This document shows positions 1-41,675 of a stretch of DNA of 41,675 nt, one piece after another. How positions within the stretch are numbered: position 1 is the first letter of the stretch; every line of letters begins with the position of its first letter. Under the pieces are notes generated by a model. The model saw only the letters and a program-made list of their open reading frames with translations. It was not told where the DNA came from and did no database searches. The stretch lies in NCBI GenBank assembly GCA_042569595.1, contig JBHPHI010000004.1, positions 1 through 41,675 on the forward strand. The letters are read 5' to 3'. Both the position numbers and the translations under genes were made by a program. The stretch is from Patescibacteria group bacterium. Lineage in GTDB: Bacteria > Patescibacteriota > Microgenomatia > UBA1400 > 2-01-FULL-45-11.

Positions 1-51
1 ACTTTAGCAGCTCAACTTTATCAAGAATTCAGAGATTTTTTCCCCGATAAC
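1..51. repeat. Perfect inverted copy of 168-218 at the window edge (probable fold-back chimera)
   Basis: Bases 1-51 are the exact reverse complement of 168-218. UvrB similarity ends at the junction (EIDKLR). Confidence 0.9.
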
Positions 52-413
52 CTAAGCTTGTCTATTTCAACATTTATGTCTGTTTCTTTCTCAATATATG
101 TGTCCGTTGTGGGAATGTATGCTTCTGGTTGATAGTAGTCGTAATACGAAACAAAGTAAGAAACAGCGTTATCGGGGAAAAAATCTCTGAATTCTTGATA
201 AAGTTGAGCTGCTAAAGTCTTGTTGTGTGAAATTACTAAAGTAGGTTTTTGAGTTTTTTTTATTACGTTTGCAACAGTGAAAGTTTTTCCACTACCAGTG
301 ACACCCAAGAGTGTTTGGTGATCTTTTTTACCCATAATCCCAGATGACAATTTTTTAATTGCTTCTGGTTGATCACCTGTGGGTTTGAATTTGCTTTTTA
401 GTAAAAATTTCAT
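21..413 (-). CDS. uvrB: Excinuclease ABC subunit B, N-terminal fragment only
   Basis: PTGDQP, Walker [32 protein letters not shown]. The last ~10 residues come from the inverted duplication. Confidence 0.95.
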
Positions 414-437
414 ATATTTTGATATAGTAAATCATAG

Positions 438-467
438 TTGACTAGCGAAAAGAGTTTCGGGTACTAT
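438..467 (+). promoter_or_regulatory. Predicted sigma70 promoter of lexA
   Basis: TTGACT (438-443), 18 bp, TACTAT (462-467). The spacer contains the palindrome CGAAA-AGAG-TTTCG (446-459). Confidence 0.6.
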
Positions 468-476
468 CTATTTACT

Positions 477-492
477 TTCGGTTTATTTACGT
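477..492 (+). promoter_or_regulatory. Candidate LexA operator (direct repeat)
   Basis: TTCGG-TTTATT-TACGT. Similar 11-bp-period repeats occur upstream of dinB and ruvC. Confidence 0.5.
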
Positions 493-517
493 ATTATTGT
501 AATAGAAAGAAGACAAA

Positions 518-1210
518 ATGGCGATAACCCTTTACAGAAGACAAAGACAAATTGTTGATTTCATATCTCAGTATATTCAAGCAAAGGGGTATTCGCCAAC
601 CTTAAAAGAAATAGCGGCTGCAATAGGGGTTTCAAGCTTGGCAACAGTTCACGAACACCTTCAGGCATTAGAAAAAAAAGGTGTAATAAAAAAATACGAA
701 GGAGCTGTTCGGGGAATTGAGCTTTTAGATAAGAAAATAGGTGGAATGATGAGTGCAGGTGTTAATATTCCCTTTCTTGGGTTTATTGCTGCTGGTAGAC
801 CAATAGAGCCTCATTCAGATCAAGACGCACAATTTATAGTCTCCCCCTCCATGGTTTCTTCAAAAAAACGATCATACGTTCTTCAAGTAAAAGGAGAGAG
901 CATGATAGAAGAAGGAATTTTAGATGGAGATTATGTAGTGATAGAAGAACAAGAGGAAGTAAGAAATGGAGACATAGTGGTGGCTTTGTTGGAAAATGGA
1001 CTAGCCACTTTAAAAAGATTCTTTAAAGAAGCAACCAGAGTAAGGCTAGAGCCGGCAAATTCAACCATGAAACCTATTTTTGCGACAAACGTTAGAGTTC
1101 AAGGAAGAGTTGTTGGTTTAATAAGGCGTTTTGAGGGTGATGGTTCCCGAAAATTGGGTGTTACAAACGATCTGAGAAGATACGTGAAAGACAACGAACT
1201 GCCTAATTAG
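518..1210 (+). CDS. lexA: SOS repressor LexA
   Basis: wHTH (GYSPTLKEIA...ATVHEHL), Ala-Gly cleavage site (IAAG), catalytic Ser (GESM) and Lys (TLKR). Confidence 0.97.
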   Translation: MAITLYRRQRQIVDFISQYIQAKGYSPTLKEIAAAIGVSSLATVHEHLQALEKKGVIKKYEGAVRGIELLDKKIGGMMSAGVNIPFLGFIAAGRPIEPHSDQDAQFIVSPSMVSSKKRSYVLQVKGESMIEEGILDGDYVVIEEQEEVRNGDIVVALLENGLATLKRFFKEATRVRLEPANSTMKPIFATNVRVQGRVVGLIRRFEGDGSRKLGVTNDLRRYVKDNELPN

Positions 1211-2486
1211 ATAAGTTTTTTAGAGCCTCTCCCACGACAAAAAAACTTCCAGTTATTAGACATTTTGACTTCTTTGTTTTTGGAATTAGTTTTAAGGCGT
1301 CTTCAACAGAATGAGAAATGGTATTTTTTACATTTTGCTTTTTGCACTCATTGGCAATTTTTTTAGGAGACATTGACCTTGGATGATTTGATTTTGTTGT
1401 AATTATTTGACTTGAAATAGGTTTAAGAAGAGAAATAATTTTCTTTACGTTTTTATCGCTTGATAAACCTAGAATTACTGTAACTTTATTTGTATATATT
1501 TGTCCGATTGTACTTGCAACATAATTAATTGATTCAGGGATATGAGCCGCATCTAGTATAAAGGTTGCTTCCCTTTTTCTAATTTTTTGAAACCTTCCGG
1601 GCCAATTTATATGAGAAATTGCATGTTTAATTGATTTTTTCGAAACACCCAATTGAAGTAAAACCGTTATTGCTGTTTGGATATTTACTAGCTGATGATC
1701 TCCAAGAAGAGAAGTGCTAACTTTGTCAAAAATATTTGCTATGCATATTTCCTGATGTAAAGAATCTTGTTTTATTTTTTCTATTTTGATTTTTTTAGAT
1801 GCATCTATAAAAATTGAATTATTTTCTTTGGCAACAACTTTAAACATTTTTTCTGCATCATTGTGAGATTGTTTTGAGATAACTATCGGAGTCCTTGGCT
1901 TAATAATCCCGGCCTTTTCTGTGGCAATTTCTTTTATGGTGCTCCCTAGAACAGAAGTGTGTTCTTTAAATATTGGAGTGATAGCAGAAATTTCTGGGCT
2001 GATAATGTTGGTAGCGTCTAGCCTTCCTCCTAACCCGACTTCAATAATTGCCCTATCTACCCCATGATTTTCAAACACTTTAAATGCGAGAATGGTCATA
2101 ATTTCAAAAGTTTGGATGTTTTCAACCATGCTGATATGGGGTAATAGGTAGTTTAAGGTATCAGTAAACTCATCTTTTGAAATACTTGCACCATTTATCC
2201 TGAATCTCTCTGTGAATTCAATAAGATGAGGTTGTGTGAACATTCCTGTTTTAAATCCTTCATGCCTAAGTCCAAGTTCAATTAAGGCGGAGGTTGATCC
2301 TTTTCCCTTTGTCCCTCCGACGTGAACGGACTTGTACTTTTTTTGAGGATTCCCGCAAAGATTTGCTAATTTCTTCACTTTATCTAAACTGAAATTTTCT
2401 TTAGACAGAGATTGACCCGGCTTTTTTTCTAAGTCTGTGAACTTGAGAAGGTAATTTGTTGCCTCTTTGTAGTTTTTTAACTTCAT
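1203..2486 (-). CDS. folC: Folylpolyglutamate synthase / dihydrofolate synthase
   Basis: HVGGTKGKGST, PHL..FTERF, EVGLGGRLDATN, EKAGI, WPGRFQ, DAAH, TGSFF. Confidence 0.93.
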   Translation of the reverse strand: MKLKNYKEATNYLLKFTDLEKKPGQSLSKENFSLDKVKKLANLCGNPQKKYKSVHVGGTKGKGSTSALIELGLRHEGFKTGMFTQPHLIEFTERFRINGASISKDEFTDTLNYLLPHISMVENIQTFEIMTILAFKVFENHGVDRAIIEVGLGGRLDATNIISPEISAITPIFKEHTSVLGSTIKEIATEKAGIIKPRTPIVISKQSHNDAEKMFKVVAKENNSIFIDASKKIKIEKIKQDSLHQEICIANIFDKVSTSLLGDHQLVNIQTAITVLLQLGVSKKSIKHAISHINWPGRFQKIRKREATFILDAAHIPESINYVASTIGQIYTNKVTVILGLSSDKNVKKIISLLKPISSQIITTKSNHPRSMSPKKIANECKKQNVKNTISHSVEDALKLIPKTKKSKCLITGSFFVVGEALKNLSN

Positions 2487-2510
2487 AACTGGGATTATAT
2501 ATTACGAAAT

Positions 2511-2535
2511 AAAAAGGGCCATTAAAGGCCCTTTT
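2511..2535 (-). terminator. Intrinsic terminator after the aldolase gene (possibly bidirectional)
   Basis: AAAAGGGCC-N6-GGCCCTTTT hairpin with U-tract, 20 bp after the stop at 2556. Confidence 0.8.
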
Positions 2536-2555
2536 GTAGTATTGTTTAAAATGTA

Positions 2556-3881
2556 TTAATCAGCTAAGCCTTTTACGTCCCCAAGTTTTGCTGATTTTGT
2601 GATAAAGTCATTTTTGGTTTTTGAAACCTCAACTAAATTCACATGTTTTTTTACAATATCTATTGAATCAACAACGTTTAATTCCTTGTAAAAGAACTCA
2701 AATCTGTTTGCTAGAGAGCTTCTTATCTTTTCTTTTTTTTCTTCTAATATATCCCAAGTGTCTTTTTTAAACTCCCCCCAAGCTTTTTTCCTGAGCTTGT
2801 AGTGAAATTGTTCAATGGTTTGACCTTCTTTTTTCTCGTCTTGTTTTGTTTGATCTAGCCACAAATACATTTTACTAATTAAATCGCTAGGAAATTCTTT
2901 ATGGTCCATTTGTATGTTTTGAAACCCTGTGGCGAGATGAACCTCTACAGCTTCTGATTTTGTGAATTGACTGAAGTACTCGTCAGGTAATGTAGAAGCT
3001 CCGTGCTGCACAGAACCACCAATTTGAAATTCCTCCCGGCAAACTTTCGAGACGTCTTTTAAAATAGAAAAGTCTATATCAACATCTGCAAGCGATCCGT
3101 CTGCAAGCACGACTCCACCATGGCTGCTTCCCGTGTTCACACTTATTTTACTCATACCCTTAACACTTCCCATTTCTTGGTTGAACCCCTTCAAATAAGC
3201 CCTCACATCCTCAACAGAGCTGTTTACCCCTCCAATATGGCCAACCTCGCCCCCTAAAGATGTTGTAATACCTTTTGGTTCGATTTCTCTAATAAATTTA
3301 GCTATTTCAACAGAATATTTGATGTTTCCGACCTGTTGTTCCTGTTCTTCCTTTTTGTCTAAATCGACAAGAGTAGACATATCAATATCTACATTGTAAA
3401 AACCTGCATTTAATGCCTCTTTTACTAAATCTGATATTGTTTTTATTTCGCCCTCTTTTGGAACTCCAGGTGAATCTGCTTTTGCCTGAAAATGATCACA
3501 CTGTAAAAACAAGGGCCCTACCCAACCCTCTCTGATGGCTGCCGCTCTGACTACGGTTGCATACTCCATTGGAGGTTGATCTGTGTATCCCATTTCAGAT
3601 CGTGCTAATTCAAAAATTAAAGCACCAACATTGTGTTTTACGGCAGCCTTAAATGCAGCTCTAGCTGTGTCGTAAGCCATTCCTCTTATGTTCATTGCCG
3701 GAACAGTAAAGTTGTGTGGTAGGTTGTTTGATCCTCTTGCTAAATAAAAGTCATTGATTGATGAAGAGATTATGCCTATTTCATTTGCTCGATTGTATAT
3801 TTGTTCTCTTGCAGAAGACTTTTCCTCTTCTAATCCAAAGACTGCTTGATATACAAGCTTGTCAATTTGTTTTGAGTTCAT
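2556..3881 (-). CDS. Class II fructose-bisphosphate aldolase family protein
   Basis: VPAMN, LQCDH, GGEVGHIGG, GSSHG, VQHGAST metal-binding motifs. Adjacent to glpX. Confidence 0.85.
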   Translation of the reverse strand: MNSKQIDKLVYQAVFGLEEEKSSAREQIYNRANEIGIISSSINDFYLARGSNNLPHNFTVPAMNIRGMAYDTARAAFKAAVKHNVGALIFELARSEMGYTDQPPMEYATVVRAAAIREGWVGPLFLQCDHFQAKADSPGVPKEGEIKTISDLVKEALNAGFYNVDIDMSTLVDLDKKEEQEQQVGNIKYSVEIAKFIREIEPKGITTSLGGEVGHIGGVNSSVEDVRAYLKGFNQEMGSVKGMSKISVNTGSSHGGVVLADGSLADVDIDFSILKDVSKVCREEFQIGGSVQHGASTLPDEYFSQFTKSEAVEVHLATGFQNIQMDHKEFPSDLISKMYLWLDQTKQDEKKEGQTIEQFHYKLRKKAWGEFKKDTWDILEEKKEKIRSSLANRFEFFYKELNVVDSIDIVKKHVNLVEVSKTKNDFITKSAKLGDVKGLAD

Positions 3882-3889
3882 TTTTCTCC

Positions 3890-4852
3890 TTAAAGTCTGT
3901 AATTTATTCTTTTTTTATCAAATACGTGAGTTGTGTCTATGAACCTAATCTTATCGCTTTGGTTGCTCATTACCAATGTGTGGGTTCTAGCACCTCCACC
4001 GAAAAATCTTACCCCTTTTAGTAAATCTCCGTTCGTGACTCCAGTTGCACAAAATACTATTTGCTTTCCACTTGCTAGTTGTTTGTGTGAGTATATTTTT
4101 TTAGGATCTCCACCCATTTTTTTGAGTCTATTTTCTTCCTCTTTGTTTTTTACCCAGAATCTTCCTTGCATTTCACCCTTTAGACATCTAATAGCAGCTG
4201 CTGTCATAACGCCTTCCGGCGCAGCCCCAATTCCCATAACAGCGTGCACTCCTGTACCTCTCATACAGGCAGCCACTCCTGGAAGTAAATCCCCGTCTGG
4301 AATGAGTTTTACTCGAGCGCCTGTTCTTCTAATGTCTGTAATTAGTTCTTCGTGTCTATCTCTGTCTAGAACCACAACCACCAGATCTTTAATATCCCTT
4401 TTTAAAGAGCTTGCTATGGTTTTAAGCGTTTTCTTTACAGGATCATCGATATGAACTTTACCAGCAGAATCTGGACCAACAATTAGCTTCTCCATATACA
4501 TGTCAGGGGCGTGGAATAGTCCATTTTTTTCTGAAGCTGATAAAACAGAAATTGCTCTAGGCCCAAACACAGCAGTTGCATTTGTGTTTTCTAGAGGATC
4601 AACAGCAATATCTATGGACTTTCCTTTTCCTGTGCCTAATTCTTCTCCAATATATAGCATTGGAGCTTCATCTCTCTCTCCCTCTCCTATAACAACCCTT
4701 CCCTTAAACTCTACTGAGTTGAGGTACTCTCTCATGGCTTTTACTGCAGCTTTATCAGCGCCAATTTTATTTCCAAAGCCCGCTTCATAAGCGGCTTGAA
4801 TTGCGCCTGCCTCCGTAGCGTGAGATAAAGCTAACGCTAATGAATGTTCCAT
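3890..4852 (-). CDS. glpX: Fructose-1,6-bisphosphatase class II
   Basis: ADKAAV.AMR, VVIGEGERDEAPMLYIGE, DIAVDPLE, DGD, ATGVT.GDLL.GV. Confidence 0.95.
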   Translation of the reverse strand: MEHSLALALSHATEAGAIQAAYEAGFGNKIGADKAAVKAMREYLNSVEFKGRVVIGEGERDEAPMLYIGEELGTGKGKSIDIAVDPLENTNATAVFGPRAISVLSASEKNGLFHAPDMYMEKLIVGPDSAGKVHIDDPVKKTLKTIASSLKRDIKDLVVVVLDRDRHEELITDIRRTGARVKLIPDGDLLPGVAACMRGTGVHAVMGIGAAPEGVMTAAAIRCLKGEMQGRFWVKNKEEENRLKKMGGDPKKIYSHKQLASGKQIVFCATGVTNGDLLKGVRFFGGGARTHTLVMSNQSDKIRFIDTTHVFDKKRINYRL

Positions 4853-4863
4853 AAGTCCTTTCG

Positions 4864-5676
4864 TTATTGATTTGTTTTTGCCCAGTTTGTTTGAGCTGTT
4901 TTGTAGTCCTTTTGGTTGGATATGTCTTGCCAGAATCCTTGAAAAATAAATGCTGTTAATTCTCCCTCTCCCGCAAGTGTTGGAAAAATGTCACTTTCAA
5001 GTTTTGATTTTTTCACTATCCTTTTTAGGATTTGAGATTTGAAGACATAAATTCCTGTGTTGATAATATCAATTCCTTTAGTTTCAGTTTTTTCGAAAAA
5101 ATCTGTAATTTGATTTCCTTCTATCAGAACTTTACCGAAAGATTTTTCACCCTTTCTCGGTTTTACAGCAATTGTTGCTAGAGTGTCTTCTTGTGAGTGA
5201 AATTGAATAAAAGTTTTTAAATTCATGTTGGTTAAAATATCTCCATGAATTATTAAAAAATTTTCACCTGTAATATATTTTTCTGCTTTTTTAACAGCTC
5301 CTCCGGTACCAGATGGTGATGTTTCTGAAATGAATCGTATTCGAATGTTTTCTTCTGATTTTTTGAGGTCTTTTTTTATTTCTTCTATATCTTTTCCTGC
5401 ACAAATGACGACCTGACTTATCCCATTACTAACAAGTTGTGAGATTGTGTGTCTCAAAAGAGATTGATTGCCTATGGTTTTTAGGGTTGGGTTGTTTTTG
5501 TGCTTATCTCCGCCCGTTAAAATTATGGCGGTTTCAAGTGGGGTTTTTAAACTTTTTCTAATAAGTGACTCTATTGCATGTGACCTGTTTCTTATTTCAG
5601 AGCCATCTATGGTCTTATCAACCTTATTTAATAAGTCTTTTGGCAGGGTGATTGTTAGTCTACTTTTTGTTCTCAT
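4864..5676 (-). CDS. Ribbon-helix-helix DNA-binding domain fused to a degenerate sugar-phosphate nucleotidyltransferase domain
   Basis: N-terminal RLTITLPKDLLNKVD...NRSHAIESLIR (CopG/NikR-type RHH). Then AIILTGG, GTGGA, HGDIL, INTGIYVF, WQDI. GxGTR and PK are missing. Confidence 0.85.
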   Translation of the reverse strand: MRTKSRLTITLPKDLLNKVDKTIDGSEIRNRSHAIESLIRKSLKTPLETAIILTGGDKHKNNPTLKTIGNQSLLRHTISQLVSNGISQVVICAGKDIEEIKKDLKKSEENIRIRFISETSPSGTGGAVKKAEKYITGENFLIIHGDILTNMNLKTFIQFHSQEDTLATIAVKPRKGEKSFGKVLIEGNQITDFFEKTETKGIDIINTGIYVFKSQILKRIVKKSKLESDIFPTLAGEGELTAFIFQGFWQDISNQKDYKTAQTNWAKTNQ

Positions 5677-6932
5677 GCTTTTAGAACCTCGATTCCGGGC
5701 AGTTTTTTACCTCCTAAAAATTCTAATGATGCTCCTCCAGAGGCAGAGACGTAGTCATACCTATTTTGGAGCTTAAACTTATTTATTGCCGCCATAGTAT
5801 CCCCACCACCCAATATGGTGGTCGCCTTACTTTTTGCAATTGCTGAAGCAACTGACTTTGTGCCTTCTTCAAATTGTTTCAATTCAAACATTCCCATCGG
5901 TCCATTCCAAAATATGGTTTCTGCCTCTAAGATTATCTCTTTAAATAGTTTTTGAGTTTTGGGTCCAATATCTAGATACATTACATTTCTGTCTTCTTTC
6001 ATGTTGCCATTTGTTAATTCGATTGTGTGAACAGATTTTGAATGTTTTGGCCCTTGGGCTGCGACTACGTCAATTGGATATACAATTTTTGGAATAGGGA
6101 TGTAGTTGTTTAGCAAAAGCTTTTCTTGCCTGGTAGATTTGAGCATGTTTTCTGCAAATTTCACGTAATCAACTTCGCGTTTTTTTTCATCAGCTACTAC
6201 GTCTTGGAGGTAGGATGAATATATCTTTACCCCTTCTGCTTTTAAGAAATTGTTTGCAACTCCGCCTCCCACTAAAATCACGTCCGCAATTTTGGCAAGG
6301 TTGTAGATTGCGTCAATTTTATCCGAAATTTTGGCGCCACCAACAATTGCAACTAAAGGCCTTTTTGGTTTGGTGGTTAATGACGACAACATTTCAACTT
6401 CTTTTTGTAGTGTGAACCCGGCATAGGATGGAAGGTGTTTGGCAACCCCCGAAACTGAAGCGTGCTCTCTGTGACTTAATGAAAACCCGTCATTTACGAA
6501 AATATCTGCATATGAAGCCAAAGATTTTGATAATTTTGAATCATTTTTTGTCTCACCGGGCTCAAATCTATTATTTTCTAACATGAAAATTTCACCTAGA
6601 TTACCATTTTTTATAGCTACTTCGACATCCTTTCCTATAACATTGTCAAGTTTTTTGATTGGTTTTTTAATCAATTTTTCGAGCTCTTTCGCAACAGGGT
6701 CAAGTCTTAAACCCTCAACAACCTTGCCATCTGGTCTTCCAAGATGAGACATTAAAATAGTTTTACAATTTTGTTCTATGAGGTACTCAATTGTTGTGAG
6801 GGTAATTTTAATTCTGGTATTATCGACAACTCTAAATTTCTCCCCTTTTTGCATCAACGGAACATTGTAGTCTACTTTTACTAAGGCGGTTTTGTTTTTT
6901 ATATTTGCATTTTTTAAAGATTTAAGTTTCAT
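5673..6932 (-). CDS. pgk: Phosphoglycerate kinase
   Basis: DYNVP, SHLGRP, LEN.RF, GGAKISDK, DIGP, WNGPMGMFE, GGGDT, GGASLEFL. Confidence 0.96.
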   Translation of the reverse strand: MKLKSLKNANIKNKTALVKVDYNVPLMQKGEKFRVVDNTRIKITLTTIEYLIEQNCKTILMSHLGRPDGKVVEGLRLDPVAKELEKLIKKPIKKLDNVIGKDVEVAIKNGNLGEIFMLENNRFEPGETKNDSKLSKSLASYADIFVNDGFSLSHREHASVSGVAKHLPSYAGFTLQKEVEMLSSLTTKPKRPLVAIVGGAKISDKIDAIYNLAKIADVILVGGGVANNFLKAEGVKIYSSYLQDVVADEKKREVDYVKFAENMLKSTRQEKLLLNNYIPIPKIVYPIDVVAAQGPKHSKSVHTIELTNGNMKEDRNVMYLDIGPKTQKLFKEIILEAETIFWNGPMGMFELKQFEEGTKSVASAIAKSKATTILGGGDTMAAINKFKLQNRYDYVSASGGASLEFLGGKKLPGIEVLKA

Positions 6933-6958
6933 TGATTATTCCCACAAATTTAATATCT

Positions 6959-6984
6959 TATGAAGAGTTCATACTTTTTCATAC
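6959..6984. promoter_or_regulatory. Candidate operator: TTCATAC tandem repeat plus an inverted third unit
   Basis: TTCATACTTTTTCATAC (6968-6984) is identical to 14881-14897. An inverted TATGAA unit lies at 6959-6964. Confidence 0.7.
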
Positions 6985-7009
6985 TATATATTTAGATAAA
7001 GTTAGTCAA
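6981..7009 (-). promoter_or_regulatory. Predicted sigma70 promoter of the pgk-RHH-glpX-aldolase operon
   Basis: Minus strand TTGACT (7009-7004), 17 bp, TAGTAT (6986-6981). Confidence 0.65.
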
Positions 7010-7010
7010 C

Positions 7011-8279
7011 TTACTGACTTTGTTTTGAAGATGTGACGGAAGCTTCTATTTGAAGAAGCCTATTGTATTGAATAACCCTTTCACCACGCGTTGGTGCTCC
7101 GAGCTTTACGTATTCTGCTCCAGTTCCTACTGCCAGATCTGAAATGAAGGTATCATTTGTAGCCCCAACCCTACTTGAAACCACACAGTTTAATCCTGAT
7201 GACTTTATTAAACTTATGTATTCAATTATCTCAGAGACTGTTCCTATTTGATTTGGTTTAATTGACACGGCAGTGCAAGCTTTTTGCTGTATTGCAGTAT
7301 TGGTTAATTCTTTGTTACCTGAAGTTAACTTGTCGGCTATTATTAAGGTATCTTTTCCGACTTCAAATGTTATTTCTCCCCAGCCTTTAACATCTGCTGC
7401 AATCAATGGATCTTCTAGAACAAAAAGGTGATATTTTGAGTTCAATTCTTTGTAGAATTCGATAATGTCTTTTTTACTTATTTTTTTTGACCTATCACTT
7501 ATGTTGTATGCATTGTTTTTATATATATCATCAGCTGCTGCATCTATTCCTAAAAACACATCCTGACCAGTGTAGTAAGATGTGGTTTTAATAGCTTCGT
7601 AAATAATTTCTAAAGCATCAATATTTGTATAAAGGTTTGGTGTAAACCCCCCCTGAGCTCCAACGCTGTGTATGGCCTTGTTGGCAATTAGTGTTTTTTC
7701 TAAGGAATGAAAAATTTCAGAGCTGATTCTCAACGAATCTGAAAAGGAGTGTCTTGATGAAGGAATTATTTGAAATTCTTGGAAGTCTAAACCTCCAATG
7801 CCAAATACGCCTCCGCTAATTATTGCCACTATTGGAGAAGGAAGTGTGTATGAAGTTGTTAGTTGGTATTTTTTCCCAAAATACTCGTAAAGTGGCATAT
7901 GAAATAAAGAAGCTCCAGCTTTTGCGATAGCTTGAGATACTGGCAAAATCGCATTGGCTCCAAGTTTGCTTTTGTTTGCTGTGCCATCGATTTCAATCAT
8001 TGTTTTGTCAACCTGGCTTTGCCTACTAGGATCTAAGCCTTTTAATCTAGGAGCAATGATCGTGTTTATATTACTTACGGCTTTTTCTACACTTTTTCCG
8101 TGATAGTTTGAAGGATCGTTATCTCTTACTTCCAAAGGCTCATTTTTTGACTTTGTGGTGTTGCTTGAAACTGAGCTGACACCGAAGGCTCCGTTATCTA
8201 ACCAAACAGTTGCCTCAACCGTTGGCCAACCCGTTGAGTCTAGTATGCTCCTTGCTGATATGTGATAAATTTTTGCCAT
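7011..8279 (-). CDS. eno: Enolase-family protein with degenerate active site
   Basis: Full-length enolase motifs (ILDS.G.PTVE, KSKLGANAIL, QEF, LEDP, IKPNQIG, YNRLL.IE). GDEGG has become GAQGG and SHRSGET has become SSRVGAT. Confidence 0.88.
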   Translation of the reverse strand: MAKIYHISARSILDSTGWPTVEATVWLDNGAFGVSSVSSNTTKSKNEPLEVRDNDPSNYHGKSVEKAVSNINTIIAPRLKGLDPSRQSQVDKTMIEIDGTANKSKLGANAILPVSQAIAKAGASLFHMPLYEYFGKKYQLTTSYTLPSPIVAIISGGVFGIGGLDFQEFQIIPSSRHSFSDSLRISSEIFHSLEKTLIANKAIHSVGAQGGFTPNLYTNIDALEIIYEAIKTTSYYTGQDVFLGIDAAADDIYKNNAYNISDRSKKISKKDIIEFYKELNSKYHLFVLEDPLIAADVKGWGEITFEVGKDTLIIADKLTSGNKELTNTAIQQKACTAVSIKPNQIGTVSEIIEYISLIKSSGLNCVVSSRVGATNDTFISDLAVGTGAEYVKLGAPTRGERVIQYNRLLQIEASVTSSKQSQ

Positions 8280-8288
8280 AATCTAATG

Positions 8289-10478
8289 CTAGACTAATTT
8301 TTTAATGCCTACCAGTTTTTTTTCAGCTTCAAGTGTGTAGTGCCTAAGCTGATCTATAAATGAGGGACTGCTTGTGATTCCCCAAGCGCCGTATTTTATT
8401 GAGCTTTCTATTGTATCTGGATGAATACTTAAATCTTCACCTGCAATAATAGTTTTTGTTTTGTGCTTGCTGGCCTTTTGTATGACTCTTTTTATTAATT
8501 CCTGAACAGAATCATCTCTTTCGTTGTATTGATTATCTAGTTCCGGTAAATTTCTATCTACTCCTAGAGTCAACATTGTTAAATCATTTACTCCAATTAC
8601 AAAACCATCTATTCCTGCTTCAATAAATTTTTCCGTACATAATGCAGCAGAGGGTGTTTCTATCATGGACCAAATCTGAAGGTCTGAAGATCTTTTAATC
8701 TCTAGATCAGCTAGAATTTTTTTGAAAAATATTAGCTCGTGGATAGTCCTAACAAAGGGAATAATAAGACGAATATTGTTGTTTTTTGACACATTAATTG
8801 CCTTGAAGACAGCACGAGACTCCAATTTGATAATTTCCTGATTATTTATGTGTTTTAAAGCTCCTCTATATCCAAAGCTTGAGTATTTTGTATTTTGATC
8901 GAATATGTAATCTGAAAATCGATAAAACAAAGGCTTGTTTTTGAGTTTGTTTGATAACTTGACTAAAGTGTTGGTTATGTTTTCTGAGTTGCTTTTTGAA
9001 TCTTTATTTTGATTGATTACAAACTCCCCTCGAACAAAACACACTCCATCTACATTGTTTGCATTGAAATTACCCAATCCGTCTTCAAATAAGCTTGTAA
9101 ATATTTTAGTTGCAGTTTTCTGAGGTGATTTTGATATTTTAACTGGTTTGACGTGAGTAGTTTTTGATGGTGTAGATCCATGATATAAAACTGATGACGA
9201 AGCATTCAATGTTACAACTGAACCATCTTTTATTTTCGGCAGTGCTTCTACTGATATAGAGGGAATTGCTAGCTCTTTTATATATATAGATTCTTTCTGG
9301 TGAGAGGAGGCGTTTTCCAATATACACCCAGAAATTTTAATTTTTGGTAGATCATATATTAAGTTTGAATATTTGATTCCTACAACGTCCCCATTTTTTA
9401 TTTTTTTGATATCTTCATTTTTAGAAATTTTTATATACCTTCCTGTTGTGAGTCCGTTGGAGATTTTTTCACCTGAAATAATTGTCTTCATGTTGGAGAA
9501 TATTGACGGCTTACTGCTTGGTTTTATAGGAACTATATTTTCGTTTTCATTTATATTTTGTGAGTCTATTATGTAAAAATTTCCATTTTCTTCTGCCCAC
9601 TCAATTTTCTGGGGAAAAAAGAGCTTTGCTTGAATTTTTTTAGATATTTTTGCTAACTTTATGATATTTTCATCTGATAATTTTTGAGAGTTTTGTTTTT
9701 TTGAATTCACATTTTTTTCTTCTATTCCTGAAAGCTCCCTTTTTAGTTGAGTCCTTTGATCCGTTACTTGCTTGCTAATTATTTCAAGTGAGTCTCTATT
9801 TATGTGATATTGGTCGGGGTAATAATCTTTGATGTATTTGTCTTTAATTCCCCATACTGAGTGAATTGTTAATTGATTTTTAGTTAATAGCCCCGGTGTT
9901 TGAGTGTAAGCAACCCCCGAAGTATTTGCCCCAATCATTTGCTCAACTATTACAGAAATCTTTAATTCTTTAACGTTTATGTTTTTTTGATGTATTTTGC
10001 TAATTAGTTTGTGATTGAATATAGAAGCCCAAACCTTACGAACAGCTTCCTGCAGGTTTGTTTCTCCAACCACGTTCAAGATTGGCTCTTGGTGTCCAAT
10101 TGAGTCTTTGTTGATAGAAAAATCGCCTCTAACTGCAACATGATTGTCTGATTTCATAGAGTGGTATGCATTAATAAGTGTCAAAGCTATTTTTTTGGGA
10201 AACTCTGAAGATTTTATTAGTAAAGAAATTCTTTTTGAGGCGATGTCTAGGTCTGATGGATTGAAAATATCTATGTTTTTGATCTGGTGTTGGATTTTGT
10301 CAATTAAGTAGTTTTTTTCAACAAACTCAGAAAATACTTTTGGAGTAACCACAAATCCTTTTGGGACTCTAAATTTAGCTTGAGATAATGTAGACAGCAC
10401 CACACCTTTTCGGCCTAAATGCTTTTTGTTTTCTTCTGAAATATCTTTAAACCACAACAAATATTTCTGCGTGTTCAT
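8289..10478 (-). CDS. PEP synthase / pyruvate,water dikinase-like protein, degenerate
   Basis: Three-domain PpsA layout (VPKGFVVT, VRKVWASIF, IEWA; central KELAIP; IPFVRT, MIETP, IGVNDLT). Catalytic motifs are altered. Confidence 0.85.
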   Translation of the reverse strand: MNTQKYLLWFKDISEENKKHLGRKGVVLSTLSQAKFRVPKGFVVTPKVFSEFVEKNYLIDKIQHQIKNIDIFNPSDLDIASKRISLLIKSSEFPKKIALTLINAYHSMKSDNHVAVRGDFSINKDSIGHQEPILNVVGETNLQEAVRKVWASIFNHKLISKIHQKNINVKELKISVIVEQMIGANTSGVAYTQTPGLLTKNQLTIHSVWGIKDKYIKDYYPDQYHINRDSLEIISKQVTDQRTQLKRELSGIEEKNVNSKKQNSQKLSDENIIKLAKISKKIQAKLFFPQKIEWAEENGNFYIIDSQNINENENIVPIKPSSKPSIFSNMKTIISGEKISNGLTTGRYIKISKNEDIKKIKNGDVVGIKYSNLIYDLPKIKISGCILENASSHQKESIYIKELAIPSISVEALPKIKDGSVVTLNASSSVLYHGSTPSKTTHVKPVKISKSPQKTATKIFTSLFEDGLGNFNANNVDGVCFVRGEFVINQNKDSKSNSENITNTLVKLSNKLKNKPLFYRFSDYIFDQNTKYSSFGYRGALKHINNQEIIKLESRAVFKAINVSKNNNIRLIIPFVRTIHELIFFKKILADLEIKRSSDLQIWSMIETPSAALCTEKFIEAGIDGFVIGVNDLTMLTLGVDRNLPELDNQYNERDDSVQELIKRVIQKASKHKTKTIIAGEDLSIHPDTIESSIKYGAWGITSSPSFIDQLRHYTLEAEKKLVGIKKLV

Positions 10479-10545
10479 GGGCAGGCTCCTTATGAGGTAA
10501 GAATAACAAAAAAATCCACTTCTTACTACTAGATAAGAATATATT

Positions 10546-11478
10546 TTAGATATTTGTTCCCGGAACTATCACCTCAAATGTTTGCTTTTTTCCGTACGCT
10601 TTTGGACCATAATCTAAACAAAAACTTTCAATGTTTTCTTTAAAGTAGGGGTTTTTAACGGATTGAATTTTCCCAACTATGTAATATGCAAGAGAGATTA
10701 TCAAGCCATAATCAGCTGATCTTGGCAGAGATATATCCCACCTGTGATCTTTGTGACCAAAATGAACATTTTTGTCTCCGATAGTGATGACTAGCTCCTT
10801 TTTCCATGGATGAACAAACCCTGCGTGCCTAGCGTGTCCAAAAGTGAAGGCCCTGAGCGCCATATGGGGTCCAAAGAGCTCATTTCTTTTGATTTCCACC
10901 ATTGGACCAACCTGGCCATGTTTGTCAGGAAAGATAAAAGCATAACTCTCATATTCTCCGAATTTTTTTGGAAACTTTAAATTTTTTGAAAAATCTAATA
11001 TTTCTTTTGCAGATTCTTTTGTTTTTCCCAGAATCATGCCCATGTAAGTTGAGTAATTGTAGGTGTATGGTTCTGAAATTTTTTGGTATACCAGTGTTTG
11101 GTCAGCGATTTCTGATGCCGAAGAGTCTTGTGTGCAAGTTAATAAGAGAGTGTTTAGTCCCATTTCTTTTGCTGCTTCGACTTCCCAGACAGAGTCTTTT
11201 TCTCCTGATGCAGAGATAATTACTGCTTGGTCAATTAGCCCCTGAGAGACAACAGCTCGATAAGCTTCCAGATTTTTTTTGAAGTTGCTTTCGTCAGAAA
11301 AAATAGCTGCCTGATTTGCAAAAAGTATTTTTCCTGTGTTGAGAGCATTTCCACTACCAGTAACAAAAATTATTTTCGAATCATCTATGTTTAATTCTGG
11401 ATAGTTAGAATTTGATATAAACTCTAAAGCTTCAACGACTGTTTCATTTAAGTTTGGAATTTTCATTTCTTCCTCCAA
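10546..11478 (-). CDS. SIS-domain (sugar isomerase fold) protein
   Basis: VTGSGNA, IISASGEK, LLLTC phosphosugar-binding pattern. Sugar-operon context. Confidence 0.65.
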   Translation of the reverse strand: MEEEMKIPNLNETVVEALEFISNSNYPELNIDDSKIIFVTGSGNALNTGKILFANQAAIFSDESNFKKNLEAYRAVVSQGLIDQAVIISASGEKDSVWEVEAAKEMGLNTLLLTCTQDSSASEIADQTLVYQKISEPYTYNYSTYMGMILGKTKESAKEILDFSKNLKFPKKFGEYESYAFIFPDKHGQVGPMVEIKRNELFGPHMALRAFTFGHARHAGFVHPWKKELVITIGDKNVHFGHKDHRWDISLPRSADYGLIISLAYYIVGKIQSVKNPYFKENIESFCLDYGPKAYGKKQTFEVIVPGTNI

Positions 11479-11483
11479 TTGTT

Positions 11484-12653
11484 TTATAAGTGTGTTTTTA
11501 ATATAACAGTATCTTCATCAGGAATAATTTTGTACTTTCCTGTTGAGGCTGGAATAAATGCAGAGAAACCTTTTGTAAGAGTTAGTTGATTTTGATCTGA
11601 ATTGATTTGTATTTTTCCTTCTTTTACGAATAAGTGATGAAACGATTTGCTTGTGGTTGTGTGATTATTCGACATTTCTTCACTCAGCACCATTTTATCT
11701 AAAATGTAGTTTTTATTTATGAACAATCGTTCGACTAAGAAACTATTAGTTTTTTCAATTGTTATTGGAGACACTATGTGGGTTTTAAAATCGTTTGCTT
11801 CTTCTGATTTGTCTATGTGCTTAAAATAGTCATCTAATTGAATTGCTCTGATAGACCCATCGTCTTTAATTTTGCCTTTATCGAAACTCCTGATTGTACT
11901 TACAGGATCATATACATTTTTTTGCACCTCATAAACTATGTTTCCTTGTGGGTATTTTCCAGACTCTTCCCAAGAGTGGTGAACTCCACATTCAGACAAG
12001 TCAATTGCTTCCTCTTTTTTTGTTTCGATTAAATTTACATATTTCTCTGGATTATGTTTGCTAATAAAATCTTTCAAATCATTTCTTGCTTCATCAACTT
12101 TTTTTAAGCCTGACTTTATTTGACTACTCAGCTCTTTTGCGAAATTGTTTATCTTGAAGCATGTTTCTTGATAGTCATTCCAGTTAATATTTTTTTTGAC
12201 TCCTAAAGTAATAAGTCCTGGCTCAAGGTAGTACCATGATTCTGGTTTTGGTTGCCAATTTTTACTTTTCTTCTTTGCGTGAAGTTGATATGAGTTTCCT
12301 TTTGCCTGGGTAAATTTAATTAGAACTCCCATTTTTTCCCCATGTATTTTGATAGCTCTTTCTCCAAGAGTCTTAGCAGGGTCTTCATCTATCAGCTCCT
12401 GAATGTTTATTGGAAAACCATCACCAAAAGTTTTTGATATTCTTGGATTGTTGGGCACGCCGAACTCTATTGTTGGAGTATTTTCTGTAGAAGTTTTTTT
12501 CGAAAAGTTTGAGTGCTCATATAGTTCGTAAGACTGTCCTATTTTTTTATTTTGCAATTTTTCGTTTTTGAGTTGCTTGTATTTTGTAATATATTCACCC
12601 CCCCAAGTGGGTTGCTCTATAAGATTTGGAATGATAATGTATGGCTTTATCAT
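11484..12653 (-). CDS. Type I mannose-6-phosphate isomerase-like cupin protein
   Basis: PTWGG, IGQSYEL, LIKF....NSYQLH, KPESWY, HH..EVQ metal-ligand pattern; C-terminal cupin (KGFSAFIPA). Confidence 0.75.
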   Translation of the reverse strand: MIKPYIIIPNLIEQPTWGGEYITKYKQLKNEKLQNKKIGQSYELYEHSNFSKKTSTENTPTIEFGVPNNPRISKTFGDGFPINIQELIDEDPAKTLGERAIKIHGEKMGVLIKFTQAKGNSYQLHAKKKSKNWQPKPESWYYLEPGLITLGVKKNINWNDYQETCFKINNFAKELSSQIKSGLKKVDEARNDLKDFISKHNPEKYVNLIETKKEEAIDLSECGVHHSWEESGKYPQGNIVYEVQKNVYDPVSTIRSFDKGKIKDDGSIRAIQLDDYFKHIDKSEEANDFKTHIVSPITIEKTNSFLVERLFINKNYILDKMVLSEEMSNNHTTTSKSFHHLFVKEGKIQINSDQNQLTLTKGFSAFIPASTGKYKIIPDEDTVILKTHL

Positions 12654-13448
12654 CTATTTCCTAATTACTTTGTTTAACTGACTTACTAGCTCTTTGTGAA
12701 TTTTCCCGTTTGTTCCAATAGCAATACTTTTGTAGTTGTTGAAAGAGATTTCTTGATTGTTTAAATCGCTAACTTTTCCACCAGCTTCTTTAAGGATTAA
12801 AATTCCTGGGGCAATATCCCACCATTTGGTAGGAGTGAATATGGAAAAATGACCTTCATAACCACCTTTTGCCACCCAACAGTAGCTCATATTGTGGTTG
12901 GCATGACCTCTCACCCTATACAACAACTCAAAAATAGGAGCTAACCAAACAACTTGCTTTGCCTCTTTTGGCAAATATGTAAACAGCATCGAATGATCCA
13001 ACCTTTGCTCAGAGGAAACTGATATGCGCTTTCCGTTCAGTGTTGCGCCATTTTTTAGTGAAGCACTATAGAGCTCATCAAGTTCTGGGTCGTAAATTGC
13101 AGACACTATTGGAACTCCATTTTTTTGCAATACTACGGCGGAACAATATAACGGAATTTCTCTTATGTATTCTTTTGTTCCATCGAGTGGATCTATAACC
13201 CAGGTAAAGTCTGATCCCTTTCTTATTTCTCCAACTTCTTCGGAAAGTATGTTGTGCTTTGGAAAGTTTTTTTCAATTATTTGTATTACTTTTTTTTCAA
13301 TCTTTATGTCTACGTCAGTTACAATATCCTCCTTGTCTTTGTAGGCCTTAATTGAAAACTTACCCTTAGATTCAACAAGTATCTTTCCTGCTTCTTTTAC
13401 GACTTCCTCTGCTGTGGATCTAGCTTTTTTTAGATTATTCAAGGGCAT
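12654..13448 (-). CDS. Inositol monophosphatase family protein (SuhB-like)
   Basis: VTDVD, ILSEE, WVIDPLDGT, WDIAPG. Confidence 0.9.
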   Translation of the reverse strand: MPLNNLKKARSTAEEVVKEAGKILVESKGKFSIKAYKDKEDIVTDVDIKIEKKVIQIIEKNFPKHNILSEEVGEIRKGSDFTWVIDPLDGTKEYIREIPLYCSAVVLQKNGVPIVSAIYDPELDELYSASLKNGATLNGKRISVSSEQRLDHSMLFTYLPKEAKQVVWLAPIFELLYRVRGHANHNMSYCWVAKGGYEGHFSIFTPTKWWDIAPGILILKEAGGKVSDLNNQEISFNNYKSIAIGTNGKIHKELVSQLNKVIRK

Positions 13449-14859
13449 GCGTATTAACTGCTATTGGATCATCAAATTTTATCTGAGGGTATTTTTTCAG
13501 AATATCTCGAACTTGGGTTTTGACCAAATCATAGTCTTGCTTATTTTTTGCCTCAAATTTTATTCCAACATAAGGCCCATTCTGAGAGGCCCTAACAATA
13601 GCCATTCTGTCTGGAAGGTCCATTCTTACGCCATCGATATTGATGAATTCTGCTTTAGGCCAGGTTTTTTTGAAGTCATCAGTTATTTCATTGGCAATCA
13701 ACTGGAACTTTATGTCATCGGCAAGACCAAGTTTTATTTCAGGACTTGAGTAGTATTGAGAAAGCTTTGAAACGGCCTCTGATAAGGACTGCTCAGTCCT
13801 TTCTAAGTACTGCAATAGTCTTATAGATGCATATGCACCATCATCGTGACCATAAAAGTTGTCAAAGAAAAATATATGACCTGAAAGTTCTCCACCAAAT
13901 GGTGCTTTTTCTTGTTTGATTCGAGCTTTAATGAAAGAGTGTCCAGTCATTTCCATGACTGGTTTTCCGCCAGCTTTTTCTATTGCTTCTGTAACTTGTC
14001 TTGAGCAAAAAGTGTTGTACACAATTGGAGCTCCAGGCATGTAGTCTAAAATGTCTTGAGCAAAAAGGGCGACGGCAGTATCCATGTACAATACCTCTCC
14101 TTTTTCATTTACTACTGCCATTCTGTCGCCGTCAGTGTCATATGCAAAGCCAATGTCAGCGTTTGCTTTTTTTACTCCTTCTGCCAACCTTTCTAGAACT
14201 TCTACTTCTGTGGGATCTGGAACTCCTAAAGGAAAGCTTCCATCAAGCTCTGTGTTTTGTTCGATTACTTCGCAACCAGCGCCTCTTAATATTTCTGGGT
14301 AAAACATTCCAGATGTGGTGTTGCAGGCGTCGATGACAACCTTCCATTTTTTCTTTAAACTAAAGTGTTTTAGCACGTCTTCTTTGTAGTCTGGGAATAT
14401 GTCGATTTCGGTATTTTTGCCAGAACCTTTTGAAAACTTTTTTGAATCTACTAGGTCACGAAATGCGATGATTTCATCTGTAACCATAGTTTCTGAATAC
14501 CCAGTGCCTAGCTTCAAGCCGTTGTATTCTTTTGGGTTGTGAGAGGCTGTGAGCATGGCTGTGCCTTTGGTTTTGAAGTGGTATGAAGAAAAGTAAACAA
14601 TCTGGCTTAGTGAAAGACCAATATTATAGGTATCAACACCACCGTCGTTTAGCCCTTTTATAAAAGCATTTGAATATAATTCTCCTGTTAATCTATTGTC
14701 TCGTCCAACAACACATTCTTTTATTCTTCTTTCAGAAAGATATGTTGCATATCCCCTACCTAGAGTGTAGTAAACGTCTTCTGAAAGATCTTTGTCTGCC
14801 ACCCCTCTTATGTCATACCCTCTAAATATGTGCGGATTTATTCCTGAGACTATTTTCAT
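13435..14859 (-). CDS. Phosphomannomutase/phosphoglucomutase
   Basis: IFRGYDIRG, TASHNP (phospho-Ser), DTDGDR, GELSGH, DGVR, RASQ. Confidence 0.95.
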   Translation of the reverse strand: MKIVSGINPHIFRGYDIRGVADKDLSEDVYYTLGRGYATYLSERRIKECVVGRDNRLTGELYSNAFIKGLNDGGVDTYNIGLSLSQIVYFSSYHFKTKGTAMLTASHNPKEYNGLKLGTGYSETMVTDEIIAFRDLVDSKKFSKGSGKNTEIDIFPDYKEDVLKHFSLKKKWKVVIDACNTTSGMFYPEILRGAGCEVIEQNTELDGSFPLGVPDPTEVEVLERLAEGVKKANADIGFAYDTDGDRMAVVNEKGEVLYMDTAVALFAQDILDYMPGAPIVYNTFCSRQVTEAIEKAGGKPVMEMTGHSFIKARIKQEKAPFGGELSGHIFFFDNFYGHDDGAYASIRLLQYLERTEQSLSEAVSKLSQYYSSPEIKLGLADDIKFQLIANEITDDFKKTWPKAEFINIDGVRMDLPDRMAIVRASQNGPYVGIKFEAKNKQDYDLVKTQVRDILKKYPQIKFDDPIAVNTHALE

Positions 14860-14880
14860 AAAAAATACTCCTTATATTTC

Positions 14881-14897
14881 TTCATACTTTTTCATAC
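14881..14897. promoter_or_regulatory. Candidate operator, second copy of TTCATACTTTTTCATAC
   Basis: 17/17 identical to 6968-6984. Lies 22-38 bp upstream of the PMM/PGM start. Confidence 0.7.
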
Positions 14898-14902
14898 ATT
14901 AC

Positions 14903-14931
14903 ATATTACATCCTAGCCAGAAGTAGTTCAA
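14903..14931 (-). promoter_or_regulatory. Predicted sigma70 promoter of the PMM-IMPase-PMI-SIS operon
   Basis: Minus strand TTGAAC (14931-14926), 17 bp, TAATAT (14908-14903). Confidence 0.55.
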
Positions 14932-15580
14932 GTTCGCCTCTTAAGCCAAGGATTGTTTTTCCAGTTTTAATTTTCTCATCAATTTCTAATAAATTTTGAT
15001 GAATTTTGACTACTTTATTTTGACCTATTTTTTTCAACTGATGTTTTAGCTTGTTTTTTTGCCATGGAGGAATTTTTGCTGAACTATTTTCAACTTGCAA
15101 AAGAAGCCTGACTTGCCTTGCGATCATGAAAAAAATTGATTCTGGAGAATCTATGTTGATGCATTCCTGATAGAAACTGATTACTCTTTTTTTGTCTTCC
15201 CCAAGGGTATCTAAAAATTTAAAGATAACACTTGAAGTTTTAAACTCTTGATCCGTTGAGTTTTTGAATGGTTTAAGTTGGGTTTTTGAGAGTTTTTTTG
15301 ACTCCCATAGTAAAATCTCATCCTTTTTTGCTGTAGATAAGTATTTGACAATTTCATCTTTTTGCTTAGATTTTGGCCTGGCAATGAGGCCTTCGATGAT
15401 CGTTAAGCGATCCGAACCAAATAAACTTTGCGACTCCAAAGATTGTTTTATTTCTTCGACTCTAACTTTTTTGCCATTTACCCTGGTGATGTCTTTTATT
15501 CCCTTAGCTTTAAATTCATCTATCTTAGAGTTTAATAAATTTCTTGATCCGACAATATTTTCGCCATGAATAATTAGCAT
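14906..15580 (-). CDS. holA: DNA polymerase III delta subunit-like (short form)
   Basis: IIHGEN, SLFG..RL.IIE, IFKFLD, D..IKTG.......LELL pattern. Only 224 aa. Confidence 0.7.
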   Translation of the reverse strand: MLIIHGENIVGSRNLLNSKIDEFKAKGIKDITRVNGKKVRVEEIKQSLESQSLFGSDRLTIIEGLIARPKSKQKDEIVKYLSTAKKDEILLWESKKLSKTQLKPFKNSTDQEFKTSSVIFKFLDTLGEDKKRVISFYQECINIDSPESIFFMIARQVRLLLQVENSSAKIPPWQKNKLKHQLKKIGQNKVVKIHQNLLEIDEKIKTGKTILGLRGELELLLARM

Positions 15581-15996
15581 TGTTTTGAAAAAAGCTTATT
15601 AATAAATCCTTTGCCAGTTTTCTTTTTGTATTCTTTGAATAGTTTGTTTACAAGAGTGTGATGCACCTGATGCCTTCTTCCTGCTCCTCTATGAGGAACT
15701 AAGGCCCCTGAAAAGCTTTTTGGGATGTGCATGAGCTCGTGAATAAGAACTTTTAGTTGCTCGTCTTCGTTTAGGTGATCGAAATGATGAGAAATAACCT
15801 CTATAACATAGTGGGCCTTTATATTTAGAGCTAATTGCCAAATTCTTGGCATGCTCCAAATTCTAGCTCTGGCATTAGCTTTGCTTCCCTCTGATCTGAA
15901 GGCGATAATCCTGTTTCTATCAATATGTGGAAATTCAATATTATCTAATAAATGATTGAGTTTTTTTTGAATGTCTGGTGCTTTTTGGAAATTCAT
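15574..15996 (-). CDS. Putative zinc metallopeptidase
   Basis: HELMH (HExxH) after YVIEV...FD.L, followed by HIP..FSG.L..H. Confidence 0.7.
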   Translation of the reverse strand: MNFQKAPDIQKKLNHLLDNIEFPHIDRNRIIAFRSEGSKANARARIWSMPRIWQLALNIKAHYVIEVISHHFDHLNEDEQLKVLIHELMHIPKSFSGALVPHRGAGRRHQVHHTLVNKLFKEYKKKTGKGFINKLFSKQC

Positions 15997-16052
15997 AGAT
16001 TCAACTTATCATACACAAGACTTGGCAACAAGGGAAAACAACGTCTTTTTAT

Positions 16053-16068
16053 TTGGGTTTATTTTGGG
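16053..16068 (+). promoter_or_regulatory. Candidate LexA operator upstream of dinB
   Basis: TTGGG-TTTATT-TTGGG with the same spacer as the lexA site. Additional TTCGG at 16087-16091. Confidence 0.5.
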
Positions 16069-16098
16069 TAATATGAATTTATTATATTCGGGTTAATT

Positions 16099-17307
16099 AT
16101 GGCTAGAATAATTATACATATCGATTTAAATTCTTGTTTTGCGACATGTGAGCAGCAAGATAATCCAAAGTGGAGAAATAAACCTTTGGGAGTAGTCCAA
16201 GATAGTGGGAAAAGAAGTGTGATTATCGCCTCTTCCATAGAAGCTAAGGTTCTGGGCATCGGAACAGGACATAAGGTTTGGGAGGCTCAACAAAAATGCC
16301 CTGAAATAATTTTGGTCCCTGCCAGATTTGATAAATACGTTGATTATGCTCGAAAATTTCGCAAAGTTTGCAAAGAATACTCCTATCTTGTTGAAGTTTT
16401 TAGTATTGATGAGCTTTTTATAGATGCTACTAAAACGGCACACGTTTTTGGTGGCGTGAAAAAGATAGCTTATTTGATCAAAAAAAGGCTACGAGAAGAA
16501 GTGGGAGACTATCTGAAGTGCAGTGTGGGGGTTGCCCCAAATAAAATGCTTGCTAAGCTGGCTTCTGGATCTGAAAAGCCGGACGGGCTAGTAATAGTCC
16601 CTGAAAAAAACAAGTTGGATTTTTTAGATAAGCATCTAATTTGGCATATTTGTGGAATAGGACATAGGTTGGAAAAAAGATTTAATAAACTGGGGGTTTT
16701 CACAATAAAGCAACTTAGGCAAATTCCTGTAAAAAAGTTGAAAGAGAAGTTTGGCATCATGGGGCAGGTGTATGCTGACTGGGCGAACGGGATTGATCAT
16801 TCTTTGGTTCTACCATCTGGCGAAACTCCTCCTGATAAATCCTATGGGAATCAACTAACATTGGCCAACAATGTTGATGAAAAAGAGGCAAAAAGTGTGA
16901 TCTTGTGGCTTTGTTGGCAAGTAGCTTCGAGAATGCGAAAACATAAAATGGGAGGAAAAACTGTGTCTTTGTATGTGAGAAGAAAAGATAAAAGTGCTTA
17001 TGCTCAAAAATCAACATCTTTTGTTTGTTTTTCTGCTTGGGATATTTATAGATTATCTATTCATATACTCGATAAAAAACTCAATTGGAAAGGACAAGTA
17101 AGGTTTGTGGGAGTATCTATATCAAACCTAATTCCCCTGTCCCCGGCTACCCTACCTGCTTTATCAAAAGATTTGAAATGGCTAAAACTTTCTCAAGCAT
17201 GGGATGGTTTGAGTGAGAAATACTCACCCTTTTTTGTGCGACCAGCATCTTTGGTTGATATGGATTTAAAAAAGACTGAATTTAATGGATTTACAAAGAA
17301 GTTTTGA
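16099..17307 (+). CDS. dinB: Y-family DNA polymerase IV
   Basis: HIDLNSCFA, SIDE, SVGVAPNKMLAKLAS, KPDG, GIG, VRFVGV. Confidence 0.92.
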   Translation: MARIIIHIDLNSCFATCEQQDNPKWRNKPLGVVQDSGKRSVIIASSIEAKVLGIGTGHKVWEAQQKCPEIILVPARFDKYVDYARKFRKVCKEYSYLVEVFSIDELFIDATKTAHVFGGVKKIAYLIKKRLREEVGDYLKCSVGVAPNKMLAKLASGSEKPDGLVIVPEKNKLDFLDKHLIWHICGIGHRLEKRFNKLGVFTIKQLRQIPVKKLKEKFGIMGQVYADWANGIDHSLVLPSGETPPDKSYGNQLTLANNVDEKEAKSVILWLCWQVASRMRKHKMGGKTVSLYVRRKDKSAYAQKSTSFVCFSAWDIYRLSIHILDKKLNWKGQVRFVGVSISNLIPLSPATLPALSKDLKWLKLSQAWDGLSEKYSPFFVRPASLVDMDLKKTEFNGFTKKF

Positions 17308-18840
17308 TTACATTATTTGTGAGGGATGAAATTCTGATCCGATGTAGTGATCATATACAACTTCTGGATTTTCGGTTTGATCAATTGTTTGTGTTGTGTT
17401 TTCAAGATCTCCCACCCTAGCGCTCTCTTTTATCACCGGCGCATCGTGTCTTCTTTTTGCGTCTATGTTTCTAACCTGAACTAATTCGATGCGACTTAAT
17501 AAGCCTTTTTCATGAGCCACTTCCCACCACTGTCTTATTTCACTAGAGTTGTCATCGTAAATCCTGGTTTGAGCTCTTTTTACCCACGGAATTAACCATG
17601 TTAAGGTATCGAGTGTTCCTGCCTTAAGATCGTTTGTGTATATAACAACGTCTACTTTTTGAGCAATCTCTGTAGCATGCATCTTGTGTATTTGACCAAG
17701 TGGTCCCCCAATTTTTCCTCTAGTGGCCACAACCTTTAGAGAGTTTTCTTTTGACTGAAAATCTTTTGCGTCATGATTTGGGTCCGTTGGGGTTTCTAGT
17801 ATGTCCTCTGTTGTTTCTTTGATAACAAAATTTTTAGGGGAATTTTGAGGACTCATAAAAACTGCCTCTATGTCTTTGTCTCTATCAAAATCAGCTAAAA
17901 CTTCTTCTCCTTTAGTTTGCACTAACCTTGAAATATGTTGTTGAAATGCAAGAATGTTTTCTTGTTGTTGATGGGCTGATACTCCTGCCTCTATGTCTTT
18001 GCTTAGTTGGGTTAGTAGTAGCACATTTACTAGTGGTGTGTATCTTTTTTCATTTTTTGCTATTCCTGGAACGAATATTTTTGAAAGCTCGTATATTTCT
18101 TTTGCTTTTTGGGGTGAGATATGCACCCCTCTTCTTTGAAGATTTTCACTCTTTTGAAAGAGAGAAAATTCGTTCTGATGCCATTTGGTGGCACTGAACA
18201 ATGTGTCGTCAAAGTCAGATATTTCTACCAATGGCTTTTCTTTTAACGGTTTTTCTTTAAGAATATCACTCCTTACCTCTATCACTATCCCCAAAGAAGG
18301 AGCTTCAAACCATTTGCTTTTTTCAACAGACTCTTGCACAACCCCTGGTGCTTCTATTAACCCTAAGTCTTGCCATCTTATTTCTCGTAACTGTAGAAAT
18401 CCGTGTGGATCTAACTCATCTTTTCCATACCCCCAACGGCATTTTTTCAGAATTGAATTAAGTAGGTCTTGGCCTTGTTGTCTATTTTTGTGTTCTGAGG
18501 CTTCAATTGAGTCAACCCCAGAAGGCATAGATACCATGCTTGAGACTTTTAAGTATTTTTCGTCTGACTCTGGGTTGACTAGCACTGACTGTGAAGATCT
18601 CCCGTCAAGTGAGCTTATTTCTATCGACAACTTGCTTTGTTTTTGTGTATCGATTAACTTTTCAATACTTTTTTTCACTGTAATTAATTGAGGAGGAGCT
18701 TCTGATAAAAAACCTGAAGCTACTACACCAGTAACTTCAACACTTCTTCCCTCAGCATGTCCTTTTTCTAAAAATATCTGGTTTATTAAAACTAAAGGAT
18801 CTTGATCGTGTATTTTTTCTGTATCACTTGCTTCAACCAT
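17308..18840 (-). CDS. Hypothetical protein with C-terminal HAD-like hydrolase motifs
   Basis: 510-aa ORF with DFDDTLF (motif I), VATRG (II), K (III), IYDDN (IV). N-terminal ~200 aa not recognised. Confidence 0.55.
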   Translation of the reverse strand: MVEASDTEKIHDQDPLVLINQIFLEKGHAEGRSVEVTGVVASGFLSEAPPQLITVKKSIEKLIDTQKQSKLSIEISSLDGRSSQSVLVNPESDEKYLKVSSMVSMPSGVDSIEASEHKNRQQGQDLLNSILKKCRWGYGKDELDPHGFLQLREIRWQDLGLIEAPGVVQESVEKSKWFEAPSLGIVIEVRSDILKEKPLKEKPLVEISDFDDTLFSATKWHQNEFSLFQKSENLQRRGVHISPQKAKEIYELSKIFVPGIAKNEKRYTPLVNVLLLTQLSKDIEAGVSAHQQQENILAFQQHISRLVQTKGEEVLADFDRDKDIEAVFMSPQNSPKNFVIKETTEDILETPTDPNHDAKDFQSKENSLKVVATRGKIGGPLGQIHKMHATEIAQKVDVVIYTNDLKAGTLDTLTWLIPWVKRAQTRIYDDNSSEIRQWWEVAHEKGLLSRIELVQVRNIDAKRRHDAPVIKESARVGDLENTTQTIDQTENPEVVYDHYIGSEFHPSQIM

Positions 18841-18898
18841 AAGATTATTATATCTCGAAGAGGGTTTAAACTTACATAATTAGGAAACCAATAGGTGC

Positions 18899-19393
18899 TT
18901 ATTTGTTAGTTTTAGCTGTGTTTTTTGCATTCATTTCAAAATAGGTAAGTGCTGCAGCTATAGCATCCGCTGCATGTTGAGGGGTGGGAATTTTTTTCAA
19001 CTTTAACAACTTCATTACAGTGGCTTGAACCTCTGGTTTTTTAGCTCTACCGTAACCGCAAAGATATTTTTTAATCTGAAGAGGGGTGTATTCTACAATT
19101 GGCACTTTTAAGGTGGACGCCGATAAAGAAATGGCACCCATTGCTTTTCCTACGGTCATTGCAGACCTAGCATTGACTGCAAAGAATAAGCTTTCCATAA
19201 CTACGATTTTTGGTTTGTACTCTTCAATCGTGTCCGAAAGGGTGTTGAAGATATGATCCAATCTAACTGAGTGCTCTTGCGATGCTTTTGTTGTGACCAC
19301 AGAGTGGTGGATAAGCTTGTATTTTTTGGGTACTTTTTGGACTATTCCTACGCCCACATTGGCAATTCCTGGATCAATTCCTAAAACTATCAT
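18899..19393 (-). CDS. ruvC: Holliday junction resolvase
   Basis: LGIDPG, ESLFF..N, EYTP.QIK, GYGRA.K, ADA.A.A. Confidence 0.95.
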   Translation of the reverse strand: MIVLGIDPGIANVGVGIVQKVPKKYKLIHHSVVTTKASQEHSVRLDHIFNTLSDTIEEYKPKIVVMESLFFAVNARSAMTVGKAMGAISLSASTLKVPIVEYTPLQIKKYLCGYGRAKKPEVQATVMKLLKLKKIPTPQHAADAIAAALTYFEMNAKNTAKTNK

Positions 19394-19419
19394 TAAAATA
19401 GAATACCAGAGAAATGAAC

Positions 19420-19435
19420 ACGAAGTAACCCCGAA
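19420..19435 (-). promoter_or_regulatory. Candidate LexA operator upstream of ruvC
   Basis: Minus strand TTCGG-GGTTAC-TTCGT, over the -35 region of a TATTCT -10 (19405-19400). Confidence 0.55.
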
Positions 19436-19870
19436 CTAGTGAGATTGAGATTTGATTTGTCCTCGTTTTCTTGCAACCTTTAATTCCATGATTGCTCTTC
19501 GAAGATCTGCCTCTGCGAGAAGTAGTTCTCTTTGAGACTGCTTATCTTGCAACAATTCTTCAGCTCTTCTTTTTGCAGCTTCTGCTTTGGCAACGTTGAT
19601 TTTATCTGAGTGGATGGCACTGTCGGCCATAACTGTAATAGTTTTGCCTCCAGAAACATCCATAAAACCCCCTGAAATTACGTAGCTTATTTCTTTGCCA
19701 GCTTTGACATACTTTATTTCACCTGCGTCAAGCCTTGTAAACATAGAAATATGATGTGGTAGAACAGTTACTTCTCCCATAACGGTAGGGGCACTTACAG
19801 AGTCCACGATTTCAGTAAGAAGATGCTTCTCTTGCGTGACTACCTGTAGTGTTATTTTTGCTGCTGCCAT
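19436..19870 (-). CDS. atpC: ATP synthase F1 epsilon
   Basis: GEVTVLPHH, ISGGFMDV, AEAAKRRAE; operon position. Confidence 0.95.
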   Translation of the reverse strand: MAAAKITLQVVTQEKHLLTEIVDSVSAPTVMGEVTVLPHHISMFTRLDAGEIKYVKAGKEISYVISGGFMDVSGGKTITVMADSAIHSDKINVAKAEAAKRRAEELLQDKQSQRELLLAEADLRRAIMELKVARKRGQIKSQSH

Positions 19871-19876
19871 AGGCCC

Positions 19877-22164
<2,288 letters not shown>

Positions 22165-22182
22165 CGTCTTACTCTGAAAATA

Positions 22183-23724
22183 CTACTTTTCTTGCTCTAC
22201 CTTTTCTTCTAAAAGATCAGGATTTAGTTCGTTGAATTTTGAGGCGGCCTTTTCAAGCATCTTTTCTGTTTTTTCTTCTAGTTTTTGATCTTTTATTATG
22301 GTTTTTCCAATTTTATCGTGAGAAGACTTGACGTAGTCCAGGAATTTAGCTTGCCATTCTTTGACTCTTTCTATTGGAGTTTTGTCTAAGTAGCCGTTAT
22401 TAACAGCCCACATGGTCATAACCTGATTTTCTACAGGAATTGGATCGTCCCACCCTTGTTTTAGAATTTCGGTGATTCTGTGACCTCTTTCTAATTGTTC
22501 TCTGGTGCTAGCATCTAAATCTGAACTAAATTGAGCAAAAGCTGCTAGTTCTCTATATTGAGCTAGGTCTAACCTTAGCTTCCCGGCAACTTGTTTCATA
22601 GCTTTGATCTGAGCACTACTTCCCACACGAGAAACTGAAGCCCCTGCGTTGATTGCTGGTCTTACTCCAGAGTTGAATAAGTCAGCCTCTAGGTAAATTT
22701 GGCCATCTGTTATGGAAATAACGTTGGTTGGGATGTATGCAGATAAGTCAGCAGCTTGGGTTTCTATGATGGGCAGTGCCGTAAGAGACCCTGCACCTTT
22801 TTTGTCGCTGTATTTAACTGCTCTTTCTAATAATCTTGAATGTAAGTAAAAGACATCTCCTGGATATGCTTCTCTTCCTGATGGGCGCCTAAGAAGAAGT
22901 GAAATTTCACGATACGCCCAGGCATGTTTGGTAAGGTCGTCGTAAATAATTAATGCATCTTCTCCTTTTTCTGCAAAATATTCTCCAATTGCACAGCCTG
23001 CGTATGGAGCAAGGAATTGTTGAGAAGCTGGATCGGAAGCTGTAGCTGCAACGATAATGGTGTTTTCCATTGCTTTGAACTTTTCTAGGGTGGCTACTGT
23101 TTGAGCCACAAAAGCTCTTTTTTGTCCGACCATGACGTAAATGCATTTAACACCAGATTTTCTCTGATTAATAATTGTTGTTAAAGCAACGGAAGACTTA
23201 CCTGTAGTTCTGTCACCAATGATAAGTTCACGTTGACCTCTACCAATAGGAATCATGGAGTCGATAGCAACAATTCCTGTTTGGATAGGCTGGTTGACAG
23301 GTTGTCTGTCAATAACTCCTGGGGCGATTCTTTCTAAAGGAAGGAATTTCTTAGCTTTGGCTGCTGCTTTACCGTCAAGCGGTTCTCCTAGAGGAGAAAT
23401 GACTCTACCAAGTAAATCGTCGCCTACACCAATGGAAACAAGTTTGCCGGTTCTTTTGACTGTGTCACCTTCTTTAACGTCTTGACTTTCAGATAAGATA
23501 ATAGCTCCAACGGAGTCTTTATTAAGGTTTAGCGCAAGACCTTTTATGCCTCCTGGAAATTCCAATATCTCTCCCATCATAACGTCTGATAAGCCGTTTA
23601 TTATGGCGATACCGTCACCAACTTCTATTATTTGACCCACCGTTTCTGCTTCAAGGGATGGAGCAAAATTTTGAATCTCTTTTTCAATCGCTTTGGCGAT
23701 ATCTAAAACCGTTGTTTTTTTCAT
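22183..23724 (-). CDS. atpA: ATP synthase F1 alpha
   Basis: [35 protein letters not shown]. Confidence 0.99.
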
Positions 23725-24071
23725 TGCGCTAATTTCTCACCTAATTTTGTTATTTTGTTTTGTATGGTGTTGTCTATCACCTTGTCGCCAATCTTCACGT
23801 GCATCCCGGCTATCACGCCCTGGTTGACGACATTTTTAACTTTCATTTCAACCCCAATCACTTTAGACAAAGTTTTTTTTATCTGACTTTGCTCTTGACT
23901 GGTTAATTTCACAGCCGTGGTAATAACTGCTAAAGATGGGTCAGACTCAATCTGACTCTTTCTTAGAGTTTCTTTTACAAGTTGTGGCAATATATTCAAC
24001 TGACCTGATTTTTTTAGATACTCAATCAGTCCGCGAGTTACTTGCGTAGCTTTGCTGTTTTTTGTTTTCAT
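23721..24071 (-). CDS. atpH: ATP synthase delta (short form)
   Basis: [21 protein letters not shown]-terminal domain; lies between atpF and atpA. Confidence 0.88.
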
Positions 24072-24562
24072 TATTTAACTTTTAATTTCTTGAGATCGTT
24101 TATTTGGTTTTTTAGAATTTCTTTTTGATGTTTGGCGCTCAAACCAGTTTTTAAAACTGCTTGAGTGGTTTCTGAAACCAAGCTTGCCACTTCACCCTTA
24201 AGTCTCTTTTCTTCCTTTTCAAGCCTGGCCATTAGCTGTTTCTCTTCATTTTGAATGACTTTTTTGCTTTCGGCTTTCGCTTGTTCAATCATCTCTTTTG
24301 AGAGACCTTCAGCTTTTTTGTTAGCTTCTTCAAGGATTTTTGCAGCTTCTTTTTGAGTTTTTGCAAGCTCTTTTTGCTTGGTCTGCTCTATTTTGATCTG
24401 CTCTTGCAAGCTTTTCTCTGCTGCTCTTAGCCCATCGCTAATTTTGTTTGCCCTTTCATCCAATATTTTTAAAATTGGCTTATAAGCAAACTTCGATAGG
24501 ACAAAAAAGACTATCCCAAAGTTTACAATCTGCAATAGAAATTGTTGTAGATTAATTTCCAC
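24071..24562 (-). CDS. atpF: ATP synthase Fo b
   Basis: QIVNF..FAYKPI..LDER transmembrane anchor plus coiled coil; GTG start. Confidence 0.95.
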   Translation of the reverse strand: MEINLQQFLLQIVNFGIVFFVLSKFAYKPILKILDERANKISDGLRAAEKSLQEQIKIEQTKQKELAKTQKEAAKILEEANKKAEGLSKEMIEQAKAESKKVIQNEEKQLMARLEKEEKRLKGEVASLVSETTQAVLKTGLSAKHQKEILKNQINDLKKLKVK

Positions 24563-24579
24563 GGCTTTTTCCTTTGTGT

Positions 24580-24810
<231 letters not shown>

Positions 24811-24836
24811 TTAATAATTAATAATTAGTAATCACG

Positions 24837-25790
24837 TTAGTGTTCTTGACTATGACTAATAGTTGCTAGATTCATAAAGACCAGGGTGAGCATTGAGAAA
24901 ACAAGTGCCTGGATAAAGCCTACAAATATTTCTAGGCCTAAAAACGGTAACGGTGCAAATAATGGCACAAGAAATGCAATAACAGCAAGAAGCACTTCTC
25001 CAGCAAACATGTTTCCAAAAAGACGGAAAGCAAATGAAATTACTTTTGAAATTTCTGAAAATAGCTCTAAGATCCCGACGAAAAAGTCTATCGGGCCTGA
25101 GAAATTTATGAATTTACCTGAATAACTTAACCCCAAGAATTTAAATCCAACAAACTGAACTAGAACAATGGAAGAAAACGCTAAGGCTAAGGTGGTGTTT
25201 AAGTCTGCGGTAGGTCCCCTGAAGTAGGGCACAAAAGCTGGGCCATCGTGTCCACTTTTGTTTTCCTCTTCATGCTCGTCGGCAGTCGCCATGGCTTCAT
25301 CTGCATACTCTTCTTCAGCATGCTCATCTACCACTTCATTTAATTCTTCTTCTGTTTCATGAGTGTCTACTTCTTCCATTAGAGCAATATTTTCTTCGTG
25401 AGACTCCTCTGCCACATGTTTATCTGTGACCTCATGTTTTTCGCGAAAACCAATGGTGCCTACCCCTGGAAAAAGCCCAATCCAATTACTTAAGATTATG
25501 AAAATGAAGAAGGTAGAAACTATGGGAAAAAAAGAGCGGGCCTTTTTATTTTCGCCCGCTGTGCTTTTTACTAGATTGAAGAGTCCTTCAATAATGAGTT
25601 CCATAAGACTTTGGAACCTTGAAGGCTTATCGTTAAACTTTGCCTTTTTGAATTCTTTGTAGGTTTTTGAAGCTAATAATAGGATTACTACTAAAACTAT
25701 CCACGTGGTTAAAATTGAGTTGGAAATTGGGACGCCGGCGACTTCGAAGACTTTTTCGGCGTTTATTGATATGTGTAGATTTCCAGCCAT
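24837..25790 (-). CDS. atpB: ATP synthase Fo a with His/acidic insertion
   Basis: NW.GL.PG, PTADLN, SFAFRLFGN, IQALVF. A 68-aa insert lies at 25242-25445. Confidence 0.96.
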   Translation of the reverse strand: MAGNLHISINAEKVFEVAGVPISNSILTTWIVLVVILLLASKTYKEFKKAKFNDKPSRFQSLMELIIEGLFNLVKSTAGENKKARSFFPIVSTFFIFIILSNWIGLFPGVGTIGFREKHEVTDKHVAEESHEENIALMEEVDTHETEEELNEVVDEHAEEEYADEAMATADEHEEENKSGHDGPAFVPYFRGPTADLNTTLALAFSSIVLVQFVGFKFLGLSYSGKFINFSGPIDFFVGILELFSEISKVISFAFRLFGNMFAGEVLLAVIAFLVPLFAPLPFLGLEIFVGFIQALVFSMLTLVFMNLATISHSQEH

Positions 25791-26049
25791 ACTTCAATAT
25801 TCCGCTTATTGATAATAGTTTATATTTATCATGTAATACGGAGTTAAAACTAGTATTAACTTTTAATTCTCACATCGTGAGTCTTTAATATGGGTTATAT
25901 CAATACAATTAAGTTTGATACAACACGTATTAATTAATACATATTATATGTGTATTAGACTTAAATATCAACACCGAGATTTTACAACAAAACTCCTCAA
26001 GTCACAAAAAGCAATTTGCTTTTAATTTTTAATCTTGTATTATGAGTGC

Positions 26050-26394
26050 GTGCAAGAGAACCTACTCGAGAGAGCAAATACCGTCATGCCTGATCCTGAC
26101 TACGTTATTGGTTTGTTTGATCTTTCCTTTGTTTATATGAAGGAGGATGTGGCTAAAGAGTCTGGGTTCTCCGTAGCTCATTTTGTAGGCAAGACCGTTT
26201 TTGAACTGTTTGATTATTCAGGAGATGAGTTGCAAAAAGAGATGCTCGTAAATATAGATAGTTTTGAAAGAGTAATCCAACTAAAGTTGCATGGCAGCTC
26301 AGTAGATAAAGTGTGAGTAAAGTTTGCGGGATTTGAGTACAACAAAAATCCATATCGAGCTGGAAAGATTTTGGAAGTTTTTAAGAAGAAGTGA
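26050..26394 (+). pseudogene. Stand-alone PAS-like gene interrupted by one in-frame TGA (26314-26316)
   Basis: PDP.YVI..DLSFVY...VA..SGF....VGKTV.ELF PAS pattern. The frame continues VKFAGFEYNKNPYRAGKILEVFKKK after the TGA. Confidence 0.55.
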
Positions 26395-26407
26395 TTTTAA
26401 TGCTTGG

Positions 26408-26436
26408 TTGAAATATTTGATCCCCTCTGGGATAAT
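26408..26436 (+). promoter_or_regulatory. Predicted promoter of tRNA-Glu
   Basis: TTGAAA-17-GATAAT, 14 bp before the tRNA. Confidence 0.45.
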
Positions 26437-26450
26437 TCATAAGTTGACCT

Positions 26451-26522
26451 GGCCCCATCGTCTAGTGGTTAGGACATTGGGTTTTCATCCCAAAAACCAG
26501 AGTTCGATTCTCTGTGGGGTCA
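26451..26522 (+). tRNA. tRNA-Glu (TTC), CCA not encoded
   Basis: Acceptor GGCCCCA/TGGGGTC, anticodon arm TTGGG-TTTTCAT-CCCAA, T arm CAGAG-TTCGATT-CTCTG. Confidence 0.97.
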
Positions 26523-26528
26523 CAAGTT

Positions 26529-27305
26529 TTATTTTTCTTCCTGAACTTTTTTGACGGTTTTTGCAATGATTCCTCTAGGCATTAGTCTGGCTGGGAGAAT
26601 CATTAGTTTGTTTTTTAATCCATGAATTGCAACAACAGAACCTTTCATGAGTTCTTTGTATCCAAACTCTGCTACTTCCCTGCTGGTCGCCATTCCCCCG
26701 CCTGAAGTAACTATTTTGGAATGAGTCATTTTTGCAGTTTCTTGAAAGTTACTTTTTGTGGCTCCTGGGCAAAGAGCGGAAACAACTATGCCTTTGTCAC
26801 TTAGTTCTTCGGCAATTGCTTCTGAGAAATGAAGCACGTAGGCTTTACTGGCATAATAAGCTGCCATCAGAGGTCCTGGAAGAAATGCTGCCACTGAACT
26901 GACGTTTAGAATTTTTCCAGTTTTAAACCCTACCATGTCTTTTAGGTAAAAGTGAGTTAATTGGGTCAAAGCTACTATATTTACCTGCAACATGTCTGTT
27001 ATCTTCTTGAGGTCGGCGCTTTCAAATGGGCCAAAATCGCCAAAACCTGCGTTGTTCACTAGTACCTCAATAAAAATCTTGTCTTTCTTGGTGATTTTGT
27101 ATATTTTTTCAGCGGCATTAGAATCTTTTAGATCTTGGATTATTATTTTTATTTTTAATTTTTTATTTTTCAATTCGTTTTGTACTTTTTCTAGTTCCTG
27201 GATGTTTCTACCAACCAAAACTAAATGATATTTTTTTTCGTGGAACAATTTTGCAAACTCTTTTCCTATGCCGGAGTTTGCGCCAGTTATGAGTGCGTAT
27301 TTCAT
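26529..27305 (-). CDS. Short-chain dehydrogenase/reductase
   Basis: TGANSGIG, NNAG, SS, YYASK, CPG. Start placed at MKYAL (27305). Confidence 0.93.
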   Translation of the reverse strand: MKYALITGANSGIGKEFAKLFHEKKYHLVLVGRNIQELEKVQNELKNKKLKIKIIIQDLKDSNAAEKIYKITKKDKIFIEVLVNNAGFGDFGPFESADLKKITDMLQVNIVALTQLTHFYLKDMVGFKTGKILNVSSVAAFLPGPLMAAYYASKAYVLHFSEAIAEELSDKGIVVSALCPGATKSNFQETAKMTHSKIVTSGGGMATSREVAEFGYKELMKGSVVAIHGLKNKLMILPARLMPRGIIAKTVKKVQEEK

Positions 27306-27333
27306 AAATCCACTATACATGGTGTTTGAATTG

Positions 27334-27362
27334 TTGGAAAATATAGATTGTTGAGGTAAAAT
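27334..27362 (+). promoter_or_regulatory. Predicted promoter of tRNA-Lys
   Basis: TTGGAA-17-TAAAAT, 13 bp before the tRNA. Confidence 0.45.
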
Positions 27363-27375
27363 TCTTAGGTTGGAT

Positions 27376-27448
27376 GGGCCCGTAGCTCAGGGGTTAGAGC
27401 GACAGCCTTTTAAGCTGTGCGTCGTAGGTTCGATTCCTACCGGGCTCA
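27376..27448 (+). tRNA. tRNA-Lys (TTT), CCA not encoded
   Basis: Acceptor GGGCCCG/CGGGCTC, D arm GCTC/GAGC, anticodon arm ACAGC-CTTTTAA-GCTGT, T arm GTAGG-TTCGATT-CCTAC. Confidence 0.97.
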
Positions 27449-28027
27449 CAAGTTGTTTACTATCTGAACAACTCCTTTCCATTCATCTGCTCTTTTTGCT
27501 ATGACTGGGCTTTCGTATTTTTGGTTCCAAGGTCTGTTTAAGATAATTGAAGGCACTCCTACTTCAGCGCATTCCTTAACGTACCAAGGAGAGTCTTCAA
27601 TAATAATATCGATGTTGTTATCTAGACAAAGTTGAGCTTTAGTTATTTTCGGGCCTGTTTTTCTAGTTGCTTGACCTGTGAAAATGATTTCTTTGAAGGT
27701 TTTTGGGAAATACTTATTAATCCAATCTATTGTTTCTTTTTCTATGCTTTTTGGCCTGGATGTAACCACAAAGAGATTGTGATTTTTTAAATTTTTAATT
27801 CCTGATTGAGATCCCTCAATGGGAAGGATTTCATGAAACAGATCAGATTCGTAAAAATCTTCAATTATTTTTATTACTTTTTCGCCCCTTACGTTCCAAA
27901 TTTTTCCAAGAAAGTAGTTATCGTATTCATCATATACGTGATTTTTGTTGTATTTTAGGTTGTAGTAGTCGTTTAGTTTGGAGTGAAGAGCTGCTAATAC
28001 GTCATCCACATCTACAGCAATATTCAT
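27446..28027 (-). CDS. HAD-family 5'(3')-deoxyribonucleotidase-like protein
   Basis: IAVDVDDVL, VVTSRP, T..WI..YF, K, IIEDS, PWN. Confidence 0.85.
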   Translation of the reverse strand: MNIAVDVDDVLAALHSKLNDYYNLKYNKNHVYDEYDNYFLGKIWNVRGEKVIKIIEDFYESDLFHEILPIEGSQSGIKNLKNHNLFVVTSRPKSIEKETIDWINKYFPKTFKEIIFTGQATRKTGPKITKAQLCLDNNIDIIIEDSPWYVKECAEVGVPSIILNRPWNQKYESPVIAKRADEWKGVVQIVNNL

Positions 28028-28046
28028 CTGTTTATTGTAAACTAAT

Positions 28047-28394
28047 TTATTGAGAAATATTTACGAAATGATCTGCTTTACTTCCTAAGATAGAAACTGC
28101 ATCGAACCTTGCGAACTGAGGTAGCTTGGGATTTGAGTTTAAAAAGATATGAGCGGCTTTTCTAAGATGATTTATTTTTTCTTTTGTAATCGCTTCTTCG
28201 GGATTTCCAAGTATGTTGCTTGATCTGGTTTTGACTTCAACAAAAACTAACTGACCCTCATCCTGGAAGATTAAATCAATCTCACCATACCTTGTGTGAT
28301 AATTGGCTGTTATGAACTTATAGCCTTTATTTTGAAGCAGTTTTTTTGCTTGTTTTTCGCCCTTTTGGCCCAGCTTCTTTTTTTGCAGTGTCAC
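28047..28394 (-). CDS. YraN/UPF0102 PD-(D/E)xK family protein
   Basis: G..GE..A, GEIDLI, FVEVKTR, RFD. Confidence 0.92.
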   Translation of the reverse strand: MTLQKKKLGQKGEKQAKKLLQNKGYKFITANYHTRYGEIDLIFQDEGQLVFVEVKTRSSNILGNPEEAITKEKINHLRKAAHIFLNSNPKLPQFARFDAVSILGSKADHFVNISQ

Positions 28395-28731
28395 TTTTCT
28401 TTTCTACTTTGACTGCTTTTACCCTAAGAGCTTCTCTGCCCGTCCTTTGTCTTAGATAGTATAGTTTTGATCTTCTGACTTTTCCTCTGGCTTTGAGGGT
28501 GATGTTGGTAATATCTGGTGATAAAACTGGAAATATTTTTTCTACACCAACTCCGTGCGTGCCAATTTTCCTGACAGTAAAGGAGGTGTTTTCTTGCCTG
28601 CCCTTGATAGCAATTAGTAAGCCAGTGAATGTCTGCTGCCTGGTCTTTTCGCCTTCTTGCACCTTAATAATAACGTTGATCGTGTCGCCTACGCCGAATG
28701 TTTCTTCTTTGTATTTAAAACTGTTTGCCAT
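28327..28731 (-). CDS. rplS: 50S ribosomal protein L19
   Basis: GDT, EGEKTRQQ.F.G, FTVRK, GVE..FP, KVRRSKLYYLR. Confidence 0.98.
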   Translation of the reverse strand: MANSFKYKEETFGVGDTINVIIKVQEGEKTRQQTFTGLLIAIKGRQENTSFTVRKIGTHGVGVEKIFPVLSPDITNITLKARGKVRRSKLYYLRQRTGREALRVKAVKVEKKSDTAKKEAGPKGRKTSKKTASK

Positions 28732-28794
28732 GTGATTTAGTATATCTTACTTTATATTGTTTTCTTCGACTAATCGAATAACTTGGGTATTTTA

Positions 28795-29394
28795 TCAGGT
28801 GGAAGTGGTGGAAGCAAGATAGCTTTTGATGATACTTTCATCTATACCAATTTGTTTTATCCTATCTTCAAATTCCTCTTGACCGATTTTATCCCACTTT
28901 TTCTTTAAAAGCATGATATTTTCTACAGCATCATGGGGAAAAATAACCCAAGCTTCGGTCTTTTCTCCAAAATAATCTGGCTTAATACTGCTCCATGGTT
29001 TTTCAAACATGGTTGCTGTTTTTATGCTTTTAGCTCCGTGATTTAAAAGATACTCTTTGGCCATTTTCAGAGATTCACCAGTATCTGCAATATCATCAAA
29101 TATTAAAATGTCTTCATCTTCTATAGTGACAGGGAGAGATTGGACAACTATTGGACGTTTTTGAGTGTTGTTAATGCCTTTGTAAAATCTTACTTGGATA
29201 CTTGAGGCATTTTTTATATTAAGAAGATCTTGAAGTTGCCTGTTCCAACTGAGTCCTCCCTTAGCAAGGGCAACAACTCTATCAAAAATTTTTTCAGATT
29301 CTTTGATTTTGTTGGCGAGAGAGACCGTTATCTCACCCATTTTTTGCCAATTTGGATACAAGTATTCTTGCTCTTCTATGATAACAGGATTCAT
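28795..29394 (-). CDS. Type I phosphoribosyltransferase (purine-salvage-like)
   Basis: ALAKGGL, LIFDDIADTGES PRPP loop, KPDY, WVIFP. Confidence 0.88.
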   Translation of the reverse strand: MNPVIIEEQEYLYPNWQKMGEITVSLANKIKESEKIFDRVVALAKGGLSWNRQLQDLLNIKNASSIQVRFYKGINNTQKRPIVVQSLPVTIEDEDILIFDDIADTGESLKMAKEYLLNHGAKSIKTATMFEKPWSSIKPDYFGEKTEAWVIFPHDAVENIMLLKKKWDKIGQEEFEDRIKQIGIDESIIKSYLASTTST

Positions 29395-31055
29395 TTGTTG
29401 TTTTCTGAAGCTTTGATAAATTCTGTAAATAATGAATGTGGTCTAAGGGGTCTACTTTTGTATTCAGGATGACCCTGTGTACCTATAAAGAAAGGGTGTT
29501 TATCTGTTGGTAGCTCTATTAACTCAACCAAATTTTCTTTTATTGATCTGCCAGCTATTATTAGCCCTGCTTCTTCTATTTCTTTTTCGAATTCGTCGTT
29601 AAACTCATACCTGTGTCTATGTCTTTCTGATGAAATTCCTTTTTCTTTGTCTGTAAACTGACCGTGTTTGACGTATGCCTCCCATGCCCTTGTGTTTTGT
29701 TTCACCACACACTCCCATCCACCCAACCTCATAGTTCCACCGTAGGCTCTATTTTCAAGGATTCTCTCTTGCTCTGGAATAACATGAACAACCTGATGGG
29801 AAGATTTTGAATCTACTTCTTGTGTGTGCGCGTCTTCCCAGCCAATCACATTTCTTGCAAACTCTACAACAGCCAACTGCATTCCGTAACAAAGACCTAA
29901 ATATGGAATTTTATTTTCTCTTGCGTATTGAATTGCCTTGATTTTTCCCTCAACGCCCCTGGATCCCCAACCAATTGGAACTATTATTCCTTGTAAATCT
30001 TTTAACTTGTCTATACCATTTTCTTCTATTTCTTTACTATTTATTCCTCTGATTTCAAGATCAATTTCTTCGTTGGTGGCGGCGTGCTCTAAGGCGTCGT
30101 ACAATGCCGCATATGAGTCCTTCAAATCATAGTCACCTGTGGCAAAATATTTGCCAACAATCCCAATAATAGCTTTCTTAGTTTTTTTCTTTTTGGTTTT
30201 TTCAACATACTCATCCCATCTACTCATGTCTTGAGTTTTTTCTTCCATACCTAAAGCTCTTAAAACCTTGCCGTCAAAATCCTGATCTCTGAAAATACCC
30301 GGGATAAGATATACGGAATTGACATCCGGACCATCTATAATGTGTTCGGGTTTCACATTGCAGAACAAGGCAAATCTTTCTCTTCTTCTGTCGTCAATTG
30401 GTTTGGCGGACCTTGCTAAAATAAACTCTGGTTGAATACCCATTCCGTTCATAATTTTGACTGACAATTGAGTTGGTTTGGTTTTGGGTTCGCCGATGTG
30501 TTTTGGAACTGGAAGGTAGGAGACATGAATGTGTAAGGTTTTTAAGTCTCTTGCAACACGCATTATTCTTGAGGCCTCATAGTACAGTGAGTTTTGATAT
30601 TCTCCGGCTGTGCCACCAAGCTCGATTAAAACAATCTCTGCCTCTTCTTTTTCCCCTGCATCAATTATTCTTTCAATAATTTCATCTGTTACGTGAGGGA
30701 TTGCTTCAACATCCTCACCGTCATAGCCGAAATTCCTTTCTCTTTGAATAACGGCTTGATACACCTGACCCATGGTAATGAAATTTCTTCTAGAAATATC
30801 TTGATCTAAGAATTTTTCATAAGTGCCAAGATCCATATCGGCTTCTGTGCCATCCTCGCACAGAAAAGGATCTCCGTGCTCTATGGGGTTTATGAGGCCT
30901 GCGTCTATGTTTAGATAGTTTTCGCACTTTACGATAGTAACTTTGTATCCACGGGACTTTAGAAGAAGAGCTAATGAAGCACTAGCAACACCCTTTCCTA
31001 GTCCGGAAAGGACACCACCTGAAACGAAAATGTATGGAGTATTGTTGTCTTGCAT
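29391..31055 (-). CDS. pyrG: CTP synthase
   Basis: GGVLSGLGKG, D.DLG.YE.F, KTKPTQ, GLCYGMQ, ERHRHRYE, HPE. Start taken at MQDN (the track starts at 31070). Confidence 0.97.
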   Translation of the reverse strand: MQDNNTPYIFVSGGVLSGLGKGVASASLALLLKSRGYKVTIVKCENYLNIDAGLINPIEHGDPFLCEDGTEADMDLGTYEKFLDQDISRRNFITMGQVYQAVIQRERNFGYDGEDVEAIPHVTDEIIERIIDAGEKEEAEIVLIELGGTAGEYQNSLYYEASRIMRVARDLKTLHIHVSYLPVPKHIGEPKTKPTQLSVKIMNGMGIQPEFILARSAKPIDDRRRERFALFCNVKPEHIIDGPDVNSVYLIPGIFRDQDFDGKVLRALGMEEKTQDMSRWDEYVEKTKKKKTKKAIIGIVGKYFATGDYDLKDSYAALYDALEHAATNEEIDLEIRGINSKEIEENGIDKLKDLQGIIVPIGWGSRGVEGKIKAIQYARENKIPYLGLCYGMQLAVVEFARNVIGWEDAHTQEVDSKSSHQVVHVIPEQERILENRAYGGTMRLGGWECVVKQNTRAWEAYVKHGQFTDKEKGISSERHRHRYEFNDEFEKEIEEAGLIIAGRSIKENLVELIELPTDKHPFFIGTQGHPEYKSRPLRPHSLFTEFIKASENNK

Positions 31056-31070
31056 AGGGTATTTTAACAC

Positions 31071-31961
31071 CTATTTTAGGTATGAAGCAATGAGGTTGCC
31101 AACACTTAAAACAATAAGCTTACTAGAGTTAACTTTCTCAGGTTTTTGCACAGAATCTGTAATAATAATTCTATCAATTTCCGATGAATCAATCTTTTCT
31201 TGTACTCCGTCCAAAAATAAGTGATGAGTAGCGGCCACAGTTACTGACTTGACCCCCTTTTCTTTCAAGTACTTGGCGGACTCAAGTAGAGTTGATCCTG
31301 TAACAACCATGTCATCGATAATAAGAGCGTCTTTTCCAGAGATATCTCTATCTATATCTACGATAGAAACCTTTCCAGTTTCCAGATCTCTTTTTTTGTT
31401 TAGATATGCAACGTTAATATCTAAGCTATTGGCAAAATTTGTTGAGGTCTTCACAGCGCCAGCGTCTGGACTTACTATCACATAATCTTTCTGATTTAAT
31501 TCTTTTTTGAAAAATTCTAAAAATAAAGAACTTGCTTTCACGTTTTCTAGAGGGGTTTCAAAGAATCCCATAATAGCTGGATTATGAAGATCTAAAGTGA
31601 GAATTTTTCTGATTGGAGTAGTTTGTATAATCTTTGCAACCACCTTCACTGATAATGGCTCTCCTGACCTAAATACCTTATCCTGTTTTGAATATCCAAG
31701 CCAAGGAATAACAGCTGTAAGTTCATTTGCGCCTTTCCTTTTTAGAGCGTCTGCCATAAGACAAAATTCAATAATGTGATGATCAACTGGATTTGAAAAA
31801 GACTGAAGAAGGATGACTTTTTCTGGAACCTGGTCTTTTATCCAAACCCTACACTCATTGTTTGTAAATCTTGATAGTTCAACAGCACCAAATTCAATAT
31901 CTAATTTTTTCGCAATGTTTTCAGCTAATTTTTTGTTTGATCTTCCAGAGAAAATTTTCAT
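31071..31961 (-). CDS. prs: Ribose-phosphate pyrophosphokinase
   Basis: IFSG, PWLGYSKQDK, DLH, VSPDAG, IDDMVVTGST, ATH. Start at MKIFSG. Confidence 0.95.
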   Translation of the reverse strand: MKIFSGRSNKKLAENIAKKLDIEFGAVELSRFTNNECRVWIKDQVPEKVILLQSFSNPVDHHIIEFCLMADALKRKGANELTAVIPWLGYSKQDKVFRSGEPLSVKVVAKIIQTTPIRKILTLDLHNPAIMGFFETPLENVKASSLFLEFFKKELNQKDYVIVSPDAGAVKTSTNFANSLDINVAYLNKKRDLETGKVSIVDIDRDISGKDALIIDDMVVTGSTLLESAKYLKEKGVKSVTVAATHHLFLDGVQEKIDSSEIDRIIITDSVQKPEKVNSSKLIVLSVGNLIASYLK

Positions 31962-31962
31962 A

Positions 31963-34900
31963 TTAATTTTGAGACTCAACTAAAAGGTTGTTTATTTTCC
32001 TTTCTACAACATCTGAATAATTGATCGTGTATGGCAAATCGAGCACTTTATCATCTCCTCCGTTTGGAATGATAACTTGAGCTCTTTCTTGGCCGGGGTT
32101 TTCTTTTAAAATTGTACCAATTTTTGCCAATACAGCTTTTCCTGTTCCTCTCGGAATATTTATTTTTATTGTGCTTTTGCTTTGCACTGCTGATAACTCA
32201 TACACATCATCGACTAAAAAAGATGATTTTCCATCTCTTTCATCGAGTTTTCCTTTTACAATTACTATTTTTTCTTCCATCCAAAATCTTTTCGTTTTTT
32301 CATAAGTTTTTGGAAACACTACTAAATCTATGCTGCCCGTGTCATCTTCTAGAGAAACAAAAGCCATTTCGGAGTTATTTTTCTTGGTAAATATCTTCCT
32401 GACAGACGCAATCATTCCGCCTATGGTGGTTTTTTGGTTTGTATGAATTATAGGATCTAACTGACTGATTTTTGAATCGGTAGCATCGCTAACGTCTTTC
32501 ATGGAGTGTGCTAGGGGGTGATCTGTTAGATATAAACCTAATAATTCTTTTTCTGCAGCTAACATTTCAGAGTCTGGAATTTCATCCATTTCTGGAAGAT
32601 TGTCTTTTATCTCAATTTTTTCATTTTTTGCTACTGAATCAAATAGACCTTCCTGACCAATTGAAAGTTTTTTCTGTTTATCAGCTGCTTTGCCACGAAT
32701 TTCTTCGTAGCCTGCCAATATAGAAGATCTTTTACCAAATATGTCCATTGCACCCACTCTAACTAGACTTTCAATTACCTTCTTATTGCACTTTCTGTTA
32801 TCTACTTTAGAGAAGAAGTCTGTGAGTGAAGAAAACTCACCTTCTTTTTCCCGAACTTCTAGAAGATTTTCCACAGCTACATCCCCGACATTTTTTATAG
32901 CTGACATTCCAAATCTTATGGCCCCTAACCTGCCTTTTTCGGTGGCTTTTTCCATGGTAAAAGCTAAATATGATTTGTTTATTTGTGGAGGCAAAAGTTC
33001 AATATTTAGCCTCTTGCAATCTTCAACAACGAGATTCATTTTTTCTTCCTTGCTTGCTGAATGAGAATGAGATTCGATGGTAAAAAGGGCCGTCATGTAT
33101 TCAAGGGGGTAGTTTGCCTTCATGTATGCTGTTTGATATGCGATCATAGCGTAGCTCACGGAATGAGCTTTGTTGAAGCCGTAACCTGCAAATTTATCTA
33201 TAAACCCCCATATCTTTGTTGCAATTTTTTCGGTGTATCCTTTTTTCTTAGCTCCTGCTACAAATTTCTTTTTTTCTTTATCTAATATATATTTCTTCTT
33301 TTTTCCTATCGCTCTTCTTAGGATATCTGCTTCTCCTAGCGAGTATCCTGCCATTACATTTGCAATTTGAAGAACTTGCTCTTGATATACCGGAATTCCG
33401 TAAGTTTCTTCTAACACTTGCTTTAAATCCGGATGTGGATATTTTATGGTTTCTGGGTTTTTCTTTCCTCCAATAAAAGTATCTATCAGCTCCATAGGTC
33501 CTGGTCTATATAAGGCCACCATAGCTGTAAGGTCCGAAAACCTACTTGGCTCTAGTTTTTTTGCTACTCTCCTCATTCCCGAAGATTCAAGCTGAAACAC
33601 ACCTGTGGTGTGACCTTTAGAGATCATTTCATATACTCCTGAATCGTCCAAAGGGATGTCGGACAGCTTGATTTTCTTTTTTCTCTTTTTTTCCACAAGC
33701 TCAATCGCTCTACCTAGAATGGAGAGATTCCTTAACCCTAGGAAGTCCATTTTAAGTAGGCCTATTGCAGTTTCATCTACGTTTAAGTCTAGGTCGTACA
33801 TGTCAAACTGAGTAACTATTTTTCCTCCTCGGGATTCTCTTTGGATGGGAGTGTATTCTGGCAATGGCTTGTCGGAAATAACAACAGCTGCTGCATGAAC
33901 AGATGAATGCCTGCTGTTACCTTCCACTTTTTTGGCTAAATCAAGAAGTTTTTTAAACTTTGGCTGTTTGTAATACTCCTGCATTTCCATTACACCAACA
34001 ACTGATTCTTCTATGGAAAACCCTTGCGGAATAAGTTTTGCAATCTTATCTGTCTCGGAAAAGGTTAAACCTAAAACCCTTCCAATATCTCTAATTGCAG
34101 CCCTGGCCTCCATTGTTCCAAAAGTAATTACCTGAGCCACTTTGTCTTCGCCGTAAGTTTCTGTTGTGTATCGGATAACCTCATCTCTTCTTTCATCTGC
34201 TATATCAATATCTATATCGGGCGGAGAAGGTCTTTGAGGATTTAAAAACCTTTCGAATGGAATGTCGTGCTGTAAGGGATCAATGTCTGTGATTTCGGTA
34301 ATATAGGAAACAATGGAGCCGGCAGCAGATCCCCTACCTGGCCCCACCCTTATTTTCTGATCTTTAGCCCAATTAACAAAATCTTGAACAATTAAAAAGT
34401 ATGTCGAATATCCTTTATCTGCAATGACTCCAAGCTCGTACTCAATTCTGTCAAGCACTTTTTGTGTGGGTTTTTTATATCTATTTTTAACGCGGTCATA
34501 AACGAATTTTTTTAGGTAAGAAGCTTCATCAAACCCATCAGGAATAGGATAGTTTGGAAAAATCATTTTTCCTGTGGGAATTTCTACGTTGCATTTTTCT
34601 GCGATTTTGACGGTGTTTTCCAGGGCATCTGGATATTCTCTAAAAAGTTTTTGCATTTCCTCTGTAGTTTTTAGATAAAAATCAGGAGAGTCTATCATAG
34701 ACATTCTATTTTTATCATCTATGGTTTTTCTTGTTTGAACTGCCAAAAGAGCATCCTGAGCATCTGCATCATCTTCATCGACATAATGAACGTCATTGGT
34801 AGCTACAAGCGGAACACCAAATTCTTTTGATAGCTCTATTAATTTTGGAGTTAGTTCTTCTTCTAAGTCTTTTAAGTTTGGGTGGTTTTGAATTTCTATA

Positions 34901-35412
34901 TAAAAATCATCGCCAAATAAATCATGAAATTTTTTTGTCCATTCCTTCGCTTCTTTGTCTTTATTTTCTCTCAATTTTTTTGGAATCAGACCTGAGGGAC
35001 ATCCGCTTGTGCAAATGATTCCCTCTTTGTATTTTTTTAGGAGTTCAAAATCAACTCTTGGTTTGTATGAAAAACCGTCCAAGTTTGCAGTAGATATAAG
35101 CTTCATTAAGTTTTTGTAGCCAGTTAAATCTTTTGCCAGCAAAAGAAGGTGATAGGCGTCAGAACCCATTCTTACTTGCTTCTTCTTGTGGTCAAACTCA
35201 CTCATATAGGCCTCTACGCCTATAATGGCTTTAACATCTTGTTTTTTTGCTTCGTTGAAAAACTTTACTACCCCATGCATTGCGCCATGATCTGTTATGG
35301 CTACGGCTTTTTGACCGTTATCTTTAGTTCTTTTTATTAGTTTTTTTATTTGAGATAAACCGTCCAAAAGAGAATATTCTGTATGGACATGCAGATGAAC
35401 AAAGTCACTCAT
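31963..35412 (-). CDS. dnaE: DNA polymerase III alpha subunit
   Basis: PHP HLHVHTEYSLLDG, GPGRGSAAGS, PDIDID, KMDFLGL, GYGFNKAHS, OB-fold. Confidence 0.99.
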   Translation of the reverse strand: MSDFVHLHVHTEYSLLDGLSQIKKLIKRTKDNGQKAVAITDHGAMHGVVKFFNEAKKQDVKAIIGVEAYMSEFDHKKKQVRMGSDAYHLLLLAKDLTGYKNLMKLISTANLDGFSYKPRVDFELLKKYKEGIICTSGCPSGLIPKKLRENKDKEAKEWTKKFHDLFGDDFYIEIQNHPNLKDLEEELTPKLIELSKEFGVPLVATNDVHYVDEDDADAQDALLAVQTRKTIDDKNRMSMIDSPDFYLKTTEEMQKLFREYPDALENTVKIAEKCNVEIPTGKMIFPNYPIPDGFDEASYLKKFVYDRVKNRYKKPTQKVLDRIEYELGVIADKGYSTYFLIVQDFVNWAKDQKIRVGPGRGSAAGSIVSYITEITDIDPLQHDIPFERFLNPQRPSPPDIDIDIADERRDEVIRYTTETYGEDKVAQVITFGTMEARAAIRDIGRVLGLTFSETDKIAKLIPQGFSIEESVVGVMEMQEYYKQPKFKKLLDLAKKVEGNSRHSSVHAAAVVISDKPLPEYTPIQRESRGGKIVTQFDMYDLDLNVDETAIGLLKMDFLGLRNLSILGRAIELVEKKRKKKIKLSDIPLDDSGVYEMISKGHTTGVFQLESSGMRRVAKKLEPSRFSDLTAMVALYRPGPMELIDTFIGGKKNPETIKYPHPDLKQVLEETYGIPVYQEQVLQIANVMAGYSLGEADILRRAIGKKKKYILDKEKKKFVAGAKKKGYTEKIATKIWGFIDKFAGYGFNKAHSVSYAMIAYQTAYMKANYPLEYMTALFTIESHSHSASKEEKMNLVVEDCKRLNIELLPPQINKSYLAFTMEKATEKGRLGAIRFGMSAIKNVGDVAVENLLEVREKEGEFSSLTDFFSKVDNRKCNKKVIESLVRVGAMDIFGKRSSILAGYEEIRGKAADKQKKLSIGQEGLFDSVAKNEKIEIKDNLPEMDEIPDSEMLAAEKELLGLYLTDHPLAHSMKDVSDATDSKISQLDPIIHTNQKTTIGGMIASVRKIFTKKNNSEMAFVSLEDDTGSIDLVVFPKTYEKTKRFWMEEKIVIVKGKLDERDGKSSFLVDDVYELSAVQSKSTIKINIPRGTGKAVLAKIGTILKENPGQERAQVIIPNGGDDKVLDLPYTINYSDVVERKINNLLVESQN

Positions 35413-35488
35413 ATTATTCTTATACTACCAACTGAAAAGCAAAATTGTAGCCTTACTTTAAGCAAAATCTGGTTTACAATATTTAGGT

Positions 35489-36793
35489 TTAGCTTCTGAG
35501 CTTGCTTTCGAAGATTTGCTTTAGAAGTTTTCCGTCTGCTTTTCCTTGGCTTAAAGCCATGGCTTTTCCAATTAGGGCCCCTATAGCTTGATCTTTTCCT
35601 TCTTGGTAGTCTTTTGCCACTTTTGGTAATTGATCTATTACTTTTTTCACTATTTCTTCCAATTGGCCAGTGTCTGCAATTTTGCTATCAGCTTCTTTTT
35701 TTATGATGTTTGGAATTTCTTCTGGCTTTACTTTCGTTATATCTACTAGATTGTTTACTATCATTCCAACAGCTTTTTGAAGACCTACATTCATTTTTTT
35801 ACACGACTTAATTACTTCGTCAATATACTTGGATGTGTTTGAGTTTACTGATAATTGAGCCGCATAGTCCTCTCTCATCCCAAGGTCTATCCACCTTTTC
35901 TTTACTTCATCTGGAAGTTCAGGGATTTGAGACCTAATTTTCTCTATTTGCTCTTCTGATATGTGAATTGGGGGAATGTCTGGTTCTGGGAAATACCTGT
36001 AATCAGCGGCCTCTTCTTTTATTCTTTGAGATTTTGTTTTGTTTAATGACTCATCCCACCCCCTGGTTTCTTGTGTAGGAATTTCACCCTTTTCGATTAA
36101 CTTCTTCTGTCTTTCAATTTCATAATCTATTGATCTTCCTATGAATCTGAAGGAGTTTACGTTTTTTACTTCCACCTTATATCCCAGACTCATACCTAGA
36201 GATATATTTGCCTCTAGCCTCATGGTTCCTTTTTCCATGTCGCAATCTGATACGCCAAGGCTTCTTACAATTGATCTTAATTTTTGACCAAACTCCTTTG
36301 CCTGTTTTGAAGATTTTATGTCTGGTTCTGTAACAATTTCTACCAAAGGAACACCGCTTCTATTGAAGTCAACCAAAGAAGCGTCTTTTCCCTTTATGTT
36401 TTTATGTTGAAGTTTGCCTGTGTCTTCCTCTAAATGCACCCTAGTAATTCTTACCCTCCCATCCGTGGTGTCTAGGTACCCGCCAGTGCAAAATGGCTTG
36501 TCGTACTGACTGATCTGATACCCTTTTGGCAGATCTGGATAAAAATAATGTTTTCGATCGAACTTACTCACTTTATTTACTTTGCAATTTAGAGCCATCC
36601 CGATCATTATTGTCCAGTCAACTGCTTTTTCGTTTGAAACAGGCAAAGCCCCAGGCAAACCCAAACAAACGGGACATGTTTGAGAGTTTGGTTTCTTTCC
36701 GAAATGATCAGCTGGGCAACCGCAAAACATCTTGCTTTTAGTTTCGAGTTCGACGTGTATTTCAAATCCTACTACTGGCTTTTCCACTTTCAT
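35489..36793 (-). CDS. gatB: Asp/Glu-tRNA amidotransferase subunit B
   Basis: GFEIHVEL, KMFC, YFYPDLPKGYQISQ, HLEEDTGK, DYRYFPEPD. ATG overlaps the gatA stop (ATGA). Confidence 0.98.
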   Translation of the reverse strand: MKVEKPVVGFEIHVELETKSKMFCGCPADHFGKKPNSQTCPVCLGLPGALPVSNEKAVDWTIMIGMALNCKVNKVSKFDRKHYFYPDLPKGYQISQYDKPFCTGGYLDTTDGRVRITRVHLEEDTGKLQHKNIKGKDASLVDFNRSGVPLVEIVTEPDIKSSKQAKEFGQKLRSIVRSLGVSDCDMEKGTMRLEANISLGMSLGYKVEVKNVNSFRFIGRSIDYEIERQKKLIEKGEIPTQETRGWDESLNKTKSQRIKEEAADYRYFPEPDIPPIHISEEQIEKIRSQIPELPDEVKKRWIDLGMREDYAAQLSVNSNTSKYIDEVIKSCKKMNVGLQKAVGMIVNNLVDITKVKPEEIPNIIKKEADSKIADTGQLEEIVKKVIDQLPKVAKDYQEGKDQAIGALIGKAMALSQGKADGKLLKQIFESKLRS

Positions 36794-38031
36794 GACTTTG
36801 GTCTCCTTGTATGCCAATCTGTAGTTTTTTGATACTGAGATCCTAATCCGAAGAGTACTTCCTCACTCCATCTTGGTCCAATGATCTGCATTCCAATCGG
36901 CAAGTCACTTTTCGTAAATCCGCACGGCAAAGCAAGGGAGGGAATTCCAGCCAAACTCGCATTAACCGTTAAAACATCTGACAAATACATTTTTAGTGGG
37001 TCGTTTACTCGCTCTCCTAAATCGAAGGGAGGAGTTGGGGATACTGGCCCCATAATTACGTCTACCTTTTTGAAAGCTTTTGTAAAATCATCTTTAATCA
37101 AGGTTCTTACTTTAGCTGCTTTTTCATAATATTTAGATGAATATCCTGAAGATGATGCAAATGTGCCTAGTAATATTCTTCTCTCAGCCTCTTGACCAAA
37201 ACTTCCTCTATTTTTTCCATATCTTACGCCATCATATCTTGATAAATTACTTGAAACCTCGGTAGACATAACTAAATAATAAACGGCAATTCCATATTTT
37301 GTGTGCGGCAATGAAATGTTTACTAATTCGTGTCCTTGATTTTTTAAAGTATCTATTGCTTTAGTAACCACTTCTTTTACCTCTTTATCCAAACCCTCTA
37401 AAAAATACTCGTCAGGAATTCCTATGGTAATCTTTTGACTTTCTCTGAAATTAAATTCTTTTTCTTTTTCCCTAGTCTTTAGTTGAGTATTAGAGTCTTT
37501 TGAGTCTTCTTTTGAGCAAGCTTCATATATCTTTTTTACCTTTTCCACAGAAGTAGAAATTATGCTGGGACAATCCAAGCTGCTTCCCATTGCTATAATT
37601 CCATATCTACTCAGAGATCCATACGTCGGTTTCAAACCTACAGTATTTGTGAAACAAGCAGGAAGCCTAATAGACCCACCCGTGTCTGTTCCAAATGAGT
37701 ATTCAGCATAGCCGTCGGCAACTGAAGCTCCTGAGCCACTACAAGAACCCCCCGGGGTTTTTTTAGGATTCCATGGATTTTTTGTAGGACCAAAATCAGA
37801 GTTTTCTCCACTAGCTCCATGAGCCCAAGCGTCTAGATTGACCTTTGCTTTAGTTCTGTAGCCTTCTTTTTCTATTAGATCTACCACTGTTGAGGTGTAT
37901 TGAGCCTGATAGTTTTCTAAAACTTTTGATGCAGCAGTGGTTTTTGTCCCTTTTATTAAGTAATTGTCTTTATGGGTAACAGACCCGCTTTTATCTACTT
38001 CTGAAATAATGTAGTTTAAATCGTTCTTCAT
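36790..38031 (-). CDS. gatA: Asp/Glu-tRNA amidotransferase subunit A
   Basis: KDN, PGGS, GTDTGGSIRLPA, KPTYG, RYDG, RILLG. Start at MKNDL. Confidence 0.97.
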   Translation of the reverse strand: MKNDLNYIISEVDKSGSVTHKDNYLIKGTKTTAASKVLENYQAQYTSTVVDLIEKEGYRTKAKVNLDAWAHGASGENSDFGPTKNPWNPKKTPGGSCSGSGASVADGYAEYSFGTDTGGSIRLPACFTNTVGLKPTYGSLSRYGIIAMGSSLDCPSIISTSVEKVKKIYEACSKEDSKDSNTQLKTREKEKEFNFRESQKITIGIPDEYFLEGLDKEVKEVVTKAIDTLKNQGHELVNISLPHTKYGIAVYYLVMSTEVSSNLSRYDGVRYGKNRGSFGQEAERRILLGTFASSSGYSSKYYEKAAKVRTLIKDDFTKAFKKVDVIMGPVSPTPPFDLGERVNDPLKMYLSDVLTVNASLAGIPSLALPCGFTKSDLPIGMQIIGPRWSEEVLFGLGSQYQKTTDWHTRRPKS

Positions 38032-38032
38032 T

Positions 38033-38332
38033 TTAAATAACCTTGTCAACAATAAAATAACCATTATATGTGTGCGTTGCTTGCGAAAGGGCCTCTTCCT
38101 GAGTTAGTCCTGGTTTAATTTCATCCTCTCTTAATACATTGACTTGGTCATCAATTACTTGATAAGTTGGCTTTGTATTTTTTGTGTCAGCTTCCTCTAG
38201 TTGTTCAACATAATTAACAATATTTACTAATTGAGGAACATAAGATTCCAACTCTTCTTCAGATACATCAATTTTTGCTAATTTTGCTGTGTGTTTTAGT
38301 AGCTTATCGTCAATTTGAATTTTTTTACTCAT
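38033..38332 (-). CDS. gatC: Asp/Glu-tRNA amidotransferase subunit C
   Basis: AKLAKI, QL..I..YV.QL, LRED, F.V.KVI. ATG at 38332 preceded by AAGGA. Confidence 0.93.
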   Translation of the reverse strand: MSKKIQIDDKLLKHTAKLAKIDVSEEELESYVPQLVNIVNYVEQLEEADTKNTKPTYQVIDDQVNVLREDEIKPGLTQEEALSQATHTYNGYFIVDKVI

Positions 38333-38341
38333 TTTTCCTTT

Positions 38342-38369
38342 AAAACAAAAAACTAGCCGGTGGCTAGTT
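38342..38369 (-). terminator. Attenuator terminator directly upstream of gatC
   Basis: Minus strand AACTAGCC-ACC-GGCTAGTT followed by TTTTGTTTT. Confidence 0.9.
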
Positions 38370-38393
38370 CGAATACAAGTATCCAAACTAACC

Positions 38394-38498
38394 CTAAGGG
38401 ATGTTGTTTTGTTGTTGGGTAATTACAACAAAAGTAGTATACCACCCAGACTTAGGGTTTGTGTTTGAATATTTAAAAATTCTAATATTTTTCTTCAT
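38394..38498 (-). CDS. Gln/Asn leader peptide MKKNIRIFKYSNTNPKSGWYTTFVVITQQQNNIP (34 aa)
   Basis: Translated by hand. CAA CAA CAA AAC AAC at 38417-38403, TAG at 38396-38394. Confidence 0.85.
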   Translation of the reverse strand: MKKNIRIFKYSNTNPKSGWYTTFVVITQQQNNIP

Positions 38499-38505
38499 TG
38501 ATACT

Positions 38506-38676
38506 TTATATTAATAATTCATCTGCTTCTTTTGCAGACACAGCTCCAGCAGCCTCTAACGACTGAACAAGTCGTTCCTGCGCTTTCTGTATTAATTTAT
38601 ACTTTGTTGGAGCAGATATATTTGCTCTAACTAAATGCGCTAACTCTAAATGGCTGCTATATTTGTTTTTGCTCAT
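38506..38676 (-). CDS. Small hypothetical protein, 56 aa (MSKNKYSSHLELAHLVRANISAPTKYKLIQKAQERLVQSLEAAGAVSAKEADELLI)
   Basis: Translated by hand. Strong SD AGAGGTGA 6 nt before the ATG. Confidence 0.65.
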   Translation of the reverse strand: MSKNKYSSHLELAHLVRANISAPTKYKLIQKAQERLVQSLEAAGAVSAKEADELLI

Positions 38677-38726
38677 TTTTTATCACCTCTTTTCTATATT
38701 ATTTTAAAATTATTGTCTTTTACCCT

Positions 38727-38748
38727 CTCCTTTTTTTTGAAAAAGGAG
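38727..38748. repeat. Short palindromic hairpin
   Basis: CTCCTTTTT-TTTG-AAAAAGGAG, 9-bp stem. Confidence 0.6.
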
Positions 38749-38759
38749 GATCTAAAATG

Positions 38760-38787
38760 AAAAAAGCTAGCAGTGGTTGCTAGCTTT
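38760..38787 (-). terminator. Terminator of the upstream attenuator-like element
   Basis: Minus strand AAAGCTAGCA-ACCAC-TGCTAGCTTT followed by TTTCATTTT. Confidence 0.85.
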
Positions 38788-38814
38788 GTCGTTTATTAAC
38801 TTTTTGTTTTTAAC

Positions 38815-38883
38815 TTACGACAAAGCCACCTCCTTATTGATGAGTTGTTGGAAAATGATGGTGGTTGTCTTTATTATTTTCAT
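38815..38883 (-). CDS. Putative leader peptide MKIIKTTTIIFQQLINKEVALS (22 aa)
   Basis: ATG directly follows the TAA of the upstream ORF. Its 3' end forms the antiterminator arm. Confidence 0.65.
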   Translation of the reverse strand: MKIIKTTTIIFQQLINKEVALS

Positions 38884-39048
38884 TTATCTTAAGTGAGCTA
38901 CGTCTGACTCGTTAAGGCCGTACTTATCTACTAAGTGGTCTATAAGGTCCTGACGAACTTTATGGATTTTCTTTTCACTTCCATTCTGCCATGCACCCAG
39001 GGTGTTTTCAAGAAGATCTAAGTAATAGTCTGTTGATATTTTTGTCAT
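38884..39048 (-). CDS. Small hypothetical protein, 54 aa (MTKISTDYYLDLLENTLGAWQNGSEKKIHKVRQDLIDHLVDKYGLNESDVAHLR)
   Basis: Translated by hand. Open frame with protein-like composition in AT-rich DNA; stop abuts the next ATG. Confidence 0.55.
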   Translation of the reverse strand: MTKISTDYYLDLLENTLGAWQNGSEKKIHKVRQDLIDHLVDKYGLNESDVAHLR

Positions 39049-39197
39049 ATTACATGTATCCTAGAAAACTTCGAGTTAACATGCAATGAATATTTAATGT
39101 GCAGTATGTATTTGATGTGTAACTTGAGTAAACTTTTACTCTACTAGAGGAAATATCATACATAGTATGACAAATATTGATATCCTATAATTTTAAA

Positions 39198-41675
39198 TTA
39201 GTTAGAAAATACTATCTTTTTGCCTTTAGAAGAAACCTTGATTGTTGTGTCACTTATACCCTCTTGTAATATCTTTATTGCTAGAGGATCAAGTATGAGT
39301 GTTTGAATAAGTCTCTTGAGAGGTCTTGCTCCATAGACTGGATCATAACCTTCTTCAGCCAGGCGTTTTTGAACACTTTCATCAATCTTTAAAACAATAT
39401 TTTGATTTTCAAGTCTTTTTACAGCTTTTTCTATCTGAATCTTCACAATGTCTCTTAAGTTTTCTTTTGAGAGGGGCTCAAACATGATTATTTGATCCAA
39501 CCTATTTATAAACTCAGGCGGAAAGGTGTTTTCTGTCGTCTCCATTACTTTGCTTTGTATTTCCTTGCTGATTACTCCTCCAGATTCTTGAAGGTATTTT
39601 GAGCCAATATTGCTTGTCATGATTAGAATAGTATTTTTAAAATTTACAGTCTTTCCTTGTCCATCAGTCAACCTACCCTCATCAAAGATTTGCAGCAATG
39701 TGTTAAAAATTTGAGGATGTGCTTTTTCAATTTCATCAAAAAGAACAACAGTGTAAGGATTTCTTCTTACAGCCTCTGTGAGTTGCCCACCTTCTTCAAA
39801 GCCAATGTACCCTGGAGGAGCTCCAATAAGCCTAGCTATAGAATGTCTTTCTGAATACTCGCTCATATCTAGTCTCACCAAGGCTTTTTCGTCTGCGAAT
39901 TGAACCTCAGCAATAGCTTTTGTTGTTTCTGTTTTACCAACTCCTGTTGGTCCTAAGAATAAAAATGCTGCAATAGGTCTGTTTTCATCTCCAATACCTG
40001 CTCTGGATCGTCTAATTGCGTCTGCGGCTGCTTTTAAAGCCTCATCTTGCCCAATCACTCTCTTTCTAAGCTCTTCTTCCAAATTTATTAGTTTTTCTAC
40101 TTCACTTTTTAAAAGTTTTGCTACGGGGACTCCGCTCCATTTTGAAATAACTTTGGCGATATCGTCTTCTGTAACTTCTTCCTTTAGCAACCTATCTTCT
40201 TCTGGAATATTTTTCCATTGGGCTTCTATAGCTTTTATTTCCTCTTTTGTTTTTGGTAGTTTTCCATATTTTATTTTTGCAGCATCTTCTAATCTCACTT
40301 CTCTTTCAGCTTTCTCAAGATTTACATTTTGGTTTTCCAGCTCTTTTCTTAACTTTCTTAACTCTTCTATGATTCTTTGTTGTTCTTCCCACTTTTTTAC
40401 TAATTCGTTTTTTTGTTCCTTTAAGTCCGCTATTTTTTTCTCGATATCTAATTTCTTTTGCTTTGATTCTTCGTCTTTTTCTTTTTTTAGTCCTGCCACC
40501 TCTATTTCTAACTGAGTTAACTTTCTCTTTAAGCTATCTATGATTTCTGGCTCTGACTCTGTTTCTATCTTTAGACTAGAAGCCGCCTCATCCAAGGCAT
40601 CTATTGCTTTATCTGGCAAAAATCTGTCTGAAATGTATCGGTCGGATAAATTTGCCGCAGAAACTATTGCTTCATCTTGAATACGAATTCCGTGGTGAAG
40701 TTCATATTTTTCTTTTAATCCTCTCAAAATTGAAATAGTGTCTTCAACGTTGGGAGCATGTACCACAACAGGTTGGAAACGCCTTTCTAGAGCTGAGTCT
40801 TTTTCTATATGCTTTCTGTATTCTGAGATTGTGGTGGCTCCGATCATCTTCAGAGTACCTCTTGCTAACCCGGGCTTTAACATGTTTCCAGCGTCTACAG
40901 CCCCTTCTGCACTACCCGCCCCCACCACAGTGTGAAGTTCGTCTACAAATAAAATTACTTTACCTTCTTCTTTTTGAACTTGGTCAATAATAGATTTTAA
41001 TCTTTCTTCGAATTCACCTCTAAATTTAGCCCCGGCTAAAACTGAGGCCATTTCTAATACTAATAACTTTTTATTTTTTAGCGATTCTGGCACGTCCCCT
41101 TTTATTATTCTTTGCGCTAGCCCCTCTACAATCGCAGTTTTTCCGACGCCGGGCTCCCCAACTAATACAGGGTTGTTTTTTGTTCTTCTAGAAAGCACTT
41201 GCATTATGCGTCTTATTTCCTCGCCTCTACCTATTACTGGATCCAGTTTTCCTTCTTTGGCAAGTTGGGTTAAGTCTGTGGCGTACTTTTCTAAAGCTTT
41301 ATATGTGCTTTCTTGCGAGCTACTAGTTACTGGGCTGTTTTGTCTCATTTCTTCAATTTCTTTCTCAATTTCTTTGGATGTTATTCCAACTTTCTTGAGA
41401 ATATCATTTGATTGGCACTCTGTCAATGTGAGTGCTAACAATAAAACTTCTTGAGAGATATATTCATCTTTTCTTTTATTTGCTTCTGACTGTCCTGTCT
41501 TAATAATTCTTGCCAAAGATTGGCTTATTTGAGGTTCTAATTGCTCACCATCCATGACAGGCAATCTATTGACTACTGCCTGAGATTGACTCACAATTTC
41601 CTGATTATTGGCATACTTGTGAATAATTTCTTTAGCCACACCCTCCGACCCTGATAGAGCAAGTAGTAGGTGAAC
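39198..41675 (-). CDS. clpB: ClpB chaperone, 5'-partial
   Basis: [15 protein letters not shown], long coiled-coil M domain, [15 protein letters not shown]. The frame is open to the window end (VHLLLAL). Confidence 0.97.

Follow-up and report, generated by a model that had tools for sequence, protein, structure and literature searches.

Probable operator boxes at the heads of two sugar-phosphate units

The window analysed here, which is the whole stretch of 41,675 nucleotides, carries on its minus strand two units of sugar-phosphate genes, and ahead of each unit lies an exact copy of the same 17-mer, TTCATACTTTTTCATAC (6968-6984 and 14881-14897). The features are as follows.

1203..6932, minus strand: unit A, headed by the pgk operator; genes are pgk (5673-6932), the proposed regulator (4864-5676), glpX FBPase (3890-4852), class II aldolase-like gene (2556-3881) and possibly a Mur-ligase-like gene (1203-2486)
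4864..5676, minus strand: proposed regulator of 270 aa; residues 1-45 (5676-5542) form a NikR-like RHH head, residues 46-270 a sugar-1-phosphate nucleotidyltransferase-like domain
6958..6984, minus strand: predicted pgk-promoter operator; GTATGA (6984-6979), AAAA, GTATGA (6974-6969), ACTCT, TCATAA (6963-6958)
6981..7009, minus strand: predicted sigma-70-type pgk promoter; TTGACT (7009-7004), 17 nt, TAGTAT (6986-6981); promoter scan, 9/12 matches
7011..14859, minus strand: unit B, headed by the PMM operator; genes are PGM/PMM (13435-14859), IMPase/FBPase-like gene (12654-13448), mannose-6-P isomerase-like gene (11484-12653), weak SIS-like gene (10546-11478), PEP synthase-like gene (8289-10478) and enolase (7011-8279)
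14881..14897, minus strand: predicted PMM-promoter operator; GTATGA (14897-14892), AAAA, GTATGA (14887-14882), A
14903..14931, minus strand: weakly predicted promoter for the PMM operon; TTGAAC (14931-14926), 17 nt, TAATAT (14908-14903); direct reading

Domain matches in unit A are to PGK, RHH_1 together with NTP_transferase, FBPase_glpX and F_bP_aldolase, and in unit B to PGM_PMM, Inositol_P and an MPI cupin. The preliminary description had read the two units as pgk-RHH/NTase-glpX-aldolase and PMM-IMPase-PMI-SIS. These names hold with the exception of the last, as the SIS assignment is weakly supported (HxlB-like, E 7.6e-6, far under the cut-off). The gene order pgk-fusion-glpX is kept in the genomes G013 (locus L017) and G042 (locus L018). 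Between enolase and pgk no terminator was called on the gene strand, which makes read-through from unit B into unit A possible.

On the gene strand the 17-mer reads GTATGA-AAAA-GTATGA-A, a 7-mer with a 10-bp period, and the sequence confirms what had been described earlier, namely that identical copies stand in short intergenic gaps at both operon heads. Both gaps precede minus-strand genes; the one on the pgk side measures 78 nt, from the enolase stop (7011) to the pgk start (6932), and the one on the PMM side 46 nt, from the stop of a holA-like ORF (14906) to the PMM start (14859). The window contains no further match to the 17-mer with up to three mismatches allowed. The third, inverted unit that had been pointed out at pgk is also present (TTATGA at 6958-6963, 5/6 positions), so that here two direct units at a 10-bp period are followed after 5 nt by an inverted one. 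This layout, direct at N4 and then inverted at N5, recurs upstream of the fusion gene in the loci L088 and L089.

The pgk promoter proposed in the preliminary description was called by the promoter scan, and its predicted -10 element shares 4 nt with the first GTATGA. Its counterpart at PMM can be read directly in the sequence but has only 8/12 matches and was not called by the scan. The -35 element of this weak predicted promoter sits inside the end of the holA-like ORF, and the boxes begin 5 nt past its -10, covering about +1 to +17. In other phyla, direct reading places the boxes 6-10 nt past a TTGACA-17-TAnnnT promoter or on its -10 (L043, L054, L073, L097, L066, L074). A different arrangement is found at a GalU-like gene (C12), where a core copy with one mismatch stands just ahead of the -35, and for the WecG boxes of G013, also upstream of the -35; both are unlike simple occlusion. 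No public sequencing runs containing 5600-15000 were found.

The same boxes could in principle work in the mRNA leader, as a translational operator or an RNA structure, rather than as DNA. The PMM boxes of the window do fall in the predicted leader, and in many loci (L040, L042, L048, L078) only 1-10 nt separate the end of the second box from the start codon, so that a ribosome-binding site would have little space. However, of the 20 sites found at PMM in relatives, 19 run on the opposite strand to PMM itself. Some copies of the motif are placed upstream of the -35, as at C12, and inverted units occur. In addition, a search of 6500-15500 with E up to 1 gave no Rfam match, and RHH domains are DNA binders. 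A function in the RNA is therefore very improbable.

The recurrence of the 17-mer alone is not significant, as two more pairs of exact 17-18-nt repeats (D5, D7) are present in the window and 6 of 100 shuffles give at least two matches at up to three mismatches. The motif draws its significance from the enrichment of its core and from conservation in other genomes. The preliminary description had asked whether GTATGA-N4-GTATGA is scattered at random through the genome, and it is not: the exact core occurs four times in 0.91 Mb, each time in an intergenic region, against an expectation of 0.067 (from 349 hexamers) and 0.1 on average over 30 first-order Markov simulations, i.e. it is about 40-60 times over-represented. 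A position weight matrix was built from the exact cores only; being circular for the core, it was used for the flanks and the spacer. A chance origin, in which an AT-rich 17-mer recurs without function in two AT-rich gaps, would fit the other repeated pairs and the shuffles. It is left with next to no probability by the over-representation of the core, its restriction to intergenic DNA, and its conservation upstream of the PMM, pgk and fusion orthologues of other families and phyla, with sole copies at a GC content of 0.62-0.72 among them. The NikR-type spacing was rejected as the layout here, the boxes being direct at N4; GTATGA-N16-TCATAC has no exact occurrence in the genome and four matches at one mismatch.

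A NikR-like head on a nucleotidyltransferase-like domain

The head of the proposed regulator matches Pfam RHH_1 (PF01402) with 22.1 bits against a cut-off of 20.5, or with 24.8 bits in a six-frame search, and nothing else in the genome matches RHH_1. When residues 1-58 are compared with solved structures, only NikR is matched, from P. horikoshii (E 0.032) and from E. coli (E 0.064), these E-values being weak because the domain is short. NikR_C (PF08753), the ACT-like nickel-binding domain, has no match in the protein or in the genome. The base-contacting residues of NikR are R3, T5 and T7, and in E. coli NikR these align with R6, T8 and T10 of the fusion, the R-x-T-x-T strand being kept. K4, R6, L7, T8, I9 and T10 are invariant among 82 family members. 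The GTATGA box is in turn identical to the half-site of the E. coli NikR operator, which is given as GTATGA-N16-TCATAC in two sources (PMC7055735; PMC545781). In the monomer model the head contains helices at residues 13-21 and 31-43 with a pLDDT of only 53-64, and the homodimer prediction for the full protein scores 0.33 against a mark of 0.42, a value that speaks neither way.

The rest of the protein matches NTP_transferase (PF00483) with 111.7 bits over profile positions 23-242; for the five other NTases of the genome, the Pfam match begins at profile positions 1-3. The PDB sequence matches include GMPPB (7D72_K, E 4.9e-24), with the GMPPA chain of 7D72 matched as well, and the best family matches are mannose-1-phosphate guanylyltransferases. 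Canonical NTases carry the signature GxGTRxxP...PK, which has a role in NTP binding and catalysis. In this region all six fusions aligned show a deletion of 7-8 residues and lack the PK lysine, the comparison being made with three canonical NTases, as a fourth NTase row started after the region. D146, G123 and D251 are retained in these six fusions, and in family alignments D146, K172, E227 and D251 are conserved while the loop region varies among the 82 members. Of 32 matched NCBIfam equivalogs (ManC/Rv, RmlA, GalU, GlmU and others) none reaches its cut-off, the best scoring 102.6 bits against 440. Judged from these alignments, the C-terminal domain is a mannose-1-phosphate guanylyltransferase paralogue that has lost the catalytic loop and kept much of the sugar-nucleotide pocket.

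The protein and its operator could also pair in the same way with the C-terminal domain still active, which would make the fusion a bifunctional enzyme-repressor of the PutA/BirA type. Such an enzyme would agree with the well predicted nucleotidyltransferase fold (pLDDT ~90), the four residues conserved in the family alignments and the guanylyltransferases as best family matches, but it would have to function with the GxGTR loop deleted, without the PK lysine and with a loop region that varies over 82 members. The score far below the equivalog cut-off also argues against activity, as does the presence of five canonical NTases in the genome, including a separate ManC-type enzyme (C13). An active domain has a small but real chance of being correct, and a domain without catalysis remains the preferred reading.

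Distribution of the motif, the fusion gene and their putative targets

The expected co-occurrence of the motif with the RHH fusion is borne out both within the order and beyond it. Among 251 genomes of the same order, the exact core is found in 46 of 57 fusion-bearing genomes vs 12 of 194 fusion-less ones, with site totals of 89 and 13; the odds ratio is 63, and as related genomes are not independent, the Fisher p-value overstates the association. The spacers in fusion-bearing genomes are mostly (A/C/T)AAA and look unrelated in 11 of the 12 others. The twelfth, G213, has two sites with an AAAA spacer and belongs to genus g40, in which the fusion was found in all eight other sampled genomes. 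Conversely, 11 of the 57 fusion genomes are without an exact core, some of them carrying variants (G028, G048, G023). In 20 of the 57, coordinates read directly put an exact site ahead of the fusion gene at a distance of no more than ~70 nt; in the Gottesmanbacteria-type genomes the core is located elsewhere (5/5).

Relatives of the fusion protein were found in 344 genomes at species level, and the titles of these records name at least five bacterial phyla. Eighty fusion loci were analysed, with record titles naming Patescibacteria, Zixibacteria, Chloroflexota, Acidobacteriota/Thermoanaerobaculia and Planctomycetota. By two counts, the exact array lies 120-150 nt or less upstream of the fusion gene in 31 of 80 or 30 of 79 loci, and it occurs in the 2 kb downstream in 3 of 69. 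There is no exact array within 120 nt upstream in 47 of 80 loci and none within 2 kb upstream in 37 of 70. At ten loci with a GC content of 0.52-0.72 (nine of them at least 0.62), GTATGA occurs nowhere in 3-13 kb outside the box pair. Five genomes from outside the Patescibacteria, 4.5-5.9 Mb in size, contain the exact core once each, on the promoter of the fusion gene, and in three of these the core is still the sole match at one mismatch. For the two large genomes of intermediate GC content, a scan at one mismatch gave counts comparable in magnitude to those of a reversed-pattern control (16 vs 16; 18 vs 8) and is uninformative on further targets.

Sites away from the fusion gene were collected at 40 further loci. 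Among the genes that they adjoin are PGM/PMM (20), PGK (3), WecG (3), GalU-like (2), glutamate dehydrogenase (2) and cytidylate-kinase-like (1) genes, and a cytidylate-kinase-like gene is likewise a target in the source genome. Across the relatives, exact cores precede PMM, pgk, fusion, GalU-like, WecG and ManC-like genes. The small carbon regulon suggested in the preliminary description is roughly right in content, with the qualification that family and operator extend far beyond the source genome.

A real operator could be bound by another transcription factor, the RHH fusion being merely one of its targets. Several sites do lie far from the fusion gene, and the recurrent cytidylate-kinase-like target has an unexplained N-terminal extension and might autoregulate. 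Against another binder stand the tracking of the motif with the fusion across the order, the single genomic copy on the fusion promoter in all five large genomes of other phyla, the identity of the half-site with that of NikR, whose solved structures come nearest to the RHH head, and the lack of a second RHH_1 match in the genome. Binding by another factor is thus improbable. Placement, co-occurrence and likeness to NikR all support the earlier proposal that the boxes are the operator of the RHH fusion, and this sequence evidence makes it very probable that the fusion regulator encoded next to them binds the GTATGA boxes on the two sugar-phosphate promoters.

A proposed mechanism and its relation to known repressors

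According to the proposed model, each GTATGA box would be the subsite of one RHH dimer, contacted through the conserved strand R6-x-T8-x-T10. With boxes one helical turn (10 bp) apart, and sometimes a third inverted box at 5 nt, adjacent dimers would be placed on one face of the DNA. As the boxes cover the predicted -10 or start region of pgk, of PMM and, in other lineages, of the regulator's own promoter, bound protein would block RNA polymerase, leading to repression and negative autoregulation. The C-terminal domain would most likely act as a sensor, e.g. of GDP-mannose, another NDP-sugar or a sugar-1-phosphate, which switches DNA binding and thereby links the NDP-sugar pool to how strongly gluconeogenic and hexose-phosphate genes are expressed. 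The parts of this model differ in strength. The motif with its placement, its occurrence together with the gene, the resemblance to NikR and the missing catalytic motifs are established by the sequence analysis. The pairing of protein and operator is strongly indicated, and repression is the direction of control that we infer. The protein is most likely a repressor that senses a ligand and keeps the supply of hexose phosphates and NDP-sugars under feedback control, the existence of a ligand being itself deduced; the identity of this ligand and its role as co-repressor or inducer are a guess. Taken as a whole, with the boxes as operator of the 4864-5676 protein, repression, autoregulation and a sensing C-terminal domain, the model is considered likely to be correct.

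The nickel-responsive repressor NikR (E. coli 1Q5V/2HZV, P. horikoshii 2BJ1) shares with the fusion the N-terminal RHH head with its R-x-T-x-T strand, a C-terminal effector domain, operators placed on promoters, which for the fusion are predicted ones, and an identical GTATGA half-site (PMC7055735, PMC545781). The two differ in that the C-terminal domain is nucleotidyltransferase-like in the fusion and the ACT-like nickel-binding NikR_C in NikR, that the boxes are direct repeats every 10 bp, in places joined by an inverted unit at N5, instead of an inverted pair 16 bp apart, and that sugar-phosphate genes rather than nickel uptake are the targets. Arrays of short subsites, both direct and inverted, are by contrast a feature the fusion has in common with the tandem-subsite RHH repressors. 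Omega of pSM19035, MetJ, Arc and CopG bind such arrays with one RHH dimer for each subsite, in both orientations and with dimers about one turn apart, and MetJ uses SAM. These are small one-domain proteins, whereas the fusion adds a 225-residue enzyme-like domain after a linker of ~5 residues.

A DNA-binding head joined to a metabolic enzyme domain is also known from PutA, where the head is an RHH domain, and from BirA; in both, transcription is tied to a metabolite of the pathway. Their enzymes are active, in contrast to the fusion with its deleted catalytic loop. A dead member of the same enzyme family is GMPPA, a non-catalytic GDP-mannose pyrophosphorylase paralogue that binds GDP-mannose and regulates the pathway (PMC11228364). 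In eukaryotes GMPPA works on GMPPB through protein-protein allostery; unlike the fusion, it lacks a DNA-binding domain.

To date, members of the fusion family carry no annotation other than 'NDP-sugar pyrophosphorylase', and no published description of the family was found in the mainly open-access literature searched. To our knowledge, almost nothing is known about metabolic control in the tiny-genome Patescibacteria, which have very few regulators. The proposed pairing offers a concrete candidate regulator for them, the DNA site that it would bind and a set of putative target genes. It would also represent a new build of metabolite-sensing repressor, in which a NikR-type head with intact DNA specificity is combined with a dead enzyme domain as the sensor, and the annotation of hundreds of 'sugar nucleotidyltransferase' genes would be corrected. 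Since the half-site does not change between phyla, any genome with the fusion gene could have its regulon read directly.

A broader reading, to which we give somewhat less than an even chance, sees in these proteins a widespread family of factors with a NikR-type head and a dead mannose-1-phosphate guanylyltransferase paralogue sensing an NDP-sugar. In Patescibacteria they may be a main regulator of central carbon flow, shutting down gluconeogenesis, hexose-phosphate interconversion and nucleotide-sugar synthesis when the pool of sugar donors for the envelope is full. The genes that would come under such a regulator are pgk, gapdh, glpX, fba, PMM, PMI, hexokinase, GalU, ManC and WecG.

Tandem boxes at the heads of two transcription units

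The preliminary description had placed the 17-mer TTCATACTTTTTCATAC at 6968-6984 and 14881-14897, and both exact copies are present, with no third copy in the window at up to three mismatches. On the gene strand, which is the minus strand for all genes around the two sites, it reads GTATGA-AAAA-GTATGA-A, a unit of 6-7 nt with a 10-bp period. Pfam agrees with the gene names first proposed for the units behind the pgk operator (unit A) and the PMM operator (unit B), while for the gene at 10546-11478, called SIS, a weak HxlB-like match is the sole basis.

Genes of the two transcription units (Pfam)
5673-6932, minus strand, PGK (unit A)
4864-5676, minus strand, RHH_1 + NTP_transferase protein (unit A)
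3890-4852, minus strand, GlpX FBPase (unit A)
2556-3881, minus strand, class II aldolase-like protein (unit A)
13435-14859, minus strand, PGM/PMM (unit B)
12654-13448, minus strand, inositol-monophosphatase-family protein (unit B)
11484-12653, minus strand, mannose-6-P-isomerase-like protein (unit B)
8289-10478, minus strand, PEP-synthase-like protein (unit B)
7011-8279, minus strand, enolase (unit B)

The pgk promoter proposed earlier, TTGACT-17-TAGTAT (7009-6981), is also predicted by a promoter scan and its -10 overlaps the first GTATGA box. The third, inverted unit described there exists as TTATGA on the plus strand at 6958-6963, a 5/6 match 5 nt from the second unit. The PMM promoter TTGAAC-17-TAATAT (14931-14903) can be seen by direct reading but is weak (8/12) and was not called by the scan; relative to it, the boxes would lie at about +1 to +17. 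Recurrence of the 17-mer alone is not beyond chance, as the window holds two other exact repeated pairs of 17-18 nt and 6/100 shuffles reach two 17-mer matches at up to three mismatches.

Elsewhere in the window, a perfect 51-nt inverted repeat at the contig start (arms 1-51 and 168-218), possibly an assembly artefact of the contig end, overlaps a ResIII/DEAD helicase-like ORF (21-413). Genes for a LexA repressor (518-1210) and a Y-family (impB/mucB) polymerase (16099-17307) lie on the plus strand among minus-strand genes, and a phage-type metallopeptidase ORF (15574-15996) adjoins a holA-like ORF.

The core motif in the genome and across the order

The core GTATGA-N4-GTATGA occurs four times in the whole genome (0.91 Mb, 47 contigs), where 0.067 copies are expected from 349 GTATGA hexamers and 30 first-order Markov simulations give a mean of 0.1. 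All four exact copies are intergenic: two at the pgk and PMM promoters of the window, one before a cytidylate-kinase-like gene (contig C5, 19535-20275) and one at C5 23135-23150. The last lies in an unexplained gap just past a convergent 204-aa ORF and includes a third direct unit (GTATGActaaGTATGAcaaatGTATCA, array 23124-23150); about 165 nt away, beyond a strong hairpin, is a 70-aa ORF, neither ORF has a Pfam match, and no target gene is evident at this locus. With one mismatch allowed, GTGTGAAAAAGTATGAA is found immediately ahead of the -35 at a GalU-like gene (contig C12), and four other matches fall within ORFs, one of them preceding a ManC-type gene (contig C13) by 97 nt.

In a first sample of 61 genomes (the source and 60 relatives, of which one shares its family and the others its order), six have the exact core and eight a full-length fusion, matched from residue 1-4 onward. 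Outside the source genome the core precedes PMM in G031, G055 and G042, pgk and the RHH-NTase fusion gene itself in G042, a WecG glycosyltransferase gene in G013, a ManC-like gene in G055 and, probably by chance, an MBL hydrolase gene in G033. Variant arrays stand upstream of the fusion operon in G028, G013, G048 and G023. In G028 (locus L016) the gene ahead of the fusion is GAPDH-like (Gp_dh_C), not pgk, and the operator, GTATGA-N5-TCATAC with a further GTATGA, abuts TTGACA.

That motif and fusion occur together, as the preliminary description had expected, holds in an enlarged sample of 251 genomes of the order (fusion called at E up to 1e-30). Of these, 58 carry the core (102 sites) and 57 the fusion, with both in 46, the fusion only in 11, the core only in 12 and neither in 182. 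The odds ratio is 63 and the Fisher p 1.6e-28, which overstates the case because related genomes are not independent. Fusion genomes hold 89 core sites against 13 in the 194 others, the latter being the rate predicted by chance. Leaving out the core-only genome G223, which is flagged as unpublished, changes 12/194 to 11/193, and another core-only genome, G213, belongs to a genus (g40) in which all eight other sampled genomes have the fusion. By their coordinates, an exact site precedes the fusion gene by no more than about 70 nt in 20 of the 57 fusion genomes.

The fusion protein and its family

The source genome (88% complete) contains no RHH_1 match besides the fusion. Among solved structures, two distinct sequences alone match residues 1-58 of the fusion, those of NikR from P. 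horikoshii (E 0.032) and E. coli (E 0.064), with R6/T8/T10 aligned on E. coli R3/T5/T7, which we take to be the base-contacting residues in the 2HZV complex. This head is the most conserved part of the family, with K4, R6, L7, T8, I9 and T10 invariant in 82 members. In E. coli, NikR has the operator GTATGA-N16-TCATAC (PMC7055735), and the enterobacterial consensus is GTATGAT-N13/14-ATCATAC (PMC545781). The GTATGA box is thus identical to the half-site of NikR, and the head proposed to read it retains the R-x-T-x-T strand of NikR. The NikR operator is an inverted pair two turns apart, whereas the boxes here are direct repeats one turn apart; this arrangement and the missing NikR_C domain, matched neither in the fusion nor in the genome, rule out that the fusion is NikR.

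The C-terminal domain has a confidently predicted nucleotidyltransferase fold and is closest to mannose-1-phosphate guanylyltransferases (GMPPB 7D72, E 4.9e-24), scoring 102.6 bits with NCBIfam man1P_GTase against a cut-off of 440. Canonical NTases of the source and related genomes carry G-x-G-T-R-x-x-P...P-K. Six fusion proteins have lost these catalytic motifs, with a 7-8-residue deletion at that position and no PK lysine, and retain D146, G123 and D251. The Pfam NTP_transferase match covers profile positions 23-242 in the fusion and starts at 1-3 in the genome's five other NTases, one of ManC type. We interpret the domain as a former enzyme that now serves as a sensor, for which GMPPA, non-catalytic and GDP-mannose-binding (PMC11228364), is a precedent.

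Relatives number 443 in a protein collection (E up to 1e-5), and the best 120 are all about 260-315 aa at 93-100% query coverage and, where named, 'NDP-sugar pyrophosphorylase' or similar; in the literature searched, the family is not described. Scanning one genome per species gave 344 relatives, with 80 loci kept under record titles of Patescibacteria groups, Zixibacteria, Chloroflexota, Acidobacteriota/Thermoanaerobaculia, Planctomycetota and one 'Iainarchaeum', some probably mislabelled. An exact half-site pair is present in the 120 nt that precede the fusion start in 31/80 loci (arrays within 150 nt in 30/79; consensus aaaGTATGA(c/a/t)AAAGTATGA(c/t)A), and in seven more it heads the preceding gene (about 380-445 aa), taken as pgk by synteny alone. 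The 2 kb downstream contain an array in 3/69, two of them before glpX. At ten loci (GC 0.52-0.72, nine at least 0.62) no GTATGA hexamers besides those of the pair occur in 3-13 kb. Five genomes from other phyla, 4.5-5.9 Mb in size, in which the fusion gene looks monocistronic, have one exact core each, always upstream of that gene, and in three this remains the sole match with one mismatch allowed.

By direct reading, the boxes of L043, L054, L073, L097, L066 and L074 either start 6-10 nt past a TTGACA-17-TAnnnT promoter or share bases with its -10. In L040, L042, L048 and L078 the second box ends 1-4 nt before the fusion start codon with no space for a Shine-Dalgarno sequence, and these mRNAs may have little or no leader. 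A nearby exact array is absent from about half of the fusion loci, notably those of Gottesmanbacteria-type proteins (MDRERLTITL), whose genomes each have 2-6 exact cores (5/5), before genes for PRPP synthetase, epimerase/dehydratase, hexokinase and others.

Predicted regulon and mode of action

Forty loci around core sites away from the fusion gene were classified, all from fusion-bearing genomes, with about 20 further such sites outside the count. The adjacent gene start is PGM/PMM in 20, PGK and WecG in three each, a GalU-like NTase and glutamate dehydrogenase in two each, and a cytidylate-kinase-like protein, HAD hydrolase, uridine kinase, divergent SurE/NUDIX pair and weak hydrolase-like protein in one each; five have no clear gene. 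The direct repeat is opposite to the PMM gene strand in 19 of the 20 PMM loci and on the gene strand in the window, a mixed orientation which favours a DNA site over an RNA element.

The fusion protein very probably binds the GTATGA boxes, one RHH dimer per box, so that two or three neighbouring dimers would occupy the -10/start region. It is likely to act as a repressor. Its targets would be two whole units, pgk-regulator-glpX-fba and that of PMM, together with some genes of nucleotide-sugar metabolism, and it would also repress its own gene. The dead enzyme domain could tune DNA affinity by the level of an NDP-sugar or sugar-1-phosphate; GDP-mannose or a close relative is a tentative guess from the C-terminal homology and the regulon.

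On contig C28 (7186-7260, locus L197, outside the window), a gene for a 78-aa repressor of the CsoR/RcnR family (Pfam Trns_repr_metal) carries TACT-G8-AGTA in its predicted promoter, between -35 and -10, resembling the RcnR operator TACT-G6-N-AGTA quoted in PMC7055735. The three-unit array GTATGT-N5-GTATGA-N5-TCATAC lies directly upstream. A NikR-type array thus adjoins an RcnR-type gene here, and the genome has no NikR_C match. The cytidylate-kinase-like protein (Cytidylate_kin2), extended at its N-terminus by about 40-50 residues, is a recurrent member of the predicted regulon, with boxes before its gene in the source genome (C5:19535-20314) and in G191 (L131).

Follow-up and report, generated by a model that had tools for sequence, protein, structure and literature searches.

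The gatCAB operon of the window (the whole 41,675-nucleotide stretch of DNA analysed here) is probably controlled by a ribosome-mediated, or leader-peptide, transcription attenuator that reads Gln-tRNA(Gln) and, less so, Asn-tRNA(Asn). No expression, 3′-end or ribosome data are available, and the proposal rests on sequence, calculated folds and comparison with related genomes. Four features by which leader-peptide attenuators are recognized are present: a short upstream open reading frame (uORF), cognate codons near its end, a terminator, and mutually exclusive 1:2, 2:3 and 3:4 helices. These parts are significant against shuffled sequences, they recur with preserved pairing in 21 leaders, and the type of codon they carry matches the gene that lies downstream.

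Organization of the gatC leader

The leader and its surroundings consist of the following features.

38676..38506 (-): conserved ORF of 56 aa, function unknown, with a good GAGGTG box; upstream of the uORF
38514..38506 (-): candidate -10 boxes for the uORF transcript (inferred); TAATAT and TATAAA, ending 9 and 6 nt ahead of the ATG
38498..38394 (-): leader uORF, 34 codons and TAG
38471..38451 (-): segment 1, 5′ strand of the anti-antiterminator, UAUUCAAAC-ACA-AACCCUAAG
38444..38436 (-): extended -10-like box TGGTATACT within the uORF
38433..38407 (-): inner hairpin UUUUGUUGU - AAUUACCCA - ACAACAAAA, a perfect 9 bp
38417..38403 (-): regulatory codons CAA CAA CAA AAC AAC (Q28-N32), two codons ahead of the stop
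38398..38380 (-): segment 2, CUUAGGGUU-A-GUUUGGAUA, partner of segment 1 or (from 38393) of segment 3
38393..38362 (-): antiterminator hairpin GGUUAGUUUGGAUA-CUUG-UAUUCGAACUAGCC, with three G-U pairs
38375..38362 (-): segment 3, antiterminator 3′ arm UAUUCGAACUAGCC, the last 8 nt of which are the terminator 5′ arm
38370..38347 (-): terminator (G)AACUAGCC-ACC-GGCUAGUU(U) with U-run, 9 pairs in the terminator scan
38358..38342 (-): segment 4 GGCUAGUU as terminator 3′ arm, with U-rich tract UUUUGUUUU as its tail
38340..38336 (-): AAGGA box of gatC
38332..38033 (-): gatC, first gene of gatC-gatA-gatB, ATG at 38332; TIGR00135 at 83.6 bits against a cut-off of 47.1
about 38031..36790 (-): gatA, named by eye from its translation, without a family search
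about 36817..35489 (-): gatB, named in the same way

The uORF translates as MKKNIRIFKYSNTNPKSGWYTTFVVITQQQNNIP-stop and has no Shine-Dalgarno box. Among the 1,103 short intergenic ATG-ORFs (12-60 aa) of the genome it is the sole case with a Q/N run of five or more residues. The stop codon of the 56-aa ORF lies 7 nt ahead of the uORF ATG, so the two frames are possibly co-transcribed and translationally coupled. Homologous ends of the 56-aa ORF are found upstream of the leader in five relatives (G001, G017, G028, G041 and G053), and a Pfam search of this ORF, a 54-aa ORF and the uORF gave nothing above threshold. The start of the uORF transcript is an inference; the modal distance between TAnnnT hexamers and the ATG of long ORFs in this genome is 6 nt (73/720).

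The initial annotation, made from the sequence alone, had described a 34-codon ORF ending TQQQNNIP-stop, a 14-bp hairpin with a CUUG loop and three G-U pairs, a terminator that shares the 3′ arm of this hairpin and ends just ahead of the gatC ribosome-binding site, and a protector helix competing with the hairpin. All of these are found at the positions listed above. The protector is the 1:2 helix (38471..38451 with 38398..38380), which is part of the minimum-energy fold at -43.8 kcal/mol (z = -3.45; none of 200 shuffles as low). The separate energies are -15.3 kcal/mol for the 2:3 hairpin, -10.7 for the terminator and -29.9 for the 1:2 domain. As an isolated duplex, segments 1 and 2 form 18 bp at -17.7 kcal/mol, an energy matched by 2.2% of 500 shuffles, and the 2:3 duplex is matched by 1% of 500 shuffles in one test and by none of 500 in another. 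Between 37900 and 39300 there are five terminator-like sites, where 0.6 are expected from shuffles. Two elements had been missed, namely the -10-like box TGGTATACT and the inner hairpin, in which UUUUGUUGU (38433..38425) pairs with ACAACAAAA (38415..38407) so that the Q/N codons form the 3′ arm. Segment 2 starts inside the uORF, overlapping its final sense codon and its stop.

The arrangement suggests three states. With no ribosome at the critical place, segments 1 and 2 would pair, segments 3 and 4 would be free to do likewise, and transcription would terminate before gatC. When charged tRNA is ample, an undelayed ribosome is expected to reach the UAG that abuts segment 2 and to cover that segment, and the terminator would form. 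A shortage of amidated Gln-tRNA or Asn-tRNA would stall the ribosome on the five regulatory codons, open the inner hairpin and hold segment 1 off segment 2; pairing of 2 with 3 could then block the terminator and allow gatCAB to be transcribed. Such an attenuator with a 1:2 / 2:3 / 3:4 layout had been put forward in the initial annotation, and it gains support from the 21 leaders, in six families, described below. Translation of the uORF, coupling of the ribosome to the polymerase and a response to charged-tRNA limitation are all inferred.

These states were modelled by folding the nascent RNA with the ribosome footprint masked. In the window leader, 0 of the 8 nt of the terminator 5′ arm are captured without a ribosome and 0 with a ribosome at the stop codon, while stalls at the successive codons Q28 to N32 capture 0, 8, 8, 8 and 7 nt. 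At equilibrium the masked fold loses the terminator at just one of the five stall positions. Applied to all 21 leaders, the nascent-RNA fold captures at least 5 nt in 17 when stalled, 10 without a ribosome and 8 with a ribosome at the stop, and in 6/21 the equilibrium fold never loses the terminator. The trend across the 21 leaders holds but is noisy, and it is in silico only. A DNA sequencing run gave a 151-nt contig within gatC that leaves the leader uncovered.

Q/N leaders in related genomes

Leaders of this one design occur in 15 genera and six families (f1, f2, f3, f5, f11 and f13) of the same order, the total of 21 being made up of the window copy and 20 further leaders. Each has a short Q/N uORF, a segment with two possible pairing partners (the uORF behind it or the terminator 5′ arm ahead of it), and then the terminator. 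The uORFs are 12-34 codons long (median 15), and the last Q or N is 0-3 codons from the stop. Glutamine is the constant signal, with 2-5 codons (mean 4.0) in the last 12 of all 21 uORFs, and asparagine is variable, with 0-3 (mean 1.8). On this point the initial annotation, in which the operon senses both of its products, needs correction. The downstream gene is gatC in 20/21 leaders (within about 200 nt in 19, at 427 nt in one); in the genome G035 the leader precedes a glutamine synthetase gene (Pfam 325 bits), with gatC 1.4 kb further on.

A survey of the regions upstream of gatC in relatives for terminal Q/N uORFs and kept helices, which the initial annotation had proposed, was positive. A strict criterion for such uORFs was met by 5/60 gatC upstream regions and by 0/60 of their reverse complements, by none of the regions further upstream and, over 200 shuffles, by 0.05 on average and never more than 1. 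N plus Q ranks first of 190 amino-acid pairs in the gatC upstream regions. In 11 leaders studied in detail, helix 2:3 is better than 95% of shuffles in 10 and helix 1:2 in 9, and in 10 the distance from the end of segment 1 to the stop is 0-4 nt. The terminator helix of these 11 leaders is 90.7% paired and has compensatory changes, with 7 cells altered on both sides, and is matched by none of 500 shuffles. The sequences of the helices diverge among families with their pairing preserved. RNAalifold on a MAFFT alignment recovered the terminator and just 5 pairs of helix 1:2; the registers of the helices vary between families, and the helices were therefore tested sequence by sequence against shuffles.

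A -10-like TAnnnT hexamer ends 6-13 nt ahead of the uORF start in 20/21 leaders, with a TG extension in 15. The uORFs are therefore placed at the 5′ ends of their transcripts and appear to be leaderless or nearly so. In G005 and some other relatives a -10-like box also lies between the terminator and gatC, which indicates that the attenuator need not be the sole input.

The element is absent from most genomes of the order, being carried by 7 of the first 61 genomes and by at least 14/140 in family f13. Three candidates were left out of the 21, two as ambiguous (G048, ending …PSQPYQQQ without a terminator, and G181, with a TTG start and QQ only) and G017 because neither helix is significant. 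A covariance-model survey at class level found that 0/24 loci screened met the Q/N criterion; the two models used (R1 and R2) had this order as their training set and cannot show that the element is missing elsewhere, and most of their weak matches are ordinary terminators. In one genome of another order (G353), gatC is preceded by a terminator of this type and a uORF only weakly enriched in Q/N. A second Q/N ORF, MTLSQNQQNLGT, within 2413-2702 (-), lies out of frame inside the 3′ end of a gene and was judged to be due to chance.

The window copy and alternative readings

The copy in the window is not typical of the family. Its 34 codons compare with 12-19 in the other leaders, its Q/N codons lie in the inner hairpin and not in segment 1, and it has a weak -10 before the ATG and a strong -10-like box within the uORF. 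The latter, TGGTATACT, is possibly a second or ancestral promoter, and a transcript begun there would be antiterminated by default. It is conceivable, if rather unlikely, that the Q/N family is real and this copy is bypassed or decaying, with a constitutive antiterminated RNA made mainly from the internal promoter and the 34-codon frame accidental. An ancestral short leaderless uORF would in that case have lost its start, its remnant being TGGTATACT, 12 nt on an in-frame ATT, and then ACC CAA CAA CAA AAC AAC ATC CCT TAG.

Several observations fit this possibility. The strict extended -10 motif is expected just 0.028 times per 170 nt in the window genome, spacings of 7-12 nt from -10 to start are the rule in relatives, and the uORF exceeds twice the median length. 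RNA begun about 7 nt downstream of TGGTATACT is without segment 1 and adopts the antiterminator fold; calculated folds from 38431, 38429 and 38427 retain helix 2:3 and have no terminator. The nearest relative, G001, which represents a sister genus and is the sole other genome of the family, has exchanged the regulation for a promoter-like box: it retains an identical 23-nt terminator, its 15-codon ORF has no Q/N run, a perfect TGTTATAAT stands directly before the terminator, and both the uORF and the antiterminator are lost (the latter at -7.5 kcal/mol, matched by 55% of shuffles). The leaders of G017 and G028 are degenerate in much the same way, and these losses also count against the attenuator reading itself.

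Other observations are not readily reconciled with a bypassed copy. Segment 1, with its 18 bp to segment 2 (energy matched by only 2.2% of shuffles), is present only in RNAs started upstream of it. Following an in-frame stop, the reading frame stays open from its first ATG onwards, and a TAnnnT hexamer finishes 9 nt upstream of this ATG; such a hexamer precedes the start in 20/21 leaders. It is the long RNA that gives the full three-state behaviour in the masked-ribosome nascent fold. Finally, there would be no use for a terminator under permanent antitermination, and yet this one is preserved to the letter. In a DNA similarity search of 61 relatives the only significant match to the leader is the terminator half of G001 (E 2.7e-5), matches from other genomes being at E 5.6e-4 or weaker. 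The exact terminator pattern was found at at least one locus each in metagenome and genome contigs, and both loci listed are identical to the G001 leader over the 320 nt compared. Alignment of the window and G001 leaders gives 84/197 identical columns, mostly in the terminator, and the pair is therefore of no use for covariation.

It is improbable that the site is merely an ordinary leaky terminator closing the 56-aa gene and setting a fixed low level of gatCAB, with the ORF and the alternative helices arising by chance in A+T-rich, CAA-repetitive DNA. The CAA-rich stretch is indeed of low complexity and is itself a hairpin arm, G001 retains the terminator without the remaining parts, and at about ten genome sites (of 31 rows read) the next start lies no more than 25 nt from a terminator-like hairpin and no obvious -10 box intervenes. 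Such a terminator does not, however, account for 21 in-frame Q/N uORFs before gatC or glnA where 0.05 are expected, for significant 1:2 and 2:3 helices that differ in sequence from family to family, or for the matching uORFs for Phe, Leu, His and Thr described below.

The weakest alternative, a T-box or another RNA that senses a ligand, a protein or tRNA through this terminator and antiterminator and to which the ORF is irrelevant, can be given very little credence: the leader does contain GGGUGGUA, the start of the T-box consensus line, and T-box (RF00230) matches of 92.7, 28.1 and 25.8 bits occur elsewhere in the window genome, one of them directly before an AspRS-like gene, but positions 38200-38900 give no match to this model at E up to 10 with lax filters, no other Rfam family matches, and the signal conserved across families is a class of in-frame codon and not an RNA motif. 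The GGGUGGUA element, which had prompted a T-box reading, is better explained as part of a -10 box. That reading was rejected, since GGGUGGUA is all that the leader shares and the ACC-GC part is missing; three T-box alignments (two from the window genome, one from G001) carry GGUGGUACCGC or GGUGGCACCAC, and the leader has neither. At gathering thresholds, the 4,227 Rfam models yield only two tRNAs in the window and nothing at the leader, where the best overlapping match, at 18 bits, falls well short of the gathering score of 128. The G001 leader likewise matched no Rfam family. Weak matches to the Phe, Thr and Trp leader families fall on a different terminator, at 38787..38763.

As far as can be judged from a title cited in PMC4206432, T-box control of gatCAB has been published for Clostridium acetobutylicum (Saad et al., 2012). 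On that limited basis the two systems share the operon, the sensing of tRNA charging and a terminator/antiterminator output. The sensor there would be an RNA-tRNA contact, whereas the window leader has an in-frame codon run and no detectable T-box.

Amidated tRNA as the proposed signal and relation to known attenuators

The leader-peptide attenuator remains the preferred reading, and its proposed signal concerns the decoding of glutamine and asparagine codons. GatCAB is not itself a tRNA-charging enzyme: its substrates are mischarged Glu-tRNA(Gln) and Asp-tRNA(Asn), which it amidates, and EF-Tu binds these mischarged precursors poorly. The initial annotation had asked whether glnS and asnS are missing, and neither was found above its family cut-off in the window genome (65 bits against 426 for glnS, 103 against 343 for asnS) or in any of the five other carriers tested. 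G005, with a single Asn codon in its uORF, has an asnS-like gene of 250 bits, below the cut-off. The window assembly, which is 88% complete, has 34 tRNAs, and a gene for tRNA-Asn was not detected among them. Without GlnRS and AsnRS, both Gln-tRNA and Asn-tRNA are products of GatCAB, and the operon would therefore sense its own output. Given the poor binding of the precursors by EF-Tu, stalling would report GatCAB activity and amide-donor supply, not total charging.

Leader-peptide attenuators are known for enteric amino-acid operons, in the trp, his, leu, thr, ilv and pheA leaders. The window leader resembles them in its short uORF with cognate codons, a stop before segment 2, exclusive 1:2, 2:3 and 3:4 pairings and a terminator before the first gene. 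It differs in that its regulatory codons are Gln and Asn, its target is a tRNA-dependent amidotransferase (and glnA in one genome) instead of a biosynthetic operon, the uORFs of its family appear leaderless or nearly so, and the host is a small-genome bacterium; none of the Rfam leader families searched (Trp_leader, Thr_leader and Phe_leader) matches the site. Another parallel is the pheM leader, through which Escherichia coli attenuates its aminoacyl-tRNA synthetase operon pheST by means of a leader peptide; there too a tRNA-charging function is controlled and the product of the enzyme is sensed at the ribosome. Unlike pheST, GatCAB amidates mischarged tRNAs, so that what is reported is the final step of a two-step route, for two amino acids together. 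Glutamine riboswitches (the glnA RNA and Downstream-peptide motifs) bind free glutamine. They too are cis-acting RNAs linked to glutamine status and glnA-type genes, but no Rfam family at E 10 or better has a plausible score on the window leader. The literature searched contained no described leader with Gln or Asn regulatory codons and no publication on a leader-peptide attenuator for Gln, Asn or gatCAB, although related cases might stand in the lists of leader genes by taxon that supplement PMC4833913.

A direct analogue of pheM is present in the window genome, where an FFFF uORF, MTNTKTFFFFKL, precedes pheS (255 bits), and a Leu-rich uORF, MKRKSNSLKLLLSLY, precedes leuS (825 bits). In relatives, hisS (400 and 370 bits) is preceded by His-rich uORFs and thrS (616 bits) by one rich in Thr. 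The balance of this evidence leans towards a family of leaderless leader-peptide attenuators that governs tRNA-charging genes in the small-genome bacteria of this class (Phe/pheS, Leu/leuS, His/hisS, Thr/thrS and Gln/Asn/gatCAB plus glnA), of which the Gln/Asn member would be the first known for either amino acid and the first to read the output of tRNA-dependent amidation.

Within the literature searched, Gln and Asn are new amino acids, and gatCAB a new target, for textbook leader-peptide attenuation. In organisms without GlnRS and AsnRS, decoding of Gln and Asn codons is limited by the amount of correctly amidated tRNA. The five cognate codon-gene pairs are open to side-by-side testing. The proposal provides a concrete and testable regulatory circuit in bacteria that cannot so far be cultured by themselves and about whose control of genes very little is known. 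It predicts that transcription and translation are coupled in these bacteria and that leaderless uORFs are translated; if the wider family is real, it would imply tight coupling of the ribosome to RNA polymerase in these organisms.

Organization of the gatC leader

The gatC leader lies on the minus strand of the window, between a 56-aa ORF and gatC. The 56-aa ORF has a good ribosome-binding box and belongs to no Pfam family; clpB, gatA, gatB and dnaE were named by eye from their translations.

Features of the gatC locus
41639..39198, minus: clpB
between clpB and the terminator at 38787..38763, minus: 54-aa ORF
38787..38763, minus: upstream terminator, between the 54-aa and 56-aa ORFs
38676..38506, minus: 56-aa ORF
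between the 56-aa ORF and gatC, minus: leader, 173 nt
38498..38394, minus: leader ORF (uORF), MKKNIRIFKYSNTNPKSGWYTTFVVITQQQNNIP-stop
38471..38451, minus: segment 1, complementary to the hairpin 5' arm
38393..38362, minus: 14-bp hairpin with three G-U pairs
38370..38347, minus: leader terminator
38332..38033, minus: gatC (TIGR00135, 83.6 bits)
after gatC, minus: gatA, gatB and dnaE, in that order

The uORF, the 14-bp hairpin, the terminator and the competing upstream segment are all exactly as the initial annotation described them. Two further elements, absent from that account, are a perfect 9-bp inner hairpin, one arm of which consists of the QQQNN codons, and an extended -10-like box, TGGTATACT, within the uORF. 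The minimum-energy fold of the free leader RNA combines the anti-antiterminator (helix 1:2) around the inner hairpin with the terminator (-43.8 kcal/mol, z = -3.45). The antiterminator hairpin (helix 2:3) is stronger than the terminator (-15.3 versus -10.7 kcal/mol), and its duplex energy is matched by only 1% of shuffles. Gln and Asn account for 3.3% and 4.8% of residues in the long ORFs of this genome, and the window uORF is the sole case of a Q/N run of at least 5 among 1,103 intergenic ATG-ORFs of 12-60 codons genome-wide.

Within 2413-2702 (minus) of the window another short ORF, MTLSQNQQNLGT, has a Q/N run and precedes a terminator. It was judged a chance occurrence: it is out of frame with the coding gene whose 3' end contains it, and the terminator is followed by a TATAAT box. 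The 56-aa protein is conserved: C-terminal ends related to its own (…EEADxL…) stand before the leader in the related genomes G001, G017, G028, G041 and G053.

Rfam at gathering thresholds finds only two tRNAs in the window, and relaxing the filters to accept E values up to 10 yields no credible match on the leader. A T-box reading of the leader, prompted by GGGUGGUA, was rejected because the leader contains neither GGUGGUACCGC nor GGUGGCACCAC, one or the other of which is carried by the three T-box alignments compared (two from G000, one from G001).

The expectation that the genome lacks glnS and asnS is upheld as far as the assembly allows. Neither was found above its family cut-off (best scores 65 bits against 426, on a GluRS-like ORF, and 103 bits against 343, on an AspRS-like ORF); their absence is likely but not proven, since the assembly is 88% complete. 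Genes for tRNA-Gln(UUG) and tRNA-Gln(CUG) are both present, and no tRNA-Asn gene was found among the 34 tRNAs of this incomplete assembly.

Gln/Asn leaders in related genomes

gatC was located in 60 of 61 related genomes. G001, the only other genome of the family, retains an identical 23-nt terminator, but its 15-codon ORF contains no Q/N run, the antiterminator is missing and a perfect TGTTATAAT stands immediately 5' of the terminator (locus L032 on contig G001:C18, ~1819-1985, minus). Here the attenuator looks to have been replaced by a promoter. On G001 alone the attenuator idea appeared weak; the regions upstream of all 60 gatC genes then reversed that impression. G005, G003 and G053 share the order uORF, stop, a segment complementary to both the uORF and the terminator 5' arm, terminator and gatC. 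G035, G041 and G170 were added by a terminator-type pattern search in 286 genomes of the order. Two covariance models contributed G002, G137, G139 and G219 and, from family f13, G138, G135, G140, G141, G129, G240, G239, G241, G187 and G173. Short Q/N ORFs, which the initial annotation had proposed to look for, recur in 21 leaders from 15 genera and 6 families. Not counted are G001 and G028, which have only the terminator, G017, whose helices lack significance, and the ambiguous G048 and G181. The uORFs range from 12 to 34 codons (median 15); their final 12 codons include 2-5 Gln and 0-3 Asn, and the final Q/N codon stands 0-3 codons before the stop.

Leader sequences by genome
G000 (window): segment 2 GGUUAGUUUGGAUA; terminator stem AACUAGCC / GGCUAGUU
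G005 (family f5): uORF MKSHLFVFQQSQQNLK; segment 2 GUUGGCUGGU; terminator stem ACCAGCC / GGCUGGU
G003 (family f3): uORF MYLSQLNQQQNS
G053 (family f11): uORF MNESRTFNQQNQQEK; segment 2 GCGGCUG
G035 (pattern search): uORF MLIIQQNQQQNS
G041 (pattern search): uORF MRTNMNRIIAVNRNNQQRE; segment 2 GCGGCUG
G170 (pattern search): uORF MKKVNVSNQQSQSQPE
G002: segment 2 CUUGGUGCUUGGU
G137: segment 2 UGGGGGC; terminator stem AACGAGUC / GACUCGUU

A strict rule (ATG-ORF of 8-40 codons, no more than 200 nt from gatC, Q/N at 5 or more of the final 12 residues and a Q/N run of 3 or longer) is met by 5 of the 60 gatC loci, by none of the 60 reverse complements and by no region further upstream; 200 shuffles gave a mean of 0.05 loci and a maximum of 1. 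Of all 190 pairs of residues, N+Q comes first with 5 loci, against 3 for the runner-up.

Helix tests were run on the 11 leaders analysed in detail. Helix 2:3 is better than 95% of shuffles in 10 (G139: 0.064) and helix 1:2 in 9. Segment 1 ends 0-4 nt before the stop in 10 of the 11, the window being exceptional at 55 nt. The helix sequence varies by family with pairing preserved. In the 11-leader alignment 90.7% of the terminator helix is paired and 7 cells show changes on both sides, a signal that none of 500 shuffles reaches and that vanishes when the partners are slid. The identification of this leader family as ribosome-mediated Gln/Asn attenuators is held with high confidence.

gatC lies within ~200 nt downstream of 19 leaders; most of these genes were identified by tblastn or NCBIfam, those of G170, G137, G139 and G219 by eye. 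In G041 it is 427 nt downstream with no intervening ORF of at least 60 aa. This gap (L107, G041:C20) contains two similar ~130-nt copies starting ATGTGTG(G/A)GGTAATATT…, which remain unexplained. In G035 the leader is followed first by glutamine synthetase (Gln-synt_C, 325 bits) and then, 1.4 kb further along that strand, by gatC; this arrangement ties the Q/N signal to glutamine supply as well as amidation. The G035 leader (L105, G035:C47) has its uORF and terminator at ~1440-1524 and glnA at 1545-2906.

Predicted switching and transcript starts

The ribosome was modelled as a mask that extends 15 nt to the 5' side and 12 nt to the 3' side of the first base of the A-site codon. With the full masked leader folded to equilibrium, the terminator forms in 21/21 leaders with the ribosome at the stop codon and in 20/21 without a ribosome; stalling at Q/N codons abolishes it at one or more positions in 15/21, and in the window at one of five. 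In a nascent-RNA test, in which the terminator 3' arm is not yet transcribed, the free window leader captures 0 of 8 nt of the terminator 5' arm; stalling at Q28, Q29, Q30, N31 and N32 captures 0, 8, 8, 8 and 7 nt, and a ribosome at the stop 0 nt. Averaged over the 21 leaders, the captured fraction is 0.48 in free RNA, 0.76 under stalling and 0.40 with the ribosome at the stop; at least 5 nt are captured in 10, 17 and 8 leaders respectively. This trend agrees with the attenuator model, yet it is noisy and purely computational, without experiment.

In 20 of the 21 leaders the uORF start is preceded by a TAnnnT hexamer whose end is 6-13 nt away, in 15 leaders with a TG extension, and in G005 TTGACA lies 17 nt upstream of the -10-like hexamer. 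Judged from these motifs, the Q/N uORFs seem leaderless or nearly so. This reading fits the genome of the window, where such hexamers, often TGnTAnAnT, end 6-8 nt upstream of many start codons, with a peak at exactly 6 nt (73 of 720 long ORFs). In this group leaderless mRNAs therefore seem widespread, and gatC starts this way in most of the relatives.

At the window uORF, TAATAT without TG ends 9 nt before the ATG; ribosomes leaving the 56-aa ORF 7 nt upstream could also reach it. TGGTATACT is the better box, 12 nt before an in-frame ATT followed by ACC CAA CAA CAA AAC AAC ATC CCT TAG, and has the look of a promoter that served an ancestral short uORF, the ATG of which has become ATT. RNA initiated at this box would be without segment 1 and is predicted to fold as the antiterminator. 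The window may thus make both a long, regulated transcript and a short, constitutive one. That the window copy is instead decaying, on its way out, is considered improbable. Its operation as a Gln/Asn attenuator through the 34-codon uORF is regarded as probable, if less secure than the family assignment.

Other codons, other systems

Covariance-model matches beyond the Q/N set share this architecture, with other regulatory codons. In the window's own genome, a scan for genes preceded by a short ORF and then a terminator gave two more such leaders, before pheS and leuS.

Leaders with other regulatory codons
G307 (L184): Thr-rich uORF MKSGFLTITTSIN; thrS (616 bits)
G303 (L186): His-rich uORF MTGLVSRLHHHQKPT; hisS (400 bits)
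G004 (L142): His-rich uORF …SHHDYH…; hisS (370 bits)
G040 (L137): uORF …NHHHL…; histidine-racemase-like gene (61.6 bits, below cut-off)
G000:C5 ~34680-34800, plus (L208 1-230): uORF MTNTKTFFFFKL; pheS at L208 231-1259 (TIGR00468, 255 bits, cut-off 237)
G000:C20 ~8890-9030, minus (L209): uORF MKRKSNSLKLLLSLY; leuS at 153-2690, minus (TIGR00396, 825 bits, cut-off 548)

The pheS leader runs MTNTKTFFFFKL-stop, AGUAGGGGAG, terminator AACUCCCC-AAAA-GGGAGUUUUUUU, pheS, and looks like a Phe leader-peptide attenuator. The leuS leader runs MKRKSNSLKLLLSLY-stop, AAGGGGAGUU, terminator AACUCCC-CAAGA-GGGAGUUUUUUU, leuS; the two switch cores are nearly identical. In G293 (L185) a MRSLSLHHHHSHE uORF precedes an ORF without a family.

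In five systems the codon class matches the downstream enzyme, which marks a signal read by ribosomes and not an RNA motif; we regard this match as the strongest argument. With the observation itself confirmed, the cognate-codon matches and the Q/N leaders of relatives support the attenuator interpretation, and overall a Gln/Asn leader-peptide attenuator is the explanation we hold with good confidence. As inferred from sequence, the gatC leader would work like the classical leader-peptide attenuators, with the pheST leader as its nearest likeness, since the target is a tRNA-charging function. The family differs from the classical systems in sensing Gln and Asn, in its target (a tRNA-dependent amidotransferase, once glnA), in its apparently leaderless uORFs and in its host group. 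T-box control of gatCAB, a different type of sensor, has reportedly been published.

The literature searched, excluding subscription journals and supplements, yielded no account of gatCAB or the supply of Gln/Asn being controlled by a leader peptide, and none that brings together leader peptides, attenuation and the candidate phyla radiation. Two comparative leader-peptide studies (PMC4833913, PMC1262725) do not mention gatC, amidotransferase or glutamine. Given this scope, an earlier description of a Gln/Asn attenuator cannot be excluded.

The genome of the window also has T-box matches elsewhere.

T-box matches in G000
G000:C5:41020-41309 (L066): 92.7 bits, just below the gathering score of 93
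G000:C2:23988-24118 (L068 1501-1631): 28.1 bits, directly upstream of an AspRS-like gene
G000:C13:28140-28301

Just upstream of the aspS T-box on G000:C2 is a 146-nt tRNA match (L068 1084-1229, minus) with a ~75-nt insertion after the anticodon arm, which may be an intron-bearing tRNA.

The presence of T-box matches and leader-peptide candidates in the same genome suggests that this organism uses both devices for its tRNA-charging genes.
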